Below, piece by piece: positions 1 through 64,000 of a stretch of 64,000 nt of DNA (positions are counted from its first letter, which is position 1; every line of letters begins with the position of its first letter). The stretch is from positions 48,174,001-48,238,000 of the forward strand of contig NC_043007.1 in the NCBI RefSeq assembly GCF_006345805.1. The letters run 5' to 3'. The notes under the pieces are model-generated. The model was not told the origin of the DNA. It ran no database searches and saw only the letters and a list, made by a program, of their open reading frames with translations. Origin of the DNA: Octopus sinensis. Taxonomy: Eukaryota. The position numbers and the translations under genes were made by a program.

Positions 1-249
1 AAAGTTGTAAAAGTTGTAAGAGGTTTAATACCTCGTTTTGTGTTTGGTTTTAAAGAACAATGTTTTAGAGTAGCAAAAGTCGGCCAATGCTTTTTGTCTT
101 CTCCCATCCTTATCATCTTTCTTTCATTATCATTCATTTCATTAATGTCCTTGTCCAGCCCGCAAAGCTACTTTACTCTATGTGCTGCCTTTATGGCAAA
201 TATAATGAAATAAAGAAACTTGCTTCCCTACTACATGGTTCCTGTTTCT

Positions 250-572
250 GTTCCATTGCATGGTACCTTGAGCAAGTCTTGTGAATGGATTTGGTAGATA
301 GATACTGAAAGAAGCCCGTAAGTGCATGTGTGTGTATCTTTCTGTCTCTGTTTATCCCCCACCACTGTTTATCTTCCACCACATAACCACACCAGTGTTG
401 GTGTGGTTATGTTTCCATTCCCATAACTAAGGAGTTAAGCAAAAAGAGACTGATAGAATAGCTACTAGGCTTTAAAAAAATAAATACTGGGGTCGATTCA
501 TTCAATTAAAGTTCTTATAGGCAGTGCCCCAGCATCGCCGCAGTGTAATGACTTAACCAGATAAAAGATAGG
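250..572 (+). mobile_element. SINE family B (GGCACCTTGGGCAAG core, CCAGCATGGCCGCAGTC 3' part), degenerate
   Basis: Similar to the copies at 7180, 12980, 23346 and 46270. Confidence 0.75.
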
Positions 573-810
573 AGAGACAGCATGATAGAGGAAATAGGTA
601 ATGATAGTAAGCATGGGACAATGGTAGATTGAGTCAAATAAACAAGGGAAATGATGCATGTCAACAAAGAGTAATCAAAAATGACATGTAAGAAAGAGGG
701 TATCAAGATGGAAGGATAGCAATAAAAAGTTTGGTAGAGAGAGAGAGGTGAGAGAGTGAGTTAATTTGCAAGATACAGGGTTGTATAAAGAGGGGAAATG
801 GTTGTCAATA

Positions 811-916
811 GTGACAGGAGAGCTAAATGTGTATGTGTACATGTATGTATGTATGTATATATGTATGTATGTATGTATGTATACATGTATACATACACAT
901 TTAGCTCTCCTGTGAC
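811..916. repeat. 36-bp inverted repeat enclosing a (TATG)n loop
   Basis: Arms 811-846 and 881-916 are reverse complements with 2 mismatches. Confidence 0.9.
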
Positions 917-954
917 ATACATGTATGTTTGTGTGTGTACATATAAATATATAT

Positions 955-2277
955 GTGTTAAAGTAGGGAGGAAAGGCAAACAATTAGTGAAGGCAGGACA
1001 AGGACATTTAATTTCATTTAATTCAACCTAAAAATTTAACTACAGAACAAATAGTATAAAAACAGTGCAAACTGGTAAAGAGAGTCTCTGACAGCTGTTT
1101 CTGTGATATCCCAGCTATTGGAGCCTTATATCGAGTGAAGACACAAGTCAGGTATTCCAACAACGGAGAAATATAGGCTAGATAGTGGAAAAGCTGTTCC
1201 TCATCAATGTTATTTGTTGTGGTTCATTATGTTCAGGAGGATCCAGCTAAATCCATCTGGATCAGGTCTTCTTTAGGTAAATCCATGATCAGAAAGAGTA
1301 GTACATCATGATGAGGAGAGGGAACAAATTGTTATGCAATACTCCATATTGAAGGAAAATGAAATTGAATGCTAGCAGATCCAGCATTGTGCATGGAATA
1401 AAGATAAATACTGGTGAGAGCAAAGATAAAAAGGTAAGAGGAATGCATTGGATGTACACTGTTCAGTGTATTGAAATGTAAAGGTGACCAGCTGGCAGAA
1501 GCGTTAGCACGCCGGGTGAAATGCTTAGCAGTATTTCGTCTGTCTTTATGTTCTGAGTTCAAATTTCACCAAGGTCGACTTTGCCTTTCATCCTGGGTGG
1601 GGGGCGATAAATTAAGTACCAGTTGTGTACTGGGGTCAGTCTAATTGACTGGCTCCCTCCATCAAAATTTCTGGCCTTGTGATTAGAGTAGAAAAGTATA
1701 CTGAAGTGTATTCACTCCACAGGAAGAGTGAATGTAAGCAGTTCCAACATTACCTTTTCATCTTTGCTCTCATCAGAATATATCCGTATTCCATGCACAA
1801 CACTGGATCTGCTAGCATTCAATTTCATTTTCCTTCAATATGGAGAACTGCATAACAATTCTTTCAATCTTCTTACCTTGATGTACCACTTAATCAGTCT
1901 TTCTGATCATGTACTCACCTAAAGAAGACCCAATACAACTGGATTTAACTGAACCCTCCTCCCCACCTGGACATAATGAACCACAACAAATATCATTGAT
2001 GAGGAGCAGCCTTTCCACTGTCTAACCTATATTTCACCAATGATGGAATACCTGACTTATATGATGGAATACCCGACTTATATGATGGAATACCCAACTT
2101 ATACAAAGCTTCATTAGCTGGGATATTCCAGAAACAGCTGTCAAGAGACTATCTTTACCAGTCTTGTACTGTTTTTTACCAATGTTGCCAAATGTTTAGA
2201 TTGAATTAAATGAAATGAAATGTCCTTGTCCTACCTTGATTAATTGTTTGCCTTTCTTCACTACTTTAACCTATACT
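955..2277. mobile_element. Foldback/MITE-like element with about 0.5-kb degenerate inverted arms and a central SINE
   Basis: About 955-1465 is the reverse complement of about 1700-2277; the right arm has a 21-bp triplication at 2040-2102. Confidence 0.8.
1483..1700 (+). mobile_element. SINE family A (tRNA-like head GCTGGCAGAA...GTTCAAAT, GTCGACTTTGCCTTTCATCC body)
   Basis: A-box/B-box-like head; same family as the copies at 18234, 22135 and 55540. Confidence 0.85.
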
Positions 2278-2499
2278 TACTGACTGAAAGTGAAGCCACC
2301 ATTAACCGTTTTTTAACAAGACCTTCACATGACCACAACTTTAATTGGTGTTCTAACTGGGATTTAATCATTCAGAACGTATACCTAATAGTTTGAGTCA
2401 TCGTGATCTAAACTCCTCATATCTTCTTTACATATATATATATATATATACATATATGTAAATGTGTGTGTATGTGTGAGTATGTGCATGTGTGTATGA

Positions 2500-2567
<68 letters not shown>

Positions 2568-2600
2568 CATATATGTATGTATGTGTGTGTATATATATAT

Positions 2601-3628
2601 TAAGGGCATTACTATACATAAATCTTAAAGTCAAAACTACCATAATAACCACATTGTACCAAACGCGAGGGAATGCAACTCTCGAAGCGAGCCTCCTAAA
2701 AACAGACTCAGTTGCATATCATATGATTTCGTAATTAGGGCACAAAATGCACTTTTTACTCATCAGTGTAAAAATGCACTTTTTACATAGTCAAGACATA
2801 TAAAAATAAACAAAAATCAACATACCAGACAAGCACCACATGTATCCAGCATAGTACATAGAAATTGTTTACACTCATATATCTATGTAAGAGGTGGGCT
2901 TTTCGAATTGCATTTTGATTCACGTGTTTATTCAGAATAAAATTCAGTACTGAATATATTCTGATTAAATTTGCAATTTAAATATAGGATAAAATCTTTA
3001 TAAGAATTTATCAAGTAGTTAGCATGAAAAACCTCATAAGGAAAAAAAATCTATTAACTATTCCCTATAAATATATTTATTTATATTAAGGGCATTACTA
3101 TACATAAATGCCTCACACTAGGAGGGACTCTTAAAGTCAAAACTACCATAATAACAACATTGTACTGAACACAAGAGAATGCAACTCATGAAGCGAGCCT
3201 CCTAAAAGCAGACTCAGCTGCATATCATATAATTTTGTAATTAGTGCACAAAATGCACTTTTTACTCATCAGTGCAAGCATAGTCAAGACATAAAAATAA
3301 ACAAAAATTAACCATACCAGACAAACACCACATGTATCCAGCATAGTACGTAGAAATTGTTTACACTTATATATCTATGTAAGAGGCTAACTACTTGATA
3401 AATTCTTAGAAAGATTTTATCCTTCGCCATGATAGATCGTTAGCCACTAAACACATTTTTTTTCTCTCCTAGTTTCTCTCCTAGTTTCTCTCTTTGTTTT
3501 TTCTGTAGAAGAGCGTAGGCTCGAAATGTAAAAAACTTTTTTCTATTCCTGAGCATTATACTAATACATCTGTTTGTTTTGTACACCACCTGTCTTCGTC
3601 TTTTGTTTTTTCGTAAACTCTCCCTATA
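2601..3628. mobile_element. Non-autonomous composite, probably PLE-derived: tandem partial copy, 38-bp inverted repeat (2986-3023/3386-3423) and hammerhead-bearing 3' end
   Basis: 2601-2895 is repeated at 3088-3385; the terminal segment resembles 57489-57640; flanked by (TA)n. Confidence 0.65.
3498..3535 (+). ncRNA. Minimal type I hammerhead-like motif (variant core)
   Basis: ttttt-CTGTAGA-A-GAGC gtag GCTC-GAAA-T-GTA-aaaaa. Confidence 0.5.
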
Positions 3629-4061
3629 TATATATATATATGGATAGAACAAAAACAATAATTTAATGTAATAATTACCACTTTGTTTACATTACCATCA
3701 CATATGTATCAATTATTTTTGCATCTTAGCCAATGCATCTATCTATATTCACATTCTGAAGAGATTTACTTAAACCAGTAAATTGAAGCGATCATAAATG
3801 CTACTCTCATCACTGCTCCTTCCTTCTTTGTTATCTATTTAATTAAAGACATACCAGTGAAAACCACGAGTTTCCCATTGTTATTATATCCATTTTCTTC
3901 TCCTATATATATGTATGCATGTATGTATATGTGTGTGTGTGTGTGTGTGTATAGAGTGTTAGGTGTGATGTACAGAATTAAATACTGAGAAAAAATGTCG
4001 TCAGAATTTTGGAAAAAAATCCTTTTATTTCTTCATTATTATTTTGTTCCTAACATTGCAG

Positions 4062-4152
4062 TACTGGGATAAAGATTTGGAACTAGTTGCCCAAGCACGA
4101 GCTGAAAGCTGTAATTGCTCCCACGATAAACCTTATTTCCGGCAAATTCCTG
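4062..4152 (+). CDS. CAP gene exon A (phase 0-1): YWDKDLELVAQARAESCNCSHDKPYFRQIP
   Basis: ttgcag|TAC...CCTG|gtaaac; matches the CAP motif WDxxLxxxAQxxAxxC...H. Confidence 0.9.
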
Positions 4153-5639
4153 GTAAACTATAATTTATTTCTTCTCACAAGATTTACCACACTACCATAA
4201 AGAAATGGTTTTTGTCTAAGACAGTAAAGTGCCTTCAATATTTTGTTATTGCTGCCTGCATTCAAATCTAGCTATGATTAACTCTGTCTTTCATCCCTCC
4301 TATATTAATAAAATAATGCCAGTTTTAACCTGTATTGTTGTTGAATTTCCAGGGCTTGATAGGTATTTAAGACATGACCATTACATCGTTTTTCTGCCTT
4401 AATGTATCTTGGACTACATTATCCCATATGTCCTTGAATTTTTAAAAGAGGGTAAAATCTAATTTGAAACAGATGTAGCAACCTATTGTAATGGGTCAAT
4501 TGACTATATAAATGCTTCTCTGCTGAGAAATATTTGAGATATAACATTGTCGCTACTGTTTAACCACGGGAAGACCTTAACCTTTCATTACCATATTTAT
4601 TTTGAGATGCTCTGTGTTTCTTTCAATTATTTTAAATATAACAAAGAATTTAGTAAAATAACTTAGTTACTATTAAGCTAGTGTTAGGAACATAAATTGT
4701 GACTAAGTTTTGGTGGAAGATTTTAATTCAAAAAAAGTTTTGCTCATAAGGTTTGGATCAACCCATGAGTATAGAAAATGGCATTTGCCCAAGGTGCCAT
4801 ACAGCAGAATAGAAACTAGAAACTCATGATTGCAAAGTGAACTGTGTAATCATTCTGTCATACTGTGCCTACAATATGGAGGTAATGAGAAAATAAACCA
4901 TGGATGTCTAGTGAGTGGACCAGAAGTGATGCCAATAGTCTCATTATGACTACACTTTCTATAATTATAGGTTAATTACTGTAATTAGTAAAGACCCCTT
5001 GGTTGATTATATCTTTCCTTTATCTTGCTCTGCCTACTATAGTCTAGTATCTGCTATTGGCATCACTTCTGGTCCACTCACTAGACATCCATGGTTTATT
5101 TTCTCATTACCTCCATACTGTAGGCACAGTATGACAGAATATTACACAGTTCACTTTGCAATCATGAGTTTCTAGTTTCTATTCTGCTGTATGGCACCTT
5201 GGGCAAATGCCATGTTCTATACCCATGGGTTGATCCAAACCTTATGAGCAAAACTAGACAAACTAAATCTAAATAGAAGCCCATCAGATGAATTGTAATT
5301 GTAATTCATAGGCCCGCCTTTGTCACACATGCAGTCACACTGATTCTGCCTAAGAATTCCATTAAGAGTACACATCACTATGGAATACCCAACCATATAC
5401 ATGCTTAATGCAAAGCCATATACATGTTTAATGCAATGAGCATGGTAATTTAGTTGGTCAAATAATTGAACACCTATGATTGTAAATTCTGACCAAGATC
5501 CATTTACCTCCCTATGATACAAGTCGACAAATGAACTGGAACTACTCGGGAGCTAACAGTTTCTTCTTAGGTTGGTACTCCACCTCTGAGTCTCTCTCAT
5601 TTTTTCCCACCTTTATCTGTCATTATGTCTTTCTGCTTA

Positions 5640-5704
<65 letters not shown>

Positions 5705-6042
5705 ATCTATCTATCTCTCTGTCTGTCTATCTATCTATTTATCTATCATGTCTCTTTTAGCTTTTTCTGTCTTCCACTATGACACTTCTCTCTCACTCTC
5801 TTCTGCAACACCAAGCATTATTGAATTATTCCACATTGACTACAATCTCTTAAGATCTGACAAATAATTTCTAACATTGAGAAATATTTTTTTTCAGGAA
5901 AATTCCACACTGGTCAAAATTTAGCCAGACAAGTGGACAGTTGGGCAGCAGCCATACATTCATGGTATGATGAAAGGAAAAGCTTTACTTATGGTGTCAC
6001 TAATGATTTCTCTAAAGTAGGACGTTATACAGAGGTAATGAA

Positions 6043-6114
<72 letters not shown>

Positions 6115-8010
6115 TATTATTATTGAGTGAGAGAGCAGTGCATGCCATCAAAGTGACACTGGGATATAATATACGAAGCCCAGTATACCCATCATGACTA
6201 CCCATATGATAAGGTTACACCAGGCACATGCATCACAACCATATGTGTGCGACATGGTGATCTCATATCAAGATAAACAGTATATGACCTTGCAGGTGAG
6301 GCCCAGTTAGAATTTTCTTCTGGTCGAGTAGCCCATTCCACTCAAAAGGTCCCAGAATAAGGGTTGTTTAAAGATGTTGAACGAACCACCCATGTTTCCA
6401 CAGGTGAATTATCCAAACCTCCAAGAATTCCTTTCAACACATGGCTATGATGCTCCCCCACTACTTTTACTCATGATCAGAGATGCACATATCGTCAGCC
6501 ACTAAGGGACATGCTCAACTGGTTAAGGTCAAACAACTGACATGCAAATCTGTGGTATTGAGCAGAATATTTGCTGTAGCCTGTCTTTTATACCAAGACA
6601 AAACAATGTACATGATAACACTTCCAATCAGTTAAGATCAGAAGCCATGAGAGCCACTGTCTGGGACTGCATCAGGGCGTTATTATTACTATTATTTTTA
6701 TTACTATTATTATCATTATTATTATTATTATTATTATCATTATTATTATTATTTTTATTATTTTCTTGTGTTTGACTTTTGCTTTGTGTTTGTATAAGTT
6801 GACTCCAATAATAATGATAATAATAATAATAATAACTATTATTATTATCATTCATATACATTCAACAGATTAGCTTGTTGGAAAAGCAAAGAATCCTAAC
6901 ATCGGGCTACAAGTTGCCTTATATACCAAGAACCCTCCTATCAGGTCACAGCAAGTACCCTTAGATGCCAAGAACCCTCCTAAGTATCCTAGCTTTCCCT
7001 AATAACACTGTTTTCTGGAGCTGTATTAAACTGGGTTTTATGCCTATCCCCTCTATCCACATATTCAGATCTTTAGGGATAGTTCCCAATGCATCTATAA
7101 CTACTGGGATACATTTTACCCGCACTTTCCATAGTCTCTATAATTCAATAGTTAATGTTATCATCGTCATCATCATCATTGGTTGTTTTGTAAGAAGCTT
7201 GTTTACCAACCACATGGTTCTGGGTTCAGTCCCACTGTGTGGCACCTTGGGCAAGTGTCTTCTGCTATAACCTAAGGCCAACCAAAGCCTTCTGAGTGGA
7301 TTTGGTAAACAGAAACTGAAAGAGACCCATTGTATATATGTATATATATATCTATGTGTGTGTGTCTTTGTGTCTGTGTTTGTCAACCGTTACCACTTGA
7401 CAACCATTGTTGGTGTGTTTATATCCCCATAACTTAGTAGTTCAGTCAAAGAGATCAACAGAATAATTACCAGGCTTTAAAAAAATGTCCTAGGGTCGAT
7501 TTGTCTGACTAAAAATGGTGGTACTCCAGCATGGCCACAGTCACATGACTGAACAAATAAAAGAATAAAAGAATTATTTGATGTAAACTCTTAGCTTATT
7601 TTGCGGGGTATAATGAAAAGTGTCTGCTGTCCACATCCAGCAGACTAAGGTGACACTTGTTTACTGATCATGCTTCACTTTGCAGAGGACTCTCGCAGTT
7701 CCAGTCAATGATGTTTTTTGTAGGTGTTCTACCTTCACAATTGCACCAATCTTTTTCAGCCATGTTGGTAGTTGATGGCTGATACTTCCAAGCCTGCCAA
7801 TTACTACTGGTATCGCGTCCACTCTTTTCATTGCCTACAACCTGCATATTTCCCACTTCAAATCACCATAGATGTTCAGTTTTTCTTCTTTCTCCTTGAT
7901 TCTGTTGTCACTGGGACATGCTATGTTGATTATCATGCAAGTTCTTTTATTTTTGTTCATCAGAACATCAGGTTTCAGATGTTTCATCTAATGGTCACAC
8001 TGAATCATTG

Positions 8011-8048
<38 letters not shown>

Positions 8049-11000
8049 TATTATTATTATTATCATTATTGAGTGAGAGAGCAGTGCATGCTATCAAGGT
8101 GACACCAGAGTAAAATATACGAAGCCCAGTATACCCATCATAACTACCCGTCTGATAAAGGTACACCAGGCACATGCATCACAACCACATGTGTACAACA
8201 TGGTGATCTCATATCAAGATAAACAGTGCATGACCTTGCGGGTGGGACCCAGTTAGAATTTTCTTCTGGTCGAGTAGCCCATTCCACTCAAAAGGTCACT
8301 GAATAAGGGTTGTTTAAGGCTGTTGAATGAACACCCATATTTCCACAGGTGAATTATCCAAACCTCTAAGAATTCCTTTCAACACACGGATATGATGCTC
8401 CCCCACTACTTCTGCTCATGATCAGAGATGTACATATCGTCAGCCACTAAGGGACATGCTCAACTAGCTTAGGTCAATAATATTATTATTATTTGAGTGA
8501 GAGAGCAGTGCATACCATCAAAGTGACACTGGTGTACAAATATCAGAAGCCCAATATACCCACCACTACTACCTGTCTCATAAGGGTACACCAGGCATTG
8601 GGGACTCATATCAAGATAAACAGCACATGGCCAAGTAGCCCATCCTGCTGAAAGTTTTCCTGAATAAAGTTTGTTTAAAGATGATGAGCCAAACACCAAT
8701 GTTTCCAGAGATGAATTATTCAAACCACAAAGAATTCCTCTCAACACATGGCTATGATGCACCCCACCCCATCGCCCACTGCTCCTACTTGTGATTAGAG
8801 ATGCATATATTGTCACCTACTAAGGGACATGCTCAAGCAGTTATGGTTAAACAATGAATGAGCAAATCTGTAATGTTAAGCAGAATATTTGCTGAAGCCT
8901 ATCTTTTATAGCAAGACAAAACATGTACTTGATAACACTTCCAATCAGTTAAAATCAGAAGCCATGAGAGCTGCTGTCTGGTACAGCAGCAGGGCATTTG
9001 TTACTAATATTATTGCAAGCAGAGGACTTAAAAGGTATACATACACACATATATACATGCATGCATACATACATACATACATACATACATACATACTTAC
9101 ATACATACATACATACATGCATACATACATACATACATACATACATACATACATACATACATACATACATACATACATACATACAAGCATACATGTATGT
9201 ATATATGTTTGTATGCATGCACGGGTGTGTGTGTGTGTGTATACATATGTATATAAATGAAAAAGAAACTTAATTCCACAGTAATAGAAATATAAAAGAA
9301 TTGGCTTGGGAGTTCAAAATGCACCTGGGTCTTAAAACAAATTGTAAATTTTTTAAAAGAAGTCATTAAAGTATCATACTAGTTTCAACAATATTTTGTT
9401 TTTCAGGGGTAAATATAAAATATGAAAGAGGATAAAAGTTTAATAGAGAATGCACTGAAGAAAGTTCCATAACCATATAACATGCTAAAACCTATTGAAC
9501 ATTTGATTTTTTTTTTTTACATCTAGAGGATAATTAATTTAATTACCCCCACTAATTACAGCTGTGTGGAGTTAATGTAATAACCTCCACTAGTTATAGG
9601 TGTAATAACCATTACCAATATGTCTTTATTGTGTTTGTATTTTTTAAGATGGTACAAGCTAAGACTATAAGAATCGGCTGTGGCTTTGCAAAATGTTCAA
9701 GCATGGATTTCTACGTCTGCCATTATGGTCTAGAGTAAGTAATGCATTATATATATATTTCATCATGTCGAACCATTAATCCCTAAACATTTTTTCTCTC
9801 TCCATTTTTTTCATTATCTTTCTGTGTTTTTACTCTTAATTCTTTGTCAAAGAGTGTAAGCTTGAAATATCAAAGACTTTTCCGTTCTTCCCAAGCATTA
9901 ACCTAATGCACCTGCTTGTTGTTCCCTCACCTGTCTTTGTCTTTTGTTTTGTGTAAATTTGAACTATATATATATATACGCACATGCATGTGCACATACA
10001 CACACACACACACATACACACCTTATAACATATTAGGTTGAAAAGAAAAGTCCTGTTGCATTTTTTACATGCTCATGTTGAGAGTTTTCTATACTTCTAG
10101 TAAAAATAACCATTAATATTTACACTTGGATTGTTTCTTTTTCTCAGAAGATTACTTTATTCCATAGTGATTACATTTGTACTGATTTTACCCTTTTAAA
10201 CTGACTTTAGATCAGACCCACATCAAACATGCTATATGAATATCTCTGAAACCTCACCAGTATATCACAGTACACCTAGGTATATCTAAAAGCTCACTAA
10301 TACATTGCAGTTGACCATTTTAGCATCACTGCTCTTCCAGCTCAACTATCTTTGTATCAGGAACTTATATATGAGCTGATATAATATTGTGTGACATTCT
10401 TGAATATATTTACACTGAAGTGATATACTCCGGATGAACTCACAATATAATATCAGGAGTATGCCCTTACTTTGTGATATTCTCATTTTCTTTATAATAT
10501 TAACAAGTGACTCTAACTGGCAAAATAATCAGCTTATCCGGGGTACAGATCTCCTGATGAACTGGCAGTACTGCCATCTACAGCATGGAAATATTCTCCT
10601 AATGAACTAACAATACAGACATCAGGAGGATGTATCTGCTCTGAGGTGATATACTCCTGTAGAACCAGCAGTACAGCCACCAGGAGAAGTATCTCCCTAC
10701 TATGAAGATACATCATCATCATCATCATTACCATCCTCCTCCTCCTCATCATCATCATCATCATTATTTAGTGTTTGTTATCCATGCTTGCATGGGTTAC
10801 ACAATCTGACTGGAATTGGTAAGCCAGAGAGCTGTACCAGGCCCCAGTCTGGTTTGGCTTGGTTTCTATGGCTGGATGCCCTTCCTAAGACCAACAACTA
10901 CACAGAGTATAGTGAGTGCCTTATATGTGTCACCAACATGAGTGTTTTTTACATGTCACCAGCACAAGTGCCTTCTACACGTCACCGGCACGAGTGCCTT

Positions 11001-12346
11001 TCACATGTCACTGGCCACGACTACAATTTCACTTGGCTTGACATGTATTCTCAAGCACAGCAAATCAGCAAAAGGACTCGATCACTTGTCATCGTCTCTG
11101 TGAGACTCAACATCCAAAGATCATGCTTCACCACCTCATCCCATGTCTTCCTGGGTCTGTTTCTTCCTTAGGTTCCATCCACAGTTTAAGATACATACTT
11201 CTAATACACATACATCAGGAGTATATCTCTACTGTGAGACATTTACTTATAATTGGTTTAAAACTTTTGCTATTTCTTGTTTAAAGCAATTTCATTATAT
11301 ATGTCTACCCAAGAATACACTAGCTGTTATGAAACACTATGCTCCCTGGAGCAGATATCAATCTATCATTGCTAGTTTTGTTTTTAACCCTTTAGTATTC
11401 AGGTTATTCTGTCAAATGTAATGCTTATGTAATCGAATTGTTTTGAATTAATCATGCAAAAATATTGTAGCATGGAAATTTTGAGGATGCGATTGCTTAT
11501 TCTTAGAATGACATTGTAAGATAAGTGTGCAAGGCTAGATCCAGCCAGTTTGAATATAGAACAAGTAGAATATCTGGGCTGGATATGGCCGGTTTAAATG
11601 CTAAAGGGTTAAGGTACCAGAAAAAAAGGAAACTCCTTCTGCTATTTGGTTACATGCCTTTATATTCTGAGTTCAAATCCTCCCTGTGGCAGTCTTACAT
11701 TTAAGTCTTCTGATGTTGATATAATAACTGTCAAACAAGTACTAAGATTGATTTGAAGTAGACTGTATCTTTGGAATTGTTGTTCAAGCATGACCTTAAA
11801 AATGAATGAAACAAATAAACAAAACCATATAGTAAAAATATATAAGGTTTTGCACAATAACAAAACATTCATTATCACAGAGAGAGACTCCTGCAGTATA
11901 AAATGATGATGTACCTATGCAAGGTGCCTAAAAGTGCAATATTAGAACCAACAACAACAGTGTAAACTGAAAAGATATGTGAGAGATTCTGACTGAAACT
12001 GGTCAATAGACTAATACTATTCTTGTAAGAGTATAAATATATCTTGTCATGGTGGTAGTGGTAGCAGTAGTAATAGTAGTGGTTGTTGTTGTTTTTATTG
12101 ATGTATGTTGTTGCTACTATGGTTATAGTACTGTCTGTATCGCTTTTATTTCAGAGCAAGCTCAGTGACAAACATATCCCATCCTTATGAAGTATGTTCA
12201 GAAACTACATCCTTAACAGGTCTGTTAACTATACTCTCTGACACACATGCAAGTATGCACACATACACACACGCACACACACAAACACACACACACACAC
12301 AACACACACACACACACCACACACACACACACACACACCACACACA

Positions 12347-12410
<64 letters not shown>

Positions 12411-15400
12411 AAATATATTTCAAGAAGAATACGTGCATGTCCACACACTAATGGGGTAGAATGTGATCCAAAAAATCACAATTTAATCATTCTGAAGTGG
12501 TAAAATATTCCTTGATATCACACTTCTTTTATCAAAAGTAATCCAGTCTTTTTGTTGACACAGAATTCTTTAAGCTAACAATGTCTTTATTATAATGGAC
12601 AAACATGTCGTATATGATTTTCACCAAAGACAGCATAAATGAAATAAAATGTGAAGATGAAACTAAAAAGATTCTGAACTGAATACTTGATTTTGCATGT
12701 CAGAAAAGGGATTTAAAAAAAGGTTTATTTTTTTATGTAAACAGAATAAAGTATTAGACAATCTTTCAGGGAAAGTACATGAAACTATTTGTTCAGCAAT
12801 TTCTGTAAATATTTTTTATTTCATTTTTTTCTCAGTTGAATTGCTTATGTTTATGTATATTTGTGTATGTAAGTACGTGTTTACGTGTGTGTATGTAAGT
12901 ATATGTATGTATGCGTTTATGTGATGTATATATATTTGTGTATGTATGAGTATAAACATATACATGCATATAGGTACAAGTATGGCTGTGTGGTAAGAAG
13001 CTTGTTTCTCTAACCCTCAATCACTCTGCATGGCACCTTGGGCAAGCAAGTGTCTTCTTCTATAGCCTCAGGATGACCAAAGTCTTGTGGATGGATTTGG
13101 TGGATGGAAACTGAAGGAAGCCCATTGTATATATGTATATATTTGTGTGTGTATGTCTGTGTTTATCCCCACCCAACCCAGCCACTGCTATTGCTTGACA
13201 ACCAATGCTGGTTTGTTTATGTCCCTGTAACTTAATGGTTTGACAAAAGAGATCAATAGAATAAGTTCTAGGCTTACAAAGAATAAGTCACGAGGTTGAT
13301 TTCTTCAACTAAAACCCTTTAAGGCAATGCTCCAGCATAGCCACAGTCAAATAACTGAAACAAGTAAAAGAAATATATAAAAAATACATACACATACATA
13401 CAATTACATACACACAAATACAAACACATACATACACACATACACACATACATACATACATGCATGCATGCATGCATGCATGCATGCATACATACATACA
13501 TACATACATACATACATACATACATACATACATACACAAAAGATACATAGACACAAGCGATTTAGCTGCAAAAAAGAAATTAAAGAAATGGAATTTTTTT
13601 ACAGAAATTGCCAAACCAGTTTGACCTCTCATGTACTTTCTCTGAAAGATTGCCAAGTATTACAGTGGCATGGTTTGAACCTGCTATCTTCCCATTAGTA
13701 GTGCAGCATCATTATCAGTCCAACCAATATATAAAATTTCTATCAAACTGATTCATTGATCTATATGTCATTGGTAATATTCTTTTATGTTTCTATCATG
13801 TAGATTGTCAGGGTGATGTTTGTCTAAATGGTGGCACCATGGACCCTGAAACCTGTCAGTGCCACTGCACAAATAACACTTTTACATCTGAACCACTTTG
13901 TGGCAGTAAGTATACTTTATCTACATTGACAGTATTTAGTGGCAAACCTATACACACACACATATACACACACATGTACAAAGGTAAGTCAAAAATTATA
14001 CACACTTTTGTTTCTGTGGTTTATTAAAACAAACGCTGGGGTTGAGAGATTGCGTCATTTTGTTTCTAAAAATACTTCTTCCAGCAGATAATAAAAATAG
14101 CTAAAAGGTTGGCTGGCTACTGGTGTATTTCTGATAGAATGATGTTGGTACGGCTTCAAGGTAAACTGTTTGACGCAGTAGTGATTCAGTGCTATGCTCC
14201 TACATCTGACAGTAATATTGAAGAGATAGATGATTTTTATGTCCAATAGGATGAGGTAGAGCTGCAGTGCAAATCACGTGATATTAAAATCATCATGGGA
14301 GATGTAAGTGTATGTATGTGTATGTATTATGGGAGACTTCAATGTGAAAGTTGGGGAGAGTAAAGACGGTGAAACTGTTGGATCATTTGGTATGGGTCAG
14401 AGGAATGAACGAAGTGAGAGGCTAGTTGGGTGGGGCAAGGAAAATGGTTTGATCATAACAAACATGTTTTTCAAATATCATCTGAGAAACCTGTACACAT
14501 GGAAAAGTCCTAGACATGGTTGCCGGAATAAAATTGAATTCATCTTGATCAATGAAAGTTTTCGAAATTCAGTGCAAAGGGCCAGGACGTATTCAGGAGC
14601 CGATTCTGATACTGATCATATATTGCTTAGCAGAAAAAATCAGACTGAAATTAAAGAAAATCTATTGGAAGAAGACTGCACCTCAATTACAGTTAAAGTT
14701 GCTAAAATTAGACAATGATATCAGGACAGGGTTTTGCCAAAACGTCATGGATCAGTATGATGGAAGACCACAGTCAAAGGTCTCTACACTGATGATGGAA
14801 GGAAAGAAAAACCAGAGATAAGCAAGCCAATGGATGGCCATATGATTACAGCAGCTGAAATCAAGCAGGCTATGGACCAGATGAAAAGTGGAAAAGCGAT
14901 GGGAAATGATAACATTGTGTTTGAACTTGTAAATGCTTTGGGGAATTTTGGAGTAGAAAAATTAACAGAGATAGCGAACCATGTTTACAACTCAGGGGAT
15001 GTTACTGAAGAAATACTGGAATCAATCTTCATCGCCTTGCCTAAAAAGTCTGAAACAATTGAGTGCAAAAATCATAGAATGATAAGCCTAATGAGTCATG
15101 TGACAAAGATTATTTTGAGAATGGAGTTGAATTGAGTGAAAGGTAGGTACTATTAGGGGAAACCTATCAGTTCAGCTATAGAACAGGAAAGGGGATGAGA
15201 AATGCAATTCTGTGCTTGAGGACGTTGATAGAAAAGTGCATAGAGAAACAAAAAAGACTTGTACATCTGTTTTATTGACCATGTGAAGGTATTTGACTGC
15301 ATCAAGCATGAAGAGTTAGTTAGAATGTTGGATGAACTCAAGATTGATGGAGAAGATCTAAGAATGATAGGAAATTTATATTGGGACCAGAAAGCAACCA

Positions 15401-17613
15401 TCTAAGTGCACGGAGAATTGGGCAACTGGATTGACATTCAGAAAGGTGGCTGGCAAGGTTGTATTTTGTCACCTGATTTATTCAACCTATATAGCGAGAA
15501 AGCTCTAAGCAAGATCAAGACAATTGCAGGGCTACAACTGCGGGAAAGGAATTATAACAATCTGAGGTACGCAAACAATACAGCTTTCTTTGCGGACCCA
15601 GAAGACAAGCTTCAGGGATTGATTAATATTATGACTGAGGAGAGTGGAAAACTTGGATTGATGATTAACTGCAAGAAAAACCTTCTCAATGGTCTATACC
15701 AAGAAGGCACATGGACCCGCATGTCGCTTGATGGTGAATGGAACTGGGATAGAGCAGAACAGTTTCATATATCTGGGAAGTTGGATAACATCAGATGGAA
15801 GGTCAGATAAGGACATCAAGTGCAGAATTGGGTTAGTAAAGAAGAGATTTAAGGATATGAGGAGCATTTTTTGTGCAAAGAGAATTGGAATGGAAATCTA
15901 GAAAAGACTATTGAAGTGCTACATCTGGTCAGTGCTAACATATGGATGTAAGTCTTGGACAAAAGCTACAGAAATGTGGTTTTAGAGAAAAATGCTTAGA
16001 ACTCCGTGTGTACCGAGGGTGACGAATGTGGAAGTGTTGAAGAAGATGAAAATGAAGAGACAGTTGATGGATACTATCAGAGAGGGGCAGTGGAGATTTG
16101 TTGGTCATTTTCTCAGAGAGGATGACAGAATAGAGCACTACATGGTGGAGACTGAGCTAGTGGGAAGGAGAGCAAGAGGAAGGCAGGGAATGAAGATGTT
16201 TGACCGGATGAAGAAGAGAATGAACATGCAGAGAAAGACTTGGGTGATGTTGCAAGAGCCAGAAATAAAAGTACCATTGATATTATTTACAGGATTGTAA
16301 ATCACGACGCTATAATAAAAAACCATTTGCACTGAAAGCATATATATATATATATATATATATCTCCCTTACTTTCTCTCTATCTAGCTACCTCCTTTGC
16401 TCTCTTTTTCACTGTTTCTCCTCTATCCATCTCTTTTGTCAACATGTTCTAAGTATTTACTACCCAATACATAAATATCCTCAAACAGTAATCTCATTAT
16501 ATTTTTTTTATAGTGAACTGCTCCCTGGGTTATGATCCTGCAGACTGTTCAATGAAATACACTGTCAATGATTGCTCCCTACATCCTCATGTAACCATGA
16601 AATGTCCTTGGCTTTGTGGAATCTGTCCATGTAAGTTAGAATTTTTTATTACTACACATATATGAAAATAAACATAATTTAATTTCAGCACTATTACTCA
16701 TAATTTATTATTTATATATTTTATATCTATTGCCCTCCCACAGAAACAAAAGAATCTTTCCTGGAGTTCCATTTTTAAGCAAGTAATTTAGTATGCCTAC
16801 CTGACAGCAGATATTAACTCTCTTCCTAGCATAAGCCTTGAATGTGTATGCGTATGCATGTATATGTGTGCATGCATGCACACACACATACACACTTATA
16901 TATATAAATGTATGTTTATGTATTTGTTTTGCAAGGTTCTTTTTGTGAAACCATGTGTTGAAACAGATATTATTATACTTAGCCAATTAAACACACACTA
17001 TATATTTGGTTTTCACTTCAGCTTTATTATTATTACCATAGTTTCTGTCAAAGCTCTTTCATCACACATCCTTTGACCTTTTCATTGACTCTTTATCCCA
17101 TGTCTCTCATCTTGTTCTGCTTATTCCATTTTGTCTTTTTATGATTTAATATAAATATATTTTTAAGTAATGCTGGCTAAATGTTAAGCAACATAAAGGC
17201 GATGCTAACAAATAAAGACAAAAACAAGATATTGTATCACTCTACATTCTACATAGGTTGTTTAACTCTTCTATTATATTTCAGGAAATCTTCCCTCCAA
17301 ACTCTTGGATTATTTTCTATCTTATATTTGATAATGGAAGCTTTCCCAGAATATATATGTTGTTTGATATAATATCTTGTCATCGGTTTTAGTTATTGGT
17401 ATCACACCTAATTTCTTGCCCGCAGTGCTTAGAGGTCTTTTTGAAAATATCTTATTTGCACATTGCAATTACCTTATTCTTGTTTTCCAGATGCTGAATA
17501 TGTAACCACCAATAATACAAGAGTGACAGGTCAGAATGGTTGTTTCTTCATCATCATTATTCAATATCCTGCCACAGTGGGGCTGTGGCTGTTGCAAAAT
17601 TCATTTATTATTA

Positions 17614-17664
<51 letters not shown>

Positions 17665-17672
17665 TATTACTA

Positions 17673-17705
<33 letters not shown>

Positions 17706-17711
17706 TATTAC

Positions 17712-17774
<63 letters not shown>

Positions 17775-18670
17775 CATTATTATTATTATTTTAAAAGGAT
17801 TGGTGTAACTTCTCACAAATGTAAATAGGCAATACAAAGAGTGTGATTCGATTGCAATAGATATTTCATTTGTTGAACGATATTTCGACAGCTAGCCTGT
17901 CTTTGTCGAGTTCAGAATAAAAAGTGATTCATAGAAATTCAAATTCAAAAGATTGACCGAGTGCAACCAGCGTTTCTACATTGATAGAATGACATCATCA
18001 GTCTTCAATTTTCAAGTTTACAACTGACAAAAAACAAAAAGAAAGAAAGAAAGAATGGGGAAAAAGGAAAAAGAAGAATATTTAATCAAACACCTTTGTG
18101 TAAATATGATGAAATTTCCCTGTCATTTTCTTCATAAAGACAGGCAAGCTGTCAAAATATCATTCAACCAGTAAATTATTTATTACAATTGCATCATACT
18201 CTTCATATTGTCTATCATTATTATTATTATAAGCTAAGGTGGCCAATTGGCTGAATTGTTAGCATGCTAGACAAAATGCTTAGCAGTATTTCACCCATGT
18301 GTTCTGAGTACAAATTCCGCCAAGGTCAACTTTGCCTTTCATCCTTTTGGAATCAATTAAACAAGTACCAGTTACACACTAGGGTGGATGTAGTCAACTT
18401 AATCCCTTCTCCCTAATTTGAGGCTTTGTGCTTCCAGTAGAAAAGATTATTATTATTATGATCTAAGATGGCCAGCTGGCAGAATTGTTAGCATACTGGA
18501 TGAAATGCTTAGCAGTATTTCACCCATCACTGTATTCCAAGTTCAAATTCCACCAAGGTCAACTTTCATCCTTTCAGGAGCGATAAAATAAGTACCAGTT
18601 GAACATTGGGTTGAGGAATTTGATTTATCCCCTCTCTTAAAATTGCTGTCCTTGTGGCAAAATTTGAAAC

Positions 18671-18706
<36 letters not shown>

Positions 18707-21700
18707 CTAGTGTATTGCCCATGCATAGGTTTGTCCTGCCATTCCTTTTCAAATTCTTTTTTCATTCTCTTCCTGCATTCATTAGATTTCATTGCATCAA
18801 GGTCTCTTACATTTTTAAGGTACCAAGCTAGGTTGTTTTCTTTGCTTATGACACAGTTTTCACAAATTATTAGTCCTCTACCTCCTTTTTTCTTCCAACA
18901 TAAAGTTTTGCAACATCACTCCTTGCAAGGAGCTCCTTATGCACAGTCATCAATTTCCTAGTTTTCCATTTAATAACTCCTGCCCCACAGTGCATGAGGG
19001 ACACAGCCTATGTATTCATTACCTTAGTCTTATTCATTTCATTCAATTTACATGACATTACAGGTTTCACATCTTCATTTGTTTCTCTATGATCTTATCC
19101 AACTTAAGGAATCCCAAATCCTTGCATTCTTCCTCTCCTACTGTAATAATCTGACCATTTGCAAGCTCAGTCCCTCCACTCTTTGCTAGTTTTCCCCAGT
19201 TTCAGTATTACAACACCATTTTTTTTTTATAAACACCATCCTATCTGGATTAACCAGGTTTACAATAGATGTTAAGCTGTCAGTTTTGTCCTCATCTTTC
19301 ACAAATAACTTTAAATCAACCATTAATAACAGATGGTTGATCTTAATATCAATTAGCATATATCTAATTTCCACATTTCTAAGGACTTGGGTCAGGGAGA
19401 TCATGCAGATGACAAATAAGAGTGACGAAAAGCTGCCTCCCTGAAATATACCTTTTCATATGTTAACAGATCCTAAGTAGTCCCTAGAATAAATTAATAT
19501 CTAATATCCAGTGTGCAAAGTAGTAATAATAATAATAATAATAATAACAATATATGTCCTGAAGTAGTACCAGATAGTGGCTCTCGTGGCTTCTGATCTT
19601 AACTGATTGGAAGTGTTATCATGTACATTGTTTTGTCTTGGTATAAGAGATGGGCTACAGCAAATATTCTGCTCAACACCACAGATTTGCTTGTAAGTTG
19701 TTTGACCTTAACCAGTTGACCATGTCCCTTAGTGGCTGATGATATGTGCATCTCTGATCACGAGCAGAAGTAGTGGGGGAGCATCATAGCTGTGTGTTGA
19801 AAGGAATTCTTAGAGGTTTGGATAATTCACCTGTGGAAACATGGGTGTTCATTCAACAGCCTTAAACAACCCTTATTCAGTGACCTTTTGAGTGGAATGG
19901 GCTACTCGACCAGAAGAAAATTCTAACTGGGCCCAGCCTGCAAGGTCATGCACTGTTTATCTTGATATGAGATCACCATGTTGTACACATGTGGTTGTGA
20001 TGCATGTGCCTGGTGTACCTTTATCAGACGGGTAGTTATGATGGGTATACTGGGCTTCGTATATTATATCCCAGTGGCATTTTGATGGCATGCACTGCTC
20101 TTTCACTCAATAATAATAATAATAATAATGACAATAATGATAATAAAAATAATAGTAACAAAACTTAATTTTTTTAGCAACTAAATATATTGTATTTTGA
20201 TATTGTTTCTCCCAGCTTTTATATATGTTGCTATTATGCTTGCGGTATTTGGTATTTCATTTGTCCCTGTTGTGCCTCTTACTTCTGTACATGTTGCTAT
20301 TGTATATTGCTGTTGCTATTATCCTTGCAGTTAGTGCAGCATCATGCCAGTTGCTGTTGTACCATTTACTATTGTGACTGTTGCTGTTATGCCAATTGCT
20401 ATTATAGCTATTGTTATTGTGCTGGTATTTTATGCTTGAATTATCTATGCTGTTATTTGCCAGCTGCCATTGGAATTGTTGCTATTGAGACTGTTGCTAT
20501 TATGTTGTTGTTATATGTAGCTAGAATGTATGCTGATATTTGCTTGTTGCTATTGTGTTAGCTCCTAATGTACTAGTTGCTATTGCGTGAGTTGCTGTTG
20601 TGTCTGTTGCTATTGTGCATGCTGCTAATGTATCAGCTGTTATTGTGATTGTTGCTGTAACCGTTACGTATGTTGCCATTATGTGTGTTGCTAACCTATG
20701 TTCTGTTCCCCACAAAAGCTATCTCTAGTTTATCTTCTCCTACATTTCTCCTTTTCATCCTCTCTCTCTTTCTCTCTTTACAGAACTGACCACAGTTTAT
20801 ACAACCATGCCGTTTCCTGAAATTAATACAGCTTCAGGTAAGGATTTCATCTTAAAATCAAACGATTGATAAATTGTACACCAGAAATGTCATCATCAGA
20901 CTGTACTTTCACTAACTGCTGACTCCATTTGTCCATTCCTTAACTCTGAGAACACTAGTTCTAGGAGTACAATAAATCGGACACTTGAAAAAAGAGAACT
21001 ATGAGCTTGGCTCAACTTCATGTCTTCTAGCTTAGTTTGAAATACACTTAGTTTGAAATACATTACTGTATTGGTCTATGTTCAATTTCCTAGCTGACAA
21101 GGCACAATCCACTATTTTCCATAAACTTGACAAGGTTCAGATTTATCTTGTATAAAATTATGTCTAATAAATTTTCGGCATTTCTCAAAATAACAATGTT
21201 ATTAAGTCTACTAATGAATTTATAAACTGTAAAAGTGGATATATGTGCTCCTTGAATGACCGACCTACTTCACCTGTGCTCCTTGAAAGACTAACCTGCT
21301 TCATCTATTTCATAAGTCTTCAAATTAATACTGAAGTATCATCAAAAATTTCTTTCTTATTAGAAGCAATTATTTTTTAATACTAGAAAGATCATCATCC
21401 TTATTATCCTTATCATTGTTTTCCATGTCACTCAGACTGAATTCTTTGAGGCAGATACACTGGATACCATTATTATCATTATTATTATTATTATTTACTT
21501 TTAATCTGCATGTTTGTTGAAATCACTTGCCAAGACATACCCAGCACCCTAGGGTGAGTGAAGGATAAAGCTTAGGGAGGGGAAGTGGCAGGAGCAGTAG
21601 TGAAATATCGCCATGTAATACAACACAGACCATTAAATTGATAGGGGTTTTCTAAGGATACGGGCAGTATTTATTAGCACAAACTTTTGGATTTCTCTGA

Positions 21701-24104
21701 GACATAGTTCTCTGCTGTCTAGATGTTTCTGACATCCCCTTTTTGTCATACCTAGGGCACCTTCAATAACAGGAACAGTTCTTGCTTTAAAATACCACAT
21801 CTTTTGTACTTCAATTTCCAGGTCCTTATATTTACTTAATTTATCAGATATATTTTTATCAATGGGAACACTTACATCTATTAATCTACAAATATTTTCT
21901 TCTATGTCTTTAATGATTATGTTTCGTAGATTAGCCTGAATCATTCTGTCAGTGGCATTTCATCCGTTTTCACATTCGGAGTTCAAAGTCCACTAAAGTT
22001 GACTTTGCCTTTCATCCTTCAGAGTCAATAAAATAAATACTAGTTGAATACTGGCGTCAATGTAATCAATTTACTCCCCCTCTGAAATTGCTGGCTTTGT
22101 GTCAAAATTTGAAATTATTAGTATTATTAAGGCTGGTGGAATTGTTAGCACACTGGACAAAATGCTTACCAGCATTTCATTCATCTTTACTTTCTGAGTT
22201 CAAATTCCATCAGGTTGACTTTACCATTCATTCTTTTAGGGTTGATGAAATATGTTCCAGTTTTGCCATGGGGTCAATGTAATTGACTAGCCCACTCCCT
22301 GAAATTTCAGGCTTTGTGCCTATTGCAAAAAAATTTGTTGTTATTGTTGTTGCTGCTGCTGAGTGAAAAACTGCATGCCATCAAAGTGACATCGGGGTAA
22401 AATATACGAAGCCCAGTATACCCATCATGACTACCCATCTGATAAGGGTACACCAGGCACTTGCATCACAAGCATATGTGTGTGAGATGATGATTTCATA
22501 TCAAGATAAATAGCATGTGACCTTGCAACAGAGGCTCAGTAAGAATTTTCTTCAGGTTGAGTAACTCATCCCGCTCGAAAGGTCAATGAATAAGAGTTGT
22601 TTAAGGATGTTGAACGAAACACCCATGGTTCCAGAGGTGAATTATTCAAGCTCCAAAAAATTCCTCTCAAAACATGGCTATGATGTTCCCCCACTACCTC
22701 TGCTTGTGATCAGAGATGCCCATATCGCCAGCCACCAAGTGGCATGTTCAAATGGCTATGGTCAAACAACTGACAAAAAATCTGTGGTATTGAGCAGAAT
22801 ATTTGCTGTAGCCCATCTTTTATGCCAAGACAAACCATGTACATAATAACACTTCCAATCAGTTAAGATCAGAAACCATATCTATGTATTATATACATAT
22901 ATATATATGCATGTGTGTGTGTGTGTGTATATATATAAATATGTATGAAATTTTAAAATAAGATAAAATTTTTATAAGAATTTATCAAGTATTCAGCATG
23001 AAAAACCTCATAAGGGAAAAATTTTTGGTTATTCCCTTTAAATATATTTATTTATATTAAGGGCATTATTATACATAAATGCCTCATGCTATGGGGGACT
23101 CTTAAAGTCAAAACTACCATAATAAATACAGTGTACCGAATGCAAGGGAATACTCTTGAAGTGAGCTCCTTAAAAACAGAATCTGTTTTTAAGAAGCTCA
23201 CTTCGAGAGCTGCATTCTCTCAAGTTTGGTACACTCTATTTATTAGGGTAGTTCTGCTTTTAAGAGTCCCCCATAGCGTGAGGCATCTATGTATAGTAAT
23301 GCCCTTAATATAAATAAATATAAATATGTGTGCATATATATATGCACAGGCGCAGGAATGGCTTTGTGGTAAGTAGCTTGTTTATCAACCACATGGTTCC
23401 GGTTTCAGTCTCACTGCATGGCACCTTGGACAAGTGTCTTCTACTATAGCCTCGGGCCAACCAAAGCCTTGTGAGTGGATTTGGTAGATGGAAACTGAAA
23501 GAAGCCCGTCGTATATATGTATATATATATATATATATATATGCATGTGTGTGTTTGTGTGTCTGTGTTTGTCCCCCTAGCATTGCTTGACAACCGATGC
23601 TGGTGTGTTTATGTCCCTGTTACTTAGCAGTTCGGCAAAAGAGACCGATAGAATAAGTACTGGGCTTACAAAAAAAACGAATAAGTCCCGGGGTTGAGTT
23701 GCTCGATTAAAGGCAGTGCTCCAGCATGGCCGCAGTCAGACTGAAACAAGTAAAAGAGTAAAAGAATATATATATATATACATACAATTCTGTTGATTCA
23801 CAGAGAAGCATTAAATCACAGAGTTCAATATTTAGGTGTAAAGTATTCTTTGATAGGTTGTAACTGGAAGGCTCATAAATCCACGACCCCAAGTTACATG
23901 TTTCTGGTCATTCAACTGGTAAACTGATTCTGTTATTCTTTGAAAAGATGTGTTTGTGTATGTGTGAGCATGTGTGTGATGCAACAGTTATCTAATTATA
24001 CCATTTTTGCATGTTTTTTTACAGTTACCATCCGAGCTTTGAAACAGATGTTTATTGTATCTGCTGCTGTGTCCTGCTATTTCTTGATCCCTAGTAGCAT
24101 CTAG
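4062..24104 (+). CDS. 5'-partial multi-exon CAP(SCP/CRISP/GLIPR1-like)-EGF-ShKT protein with GPI-signal-like C-terminus
   Basis: Nine AG/GT-bounded exons with compatible phases total 771 nt (256 aa + TAG): YWDKDLELVAQARAESCNCSHDKPYFRQIPGKFHTGQNLARQVDSWAAAIHSWYDERKSFTYGVTNDFSKVGRYTEMVQAKTIRIGCGFAKCSSMDFYVCHYGLEASSVTNISHPYEVCSETTSLTDCQGDVCLNGGTMDPETCQCHCTNNTFTSEPLCGMNCSLGYDPADCSMKYTVNDCSLHPHVTMKCPWLCGICPYAEYVTTNNTRVTELTTVYTTMPFPEINTASVTIRALKQMFIVSAAVSCYFLIPSSI*. The start, signal-peptide and HNxxR exons were not found in the window. Confidence 0.9.
4581..4735. mobile_element. Truncated piggyBac-type MITE
   Basis: Begins TTAA-CCTTTC like the complete TTAA-flanked MITE at 11388; breaks off where the 4736 inverted repeat starts. 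Confidence 0.5.
4736..5255. repeat. Near-perfect 202-bp inverted duplication with a 115-bp spacer (intron A-B)
   Basis: 4736-4938 vs 5054-5255, about 4 differences counted by eye. Confidence 0.95.
5898..6034 (+). CDS. CAP gene exon B (phase 1-0): GKFHTGQNLA...SWYDE...VGRYTE
   Basis: tttcag|GA...GAG|gtaatg; GxNL, WYxE and GHYTQ-like CAP motifs. Confidence 0.93.
6125..6678. mobile_element. About 555-bp interspersed element family C, embedded in (ATT)n
   Basis: GAGTGAGAGAGCAGTGCATGCC...GACTGCATCAGGGC with (TAT)n on both sides; 5 copies in the window. Confidence 0.85.
7180..7575 (+). mobile_element. SINE family B
   Basis: CCACATGGTTCTGGGTTCAGTCCCACTG..GGCACCTTGGGCAAG..CCAGCATGGCCACAGTC. Confidence 0.85.
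7580..7995 (-). mobile_element. R4/Dong-type non-LTR retrotransposon 3' fragment (restriction-like endonuclease domain), pseudogenised
   Basis: Minus-strand translation KPDVLMNKNKRTCMIINIACPSDNRIKEKEEKLNIYGDLKWEI...IPVVIGRLG...GTARVL matches the RLE PD..D..K-Y signature. Confidence 0.8.
8071..8477. mobile_element. Family C element, partial
   Basis: Same sequence as 6125-6535; preceded by (ATT)n. Confidence 0.85.
8495..8995. mobile_element. Family C element with internal deletion
   Basis: In tandem with the previous copy, separated by a short (ATT)n. Confidence 0.85.
9649..9734 (+). CDS. CAP gene exon C (phase 0-2): MVQAKTIRIGCGFAKCSSMDFYVCHYGL
   Basis: tttaag|ATG...GA|gtaagt; MVWxxTxxIGC and YVCxY CAP signatures. 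Confidence 0.93.
10770..11150 (-). mobile_element. SINE-like repeat (GGAAGGGCATCCAGCC core) with (ATG)n tail
   Basis: Reverse complement of the family at 28120-28410; adjoins (CAT)n. Confidence 0.6.
11388..11608. mobile_element. piggyBac-type MITE
   Basis: TTAA|CCCTTTAG ... CTAAAGGG|TTAA: TTAA target duplication with CCC/GGG termini. Confidence 0.85.
12155..12219 (+). CDS. CAP gene exon D (phase 2-1): hinge EASSVTNISHPYEVCSETTSLT
   Basis: tttcag|A...G|gtctgt; PY motif follows the CAP core and the phase fits both neighbours. An alternative donor GAA|gtatgt exists at 12191/12192. Confidence 0.8.
12980..13375 (+). mobile_element. SINE family B
   Basis: Same core and 3' end as the other B copies. 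Confidence 0.85.
13804..13905 (+). CDS. CAP gene exon E (phase 1-1): EGF-like DCQGDVCLNGGTMDPETCQCHCTNNTFTSEPLCG
   Basis: catgtag|AT...A|gtaagt; CLNGG..C.C.C...C pattern. Confidence 0.92.
14030..16310 (+). mobile_element. RTE (BovB-like) LINE, near full ORF, decayed, in intron E-F
   Basis: APE motifs (IQCYAPT, IMGDFNVKVG, YTWKSP) and RT motifs (NHRMISLMSHVTKI, QGCILSPDLFNLY, LRYANNT for YADD); many stops and frameshifts. Confidence 0.92.
16514..16630 (+). CDS. CAP gene exon F (phase 1-1): ShKT domain MNCSLGYDPADCSMKYTVNDCSLHPHVTMKCPWLCGICP
   Basis: ttatag|TG...T|gtaagt; six Cys spaced Cx8Cx8Cx9Cx3Cx2C with terminal CPxxCGxC. Confidence 0.92.
17491..17529 (+). CDS. CAP gene exon G (phase 1-1): stalk YAEYVTTNNTRVT
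   Basis: tttccag|AT...G|gtcaga; open frame and phase-compatible, but short with a weak donor. Confidence 0.7.
18234..18670 (+). mobile_element. Two tandem SINE family A copies separated by (ATT)n
   Basis: Two GGCCA(A/G)(T/C)TGGC heads, at about 18239 and about 18470. Confidence 0.8.
18760..19420 (-). mobile_element. R4/Dong-type LINE RT fragment, pseudogenised
   Basis: KINHLLLMVDLKLFVK (for HLLYMDDLKL), followed by AVSLMHxGAG, RKLMT and KLYVxRKxGGRGL-like segments on the minus strand; (TTA)n/(AAT)n nearby on both sides. Confidence 0.8.
19556..20108. mobile_element. Family C element, opposite orientation to the other four
   Basis: Reverse complement of 6125-6678; (AAT)n on both sides. Confidence 0.85.
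20200..20700. repeat. Degenerate trinucleotide tract (TGT/TGC/TAT)
   Basis: About 500 bp of TTGTTGCTATTG-like units. Confidence 0.8.
20784..20837 (+). CDS. CAP gene exon H (phase 1-1): stalk ELTTVYTTMPFPEINTAS
   Basis: long pyrimidine tract then tttacag|AA...G|gtaagg; Thr-rich. Confidence 0.82.
21500..21945 (-). mobile_element. R4/Dong-type LINE 3' fragment (RLE domain) ending near (AAT)n
   Basis: ORF 21633-21944: LIDVSVPIDKNI...KYKDLEIEVQKMW...VPVIEGALG...NTARILRK. Confidence 0.88.
21960..22330 (+). mobile_element. Two tandem SINE family A copies
   Basis: GTTGACTTTGCCTTTCATCC body at about 22000 and a second head at about 22132. Confidence 0.75.
22361..22878. mobile_element. Family C element
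   Basis: Same as 6125; preceded by (TTG/CTG)n. Confidence 0.85.
23044..23321. repeat. About 278-bp imperfect palindrome with a 1-nt loop (centre 23181)
   Basis: AAAAACAGA-A-TCTGTTTTT centre; the left arm is the same family as 2601 and 3088. Confidence 0.9.
23346..23765 (+). mobile_element. SINE family B, complete
   Basis: GGCGCAGGA..TGGC...GGTTCC..GTTCAGTC head through the GAAACAAGTAAAAGAG tail. Confidence 0.9.
24025..24104 (+). CDS. CAP gene terminal coding exon: VTIRALKQMFIVSAAVSCYFLIPSSI*
   Basis: tttttacag| acceptor in phase 1; hydrophobic tail then TAG at 24102-24104; AATAAA downstream. Confidence 0.8.
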
Positions 24105-24563
24105 CATGAAAATACCAGACGGAATTGTAACATGAATTGATACTGATTTGATTGTACCAGATATTTGGCTTTTCAAAATTTAACACCAAAACTAATACAA
24201 TGTATATACTAACAACCACTTCGAATTTTATTACCATGTACTCACAAATAAACAAAATTTATTTTGCTATGATCATACTCACAATACATTTTACCATGTA
24301 CATACTAACAAACGAAATTACCTTCCGATGTTCATACGAATAACAAATTTTACTTTATACATGCTAACAGTGAAATGAATTTTATTGCCATACTGACTAA
24401 CAATTAATACTATCTTTACTAAATGCATACGAACAAACAAAATATATTTTATAATTCAAACTAAAACAGAAGAAAAAATCTCAAACTATATAACTAAAAG
24501 CATATCCTATTAAAGATTGAAGATTTAAGTCTAAAATTATTTTGGAAAAATATGTCTATTTTC

Positions 24564-24569
24564 AATAAA
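24564..24569 (+). terminator. Candidate polyadenylation signal (AATAAA) of the CAP gene
   Basis: AATAAA 460 nt after the stop codon, followed by GT/T-rich sequence; another AATAAA lies near 24247. Confidence 0.45.
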
Positions 24570-24913
24570 GATAACACATTCATTGTGCGTTCTTATTTTT
24601 AATCCAGTAGATGATTACACGGGTGAATATGTGTGTGTGTGTGTGTGTGTGCGTGCTTGCATGCACTTAATTATTCTACCCACATGCCTGTCTCACTGTA
24701 TTGTTGCTATCTGCTAGCCCCCAACCTGTGTTCCACCCACACATAACAAGAAAACTTTTCCCTCGCCCTACCTAAACAAACCAATTTACATCCCCACATC
24801 TCTTCTCTTTCTCGCAATTCCTCCTTCATACACTATGCCTAGCTCTCACTTCACAATCTTGTCCTCAGGGCCCTGTTCCTCTGTATCACTGCTATGTGAT
24901 AGCCCCGCCCCTC

Positions 24914-24946
<33 letters not shown>

Positions 24947-24959
24947 ACATATATATATA

Positions 24960-25860
24960 TCTCTTATTATAAAAGGCAGATTTTATCTGCCTCCCTTTGT
25001 ATCTTATAGAAATCTACAATATAGGATTTCTTCAATTACAATTTACCTAGCATTTTTAAGAGTAGAATGCATCGGGTCATGCCAGGTCCAGTTTTTAAAA
25101 TTTCAACCCCAATTAAGCAAAATTTAGAGAAAACTCACATTGTGGTGTATAAGTCAAATGCATTTCTTAGTGTGGGTTACAGCACTCGCACACACACACA
25201 CACACACAAAGGGAGCGATCTGATTCACTCACGCTATCACTCTCATTTCTCCCACTTTCTCTTTGCAAGTCTACCTTACAACACTACTCAAAAATAAAAA
25301 AAGCAGCAAACAGAAACATAACGATTTACTCCTCACACAATTTCTTCAATTAGACTTTACCTATGATTTTTCAAAGAACTTCCATTGGGTCATGCCATAC
25401 AAAATTTCTTTCAATTTCACCCCCAATTAAGACAAAATTCGAGAAAACTCAATATTTTAACATTTCACTTTGAAGCCTTTATTCTGCCTATTACTCCCAC
25501 TTCCTCTTTAGACACATAGACACATAGACACGCTAATATATGCGACAGTGTCAATTGTTGACAGACATTGTAAGCTAACGTGTGTGTGTGTGTGTGTGTG
25601 CGTGTGTGTGAGGGTGCGTGTGTGTGTGTGTGTGTGTGTGACAGGGATGACCCATTCAGACTGGTCATCCTTTTTGCTAGAAGATCACCTATGCTACACC
25701 ACTGGTTTTCAGTTCATATTAATCAAATTAATATTCACAAGAAGAAGGACTATTCATTATAATATATCAGTTCCATCAGACAACTGCACAAACATTTGCC
25801 ATTTTACACATGTATGTAAACAAATTCCTTTCTTTTAGAATTTCAATTCATTTTCTTTTT
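24960..25860 (+). mobile_element. Helitron-like 5' portion, non-coding
   Basis: A|TCTCTTATTATAAAAG start like the other Helitron 5' ends here; degenerate duplication of about 115 bp (25025 vs 25340); no 3' end of its own seen. Confidence 0.5.
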
Positions 25861-25864
25861 CAAT

Positions 25865-26688
25865 TCATACAAAGTTATTTAGGACGAATATAACATCTAA
25901 AGTTATCTCTAAGAAGCAGAAAGATCGCCCAAAAGTGTATATAGATATTTAAATGTATTTATATATTCATCTATGCACACATGTATGTATAACGTGTGTG
26001 TATATATTTCCATAGAGGTAACCATTCACTCCGCACAAAGTTTTTTAGGACGAAAATAACATCTAAAGTTATCTCTAAGTAGCAGTCGCCCAAAAGTGTA
26101 TATAGACACACACATGTATGTATAATGTGTGTGTATATATTTCCATTGAGGTAACCATTCACTCCATACAAAGTTATTTAGGACGAATATAAGATCTAAA
26201 GTTATCTCTAACAAACAGAAAGATCGCCCAAAAGTGTATATAGATATTTAAATGTATTTATATATTCATCTATACACACATGTATGTATAATGTGTGTGT
26301 ATATATTTCCATAGAGGTAACCATTCACTCCGCACAAAGTTTTTTAGGACGAAAATAACATCTAAAGTTATCTCTAAGAAACAGAAAGATCGCCCAAAAG
26401 TGTATATAGATATTTAAATGTATTTATATATTCATCTATGCACACATGTATGTATAACGTGTGTGTATATATTTCCATAGAGGTAACCATTCACCCCATA
26501 CAAAGTTTTTTAGGACGAAAATAAGATCTAAAGTTATCTCTAAGAAGCAGAAAGATCGTCCAAAAGTGTATATAGATATTTAAATGTATTTATATATTCA
26601 TCTATACACACATGTATGTATAATGTGTGTGTATATATTTCCATAGAGGTAACCACTCACTCCATACAAAGTTTTTTTAGGACGAAAA
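25865..26688. repeat. Minisatellite, 5 units of 166 bp (one unit 133 bp)
   Basis: ATCTAAAGTTATCTCT recurs at 25895, 26061, 26194, 26360 and 26526. Confidence 0.95.
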
Positions 26689-27533
26689 TCTTTATATATA
26701 AAAGAAAGGTTGTGTGTCTGTCTACTCCGATTTAGATTCCTAACTACTCCCACATTTTGCGATGCAGTTTAACCAAAACCGAGTATCTTATAGTCGTGAT
26801 TCATATCGAGCCCTTCTGGGTATTAGCGCGCGTCTACGATGAGTCTACAATTTTACAAATAATTTACCATCATTTTTTCCCATTTTAATGCATTTTTTAA
26901 AATTAAGGGAAGTAACTTTCAAACTTCACACCAATATGCGTGCTCATATGCGACGTAATATCACATCAGCAGCATTTCCTCACACCCTCATTGCACTTGG
27001 CGAAGGCAAAATACCAGGGGATGAAAATGGTAATATTGCCATCGATTCCATTTGTACCATTGTTAAGACGCCTTCTGATCTCAGAGATGCAGTGTTCCTA
27101 GATCTACAAGCTAATTATCAGAATATGGATTGGATTGGCAAAAAGGCTACACTGGCCCCGAGGAATAAAACTGTTCACCATATTAATGATGAAATGCTAA
27201 AACTCATTCCTGGGGAAGTCTATGTATATCAGTCTATCGATACAACTCCTGACCCAGAGGACGTCATCAACTATCCAATAGAGGTACTCAATTCCTTTGA
27301 GCACCCCGGACTACCACCACACATTCTCAAACTTAAAGTTGGTGCCCCTATAATACTCATCAGAAATTTGGTTCCCCCAAAACAATGCAATGGCACACGT
27401 TTGATCGTTAAGTCCTTATCTCCCAGCGTAAGCTTATATCAATATTTGCCTGAATAATCATCATCATTCAGTGCAATCATTAACAGTACTTTCAAGTAAT
27501 TCAGCCCCGAGCAACGCCGGACAATTCTGCTAG
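26689..27533 (+). mobile_element. Non-autonomous Helitron carrying a PIF1-helicase fragment (ORF 26888-27457)
   Basis: A|TC 5' end, CCCGAGCAACGCCGG hairpin and CTAG|T 3' end; LAPRN...GLPPHILKLKVGAPIILIRNL...CNGTRL. Confidence 0.92.
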
Positions 27534-27598
<65 letters not shown>

Positions 27599-27688
27599 CA
27601 TGTTTTTTGTCACTTACACTTCCTTTGCAATATCCTGCCACTTATATTATGGCGTTGAAACCTCAAGGGTATGCCCTGGCACTTGCCA

Positions 27689-27767
<79 letters not shown>

Positions 27768-28119
27768 CCTTTACTCAACCATCCCATCTATATTCTGATC
27801 ACCATTCTTTGTGAGTATACCCAGCATTTTGCCACCATCTCTATCCTGCTGTCTCACACTCTCTCTCTCTCTCTCCCTCTTTCTCTCACTCTCTCTCCCC
27901 CTCTCCTGCACTTCCATCAGGTTGGGTAACCATACATTTCCTTTGCAGTGGTAAACCTGTTTCTGTCTTCATTCCTGATTTTTCTCTCTCCAGCCAGGTA
28001 ACCTTGGTAACTCTATGGCAAGACATCTTTATCTGTCTTACTATAACCTTTCATCATCCAACACAAAATCACCTCCTCTAATGCTTTCTACCTACTTGAA
28101 TTTTTTTTTATATTTTGCA

Positions 28120-28410
28120 AGTACTTGGTGACCCTGTCAGTGCAGGTGCCACTTAAAAGCACCCACTCTACACTGTTAAGTGGTTGGTGTTCTGAAGGGT
28201 ATCCAGCTGTGAAAACCTTGCAAAAACTGACCTCTCCTGTGCTTGTGCCATGTAAAAAGTATTAAGTCCACTCCGCTGAATGGTTGGTGTCAGGAAGGGC
28301 ATCCAGCTGTAAAAATCCTGTCAAACAGTCACAGAAGTCTGGCGCAGGCTTCTACCTGGTCAGCTCTTGTGAAACCATCACACCCATGCTAGAATTGAAG
28401 GCAGACATTA
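28120..28410 (+). mobile_element. SINE-like repeat (GGAAGGGCATCCAGCTG core, internally duplicated) with (GAT)n tail
   Basis: Core occurs twice, about 100 bp apart; ends ACATTAAACGATGATGATG. Confidence 0.65.
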
Positions 28411-28899
28411 AACGATGATGATGATGGCTTTTATTTTATGGTTACAATATAAGGAGCAAGTTGTACACAAATTATTTGCAATTTTGTTATTCATTTTATA
28501 GTTAGTGAAGTTCATCTGTGAGGTACCGTTAGAAGAACGGGTGGAAGAAAGGGAGGAAAAGATTAAGAGAATTTAGACAACTAGAGAAGGTGAAAACTGT
28601 GTAGGCTCTCACATGAGGCACTTCTGCTAGTACCAAACATAAGGAGGAAGAACTGAATTTGGGTTCCATATTTGTATTTTTTCTAAATTAGGTTAGGCTG
28701 AACAAAGGAATTTCTGTGTCTTATCTACCTTGACCTAAGTTTCACTCAAAACGGTCCAATGAGAAATAGAACTCTTCTATGGCAGTTGACTTTTATAAAT
28801 TTTTTAATGCAAATGTTGAGAACAATAGGAAAGAACTCATGGAAAAATCCAGATTCGGTTTTGAATCTTGGCTAAGAATCTAGGAAGCTATTCGCTACA

Positions 28900-29699
28900 A
28901 GAAATTTGTGAGAAGGCATTCAGTCTTGTTGCAAGAAATATGTCCTTCCACTGCATACTTCATCTATCCAGGGCTTAGCAACTATCTCCTGCATGTCAGC
29001 ATACCAAGCGGAATTAATTCTTAGACCCTGTGGAAAGATATGACCTGATATATGCCCTTCATTATCCATCACTCTTAAAACCATCACAATTGCTGGAAAC
29101 TTTGTATACATCACTCTAGGAACATCAGAAGGATTTGCACTTAGCCATATGTCACTTATGTCAGAATTTTGGTTTTGTTAGAAGTTTTTCTCAAAAAAAA
29201 TCTAACCAAAACATATTATGTCCACAAAGGTTTTTAATTTTGCTTAGTAACCATACAGCACAGTTCAAAAGATTTTCCTGTCTTTGCAAACATGAATTAG
29301 CCTCTCCTCGGTACATACAACTTATATCAAATATTATCTTGTTCTACAATTCTGATAGTCCAACAGCTGATGACTTTATTGATTTTCCGATGTCATTATC
29401 AATAATGTTTTGCACCAACTGGACGAATTCTAATGTCCTAACAGTGTCTTAATGCTTAGACTATTTATTTCTCTCTGCTACAGTTAAAACATTTCTGCCA
29501 GTGGTTTCAACATTTAGATAGTTGGCAATTTCTAAATCACTGTTACGCTCATATGGCAACAATGACTGCCTGTGTTTCACTTCTTGTGTTAGCATCTTTT
29601 CTGTTATGGAAGACCCAAAAGAAAAATAAATCTTTTAATTGGTTCGAAGAGAGTAATATACTGATAATCAAGTGTCCTCAAATACACTTTGCACCCTGT
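28900..29699 (-). mobile_element. Tc1/mariner-superfamily transposase remnant with TA-flanked TIR
   Basis: MYTKFPAIVMVL...HIFPQGLRIN...KPWIDEVCSGRTYFLQQD; TA|CAGGGTGCAAAG terminus at about 29699. Confidence 0.8.
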
Positions 29700-29959
29700 A
29701 TATATGTATATATACATATATGTATGACGGAGACGAAGTATGAGTGTTCATCGAAAAGACATAAATTGACAACTAACATACCCATACCCTTCATACCCAT
29801 ACCCCTCTTGCTACACTAGTGAGCAAACTCACCTTATTACTGCTATCCACCAATGTTTACAATTCATTCACTTCACTTGGTGTTTAGTCAATCTCCATGT
29901 TTGTTTTATTGCTGATTCTGGTTTATTCCATACAACTGATTATTCAATACTGGAGAGTG

Positions 29960-31210
29960 TACGAACGGGTACCCAAAAGAAACCGGAATTTGCAATATTA
30001 TTTTATTTACTTAGTTTTATATGTTTACACTTTTATCGACTTCAAAGCATTCTCTATCTGAAGGAATGCATCAGTCCAGATGTGTTTTACACCGTTCGAA
30101 GCAGTTCTGGAACTCTTGCGAAGTGATACCTTTTAACGCCTCCGCCGTTCTTTCAAATCTGCAAAACGTTTTCCTTTAAGGACTTTTTAAGCCGCAGGGT
30201 GCAAGTTCGGTCGAATTGGAAAAGTGGGTAGCAAGATCATACCATTTTTGACAAAAGCTGTCTCACACTCTATGCGGTGTGCACAGGTGTATTGTCGTGA
30301 TGACACCATCACTCTCCACTTTGCCACTGGTTGGGACGTTCTTGTCACACCGCGTCTCGCAAACGCTTCAGAAATGTTAAGTAAAATGTCTGGTCAACAG
30401 TTTGACCAGAAGGAATAAATGCTGTGTGGACAATTCCTTTCGCATCGATGAAACATGACATTGGACTTCACATGATGCGCTTTGGGGAGCGTGGTGACAT
30501 TGAATGCTTCCATTGACTTGATTGCTGCTTCGTTTACGGATCGTAGCTGTAGCGCTAGCTTTCGTCATCAATGATGACCGCAAAAAGTTTCGGATCAACT
30601 TCCAACTGTTTTTTCAGTTCACTACACGCATTCAATCATGACTACTTTTGCCCTTCCGTGAGCAAGCGAGACACACATTTTGCTACAACTCTTTTCATTC
30701 ACAATTCCTCGCTGAAAATTCGTTGACAAGAGCTCCAAGATACACTAGTCATATCGACAAATTTATCAAATGTTCAGCGACTGTCCTCCAAGATCAGTTC
30801 ATGAATTTTCATGATGTTTTCATTCGTTCGGGAGGTTGACGATAGCATAAACGAGGTTGGTCTACAAGTGACAAGTGACCATTCATTCCTAAAGCGTGAA
30901 AACCACTCGTAAACTTGTGTTCCACTCATGGCAGCGTACTTGTAAGCTGTTTGAAACATGAAAACTGTTTTGGCTACCGTCTTCCCCAGCAGAAAACATA
31001 ATTTCATGGGAGCAAGCCGTTCTTTCGTTTCAACCATCGCAAAAAATCGACGAACAGAGGAGAAACATGGTAAAACAAAGATGCACCACATGGCAGTACG
31101 ACTTCACTCGATGCCTGATGGCCGCATCAAGTGGCTTCCAGCGGCGGAAGCCTGATCTACAATGGGCTTGCCCCACAGAGAACGTTTCTGGTTACTTTGG
31201 GGTATACTGT
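29960..31210 (-). mobile_element. Mariner-like element, decayed
   Basis: KLCFLLGKT...AMSGTQVYEWFSRF...SRTNENI HTH region; imperfect TIRs GTACCCAAAAGAAACCGGAA and TTCTGGTTACTTTGGGGTATAC. Confidence 0.88.
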
Positions 31211-31899
31211 TTTTTAAAAAGCTTTAACTCATGGAGAATATTCTTGATCTCTTAAGCAATCGGTAATGTTCATTTTTTGTGATTAAAAAGTAAGTTTCCC
31301 ATTCATTTATCCATATAAATGCTTTAAAATTTTAATTTTAGATATTTAAAATTATTTACAAAAGGTTACGCAAAAAAGTAAATCAGCACCTAAATTTTTG
31401 TAAGAATAAAGCTTTGATTCACTTTTAAAATAGGTATTTTTTGGTTATCTCATCCCTATTAAAAAATCGCCCTTAAAAATTGGTTTATCTCCTCGCTAAT
31501 AAATCGAGTTAATGTGGCGACAATTATTAATTTTTTTCAGTTTTGTATGATTTGTTACAAAAATATTATCAGATTCAAAACGATATTTCATCTTTTCTCT
31601 TTTGATGTTTGGTAATTTTTTCACTCTTTTTTGTTTGTTTTATTGAGGATTAAACAATTTTTTTAGTTGAGGAAGATAACCAAAAGTACCGATATTTCTC
31701 GAAAACCCGGGGGAGATAACCCAATCTTTTAATGGGGGTGAGATAACCAACAAGTACCAAAAATTATAATCTAGTAATATTTTTCACGTTTTGATCCTTT
31801 TTGGTCCTTTCACCACCAAGTTAGCAATTAGCTAAGTTTCATCACTTTTTTCCCGACTTTTTGCCACAGACAGCTTTGAAGAAAGGAAGCTTGAACCAA

Positions 31900-34230
31900 A
31901 GTGGGCAGCAAGAGATGTCACTGTTATTTTGATTTCAAGTATTATGAAAGTGTATAAGTGAGATGATGGGATGTCCCATTCTGAACAAATTGTTCAGTTT
32001 CCCATTTCTGTTATTTTGTCAGCATAAGAACTCAAGGCAACTCTTGACTCCTGCGATAGGCGCAATTTGATTACAACTTTAACAAAACACAAAAAATCTC
32101 AGAACTGTCTGAATTACGTAATTTCTCCGAAAAACCTTTGGAAAGCAGCTTCGATTCAGTTGAGAAAAAAAATCATGATATATTGATAAGGTTGTCGCTG
32201 TATTGAACTTTTGCTTTGTCAAGAATTACCTTTTGGAGGACACGATGAAGCCGAAGAATTAAACAATATATGAAGTAGTAGAAGAATACAATGATTATTT
32301 AAGGTCGCATTTAGATTTCGTGAAGGAAAATGCTGACTGCACATTTTCTGGACTTTCAAGTGATATATCAAAATGAGAACATTAATTGTATAGCTGTTAC
32401 AATTGAAGGTGAAATTAAGGAAATGATCGAAAATAGAGTATTTGTTGCTGTTAGGAATTTCAATTGTCACACGTTTTGAAATTTATTGACGAGAAGGAAA
32501 AGCCTCAAGGAACGTTTGTGGGCCATGTTGATGTCAGTGAAGACAGAAAAGCTGCATCGCGGACAGAAGTTCAAAAATCTATTAACGAATTCACTTGTGG
32601 CCAAAGTTCATACAAACTTATGATGGAGCGAGTGTAATGATATTCGAACAGAGTGCAAACAAGAATAAAGATGTTTGATGCGGACTTCATATCTGTACGT
32701 TGTTATGCACATTCACTCTCTCAATCAGAATCAAGTATTCGTGAATGTCGAATTTTCTTCCTAACTTTAAAAGGAATTTCAAATTTTTTCCTAAGATCAA
32801 TGGCATTTCAAGCCCTACTAAATGAAATAATTGGAAGGTGATTTTTGAAAGTCACCTGAGGCACGTTAGAATTATTCATCTCAATAAGTATCCATTTTGT
32901 CCAATAAATTAATTTTCTGGGGTATTTTCAGCCATGCTAGAAAATCCAGAGGATCGGAATGCTTCAGAATTAACACAAGCAAGGAGATTCATTGCAATCC
33001 TAGGTTTTCAAATTTTTGTTCGTAGTTTTTTAATCAATTCTGAGTGGTTCAGAGATTCTGTTTTGGATTCTTCCTAAAAGTTTGCTTGATATTTCGAGGT
33101 GTATTTGTGAGGTAGAAAACTTCAAAAAACAATATTAATATTAGTCGTGGTGTGAGATTAGGCTGGCTGCGTATATTACAAACAGAAGCAAAACTCTTGA
33201 ACATATAACGTCAGGTTTCTTTAAGGGAAGGCTGAACATGAATACATATATAAATCAAATCCTCTCTAGCAGAGAGTCTAGTATATAGGTATCGACCTAA
33301 CTGTGTTTGCTCGACCATTAGTTACCTTTAAGATGCGAGACCGCCAGATCTTGTTGAAGATTTATCCCCGATTTGCTCGGCAAGATTTGAATTATGTTCT
33401 CTTCGAATGCCATGAGAGATCTGGTTGATTTCTGGTGCTAAACTGCTGATCTGCACAAAATGGTGCAAATCTCAAGGAGACTTAAGATTATGCTTTAACT
33501 GTTAGTCAAATCTCCTGCAAACCAATTGGTCGATAAATTGTTCACATGAAGATCGCATGCCCCAACTATGGCTCACTCATAGTGGTGAACTGATAATTTA
33601 GTGAAAATGGTTCAACTTCTAGAGCCATGTCAAAAAAAAGTTTGAAGAATTTTACTGCCGGGTTCTGGATGGTGTCGCTGAATTTTAGTTCAGGTTTGTT
33701 GAATTCTTGAATCTGAAGATGTTTTCGCACTTACGAAAAGTATTCTAGATGGAAGCGTTTTCGTCTTTGGATGTCTATAAAAACATTAGTTTTAGATGGA
33801 TGCGATTTAGATGCGAGCCAAAATCAGTTTATGCTGCAGATTTTTCAAAACCAGTGTCAAGCATTCAAAAAGTTACAGACATTATACGGAAGCTTGAACT
33901 AAATCGAGCTCTAACAGAAGTAATAAAATCATTACATTTTGACTATACCTACCACATTTTCTTCCTGCGAAAAACCACTTTCTTTGTTAAAGTGAGTAAA
34001 TAATTACATGAGGTGTTCTCAAAGGGAAGGGTGATTGAGTAATTTGGTCTTCATTTGCTTGAATAAGATGAAGGTAGAACGTGATGCTAATACATTTTAT
34101 AGCAACATGATCGATAAATTTGCCAAAATAAATGAAAAATCGGACTGGTTTACAAATAGATTTAAAATGGCTCATTATTTGTAGGTTGTATTATTTTTCT
34201 CAGATTTCTCTTATAATCAGGGTATCACTT
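31900..34230 (+). mobile_element. hAT-type (ZMYM1-like) transposase remnant
   Basis: Fragments QELPFGGHDE (cf. LAFRGHDE) at about 32220, VRCYAHSL (cf. HCxAHxL) at about 32700, and a C-terminal dimerisation-like segment at about 34000-34140; boundaries uncertain. Confidence 0.55.
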
Positions 34231-35129
34231 ATGGGGGGAGGACACTAAGTCAAGTTGAGAGGGATATCAAAACCCACTGAAGTGTGGCCTGTTGGCAGAA
34301 GTGCATTTTCTCAAATAGAAATTAGTTCATATAGCAGTCACAGAAGGAGGGGGCGAATATAGTTTTCGCAGAGAAGAGTAATAATTCACTACCACATTCG
34401 GCCTTGACATCATGTACTGCATGTCCGGATTTCCAAGTCACCCTTCGCTACTGAAATACACTATTAGCATATTGGCCTTCATCAGTCCCTTTACTGTCCA
34501 ATATTCACAATTACAATTATCTCAATTAGCTGACCACCGTTAATCAATATCATTACAGTTCTTGTGTTGTCCCACATTCAATGGAAGCTTGTTGTTGCTG
34601 GATGCTTTCCGTCAAAATAGAAATCCTTATATTTCCAGCTCAGTCGTTGTAACTCAATCCCCATTTCTATGAATGTCAAAATATTCAATGAAATTATGTT
34701 TTTGATATCACAGTTTGGTTTCATCTTTTACTTTCTTCAGTCCCTTTAAAATATTTTTTTTTATTTCCAGGAGCATAATGACATCCAACATCTCAGGTTC
34801 TGCTGTTTATCGTTGTCTAAAAATGGGTAAAATTCAACAAAAAACAGTCTTTCCTGAATTTGTACGGAATATAGTTTCATTTAAGATGAATACACACGCG
34901 CGCGTGCGTGTATGTATGCATTATATATGTATACATATATATATTTGAAAGTCTATGGAGATACAGTTTTTGAAGTGTAAATGTGATTTTTCTAAAAAAA
35001 TACTTTTTAATAAAATGTTATGAAAATGAGAATGTTACTAACCTTTTTTTGAGAATTTTTCCTAGTGTGAGCGCTTTCGTTAAACCTTTTGCAACACACG
35101 CACCCTTAAAGGGGAAGTTGTTAGTTTTG

Positions 35130-35342
35130 TGGTGGTTCTCCTTATTTCGGTTCCAAAATATAAAGCAGTCATCTAAGAATCTGTTCCAGTTTCGACAAGG
35201 TAGGTTTGGAAGTAGGTTTGGATGGGGTGTAGATTTTTTCTTCTAGGTATCCCATTACTAGTGTGGCAAATATGTTGGTGCGACTTTCGTCACTATCGAA
35301 GTGCCTTGTACTTGTGGATAGTATTGATTATCAAAGGAAAAG
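35130..35342 (-). mobile_element. Penelope-like element RT fragment (Neptune/Poseidon-like)
   Basis: FDNQYYPQVQGTSIVTKVAPT..ATLVMGYLEEKI...NWNRFLDDCFIFW with small frameshifts; flanked by (TA)n. Confidence 0.8.
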
Positions 35343-35394
35343 TATATATATATATATATATATATATACATAAATATGTATACACATACATACG

Positions 35395-35426
<32 letters not shown>

Positions 35427-35859
35427 GGTTTGGAGATGATGTACAGGTATTTTATATTAGAAGAAATGAGATACTCAAAAATTCGGATGGTTTTATATTT
35501 ACAGATATTTATTTGTATGTTAGATGTTTTTATACATCATATATCATAAATTAGCACTTTTGTCCATTCTAGTGGAGTCGTCAAATTGAACTATATATAT
35601 ATATGTATACATACATACATATATACATATATGCACACATACATATATATATATAGACACATACATATTATATATATATATATATATATAGACAGACAGA
35701 CAGACAGATAGATAAGAATGAAAGAAATATCAAATGCAGGAGAAACAGCTGTGAAAACAGATTTAGAAAATCGGGTAAAAATATCCCCATGGACTGGGAA
35801 AAGTGACAAGCAGCTGCTACAGCGAATTGAACTCTGCATCTCTCAAATTCCCGCTGAGC

Positions 35860-36686
35860 ATGCGCATTGTTTGTTTTTAATTTTGTCGACTACACAGTAT
35901 ATTAGGGACAGTTGGGCACCGTTCGTGAAAAAAACAGCACCATGACTCAATTTACTCTGTCAGAAATTTGGAAACGGTGGTGCTACCGCTAGGCATACAC
36001 CCTGGAAGCTCCAATGAGAACATCTCAGTGTGTTTGGGTGTCAATCTGCGGAAAGTGCAATCTAAGGACATGTAGCAAGAGTGATAAAAATCAGACATCC
36101 AGTCGACATCATGGTGTTTGGAGTGTTGGCGACGTTATGCCTCCATTCATTTTCTCACACGGCCTCAGACTCAGCACGGAGGCCTACATCAAGTGCCTGG
36201 AGGAGGTAATGCTGCTTCGAGTCAAGAGGGTAGCTGCTGGAAGACCCTATGTCTGGAAACAGGAGTCCGCGCCATACTACACAAGCAGGAAAACCCAGTC
36301 ATAGCTGTCAGACAATTTCTGCGACAGCATCACCCCTAATATCTGGCCACCTAACTCCAAAAACTGCAACACCCATGGTTATTATGTATGGGGCGCAGCT
36401 GAGCGAGATACCAACAAAACTCCTTGAAACACCAAAGATGAACTGAAGGCAAGGTTCATAGCAGCAGTCATCAACTTTAACAAGACCATGCAGAATAGTT
36501 GTAGGAAATTCCGAAGTCGTCTGGAGGCCGTGGTTGAAGGCAATGGCGATTATATTGAATAAATTTACTCTTTAGTATTTCAAGATATTTTTATGTAATT
36601 CTGGTAAATATATCTGTTAAAATAAGATGTCCGCGTTATTTTATATTTTGGTGTAATTTAGACGACAATTTATTCACCGCACACTG

Positions 36687-36688
<2 letters not shown>
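35860..36688 (+). mobile_element. Internally deleted Tc1/mariner-superfamily element related to 28900
   Basis: MTQFTLSEIWKR start, then VMPPFIFSHGLRL..GRPYVWKQESAP..WPPNS..LEAVVEGNGDYIE; ends CACCGCACACTG|TA. Confidence 0.82.
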
Positions 36689-36743
<55 letters not shown>

Positions 36744-36747
<4 letters not shown>

Positions 36748-36992
36748 GTTGGTGCATAATTATTGCGGTTTTTTACAACACATTTTATTCAACAAGAGCA
36801 ATAACAATATTTAACAAAAACATCTTTAAATGACGGTCTGACCGTCTGCCAAGCAAATGGGAAGCAGTAACTGAAGTAGATTGTGAATATGTTCCAGAAT
36901 AATGATTTATAAACGTTTTTGTTATATTTTGCTCTTGTTTTTGACAAATAAAATTTGTTGAAAAAAGCCGCAATCATTATGCACCAACCCAA
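36744..36992. mobile_element. Mariner-type MITE in (TA)n
   Basis: TIRs TTGGGTTGGTGCATAATTATTGCGG and CCGCAATCATTATGCACCAACCCAA, with TA flanks. Confidence 0.9.
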
Positions 36993-37011
36993 TATATATA
37001 TATATATATAT

Positions 37012-37099
<88 letters not shown>

Positions 37100-38760
37100 G
37101 TTTCTTTATTGGCCACACAGGGCTGCACACAGATGGGACAAGTTACAAGGTAGAGCTTTTCTTTTGGGGGATGAAAAAAAGGGGGTGGCGTAGGTTTTCG
37201 ATCAAGAGGGATCGTAAAAGGGAAGAAAAGAGCAACAAAAAAATAGAATAAAAAATAAAAAGAATAAAAGAAAAAAAAAGAAAGAAAGGGAAAAGGAACA
37301 AAAGGAAAGAGAAATGAAAAAAGAAGAAAAAGGGGAAAAAAGGGGAAGAGGAAAAAAAAAGAAAAAAAGGAACGATCAATAGGGATCTTGTATCACAATG
37401 TTATGATATATGGTGTAAAAGGGAAAGCAAGTAAGGTTTATCCGTGGGAAGAAAAGCCTACGAAAAAGACCACGGTAACCTTGGTCAATATTGTTATATA
37501 TTACCACATTTGTTTGCAAGTGGGTAACCCACTGTTTTCAATTTCTGGGTTCATAGGATTATGCTCAAGGTGGCTTCGTCATTCATACGTGCCATCCTTG
37601 CTACATTCACCCATCTTTTTTTAAAACATTCACTAGACAAAACTTGCCTCTCTACTCTCACTTTCCTTTTCAAGTGGTACTTGAAGAAGTTGATGAGAGA
37701 TTGACCAGAGAGGAAAGTGTTTGTCTCCAATCCTTTCAGACGCGTCCACCAGATACATTCTTTCGCCATAGCCACAAGGATGATGAAAATAGCTCTTCCT
37801 TCCCGTTTGAAGGAAGGAGGCGTGACAATATTGACGATAGACTCAGCTGATAAACCGACTCGTCCCACACGTGACAGCAGTTGTTCGACACAAGCCCACA
37901 GGTCGGAAATTGTTGGACACTGCACGAGTGCGTGCAGAACGGTTTCGTCGCTCTGACCGCATCTCGGGCAGGTCGGCCCCGTGTTTCTCGAGCCGTGTCT
38001 GTAGAGCTTATCCCGAACGGGTAGCGCTTCTCGGTAACACTGCCAGGCCAGGGATCTCTGGAAGTTGTCCATGGGCCCTAGCCCGAAAGTCGTCCTGAAC
38101 AGGCGGGTCAGGTACTCCTCGTCAACGTCCAGGTTCGCCCCGAGCTCGTCGTCGTACCTCCCCTCCACTAATCCCCTATAGAATGCTTTGGTTGTGTTGA
38201 AGTCACTCAAGGTCGACCCAGGACGGCAGAGTTGCTTGAGAGCAACGCGACACTCGCGGTGCCATTCGCCCTTCCTCGGCCTCTTTTTGATCCACGACTG
38301 CAGTTCGGTCATGGAGACGAGCTGCGGGAAAGCGTGCCTCACAAACGGCGACCACACCTGTTCACCGTCGTCTACATAGAGCCAGAGATGTCGCAGTCTC
38401 AGCGCGTGTCTGCGCATCATCAACCACGGCATGCCCAGCCCTCCTTTTAACGGGTGTTGACAGCAAATGGATCGCCTGACTATCGGGACGCATCCTTTCC
38501 ACAAGAAGCGAAAGAGAATGCGTTGTAGTTTGGTGATGGTAGGGTTGGGACAAGGTACGACGGTCAGGCGGTAGTAGATGACGGACGCGATGTACGTGTT
38601 CGCCACCTCCGCCCGACCTTTTAGGGACAGTTTCCTCTCGGCCCATTGCCGGGCGAGAGTGACCACCCTACTCGTTATCTCGTTCCAGTTCTTCTCTACT
38701 TGGAGGTCCGGACCAAACCAGACCCCGAGCAACTCAACCGGGCCGTCGGTCCAGCGTCCC
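37100..38760 (-). mobile_element. 5'-truncated Tx1/L1-clade LINE with an intact C-terminal ORF2 part (37551-38760), inside (GATA)n
   Basis: LLGVWFG...LSLKGR...FRFLWKG...GGLG...CPRC..DETVLHALVQCP zinc knuckle; 3' end ...GTGTGGCCAATAAAGAAAC; (GATA)n on both flanks. Confidence 0.93.
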
Positions 38761-38835
<75 letters not shown>

Positions 38836-38879
38836 TAGATATATATATATACATATATATATATACACACACACATATA

Positions 38880-39036
<157 letters not shown>

Positions 39037-39244
39037 ATGAAATGGATAAATGAATTATCTTGTTACGGATTATTCAAAATTTAACCGATACCTATGTAGC
39101 AAAAATCACACCAGAAAAGACACGGTTGGGGTTACGACCATGGGGTTTCGCCCCCGTGCTTTAGCGCGGATAATTGAAGTTTTATATATTTAGTGAAGGG
39201 AAGAAATGGAGCCGAACGAAGATTCTACAAAATTCCTTTTTATT

Positions 39245-39328
39245 ATTTTCTACACGTTTCAAAGGCTGCAAATTCCCAAATTCGAATTGAATAAGGAGAC
39301 CATTCTGCAGCTTTCTCTTCAGGAAAAT
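39245..39328 (-). ncRNA. Type I hammerhead ribozyme in the PLE 3' region
   Basis: ATTTTC-CTGAAGA-GAAAGCTGCA..loop..TGCAGCCTTT-GAAA-C-gt-GTA-GAAAAT: full core, GUA cleavage triplet, stems I, II and III can all form. Confidence 0.75.
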
Positions 39329-39935
39329 CCAGGAATTTAAAATCTCAAAACAAATGCGCAGCAAGCTTTTCGAACAAAACGCTCCCTAGGAGCCCATGGT
39401 AAAAATGGCACAAAACTGTCTCTCAATATGCGCTGACGTCAGAGTGGGTGAAGGCCGACGAAAAAATCCGTTGGAATAAACCTAGGTCAAACCACGGTCA
39501 AATCAGGTAGGGGAAGAATCACAGAAAACCCAAAGAGTGTGAATATATTCTGTATAACTAGTGTTAATGTTCAAATTGTCTTAGTTGGGTGTGAGGAACT
39601 ACTTACATGTATGTGTGTGTGTATGCGCCTATGTATGTGTGGCAGTATGTTAGGAAGCAGCTAGAGAGAAAATATATTGTATTGTAGGCATTGCTGGTCA
39701 AGCGGCTGATAAAATTCTGTGTCTGTGTGTTCGTCTATGACCAGTTTATATACAGATGACTTGTCAAAAAACAGGGGAGTATAATCCCTGATATTGTTTC
39801 TAAAAAAAGTAGCAGAACATACGCTAAAAGGGGAGTAATTTCCCCTTTCAAATTTAATTCAAAATTTTTTCCAAATTTCTTCCAAACAATTTTTTTTCTT
39901 TTCTTATGACATCAAGGTGTTAATTATCTTAGGCT

Positions 39936-42314
39936 TCAATTGTATGCAAGAAATGTCAGTCGCCTCCAGTGGGGACATCTGAAAGAGTGTTGCAAAATCC
40001 CGTTCACTAGCTGCCCTCGGGCGAACAAAATGTGAAAAAGTTCAGAGTTACAGAGATTACAGATTCTTTTGCCCCTATCAAACGGTACAGCCACAGATAA
40101 AATCGACCATTCCAGTCTAAATGCTGAATTCGCGTTCTTCAAACGCCAGAATAATTTACTTAGTCCGGTAGCGTGTTGTTTTCTAAAATCGCGAAAAGTT
40201 GTGAAGTGGTTCGATATTCTCACGGCCAATTTTGATGATGACGCTCCGATATACGAGTAGACATCCGATCCAGTATAAACTCTGCATTGGTAAATGGCAT
40301 TTCTAATCTTGGAATTACTAGATAAGAACCTTATTCTATTGGGATTGGCTTCCGATATTAACACGGCGTTCTTATTACTATTATGATTGTGAGAACTACG
40401 GCTGTCTTCGACATTATACACCCCATTACCAATACTATTTAATGGAATATCACCTATATATTCCCTGCCACTGAGATCGCTGTGATTGCTAATGTCCGTG
40501 ATGCTACTGTTGTCAAACCCGTTGCTAAAATTGTTATTGGGACTCTCTACATTAATGACTCGGACAGTGCTCTCATCCCTATTCCCATTACTAACGTTAG
40601 AGTCGTCACCATTGCTCCTATCATTATTCCTATTATTAACTCCATGCCTGGTATGGAGATTGCTAATCTCTGTGCCGGTTCTATTACCATTATTCTTATT
40701 TTTATTAATACTGCGCGTTATTCTGGCATTAGACGGAGATGCGTCTCCGAACGTGGGTAAGAGGGTCTTGTTTAGCAGCTTATTGTTATGGGAGGAAATT
40801 ATCTGTGAGAGATTTTTCGTATTAGAGAAGGCTATCCTAACTTTGTGTGAGTTAACAGTGGCGTAATATCTGGAATTTCTGGGAAAGTTACTGGCAATAG
40901 CTTGGCGAAACTGCAGGGGTAGATTAGATCTTATTTGTTTACCAAAGGGAATTACAAACCAAATATATTTATTCCTGTTTTTGTACTGGGTAGGGGAGTC
41001 AACTCTGACATTAAGGTGGGTATTTCTAGGTTGAATAATAGGTTTTGGCTTACTATGGTCTCCCCTGGACCGCAAATTATTTATGTTACCTAAATTTATT
41101 CTAGATGTACTAGTTTCGACATTCCTCAGGCTACCATCAGTACTTAAATTATTTATGTTATTGTATCCGGCCCTATCCTGATGACTGAATGCTGGCATCG
41201 AAAGGGCCGGATCTATATATACTATTTTCTCCCTATAACCGGCTTTAGACAGGGCGGCATTATAAAATTCCGCTTTCTGCCTAAAAATGTCGACATTGGC
41301 AGACAAATTAGTTAATCTTTGAGAAATATTTTTAACCAAATTGTCTGTTATAGTTTTAGCGTGATTCGAGAAGACACTGACATACTTTAAGTTAGTGGAA
41401 GGCTTGTGGTAAGGGCAGTACGAATCGCTATGGAGGTTTAGTGTGACATCTAAGAAATTAGCCTTAGTAAGCTCGTTATCAAAAACTATACTCATGCCCG
41501 TTCTATTAAAGAACCTAGCTAACCTGTTTTTAGTTTTCTGTACGATTCTGTTCGGGGTGTTTTGTAGGTAAAACAGACAATTGTCACGATATAGGCCGCC
41601 CCCGATATCCGGGAATTGGTCGGATAATTCGTAGAGAATATAGATTCCGACCAAATCGGCAATCTGCGCGCTATCTGAACTACCCATTGGCACATCGAAC
41701 TCGTTGGGAGTATCTTTACGAACCCACAACTTATTTTCAAACTATATAAATGATTTCCTGGCGACTAGAATTATATCAATTTCTTCTCTAGAGAGACCTG
41801 CCTTATTGTGTGCATGCTACAGGGCCTTATTAAGTACACTAGGGTTAATTGAGGGGTAGAAATTAGCAATATCGAACTGAATGAACTTAGTTCGGTTTTT
41901 ATTAGGGATAGCAGAGAACCACCTAACGACCTGCGAAGAGTTCGTCCAGAGGTTAAGCTTCAGCTTATTGACTAAACTAGGAATATATTTGTCTAAAATG
42001 TACTTACTCATGGCGCCGATGTCAGAACTAGAAGGGCATATGAGCCTTAACGCTGGGTTGGTGTAGAAATTTGGTTTGTGGTCCTTAACAATGAATCTAG
42101 GTTGTTTAGGGGTAAGCGGCTGTGTTCTCATTTGAATTCCGTAATTAACCATTATTTTCTTAATCTCCAAGTTTACTTTTCTCAGTGTATTCCTATTTGT
42201 TGTTCTATAGTTCTTCTGGATCTCCTTTCCGAGTAATTCTAAGTACTGGTTAATGGGTAAGTTGTACGTGTTCCTTGTTTTGTCAGATTGGACCAGGATT
42301 CCTTCTGACCTGTT
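39936..42314 (-). pseudogene. PLE RT-GIY-YIG ORF in one frame with two in-frame TAG stops (41817-19, 41742-44) and YRDN in place of YRDD
   Basis: ILVQSDKTRN, IVKDHK, QFDIANFYPSI, FDVPMGS, GLYRDN, FLDVTLNL, AIYQC...YIG...RISNH, CNLC..E...CPH. Confidence 0.92.
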
Positions 42315-42864
42315 AATTTGGAAAAAATTTTGAATTAAATTTGAAAGGGGAAATTACTCCCCTTTTAGCGTATGTTCTGCTACTTTTTTTTAGAAACAAT
42401 ATCAGGGATTATACTCCCCTGTTTTTTGACAAGTCATCTGTATATAAACTGGTCATAGACGAACACACAGACACAGAATTTTATCAGCCGCTTGACCAGC
42501 AATGCCTACAATACAATATATTTTCTCTCTAGCTGCTTCCTAACATACTGCCACACATACATAGGCGCATACACACACACATACATGTAAGTAGTTCCTC
42601 ACACCCAAATAAGACAATTTGAACATTAACACTAGTTATACAGAATATATTCACACTCTTTGGGTTTTCTGTGATTCTTCCCCTACCTGATTTGACCGTG
42701 GTTTGACCTAGGTTTATTCCAACGGATTTTTTCGTCGGCCTTCACCCACTCTGACGTCAGCGCATATTGAGAGACAGTTTTGTGCCATTTTTACCATGGG
42801 CTCCTAGGGAGCGTGTTGTTCAAAAATCTTGCTGCGCATTTGTTTTGAGATTTTAAATTCCTGG

Positions 42865-42949
42865 ATTTTCCTGAAGAGAAAGCTGCAGAATGGTCTCCTT
42901 ATTCAATTCGAATTTGGAATTTGCAGCCTTTGAAACATGTATAGAAAAT
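42865..42949 (+). ncRNA. Second hammerhead copy in the inverted arm, with an extra TA at the cleavage site
   Basis: ...GAAACATGTA-TA-GAAAAT versus GAAACGTGTA-GAAAAT in the other arm. Confidence 0.55.
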
Positions 42950-43001
42950 AATAAAAAGGAATTTTGTAGAATCTTCGTTCGGCTCCATTTCTTCCCTTCA
43001 C

Positions 43002-43070
<69 letters not shown>

Positions 43071-43624
43071 TATATATACATACATATATGTACATATCTA
43101 CATATATATGTATATATACATGCATATATGGGTATAAAAACATTTAAAAAGGACATAAAAAACGTGAACAGAATGAGAAACGAGACAGACAGCATAAAGA
43201 ACATTCCCTTCATCAGTTGTCCCCTGTTTTATCTACTCCGCATTTTGCAGGTAAGGACAAGACGCGACTTCGTTAAAACAGTTCTTCCCGCAAAGCAAAT
43301 GAAATAAAATTTGGGATTTTTTGCGGAAGGTGAAAGTGGTAACAAAAACAGGACAGTGAGAACAAAACAATAAAAACAAACGGTGAGCGTTATTAAGTCA
43401 AGACGATGTGAAGTGATGAACGTTGGAAAAACGAGCTTTGAGAAGAGACAGATAAAAGCAGGTCTTGTCTTTAGGAAGGAAGTGGAATAAAGAAAGAATG
43501 AACGTTGGTCACATGTGAGCAACGAGATAGTGTATGACCAAATGAAGGTTATTTTTTAACATAGTTCCTCTAGGTGCTCCAGCATGGCCGCAGTCAAATG
43601 ACTGAAACAAATAAAAGAATTAAA

Positions 43625-43960
43625 GAATACTGTCCACACACTTCCATCAGTTGTTGCAGTGCTTGGATCGCACTGGTGAAGATGCTAGGCAGTTGGTCAA
43701 AATAGTCATCAACAACAAATAAAACGTCATCATCACATTGATACTGGTCCCCAGCCAAGTGTTTCTTCATGCCATAATCAGTAGGAACCAAATCACTAAC
43801 ATAAGGAGGATGATCAAACCAGTTCAAAGCCAGTTACGCACAGCAGCTATTGAAACCAAGGACTTGTGTGCTGAAGCAAGATTCCATTCATCAGTTTTTC
43901 TGGTGAACTTTCTGTCGATGCTGTGCTCAGTGTGAAGATAGTCAATAAGCACAATATTTT
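43625..43960 (-). mobile_element. Mariner transposase C-terminal remnant
   Basis: HPPYVSDLVPTDY (cf. HPPYSPDLAPSDY). Confidence 0.75.
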
Positions 43961-44960
43961 TTGCATTAACGTATAGTATATGTGATAATGTGAAGTACAT
44001 TTAGTACGTTAAATTCTTTAATTTCGGAAATATATCAAGGGAAGCAAACATAAGCAGTAAAAATACAAATTGCAAGTATTTCAAAATGTGGGACACTACG
44101 TGACGAAAACTAACAAAAAGATAAAAGTATTGATTGTATTTCAAAAGTATGAATAATTCTGCTAACAAAAATACATCGGTTCCTTGTGCAGCTTGTATAT
44201 GGTGATGTGTGCTGGATAAACGCAAACCATTGTGTCAAAGATCTCTAGTGACAATTCTCTCCTCTCTGGCTATATCATAGAAATTCCTTACTCTTAGACG
44301 TCTGTTGACTCAAAACAGACTACACTTTTGCTGTTCTGGCAAGAGGTCTAATTGGATGACTTAAAGCATACAATCGGCCTGAACAGGTATGGTCATGTGA
44401 TCACTTGTAGAAAACAGGCAAAATACGCCAGTTGGCAGCTATCTAAGTCTAGACAACCAAATGATAAACATTGCATTAGCTGCACCTTCATATGAGACAT
44501 AGAAGAAACAAGTCACCTTCTTCTCTACAGCCAGCAACCTTGGAGCACCAAGTAATGCATATAGAAAGTAAAAAAAGAAATCATACCCTCCCTCTGGGTT
44601 AAAAGAGATGGTGCATGACAAACGTCTGACAACGAGTTACGAGGTTCTATCCGCTCCGGAGAGATCCTCAATAACTTTAACAATCTCATGCACTCTCATA
44701 CGAACAGAATGGTTAAAGACTTTCTCTTATCTTACATAGTATGTTTTATGTGAGACACCCGAGGGCGTAGCTTTTGAGTACACAGTACCTACTTATCTTT
44801 TAAGATAACCTTGCGATACAAGAGGAAGCGCACAACTCCTTACAATTTAAGATAACCTTGCTAGGCTTATTTTATATGATGGAACAGTCTGAGTGGTTTT
44901 TCTTTTCCTTTTTTTCCCCCTCTTTTGTGGTATTCAGCTTATCAATGACAATGAAGTATT

Positions 44961-45350
44961 TATTTCTTTATTGCCTACAGAGAGCTAAACATAGAAGGGA
45001 CAAACAAGGACAGACAAACGGATTAAGTCGATTATATCGATCCAAGTGCGTAACTGGTACTTATTTTAATCGACCCCGAAAGGATGAAAGGCAAAGTCGA
45101 CTTCGGCGGAATTTGAACTCAGAACGTAGCGGCAGTCGAAATACCTATTTCTTTACTACCCACAAGGGGCTAAACATAGAGGGGACAAACAAGGACAGAC
45201 AAACGGATTAAGTCTGTGCGTAACTGGTACTTAATTTACCGACCCTGAAAGGATGAAAGGCAAAGTCGACCTCGGCGGAATTTGAACTCACAGCGTAACG
45301 ACAGACGAAATACCGCTCAGCATTTCGCCCGGCGTACTCACCGCCCTTCC
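44961..45350 (-). mobile_element. Dimeric SINE-A variant carrying a Tx1-like 3' tail, with a 14-bp TSD
   Basis: head-[body-tail]-[body-tail]; TSD GACAATGAAGTATT at 44947-60 and 45351-64; internal junction at 45145/6. Confidence 0.88.
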
Positions 45351-45842
45351 GACAATGAAGTATTGTCACAGCCCCAATAAAAAACATGGACATCAGCAGC
45401 AGTTCTCTGCTCACCAACATGTGACCATGTCTTTTGTTGAAGTGCTGGGTAATCAATTATCGTCATGATCTTTCTTGATTACAAATAAGTGAAACTCTAT
45501 TATAATCACAGATGGTGAATCTTTGTGGTGCTCAGTATAATACACATTAAAGGCAATAAAAGATCTCCATTCTTGTAGCTTCAAGTATATGAAAGAAGTA
45601 GAATAAGCGGGAGCAGTTCTGGCAGGCTTGGGTAATAATCGGATGAATACGATCGTGAGCTACACGAAATGTCAGCAGGTGTGCGGCCTTTAAGCTAGTC
45701 TCTGTTACAGTAAATTAGCTGCTTCAGTACTGGTTCGATAATTTTCATATATCACTATAGTCGCGAACACAATTTGTTTGCTTTGGTTACAAGTATACAC
45801 AGTGCTTGGGATTTAAAATGTTAAGTGCAACATCTCACTCAC

Positions 45843-45877
<35 letters not shown>

Positions 45878-46269
45878 TTACAACACACACACGCACACAC
45901 GCTCACACACACACGCTCACACACACACACACATAAAAATACACACACGTGCGCGCGCACAAACACACACACACACACACTCACATACACACATATACAC
46001 AACGCACACACACGCACAACTTGATTGTGGGATTTCTTTAACTTGCTTTTGACTCTTCCCATTTGTTCATTTAAATTGTCCGATGACTCTTCCTTACTTC
46101 CACTCGTATGGTCTAGTATGACTGTACAGCAGCAGCTCCGTTACAAATGTGATCAGAGTAATACTCCGATGAACTTTGTAGTGCAGAGGTCTGCAACCAC
46201 CGTGTCGTGTTTCATGTGATGCAAGGTCGTACGGAAGGAATAAACTTTAAAATTTTATTTCTAGTTTAG

Positions 46270-46570
46270 TGATTGGCGTGGCTGTGTGGTTTCAGTCCCA
46301 ATGCGTGGCACATTCGGAAAGTATCTTCTATTACAGCATCGGGCCAACCTAAAGCCTTCTGAGTGGATTTGATAGACGGAAACTGAAAGAAGCCCATAGT
46401 GTGTGTGCGTGCGTGTGTGTGTGTGTATGTGTGTGAAGATATATATATCTATGACTGTGTGTATTTGGGTCTGCTTGACATCTAGTGTTGGTGTGTTTCT
46501 GTCCCTGCACCTTAGATAAAGAGACTGATAGAATAAACACCAGTCTTGACTGAAACAAATAAAAGAATAT
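46270..46570 (+). mobile_element. SINE family B, internally deleted
   Basis: B core and GACTGAAACAAATAAAAGAAT end. Confidence 0.75.
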
Positions 46571-46884
46571 GGCAATCTGCAGAATATATTTTACAGATGT
46601 AAATAACGTGTTATAAATGCAATAAATAAATTATGTTATTTAGTCATGCGTGCGATTCGACGGTATGTGGAGAAATTGGTTAACCTCTAGCAAAAAAAAG
46701 TGAAAATAAAATAGTGTAATTACATGGAAAAATGCGAGCATTTTAAACTAAAAAATTATAAACTAAAAAATTATACAAATTATAATTAATTGTAAGGAAA
46801 AAATACAAATTTTTTTAAAATAATCATTGTATATCATAACGTAATAATAAAATAATTAAGGCTAATTTTTTTTTTCTAATATAG

Positions 46885-47046
46885 GTGCAGGAGTGGCCAT
46901 GTGGTAAGTAGCTTGCTTACGAACCACATGGTTCCGGGTTCATTCCCATTGCGTGGCACCTTGGGCAAGTGTCTTCTACTATAGCCTCTGGCCGACCAAA
47001 GCCTTGTGTGTGGATTTGATAGATGGAAACTGAAAGAAGCTCGTCG
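46885..47046 (+). mobile_element. SINE family B 5' half abutting the Tx1 LINE
   Basis: Ends GAAAGAAGCTCGTCG, where the LINE begins. Confidence 0.85.
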
Positions 47047-49942
47047 GGGAACACTCCACAGTGGACGTGGTCAAATAGTGACGGGTCTTCCAGAATATAT
47101 CTAGATAGGGTTTTAATTAGAAAAACAGATAAGTCCATAGCTATGTGTCCACAGTTTTATTTAGTCAGCTACAGTGATCACAAGATGGTTACCTGTAAGC
47201 TGACAGTAGATAAGTTGCATAGACAGGGATCTGGCTACTGGAAACTCAATACGCCCCTTTTGGCGATTGAGGAGTACAGAAAGCGGATCGAGATGTTAAT
47301 ACAGAGGGCATTGACAGGTACCATCATTAATAACAAATAGTGGTATGCCTTAAAAAGAACCATAAAATATGAGTCTATTAGGTTTAGCTTAAGTTTAGCT
47401 AAGAAGGGACGTAGAATAAGAGATGGTCTAGTTAAGGAACTAGAAGAAGCTTGGAGAACTGGTAATGCGGACCAAGTGAAGGTGAAGAGACTGGAGTTGA
47501 ACCAGTATCTTGAAGCCCAACACATGAGAAGTATTGCCAGAGCTAAGTTACGTGCGATGGAAGTGAAGAAATCAAGGCCGCTGGATGGGCCCGAGTGGTG
47601 GAAGCTCGACAAGGAAATAGATCCACTATTCGGTCTTTGACGAATCAAAATGGTGTCTTCGTAAACGAACCCGAGGAAATGTGTGAGGCCTTTCGGGAGA
47701 ACTTCGCCCAACTGTTCGGGGGTGATGGTGGTCCTGAAGGTGGGGGATTCCTCGAGGACTTTCTTGCCGGACTGCTGTGCCTCTCGAAGTCGGATGCGGA
47801 GTCTTGCGAAGGGTCGATCACGCCTGTGGAGTTGATGGAGGCTATGGCCGACTGTAAAGCGGGTAAGTCGCCGGGACTTGATGGTCTTCCGTACGAGCTG
47901 TATAAATGTATGCCAGACCTGTTCGGGGACCTATTGGCTGACGTGTATGCGAACTGGCAACAGAATGGGTTTATCCGCAGATCTGTGCGCCGGGGAGTAG
48001 TAACGTTGGTCAGAAAGGACCCGGACAAGGGGGACGTTTTAGATAACTTCAGGCCCATCACTCTGTTAAACGCAGAAGTGGAGATTTTGACCAAGGTCTT
48101 AGCAAAAGGCTGGCGCGTGTCGCGAATGGTATAGTCGGGGAGGCAGATATATGTGCCATCCCAGGAAGAACCATTCAGGATAATCTCCACCTTATTCGCT
48201 ATACCATAGAGAAGGTTTGTGATAAATCTGGCAAAGGTGGGGCATTGGTACATTTTGATAGGGTTGACTATCGATACCTGGCGACTGTGCTTGCGCGGTT
48301 CGGCCTAGGCCTTGGCTTCCTCAGGTGGTTTATCGCTATGTATCACAACATTTACTCGACAGTTCGGGTAAACGGTTTCTTTCGAAGCCGTTCTGCAGGA
48401 GGCGCTCGGTTCGTCAAGGATGTCCGCTCTCACCACTTTTGTATGTGGTGACTCTTGAGCCCCTACTGCGAAGGTTGAGTGGCATCCCGAGAGAACCAGG
48501 TTTAGAGGAGTTTGTTACAGCTTACGCAGACGATATCACTATCAGCGTAACCAAAATAGCACGCCTACGTAAAGTGGGTAAGGCTATTGAGGTTTACGAG
48601 ATGGTGGCAGGAGGAAAGATTAACCGGGAAAAGTCAGTCGGCTTGCAGCTCGGCGCCTGGGTTGGCAAGTCGATGCCTTCAGACAGCATTGTTGGGCGCT
48701 GAACAGAAGGACCGGTTAACTTGCTGGAAGTCTGGTTTGGACCAGGCCTCCAGATAGAGAAGAACTGGACAGAGGTTTCGAGCAGGGTGGCTGCAGTACT
48801 CAAGACCTGGTCTTGGCGGTGGCTATCACTGAAAGAGAGGGCGAAGGTGGCCAATGTGTTTATCGCATCGGTCATTACCTACCACCTGACCGTCGTGCCT
48901 TGTCCGGATTCGTGGTTGATCTGGCTGGAGAGACAGCTCTTTCGTTTTTTGTGGAAGGGCAGGTCGCCATTTGTGAAACGCTCTGTCTGTTGTCAAAAGC
49001 CGAGTTCAAAAGTTTTTGCGAACAGGAAGCCTGGTGTTTTCCAAGGTCGAGTGAATGGCATAAAGAGTGCCGTAAGGCCCTCCTTCTATTCCAGTGCTTG
49101 GGCAACGCCAGCGGTGGGGGTTCTACACGAATTTTATATAGTGTGTTGGTAGAGTCTGGATGTGACGTGACCTGGGGGGAATCTAGGTCTCGGATATATT
49201 CAACTGAACAGCCTGTTCCACCGTACATTCGTGTTAAGAACGTTGGACAATTTCCAAAAGTCCTTGACCTGATAATGTTACAGAGGTGCCTTGCCCGTTT
49301 GGGATAAGCTCGCAAGACATGTCCAAGATGCGGGGGAGACAGAAAAACCGACCCTCCAGTGTCTGGAGATATCTGAAATGTGGGTTTATGCTGAACACCT
49401 GTTGTCCGGAGAAGGAAGAGTACGGCTGTCGACTGAGTCAATTATAAAAATTGACCCACTGGAAGTTTTAACAAACGAAGGTAAGAATTGTTTTCTCACG
49501 GTTGTAGCAATAGCGAAGGAGGCAGTATGGAAGACTAGGATAAAAGGGATCAAGACAGGCAACTTTATCTCCGGCCACGATTTACGATCATTTTTTACTT
49601 TTCATTTGAAAAGGAAGGTGTGGCTGGAGAAGAGGTGTCTGTCGGAGAGTATGCTCAAAAAGAGATGGAAGCATGTTGCACAAGTGTTGTGCGTGCAAGG
49701 AACCGTGTAAATAGGCTATAAAAGAAGAAGAAAAAAAAGGTACCAGCGATAGATCGGGGCTTGTGGGTTCGGAGCGTGGCCTGGTCATCGCTACATTTGT
49801 ATTGTCTCTGTATTGTTAATTTCAATCGATTTTTATGTAATTTTTATATTAATATTTTATGTAAAATCATAACGTATTACTGATCCCAATCAGTTGTTTT
49901 CGCCATTTCTGTGTTTGGCCCCCTGTGGGCAATAAAGAAATT
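47047..49942 (+). mobile_element. Tx1/L1-clade LINE ORF2 (end of EN, RT, C-terminus), decayed, with 3' UTR
   Basis: YLDRV..SDHK, GYWKLN, GKSPGLDGLPYELY, FRPITLLN, RQGCPLSPLLY, AYADDITI; 3' end CCCCTGTGGGCAATAAAGAAAT. Confidence 0.93.
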
Positions 49943-50118
49943 GGTATTTCGTCTGTCTTACGTTCTGAGTTCAAATTCCTCCGAGGTCGACTTTGCCTTT
50001 CATTCTTTCGGGATCGATAAATTAAGTACCAGTTGAGAACTGGCGTCGATCTAATCGACTGCCCCACTCCACCAAAAAAAAAAATTCGGGCCTTGTGCTT
50101 AGAGTAGAAAAGAATATT
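49943..50118 (+). mobile_element. Headless SINE-A beginning at GGTATTTCG directly after the LINE 3' end
   Basis: GGTATTTCGTCTGTCTTACGTTCTGAGTTCAAATT... Confidence 0.85.
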
Positions 50119-50825
50119 TCCCCTCCCTACCGCCCTAATTCTAAAACTTTCCACTGCCATTCGTTTCCCTTTAAAATTTTCAAATAACTTTTTAGATACT
50201 TCGAAATCCAAATTTTTGCATGTTTGTGTAAGAGAAAATTATTTACTAATAGAAAATTGTGTTATTAAAATAAATTATCTTTAACATACTTTTAAACTGT
50301 TACGAGAAAAACATTTACTAACAGATAAATTATGTTATGCAATAAATCTGTAACATACCTTTAAATTATTGCGGATAAAGTATTAAAACTCGAAAACTTG
50401 CCCATGAAGTGTGCAATCCAAATTTTAATTTGATTGTGATCTTCTCGCTAGGGGGGCACTCTCATTAAAAAAACAAAAAAAAAACAAGGGTCTGTTTTTT
50501 TAGAAATAAAGAGAGAGTGCGCATTATGTCATTCTTCTAGTTTTCCCGGCAAACAAGGGTCTCATCGAAAACGAGAAAGAAGAGTTACATGCAACTTATT
50601 TCTCATCGAAAACCAGAAACACTTAATTTAAAGGTATTGTAAAGATAATTTATTTTAATAACATAGTTTTCTGTTAATAAATGTTTTTATCTTACACAAA
50701 CACGCAAGATTCAATTGAGGAAAGTTTGGGAATTAGGGGTATGGGGAAAATTTTTTTATTTTATTTTATTATTTGATAATCTTGAACAGTGGAAAGTTTT
50801 GAAATTAGGGGAGTAGGGAGGGAAT
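50118..50825. mobile_element. MITE-like element with degenerate inverted arms
   Basis: About 50118-50290 mirrors about 50630-50825. Confidence 0.55.
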
Positions 50826-51094
50826 ATAATTTGGGGCGAAGTGTAATCGTATTAATTCCATGCAGAAGACAAAATCGAAAAATTTTTGTGAAAATTCTTA
50901 AAAATAAAAAGTTATGAGGGGTTTTAATACGTCGAAAATTAATTTCTCTTCCAAAGAGAGAGTGACATTATCTCTTTCTTTCACCTTTCCATTTGAGTAT
51001 ATATCGCGACACTATGTTGTCACAAAACTGTTAAAACTTTACTAACTTGATCGATCTGTGGCTAAACCTGAGACTAATTTTATACAAACTTTGC

Positions 51095-51390
51095 TAGTTT
51101 GTGGTTTCCGCTGGCCAGACAAATGTTCCCCGACTTCAAAAGTTTTTGCGAATAGGAAGCCTGGTGTTTTCCGAGGTCGAGTGAATGGCATAAAGGGTGC
51201 CGTAAGGCCCTCCTGCTATTCCGGTGCTCGGGCAACGCCAGCTGTGTGGGTTCTACACGAATTTTATTTTTAGAGTCTGAATGTGACGTTGAGCAGGGGC
51301 GACTCTAGGTCTCGGGTATATTCAACTAGACAGCCAGTTCCATCGTACATTCGGGTTGAGAACGTTGGACAACTTCCAAAAGTCCTTGAC
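51095..51390 (+). mobile_element. Internal Tx1 fragment homologous to 49006-49268
   Basis: TTCAAAAGTTTTTGCGAA...CCAAAAGTCCTTGAC is shared. Confidence 0.85.
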
Positions 51391-51631
51391 TTGCTCCATA
51401 AACATAACTATAAACGTAACTTATTTACATGGTCTACATAACTTATTTACGTGTGCATTTTCATAAATGTTTCTCTTGCACGATGACTATAACAGATACA
51501 CGAGCACCAAATAGAGAATACGACTCTTTAAGAATTTTCATTTCTTAATTTTTCTTAAAGAAACACTCAAATCCCCTTCCCCAACTTCCACCCATCAACT
51601 CCGAATGTTTCACTTTTAGCTTTTTAGAAAG

Positions 51632-54358
51632 TGTAGTGACGCTATACAGCGGCGCGCGCGCGCACTGTCCTTTTCTGTTTCGCGCGTGCGCGAAGCACCG
51701 GAAGTAGAACCCTTTTGCCTACGTGGCAGTTAGCCGAGGCAAGGGGATCGTAGAACGTTTGACCACTAGCAGCAGCCTTTACCGAAAGCTTTTAACCAAA
51801 TTGTTGCAGACTAGGGGATCGTAGAACGTTTGACCACTAGCAGCAGTCAGCAGCGACTTGAGACATGGCTATCGAAGGTACAATACGTATATTTTCTCTC
51901 TGTCCGAATTTGATTCTAGCAGCAGTCAGCCTTTTCATAGAAGAAGACGCATATTATCTTCGTCTCTCCCTGACATTTGTTGCCGACATCATCATCTCCC
52001 TATTCCGGACGCCATCTTGGCAGTGTTGTTTTGCATTTGAACGCTTTCTTATTTTACAGCGATATGGTTCAGCTGAGACACATCTATACCAAAGGGATAC
52101 CAGATACACCAATTATCTGTTACCACATAAGAGAATAAAGTAGATATATATTATTTACGTCTGCGTCTTGTTTCTGACTGTTAGAGAATCTGGATTATTA
52201 AAGCAACGGAAAGTGATTACTTCTCGCACCCCCAAAAGGTCCAGAGAACATATTCACACACAACGTTACACTGGTGACCCCCGACGTGATTCTGGTCTAA
52301 AACCAGAGATCACTTAACAACAAAGAAATCCAGTTTTTCTGCTAGGTCGGAACACGATTTAACTCTACGCAGTCATCATCTTTCGACGATTTGTTTTCCG
52401 GCCACCACAAACAGTTATAGAAGGAGCCTTTTTTATTCTTCAACATAATGACGGACGCCATCATATCATCGATGCCTTTTCTCTACCGTCATCACCATCG
52501 TCGTCTTAGAACTTCACGTCGTCGTTATCTTCGTCGCCATCACCACTAAGAACAATGTTGTCTCAAGTCCACTACAGTGGCCTTCCACCACCACTGTCGC
52601 CTTTCAACACCGTCGACCAAGATGTACATAGCAACTCGCGGAACTTTAGCTTTCACGCTGTTCGTGCATAGCGCGCCAAGGAATTAACAGCACAGTCTAT
52701 CTGCGAGATTTCTTCTGTACCCAGTTAACCTGTCACAGCATCGAAGCTACAACCGCTACACGATATGTGTTCAATCGGCATCTGCATTTGTGATTTCAAC
52801 ATTCTGTTACAGAACGAACTGCTATTGTGCATCAGGCTATTACAGACTGGTAAATTAACTCCATTGTCTGAAATAGCCCTGAGAGACATTTTTCCTATGC
52901 GCTGTATTTTTATTTTGCTCGCATTCACCTTGTATGTATTTCTGTCGCACACACGTACACACACATAAATGCTATCTCTCACATACATACGTCACACATG
53001 CTTTCCTCGCTTGTTTTTTTCCCATGCTAAATTTGCCTTTTGTGGACACACCTCATTTCTGTAAGACCCTAGGGGTCACATATACATAGAGAGGGTTGTT
53101 TGTTCATTATAACGCGCCGGCATGCCATACTTTTGTTCCTGTACGAACGAGGCATATAATCGCTCAACCACTGGCATATTCATTGCTGTTTTTCGGTCTG
53201 GCAAGCCCTATTGCATTTCATGCGCCTTTGCTTCGCACGTGTATTGCCTTGTTTTTGCAACACGTTTGCGTTAGCTTAATTCTTTTTCCCGACTCATAGA
53301 ATGTCGGATGTTCACATGCGCTGCGCCATGTATAGGCGTAATTTTTCCCTGTTAGACTCCTGTTGGTCACGTAATTAACAGAGAAAATTATCTGTGTCGC
53401 GCATCACACCAGCATGCTTGCACTTTGCCTTTGTGTTACTAGCGAGCTATCTGTCGATTCCATTTCCTCTCCTGCAGCAATTGATTTAACTGCTATTTCG
53501 CAGGATCAACCACCTTTAGAGAAGTTGGATTTTAATTTCGCCTAGGTTCATTAACTGTGAGTTTGCTTTCCTCCCGCTCCCTACAGCGGAAGGCTCTATA
53601 CTTTGTGACGTATCCACCTTCACGAATGCACTTTTGATTTTTGCTCATTTTGAGTATTTTTTCCTTTTGGTAAATTTCTTATGTATAATGTAAATTTTGC
53701 CATTTTTATTATATTGTGTGCTATTTGGTTATCTGGTATCCACCTTGAGTTTTATAGTCACTACAAGGAATTTTGTGTCGTGCTTCGCACTGGGGTGGAG
53801 CTCTGTAGTGACGCTATACAGCGGCGCGCGCGCACCGTCCTTTTCTGTTTCGCGCGTGCGCGAAGCACCGGAAGTAGAACCCTTTTGCCTACGTGGCAGT
53901 TAGCCGAGAACGTTTGACCACTAGCAGCAGTCAGCAGCGACTTGAGACATGGCTATCGAAGGTACAACACGTATATTTTCTCTCTGTCCGAATTTGATTC
54001 TAGCAGCAGTCAGCCTTTTCATAGAAGAAGACGCATATTATCTTCGTCTCTCCCTGACATTTGTTGCCGACATCATCATCTCCCTATTCCGGACGCCATC
54101 TTGGCAGTGTTGTTTTGCATTTGAACGCTTTCTTATTTTACAGCGATAAGGTTCAGCTGAGACACATCTATACCAAAGGGATACCAGATACACCAATTAT
54201 CTGTTACCACATAAGAGAATAAAGTAGATATATATTATTTACGTCTGCGTCTTGTTGTTTCTGACTGGTAGAGAATCTGGATTATTAAAGCAACGGAAAG
54301 TGATTGCTTCTCGCACCCCCAAAAGGTCCAGAGAACATATTCACACTAAGTCGTTACA
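51632..54358 (+). mobile_element. Non-autonomous LTR retrotransposon (2.7 kb, no gag/pol recognised)
   Basis: LTRs 51632-52270 and 53804-54358 (TG...CA), AAAG TSD, PBS, GGGGTGGAG polypurine tract before the 3' LTR. Confidence 0.92.
52272..52290 (+). promoter_or_regulatory. Primer-binding site complementary to the tRNA-Trp 3' end
   Basis: TGGTGACCCCCGACGTGAT vs the reverse complement of metazoan tRNA-Trp ...ATCACGTCGGGGTCACCA; one extra C; 1 nt after the LTR. Confidence 0.85.
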
Positions 54359-55457
54359 AAAGTGAGGAAGTTTTCCAGAAATAATGTCGTTTACCTGTTG
54401 TTTCTAGCATGCAAGGTTTTCTGGTGGTGGTCTGATATTTTTGATGTCAGTAGAATTATACGCATTCATGAAACATCAGACGAAAGTGAAATATTCTGAG
54501 TTTTTAGGTTTTTGAAAGCGGGGAGGTGATGGGTGGGTGAGGTGGGGGCAGGGGGCCTGAATACTTCTTAAAGAAAGAATAAAATTCAAAAAAAGAAAAT
54601 TTCCAGTTTCGTAATCTGTATTTTTCTACGTGGATTAAAAAAATCGAAAAAAGTTTAAAATCAATAAAATGGGGTGGGGGAAATTAAACTTTCGAAAACG
54701 AGATTTCTGGGCAAAATCGTATCTCCTACATCGAAAACAGAAATCTGAAAAAACTTTTGAAAGAAAATAAAAGAAATACCGGAAATGAGTGGTGTACACA
54801 TCCTTCACATTCGCCTAATAAGTAACAAGTTTACAAATCAAGGGAAGTAACTCAACACCTTAGGGGAAAGCTTCCGGAATATCCTTGTTGCGTTTCGCCC
54901 CATATCGTCTCTGGTTGTGTAGATCTCTCATTTATTACAAACATCAGTGTATCTTAGAACTAGATAATCTAATAAATCCTTCTTTTTATATGGCAGTATG
55001 GCGCAATCTGAAAGAGATTTTCCCGCTATTTTTAGCAAGTTTTCTTGCTGGCCCGTCTCGGTATTTGGTGTTATTTTGTCGATGATTAAATTAACAAATT
55101 TCGTCTTTCAGGTGAAAATAATACACCGCGGAACCTTCTTAACAAAGGCAGAAACACCCACAATATCTTTCTTATTCTCACCACCACAAATGAAAGTTTA
55201 TTGCCGTATCTGACTAAGAAATCGTTTAATGAAAGAAAGGGGAGATGAAGACGTAACAAAATTCTGTTCATTAAACTGGATCACGTTATTTATTGATGTT
55301 TTCTTTTTCGTTTTCGTTTATTTATTTTTTTTCTTTGAGGAATGCAGCTATTAGTGATAAGATACTCGACTGAGTTCCAGAACTCCAGTAATTAACATAA
55401 ATTAGTGGCATGCCAGTGAAATTATAATCTTCTCTGTATCGTTCCAATTTCATGTAT

Positions 55458-55527
<70 letters not shown>

Positions 55528-55539
55528 TGATGATGATAA

Positions 55540-56200
<661 letters not shown>

Positions 56201-56801
56201 GACGACGGCGGCGGCGACGACGGCGACGACGACGACCTGACATGAGAGCAGAGCAAGCCAAAAAAACTGCTCTGCTGAGGAGAGCTAGGATTTTGAGATT
56301 GGTAGTTGGATGTTGAATGTCTCCCGTGATAATTAATATGTGCAGAAAGAGACCCTGAGTGACCTCGGAGGAATTTGAACTCGGAATGTTAAGGCAGAGG
56401 AAATTCCGCTAAGCATTTTGCCCGTCTCAAATTTGGGCACGAGGCCAACAAGTTCAGGGGGTGGGGTAAGTTGAACAATTCGCTGTGTAATGGTATCAAT
56501 GAAATACTAACCTAAACTTAATATGTGACCTACGTCAGATTCTTTAGCGATAGGTCAGACACGAAAAAGATATTCTGTTACTTGTCGCCCCAGTAAAACA
56601 TTCACCACGAAGACATGACTGAGAGAAACATTGTTTACGTAGGAAAAAGATTCCCTTAATAAACCATATCAAGATCAACAGGGGCATCAGCACTTCAGGG
56701 TAGACAGTTTAATATCTTATATTAAAGAGACTTAGGAAATTTCAACAGGGTTTCAGTTATATCATCATCACCATCACCCTCACCATCACCATCACCATCG
56801 C

Positions 56802-56836
<35 letters not shown>

Positions 56837-57117
56837 CCACCACCACCACCACCACAACTACCATCAGCAGCAGCAACCACAACGACGACGACGACGACAA
56901 TGCTTTATTACTCTGTGCTGGCGATCCCACCGATCTATGATCGAAAATGTTTCCACCTTGGTTTATCACTTTTCAAGAACATCACCTCGAAACATTATAC
57001 ACTCACTCGCGCACAATACACACACGCACACACAACACACAACGCGCGCGCGCATACACACACGTGTGTGAGTGTGCGCGTGTGTGCATGCGTGTGTGTG
57101 CATGCGTATGTGTGCGC

Positions 57118-57164
<47 letters not shown>

Positions 57165-57374
57165 TCCACCACCAGTTGACAACCGGTGTTGGTGTGTTTA
57201 CATCTCCATAAAGTAGAGGTTCAGCAAAAGTTATCGATAGAATAAGTGCAAGGTTTAAAAAGAGTAATTCCTGGGGTCGATTTGCTCCGACTAAAACCCC
57301 TTCACGGCAGTGCTCCAGCATGGCCGCAGTCAAATGACTGAAACAAGTAAAAGATAAAAGAATAAAAGAATTAC

Positions 57375-57422
<48 letters not shown>

Positions 57423-57436
57423 TATCTATCTATATA

Positions 57437-57488
<52 letters not shown>

Positions 57489-57490
<2 letters not shown>

Positions 57491-57982
57491 CGGAAAGCTT
57501 TATGAAAATAGACAAAAGACGAAGGCAGGTGGGAAACAAACAAACAATTGTATTAGTATGGCGCTCAGGAAATATAAATAAAACAAGTCTTTAACGTTTC
57601 GAGCCTACGCTCTTCAACAGAAAGATACACAGAGAGAAAAAAAACACAGAAAGAAGGAGAGAAAAAAATGCGTGCAGTAACTAACGAATCAACATGGCGA
57701 TCTGATTTCGGCCAGAGGTCAAAGATCAAACATGAGACGCGAGAGCGAAATAAGGGGAGATAATAGGGTTGATAATAGGGTTGAATGACCAGCTATTAGT
57801 GCGTAGGAGAGGTCTGGACGTGTGTATGTATAGGGTTGGTGTATGTATTAGTATGTATTAGTATGTATTAGTACGTATTAGTATGTATTAGTTGGTGTAT
57901 GTATTAGTATGGCACATCATATATGATGTGATGTGTAAAGTCGTGTGTGTGTAGTGTGGAGAGAGGAGAAGAGGGGGAGGGG

Positions 57983-57985
<3 letters not shown>
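57489..57985 (-). mobile_element. Non-autonomous PLE-like 3' fragment in (TA)n
   Basis: (TA)n on both sides; hammerhead motif; terminal part resembles 3423-3628. Confidence 0.7.
57588..57625 (-). ncRNA. Minimal type I hammerhead-like motif (variant core)
   Basis: TCTTT-CTGTTGA-A-GAGC gtag GCTC-GAAA-CG-TT-AAAGA; palindromic AACGTT stem III. Confidence 0.6.
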
Positions 57986-58037
<52 letters not shown>

Positions 58038-58145
58038 AATAATGAGGGCGATCAATTGAATATTAATTTAATTAACATCAATTTAAATCCAGTGGCCTAG
58101 CATATAGAAAAATCTGAAAATTCAGAAAAATTGTATACAATAATT

Positions 58146-58197
<52 letters not shown>

Positions 58198-59565
58198 ATG
58201 CATATAAGAAACGATGACCACTAAGTGGACATCCAATATGCTAGAAATAGATCACCTACGATCTAACCACAAATACACACACACTCAGTAAGAGAGAGAT
58301 GTACGCTCGTCTGTTTATTTTATTGCCTTTGTCCATTGGACTCTGCCTATGCTGGAGCACTGCCTTCTCTTTCTCATAATGAATTATATGAACGCCACTG
58401 GTAATTTACCAACATTTTCGTCGATCATGAAAAGTTGCGGCTGTTTCAAAATCCCCCATGGGTGAAGTATGAGAAAAAGGTACCCACGCCCCAAATTGAC
58501 ATTTCTAATGTCAATTTATTATAAGACGTTAAATTACGTGTTAAATATGGTAAAGGGAGGTAACTTTTAAAATCGTTGTTATAAATGATGTCCCTTGCAT
58601 TCAATATTTTATAATTCGGCTTTTTTGCTTTTTTGTGTGTTACTGAATTCTATAGCGATTGAGTCCTGTTGGAGAAAATTTTTATTGCCACTACAAGTAA
58701 TTATTTATTTGATTTTACATTATCGCATAAGAGCTAGGCAGGGGTGAAAAAGAGAGGAAGCGAACAATCTTTTGACTGTTGCTGTTGTTGTTACAGCTGC
58801 TGCTGTTACTGCTACTGCAATTGCCTCTGTCTCTGCTGCTGCTGCTGCTGCTATTGCTGTCGCTGCTACTGCTGTTGTTGTTGTTGTTGTTGTTACGCTA
58901 CTGTTGCTGTAATTGCTGGTGTTGCTGCAACTGTTGTTTAACCCAGATTGGCCCTCATGAAGTAATTCTATTATCAAAGATGTTCCATTCAGAACTCTTC
59001 TGTTTTTGCAGAGGTATTTAAGATCATGCTACCCAAGACATTCTTATACATAGTATAGTGAAGGTGACTTGACTGATATTTTCTGCAAGTTGAGCACCAG
59101 CTAGGAACGTTTCAATACCTTAGGCCAATTGCAAATACATAAGAACAAGTTAAGGCCATGTCTATGCCGACAGGAGGAATGAAACTTTAATTTTGCAAGT
59201 TAATAAATATAAACTTATCTTTTATTTTTTACTTATTTCAGTCTTTAGACTGCGGTCATGCTGGGGTGCTTCCTTGAATAGTTGACTCCAGTACATTTTG
59301 TAAAGCCTGGTAATAATTGTAAGGGTTTCTTTTACCGAACTGCTTTTACGGAGATGTAAACACACAGCACCGGTTGTCAAGAAGTGTTGGGGGACAAACA
59401 CAAACACAAAAACACACACTTACACACACACACAGAGGTAGAGAGAGAGAGAGTGAGAAAGAGAGAGAGAGATGTGTGTGTGTATAAATAGAGTAGTAGT
59501 ACAAGACACCAATGTTTACTGAAAATAGCTGTAGATACATTTACGACGCTATAGTAAAGCTTCAA

Positions 59566-59622
<57 letters not shown>

Positions 59623-59747
59623 CTTCTTTCCTTGTCCGTCTACCAAATCCACTCACAAAGCTTTGGTTAGAAGACACTTGCTCAAGTGGGACTGAACCCA
59701 GAACCAACTGGTTGGGAAGCAAGGTTCTTACCACACAGTTACGCCAA

Positions 59748-59807
<60 letters not shown>

Positions 59808-59928
59808 TCTCTACACACACACCTGGGCAAGTGTCTTCTACTATAGCCTCGAGCCGACCAAAGCCCTATGAGTGGATTTGGTAGACGGAAACTGAAAGAA
59901 GACCATCGTGTGTATGTATGTATGTATG

Positions 59929-59995
<67 letters not shown>

Positions 59996-60388
59996 CTAGC
60001 AGTATCACCCGGAGTTGCTCGGGTTTGTTTCGAATCTTTAGAATTGGAATTTGGGGAAAGTAAAAGTTTTGCATTATGTAGCTTATTATTCTCTTTAAGT
60101 GAACATTTTTCTGGTTGAAATACACCGAAAAATGGCGACACAGCAGTTAAAACATCGTAAAAAATAGGGATTTTCATAGAAAAAAAAAGCACGTTTTTTA
60201 TGTAAATAATTTTTGGTGTTAACATGTCTGATTTAAATTTTTTCTTCTCTGGAAGGAAGAGCAAGCCTTCTTCTATCATGCTCTCAATTTTGGTTAACTT
60301 GCGCCGCAGGGTCTCGGAGAAGATAGTGTTAGTTGAAGGCTACCAAACCTGCCAAACACAGACAACTTCAGCTTTATATATAGAGAGA
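59996..60388 (-). mobile_element. Non-autonomous Helitron
   Basis: Minus strand: A|TCTCTCTATATATAAAG start, CCCGAGCAACTCCGGG hairpin, CTAG|T end. Confidence 0.88.
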
Positions 60389-60422
60389 TATAGTGCATGC
60401 ATGTGTTTTGTACGTATATATG

Positions 60423-60485
<63 letters not shown>

Positions 60486-60884
60486 CTGAAGCGATTCACA
60501 CATACATGCATACATAATAACACCTGTCTGTCTGTTTTTGTCTGTCAATCACTCACTAAAAAGAAATTTTTTTAATGTTATCTTTCTCTCTCTCTCTCCC
60601 TCTCCCTCCCTCTCTTTACACCGTCGCTAGGACAATAATGTCGTCACTACAGTGGATTTCTCCGCCGTGAATATTGAAGTTATGGCTTAAAATTATTTAC
60701 GGCTATTCGCGGGTGCCTCAGGGGAAAATAATTTGATGAAAATACAGCTAGGATCGTGACGAATGTACTCCTAAAATTTGAGCGACATGCGTGCTAATTT
60801 GTGGATGTGCATAAACTACAATCACGTACACACACACACACACATCATGCATTATATATATAAAGATATATATATCTCCAACGC

Positions 60885-61410
60885 ACCATTATCCGAGCTT
60901 TCCGGCATCTCCAGTCCGACCCGTCCACTTCACACATCTTCCCTAAACGACCCCTCCCCTCCGTCAAACGAGCCCATAACCTACGAGGCCTCTTGGTCCA
61001 CAGCTTCTTCTCCAACCCTATCTCCCAGTCTGGCTCGTTCCCTTGCTCCCACCACGCTGCCGCACTTGCCCATACCTCTCCAACACCACCCTCCTCACCA
61101 GCACCCATCATCGACCCTATCGCATCATTGACTCCTTCACCTGCACCTCCAGCAATATCATCTATTGCATCTCCTGCTCTCTCTCTGCCATTCCCTGTAC
61201 ATCGGACAAACGGGACGCCGCTTGGCTGACCAGTTCGCGGAACACCTCCGAGACATCCGCCTCAGCAATGACACCCCGGTCTCACGCCATTTCGCTCCAC
61301 CGGTCACTCCTTGCAACACCTGTGTGTGTTCGGATTGTCCTTGCATAGAGGCCATCCGGACTCCCATTTGCGCTGTGGACAGAGATTAATCTTCTCTCTT
61401 CGGTCTTTTA
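60885..61410 (+). mobile_element. PLE GIY-YIG endonuclease remnant (Neptune/Poseidon-like)
   Basis: DSFTCTSSNIIYCISCS..LYIGQTGRRLADQFAEHLRDI...PVSRHF with a frameshift. Confidence 0.85.
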
Positions 61411-61419
61411 CGCCATTTG

Positions 61420-61960
61420 GGCTCAACTCTCCTCCCCTTTTCATCTAACCTCCTCCCCAACTCCTACTTCTCTTCACTCCTACATCTTTTCACCCCTACT
61501 CTCTTTCCCTCTTCTTCCCTCTTTCCCTCTACTCTCTTTCCCTCTTCTCCCCTATCCTCTTTCTGTCTGCTCTCTTTCTCTCTGCTCCTTCACTCTCTTT
61601 CTCTCCTCTCTCCTCTCTCCCCCTCCCTCCGCCTTCTCCTCTCTCCCCCTCCCTCCGCCTTCTCCCCTCTCCTTCTCCCACTCTCCTTCTCCCACTCTCC
61701 TTCTCCCCCTCTCTCTCCCCTCCTTCATCCTCCTTCCCACCCATCCCACCCCTCCTCCTTCTTCCCACCCAACTCTCCTCTCTTGCCCCAACTCCTACTT
61801 CTCTTCACTCCTACTTCACTCCTACATCACTTCACTGCTACTTCTCTTCACCCCCTACTGTATTTCCATCTTCTCTCTTACTCTCTTTCTCTCTTCTCCT
61901 CTCCTCTCTCCTCTCTCTTCTCTCCTCCTCTCTCTCCTTACATACCCACCTTCCCCTATA
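61420..61960. repeat. About 540-bp polypyrimidine/polypurine (CT-rich) tract
   Basis: Almost exclusively C and T on the plus strand. Confidence 0.9.
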
Positions 61961-62311
61961 TGACTTCCCGTTTGATATATATATATATATAATTCCAAGA
62001 GAGTTAGAGGTTGTAAATCCAACCAACAAAGGGATAATATCTATCCAATGTACTGCTGGTAGAATACCCAATTATTAATACACAAGTGTTTGTTTTGTTT
62101 TGTTTTTTTTGCGTGGAAATTACACTACTGAATGTAGCAGTTGCATGAGAGTAAAAAGTTATTTTACTCTTAAGTTATACGGCAATAAGAAAATGGAGGA
62201 AACCAGAGGTGGTATTCATCAACTTTTAGACATTATATTATGTCTATTTATTTATTTAAACAAAAAAAAATTATAACAATATACATACATTTATAATGCT
62301 TTTGCTTTACA

Positions 62312-62500
62312 TCTCTATATTATAAATCTGAAATGCGAAAAGTTTGTTTGTTTGTTTGTCTGGTTTTGGCATTGAGAACGGGTTAAAGGCCACTAGATCC
62401 CGTCGGATTGATTCCAAAATTTACAGGGACATGTAAAATGAGGTGAGGATGTTAGTGGACATCTTAAAAGGTGTCGTTGCTAGGACCAAAACTCACTTTG
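62312..62500 (+). mobile_element. Helitron-like 5' end
   Basis: A|TCTCTATATTATAAATCTG..GTTTGTTTG; no 3' CTAG/hairpin located. Confidence 0.45.
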
Positions 62501-62812
62501 ACAAGTCTACTCTCATTCTTTTATGTATCTGTCTTTCTCCGTCACTCACTCTCTTTCCTCACTTTCCATCACTTTCTATATATAACGTCGTTTCACGGCG
62601 TCGAACTCCCTTACCTTCACTTTCTCTTTATAACGTCGTGTCACGGCGTTCTATATCTCCCCCCTCCCTGCCTTCGACAGCGGTTTCACACACACTCACT
62701 CTCTACGTCTGTCTGCATTCATAGAGAGAATTATCATCCCCACCACCACCACACAATCATGAGAACAAATATTATGAATCAGATATTTATTGGGTTAATT
62801 TATATATATGTT

Positions 62813-62854
<42 letters not shown>

Positions 62855-63171
62855 CTATATATAAATATGTATATATAATGTATATATACAAAGTGTATAT
62901 ATCTGTATTTATGTATATTAAACTTTTTAATACTTTTTGATAGTTATATATATATTTTTTTAATTATAAATATAAATTAAAAATTTTAATTTTAAATTTA
63001 AATAATTTAAATTTTTCAATTTTATATTTTCTATATTTTCTATATTATATTTTTTATTTTTATGTTTTGGTTTATGTTTTTCACTGTTTGATTTGCCTAT
63101 TAGTGGTTTTATCTCTAATTTAATTTATACGTATATATATAATTTGTATACATTTGTATATATAATGCGTG

Positions 63172-63253
<82 letters not shown>

Positions 63254-63498
63254 CATTATGTGGTCGGTTGAGCTGAAAATATGCACACCTATGTTAAAAG
63301 TGCTAGCAAGTTTGCATGACAACTATTTTTTTCCTCAAATGAAAGGCGTGACCTCTGACAAAATTCCTCATTTTATAAAATGTGGCACCAGTAGACCCGA
63401 TTGAAATCGGGTTATATTAACCAAAATGTGAAATGGGGTCTAAATGGGGCTGGAAGGGGATTAAAATTTAAAAGAGCGGGTGTTTAGGAATTCTCTGT

Positions 63499-63790
63499 TA
63501 CATCAAGCTAAAAAATTTGCGCCAGCCTTTTAATCGTCAATGTGTTGCCGTCCATGATGAAGAAGTTTTGAATACTTGCCATGGTGAGTCTACTGTCGTG
63601 AGAAAGAATCACTTCAAAACTTGGTGTTTACGAATTTTCTTTTACATCAAGTTCAAAATTTTACGCCAGCCGTTAAACTGTCAATACGTTGCTGTCCGTC
63701 GTTAAGAAATGCCAGCCATGGTGACTCTACTATCCTCAGATTCTATCCCTTCAAACTTTGGTTTCCAATATTTTATTATTTTTATTCAGC
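63499..63790. repeat. Degenerate tandem duplication, unit about 144 bp
   Basis: TACATCAAG..GCCAGCC..GCCATGGTGA.TCTACT occurs twice (about 63499 and 63643). Confidence 0.7.
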
Positions 63791-64000
63791 TCGCAAGTTC
63801 GTCTGTCCCTTTTAAATGTTAGCGTTTTGCTGTCTGCCTTGAAGCAGACCTTTCCGTTGTCACTGCCTGATATTTATGATTGATCTTTCAAACTACTTTC
63901 TTTCTCAATTTACTCAAGATCTTTTGTTGTTTATAAATGGGAGAGAGATAGATAGAGAAAGATAGAGAGTAAGAGAAAGCGAGGGAGAGTCCGAGAGAAA

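Follow-up and report, generated by a model that had tools for sequence, protein, structure and literature searches.

The window, a 64,000-nucleotide stretch of Octopus sinensis contig NC_043007.1, carries on its plus strand (4062-24104) nine GT-AG exons that splice into 771 nt and encode an open frame of 256 amino acids (Table 1). Each acceptor is an AG behind a polypyrimidine tract, each donor is a GT, and the phases fit along the whole chain; every intron from the EGF-like exon (13804-13905) onward is in phase 1. The encoded sequence runs from the last two thirds of a CAP domain through a reduced hinge, an EGF-like and a ShKT module and a 31-residue Thr-rich stalk to the segment SVTIRALKQ, the hydrophobic stretch MFIVSAAVSCYFLIP, SSI and the stop. 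This frame was identical at 255 of 256 positions to the last 256 residues of the Octopus vulgaris protein CAI9730330.1, listed as 'uncharacterized protein LOC115217114 isoform X4'; as that protein was annotated independently, the match indicates that the nine-exon chain is not a set of chance open reading frames. An earlier note on this DNA had proposed the same exon chain and domain order, which agree with the gene models of two octopus species; its end of the exon starting at 20784 was corrected to 20837. The gene is real and already annotated, and both gene and family are present in public databases.

Table 1. Coordinates of the coding exons and associated features of the gene in the window
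Feature	Position	Strand	Sequence and remarks
Exon, CAP part 1 in window	4062-4152	+	YWDKDLELVAQARAESCNCSHDKPYFRQIP, then G split by intron; phase 0 in, 1 out
Exon, CAP part 2	5898-6034	+	KFHTGQNL...WYDERKSFTY...GRYTE
Exon, CAP end	9649-9734	+	MVQAKTIRIGCGFAKCSSMDFYVCHYGLE; strong donor GA|gtaagt
Exon, reduced hinge	12155-12219	+	ASSVTNISHPYEVCSETTSLT; one Cys, one NIS sequon; located by tblastn of XP_014791245.1 and splice sites
Exon, EGF-like module	13804-13905	+	DCQGDVCLNGGTMDPETCQCHCTNNTFTSEPLCG; phase 1-1, 102 nt
Exon, ShKT-type module	16514-16630	+	MNCSLGYDPADCSMKYTVNDCSLHPHVTMKCPWLCGIC-P; phase 1-1, 117 nt
Possible alternative end	16631-16672	+	ShKT-exon donor unused, giving ...CPCKLEFFITTHI, TGA at 16663-16665 and AATAAA at 16667; predicted from sequence
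Exon, stalk part 1	17491-17529	+	YAEYVTTNNTRVT; phase 1-1, 39 nt; one NNT sequon
Exon, stalk part 2 and candidate omega region	20784-20837	+	ELTTVYTTMPFPEINTAS; phase 1-1, 54 nt
Last coding exon	24025-24104	+	VTIRALKQ spacer, MFIVSAAVSCYFLIP, SSI; stop TAG at 24102-24104
Candidate polyadenylation signal	24247-24252	+	first AATAAA past the stop codon; pattern match

The frame is 92% identical to the O. bimaculoides ortholog XP_014791245.1, named "cysteine-rich venom protein latisemin-like", which shares the hinge, stalk and tail exons. A tblastn search with this protein exposed the hinge exon and the 39-nt stalk exon, and matched the last exon at 24 of 27 aligned residues. The hinge exon aligned to the PY..G..C hinge of the relatives, and the 39-nt exon is of the same type as the PYA.Y exons with which the linkers between modules of CAI9730330.1 begin. 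The first exon (4062-4152) was supported by its AG/GT sites and the fit of its frame, by identity to CAI9730330.1 and by a Pfam CAP match that starts at its residue 2. An alternative chain, in which the CAP exon was joined straight to the EGF-like exon through a weak donor at 9727 and the stalk exon was omitted, was discarded because it creates a TAA at the junction between the ShKT exon and the exon at 20784. A Thr/Ala-rich open reading frame on the minus strand at about 20520-20715 lies within a minisatellite of 15/30/60-nt periods and was likewise rejected as stalk sequence.

The first 17 or so positions of the CAP profile and all upstream parts lie outside the window, which consequently does not contain the whole gene. 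In searches with XP_014791245.1 by tblastn, positions 1-4061 contained neither a further CAP exon nor an exon for a signal peptide; tblastn detected no CAP gene in the window besides this one, and an Rfam search of the window returned no matches. Homologue searches with the CAP-to-ShKT sequence and with the C-terminal 130 residues as queries gave no matches, and no Logan transcript of the gene was recovered.

In the O. vulgaris annotation, CAI9730330.1 is a protein of 1934 amino acids with a gene range of 287 kb. A single signal peptide (residues 1-24) and a single hydrophobic tail flank six CAP-hinge-EGF-ShKT modules, which are joined by linkers rich in Thr and Ser; hydrophobic 13-mers occur only at residues 6-21 and 1917-1931. 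The window corresponds to module 6 alone, so that the single CAP-EGF-ShKT protein of the earlier note becomes, under this annotation, the last unit of a six-module protein. Modules 2 and 5 share 94% identity, modules 3 and 4 share 87%, and these pairs look like recent tandem duplicates on sequence comparison. The XP_014791245.1 model begins within the Thr-rich linker after module 5, lacks a signal peptide of its own and looks 5′-incomplete.

The CAP domain was recognized by Pfam PF00188 at profile positions 18-117 of 117 (E=3.1e-16 and 7.6e-16; 60 bits against a cutoff of 21.1). We take the conserved His/Glu/Glu/His tetrad of the CAP superfamily to sit in the motifs C..HS/HD, GEN, W..E and GHYTQ. 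This tetrad is not kept in module 6, where the corresponding residues are H (CSHD), Q (GQNL), E (WYDE) and R (GRYTE), with GQNL and GRYTE standing in place of the GENL and GHYTQ of other CAP proteins. The Gln of GQNL was invariant across a 38-sequence family alignment, and GHYTQ is kept in modules 1-4 of CAI9730330.1. Both by sequence and by fold, the closest solved structures were vertebrate and snake-venom CRISPs (pseudecin, natrin, triflin and stecrisp; by fold, E ~1e-14 over 231-255 aligned columns), with alignments that cover the CAP domain and the hinge and extend into the ICR/ShKT-like domain; the Pfam Crisp domain itself gave no match. The octopus protein differs from these single-module CRISPs by an EGF-like insert that separates hinge from ICR, a stalk and a hydrophobic C-terminus, all of which the CRISPs lack. 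Its hinge retains one of the four Cys usual in CRISPs, and the EGF-like module is inserted after it; the full C..C...C...LC hinge is kept in Lingula and other relatives.

The two small cysteine-rich modules were less readily recognized. The EGF-like module has an atypical spacing (C-x4-C-x10-C-x-C-x-C-x10-C) whose six Cys were invariant in 35 relatives. It had no Pfam EGF match, giving just a CXCXC repeat (E=0.011), and its family profile had no EGF match in the PDB. In an AF2 model built on the ortholog XP_014791245.1 the module was predicted with a pLDDT of 88.7, and EGF modules made up about 26 of its 31 Foldseek matches, with TM values of 0.5-0.65 but E values of 2-10. In the ShKT module, C3, C12, C21, C31, C35 and C38 were invariant in 35 relatives; the terminal C-x3-C-x2-C is present, together with a CP..C..C pattern, and the module aligned to the ICR of snake CRISPs. 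Pfam ShK matched none of the 38 family members, and the three best PDB matches of the ShKT family profile were ShKT peptides aligned over their whole length, at weak E values of 0.011, 0.025 and 0.28. Support for the two assignments is weak but consistent.

Downstream of the ShKT module, the Thr-rich stalk YAEYVTTNNTRVTELTTVYTTMPFPEINTAS contains one N-x-S/T sequon (NNT) and not the several that had been claimed, since 'NTA' is not a sequon. A usual GPI signal combines small residues at omega and omega+2, a short polar spacer and a hydrophobic stretch at the extreme C-terminus. In a rule-of-thumb scan, the order N-T-A, SVTIRALKQ, MFIVSAAVSCYFLIP and SSI conformed to this layout, in agreement with the earlier note. 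By the same rule of thumb, the best-fitting candidate omega site is the Asn of EINTAS, with Ala at omega+2; the omega region of XP_014791245.1 differs, with ESNT and an in-frame difference of two codons. The hydrophobic stretch of about 15 residues is of moderate strength (Kyte-Doolittle value of 2.3 over 13 residues) and includes Ser, Cys and Tyr. In the AF2 model the tail forms a helix at ortholog residues 378-394 and the stalk is disordered. GPI anchoring of the octopus protein is thus a prediction that fits the sequence rules.

The hydrophobic tail was also found in relatives. Among 92 representatives of the CAP-EGF-ShKT architecture, 33 carry a hydrophobic C-terminus, and in 37 the chain stops no more than 12 residues past the last ShKT Cys. 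Considering only extended C-termini, 33 of 55 have a hydrophobic stretch that comes within 10 residues of the end, vs 0.29% of internal 30-residue windows of the same proteins. The stretch reaches to 0-10 residues from the C-terminus in the family, with small residues 8-12 positions upstream, and a few relatives have 10-13 residues beyond it. Members with a tail were found among cephalopods (Sepia), gastropods (Haliotis and Littorina) and bivalves (Mactra, Saccostrea, Solemya, Argopecten and Sinanodonta), as well as in the brachiopod Lingula, the bryozoan Watersipora and the annelid Owenia; some of the sequences are contigs derived from RNA. Logan contigs of 2.3-2.5 kb from several runs carry, as an uninterrupted open reading frame, a single-module form (308 amino acids) with signal peptide and tail. 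The predicted tail is a feature of the family and not specific to octopus, and tail-less members of secreted type appear to coexist in this lophotrochozoan family with hydrophobic-tailed members of putatively anchored type.

GPI-anchored CAP-family proteins include mouse GLIPR1L1 and yeast Pry3, and prototoxins of the Ly6/uPAR group (lynx1 type) hold a toxin-like disulfide-rich module on a GPI tether beside its target. The likeness of the octopus protein to these prototoxins is one of idea only: their three-finger fold is unrelated and does not occur in the octopus protein, and the comparison carries no information on a target. A further parallel is given by the ascidian Urabins (HrUrabin and CiUrabin), GPI-anchored members of the CRISP family, of which HrUrabin becomes smaller after PI-PLC treatment of intact sperm and acts in gamete binding (PMC9265791). 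From their description, the Urabins share with the octopus protein a CAP (PR-1) domain and attachment to the cell surface by GPI, which for the octopus protein is predicted from sequence; on the other hand, their description names a PR1 domain and a site for GPI, with no mention of EGF-like or ShKT modules, and they are not multi-module (PMC9265791). The domain combination itself matches the description of molluscan CAP-ShK type II proteins, in which a CAP domain is followed by a Cys-rich region mixing EGF-like and poorly recognizable ShKT-like modules that standard HMMs miss, as Pfam did in the present family. This type comprises CreCAP-ShK 4-7 of Cumia reticulata, belongs to a clade that includes Conus Mr30 and Tex31, and has orthologs across molluscs (Gerdol et al. 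2019, PMC6409789). In contrast to the octopus gene, CAP-ShK type II proteins are described there as secreted salivary proteins with a single CAP domain, the term 'GPI' does not occur in that article, and the portions considered here make no mention of a hydrophobic tail or a six-fold module repeat. The earlier note had named a common, already characterized architecture as a finding that would count against its reading, and this applies in part: to the combination of CAP, EGF-like and ShKT, which is widespread in Lophotrochozoa and described (PMC6409789), but not to the joining of several modules with a GPI-type tail, a modestly new variant. No new kind of biology is implied, because the combination of domains is known, as are CAP proteins with a GPI anchor.

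Altogether, the window probably holds the 3′-terminal part of a large gene of the CRISP family from an O. vulgaris-group octopus, encoding module 6, a Thr-rich stalk and a predicted GPI-type signal. The protein would enter the ER through a single N-terminal signal peptide located outside the window; such a peptide is present in CAI9730330.1 and in single-module relatives, and absent from XP_014791245.1. Its cysteine-rich modules would fold and its Thr/Ser-rich linkers would be O-glycosylated. GPI transamidase would then cut near EINTAS, leaving a 29-residue propeptide made of SVTIRALKQ (9 residues), the 15-residue hydrophobic stretch and SSI, and the protein would stand on the outer leaflet as a chain of CAP/ShKT modules. 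Nearest the membrane would be module 6, the most divergent module and one that has lost conserved CAP motifs. More tentatively, the octopus protein may be a GPI-tethered 'poly-CRISP' with six CAP-EGF-ShKT modules on mucin-like linkers, an extreme member of a membrane-anchored lophotrochozoan CRISP branch that would act at the cell surface, in gamete or cell recognition or in local ion-channel control, and not as a secreted toxin. As a conjecture by analogy with the ascidian sperm proteins, its likeliest function would be surface recognition or adhesion, or else local channel modulation by the ShKT modules.

The six-module protein might instead be an annotation artefact that merges tandem paralogs, module 6 being a gene of its own with a signal-peptide exon upstream of the window. 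Since all relevant introns are in phase 1, splicing that reads through from one tandem paralog into the next would preserve the frame, and the model could have joined neighbouring genes into one; the close similarity of modules 2/5 and 3/4 is compatible with this, and most relatives, RNA-derived ones included, have a single module. We nevertheless regard such a merger as rather unlikely: CAI9730330.1 has no internal segment resembling a signal peptide or a tail, XP_014791245.1 starts in a linker with no signal peptide of its own, and two-module models exist in Haliotis (one signal, one tail) and in Mactra (one tail). The tail of module 6 would be the same under either gene structure.

Other readings concern the C-terminus. 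The protein could be a secreted CRISP of saliva, venom or mucus, with transcripts that mostly end after the ShKT exon or a tail propeptide removed with no lipid added. The 37 short-ended representatives would agree with this, as would the gastropod CAP-ShK type II proteins, so far salivary and treated as secreted in the portions of PMC6409789 considered. Read-through of the ShKT-exon donor also leads to a stop after 13 codons with an AATAAA directly behind, making a short isoform possible. That donor (CAT|gtaagt) is strong, however, and in the gene models of both octopus species the ShKT exon is followed by the tail exons, with the exon at 24025 last, as the earlier note had it. The predicted use of the tail exons draws on these two gene predictions and on family conservation, and the tail is kept in two octopus species and recurs across phyla; secretion thus seems improbable as the main fate. 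Still less probable is a type I transmembrane anchor, with the C-terminal helix in the bilayer and a three-residue cytoplasmic end. The helix of the AF2 model and the longer ends of a few relatives would suit it, but the uninterrupted hydrophobic stretch is just some 15 residues long with no basic residues behind it, and the placement of stretch and small residues across the family is the usual GPI layout.

Because of database names derived from snake toxins, CAP/CRISP proteins of cephalopods and other molluscs are routinely counted among venom components. The CAP-ShK and Urabin literature considered here (PMC6409789, PMC9265791) does not note a membrane-anchored lophotrochozoan CRISP branch as such. 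Roughly one third of the family may be cell-surface proteins, and the octopus gene may encode a six-module array. In that case, venom-gene catalogues that include these proteins would be overstated, and the tailed members would become candidates for surface recognition, like the ascidian sperm CRISPs, or for locally tethered ShKT modules.

The DNA of the window is animal genomic; it is AT-rich (G+C about 35%), with many microsatellites and retroelement fragments, and no long bacterial-type ORFs were present. Short open segments in the stop-to-stop translation of the forward strand carried CAP motifs, six cysteines in an EGF-like arrangement and an ShKT-type C-x3-C-x2-C. A concatenation of five exons matched CAP in Pfam (E=3e-16) and aligned by sequence to solved snake-venom CRISP structures from the CAP domain through the cysteine-rich C-terminal domain (E ~5e-15). 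Scanned in full with HMMER, a set of 1.84 billion representative proteins yielded 1421 matches, two of which were decisive: P0001, a 1934-aa protein of Octopus vulgaris (CAI9730330.1, "uncharacterized protein LOC115217114 isoform X4"), and P0002, a 400-aa Octopus bimaculoides ortholog with 92% identity to the query (XP_014791245.1, "cysteine-rich venom protein latisemin-like isoform X1"). The gene is already in public databases, under an uninformative or venom-derived name. Mapping of P0002 onto the window located two small exons, the hinge exon and a stalk exon, completing a nine-exon model (see the table). An AG acceptor with a pyrimidine tract precedes all nine exons, GT donors follow all internal ones, the phases fit, and the 256-aa spliced product differs from the last 256 residues of P0001 by one mismatch only (E for G). 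These features confirm the candidate gene, including the exon chain and the domain order up to the tail exon proposed in the earlier note, and the exons and tail are very probably real. They also assign the window to an octopus belonging to the O. vulgaris group.

The window contains the gene end only, and in the O. vulgaris annotation the gene, spanning 287 kb, is not a single CAP-EGF-ShKT unit but has six modules. Bases 1-4061 of the window contain neither the first ~17 CAP-profile positions nor any upstream part of the gene. P0001 begins with a single signal peptide and ends in a single hydrophobic segment; between these lie six CAP-hinge-EGF-like-ShKT modules in a row, each ~255 aa long and separated from the next by a Thr/Ser-rich linker (19-88 aa). 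Its hydrophobic 13-mers (Kyte-Doolittle hydropathy of at least 1.8) lie at residues 6-21 and 1917-1931 only, so the model has none of the buried signal peptides or tails expected if complete genes had been crudely fused. The P0002 model begins within the Thr-rich linker after module 5 and lacks a signal peptide, as would fit a longer transcript. Haliotis asinina and Mactra antiquata have models with two modules and one tail. Every intron from the EGF-like exon to the gene end is in phase 1, and the exons for the EGF-like module, ShKT and stalk are of the symmetrical 1-1 type, so that splicing between tandem paralogs would necessarily keep the frame. Modules 2 and 5 (94% identity) and modules 3 and 4 (87%) appear to be recent duplicates. 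We consider a six-module product likely. Outside the window, the linker that joins modules 4 and 5 of P0001 (residues 1214-1301) has KYCPQHLQGRQNPTEC, resembling the module start KYCPRLFQGIKGHTAC, with no CAP domain after it; this may be what is left of a lost module, or an exon wrongly predicted.

The CAP assignment in module 6, the last module, is firm. An AlphaFold2 model of the O. bimaculoides ortholog, built on a 57-sequence alignment, reached pLDDT >90 at residues 90-345, and its best Foldseek matches in the PDB were snake CRISPs (E ~1e-14, 231-255 columns), with matches longer than those to CAP-domain-only proteins. The ShKT module has six invariant Cys; none of 38 family members gave a Pfam ShK or Crisp match, and the three best PDB hits of the family ShKT-module profile were ShKT peptides at marginal E values (0.011-0.28). 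The EGF-like module also has six invariant Cys, in the unusual spacing C-x4-C-x10-C-x-C-x-C-x10-C. Sequence methods did not detect EGF in it; it was modelled at pLDDT 88.7, and its Foldseek matches were nearly all EGF modules (TM 0.5-0.65) at non-significant E values. Because of these marginal or non-significant statistics, both small-domain labels are putative, if reasonable. The full four-Cys CRISP hinge is kept before the EGF-like module in relatives such as a Lingula protein, and the most fitting description of the family is that of a CRISP in which an EGF-like insert separates the hinge from ICR/ShKT. GQNL replaces GENL throughout this family. Module 6 shares only 44-47% identity with the remaining P0001 modules, and it alone of the six has GRYTE for GHYTQ, VQAKT for VWAS and HYGLEAS for NYGPxGN (CAP exons 2 and 3); this module, nearest the membrane, may be without the usual CAP-site chemistry.

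The usual GPI signal has small residues at omega (the attachment residue) and omega+2, a spacer, and a hydrophobic stretch near the C-terminus. Following the last ShKT Cys, the product reads PYAEYVTTNNTRVTELTTVYTTMPFPEINTAS-VTIRALKQ-MFIVSAAVSCYFLIP-SSI. A simple scan with GPI-signal criteria placed N-T-A at omega to omega+2, ahead of a spacer of 9 aa (Arg and Lys among them), a hydrophobic stretch of 15 and three trailing residues, which leaves a propeptide of 29 aa; such a C-terminus fits the usual layout as far as sequence can tell. The stalk is Thr-rich as had been described (9 of 31 residues), with a single sequon (NNT) in place of the several claimed. The tail exons of the two octopuses agree at 24 of 27 aligned residues, and the omega region reads EINTAS vs ESNT, an in-frame two-codon change. 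Among the 150 best representatives, 92 had both cysteine motifs; 37 of these end within 12 residues past ShKT and 55 have longer extensions, of which 33 carry a hydrophobic 12-mer at most 10 residues from the C-terminus and four more have 11-13 residues trailing it. Applied to 30-aa windows inside these proteins, the same criterion picked out 0.29%; since the representatives are mutually related, the binomial P value is not a true probability. This recurrence is the strongest argument for a GPI-type tail. Tail-bearing members occur in cephalopods, gastropods, bivalves, one brachiopod, one bryozoan and one annelid; among the cephalopod ones are a "CRISP" of Sepia pharaonis and a paralog in O. 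bimaculoides. Several are known solely from Logan assemblies, including a 308-aa single-module protein with signal peptide and tail, whose ORF is uninterrupted on contigs of 2.3-2.5 kb found in several runs, as expected of spliced mRNA in animals with large introns.

A tail-less, secreted short isoform is conceivable from the sequence past the ShKT exon: its donor is strong, and if it were skipped the product would continue as ...CPCKLEFFITTHI to a stop 13 codons on, with AATAAA four bases past that stop. For the spliced product, a GPI anchor is predicted on balance. The anchored-protein interpretation is partly supported: the signal layout and a tail common among relatives favour it, and its single-module form is probably to be given up.

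GPI-anchored CRISP-family proteins include GLIPR1L1 and yeast Pry3, and the more distant matches in our search include multi-CAP proteins with GPI-like ends. On ascidian sperm, HrUrabin and CiUrabin are GPI-anchored members of the CRISP family, and HrUrabin, which binds VC70 of the egg coat, is cleaved by PI-PLC (PMC9265791). Two papers describe CAP-ShKT proteins of gastropod salivary glands and a "type II" clade, dated to the molluscan ancestor and including Conus Mr30 and Tex31; this clade has EGF-like motifs, ShKT modules that are hard to recognise and a low-complexity N-terminal spacer (PMC4460706, PMC6409789). The octopus gene matches this description in its CAP domain and its putative EGF-like and ShKT modules; the term GPI does not occur in PMC6409789, the paper on CAP-ShK type II. 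Since type II CAP-ShKT proteins, GPI-anchored CRISPs and multi-CAP proteins with GPI-like ends all have precedents, the octopus gene combines kinds already known. That the protein serves recognition or adhesion, or that its tethered ShKT modules act on channels, is conjectural.

Features of the gene and of other elements in the window
Feature	Position	Strand	Remarks
Exon 1	4062-4152	+
Exon 2	5898-6034	+	CAP
Exon 3	9649-9734	+	CAP
Exon 4	12155-12219	+
Exon 5	13804-13905	+	EGF-like
Exon 6	16514-16630	+	ShKT
Exon 7	17491-17529	+	39-nt stalk exon
Exon 8	20784-20837	+
Exon 9	24025-24104	+	tail
Read-through to stop	16631-16672	+	if ShKT-exon donor skipped
LINE-type retroelement	14100-16300	+	decayed; intron between EGF-like and ShKT exons
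LINE-type remnant ORFs	14308-14718, 14761-15132, 15406-15810, 15986-16297	+	stops and frame changes; 15406-15810 Pfam RVT_1, E=7e-07
Minisatellite	20190-20720		15/30/60-nt periods, unit ~TGTTGCTATTGTG...; intron before exon 8
Interspersed repeat	6198-6341, 8144-8287	-	several introns
Interspersed repeat	19892-20035	+
Interspersed repeat, further copies	6483-6635	+
Interspersed repeat, further copies	19599-19751	-
ORF, 189 aa	26888-27457	+	Pif1 helicase 2B domain, Pfam E=2.8e-14; downstream of gene
Retroelement remnant	37551-38972	-
Retroelement remnant	47595-49710	+
ORF, 597 aa	39936-41729	-	Asn/Ser-rich
ORF, 117 aa	41817-42170	-	adjoins 597-aa ORF

The LINE-type element has a strongly positive G+C skew (+0.30). 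The minisatellite carries a 123-aa Cys/Tyr-rich ORF on the forward strand and a Thr/Ala-rich ORF on the reverse strand; it has a coding-like look and is no part of the gene model. Copies of the interspersed repeat contain the near-identical pseudo-ORFs MEWATRPEENSNW...VVMHVPGV and MHISSATKGH.QLVKVKQLT..., and the repeat is probably a SINE or MITE-like element. The 597-aa and 117-aa ORFs had no Pfam match and are possibly an unclassified mobile element. The two retroelement remnants, one with a Pfam match to zf-RVT (E=4e-08) and one to RVT_1 (E=3e-13), show raised G+C (0.42-0.47), and the Pif1 ORF probably represents part of a Helitron-type element.
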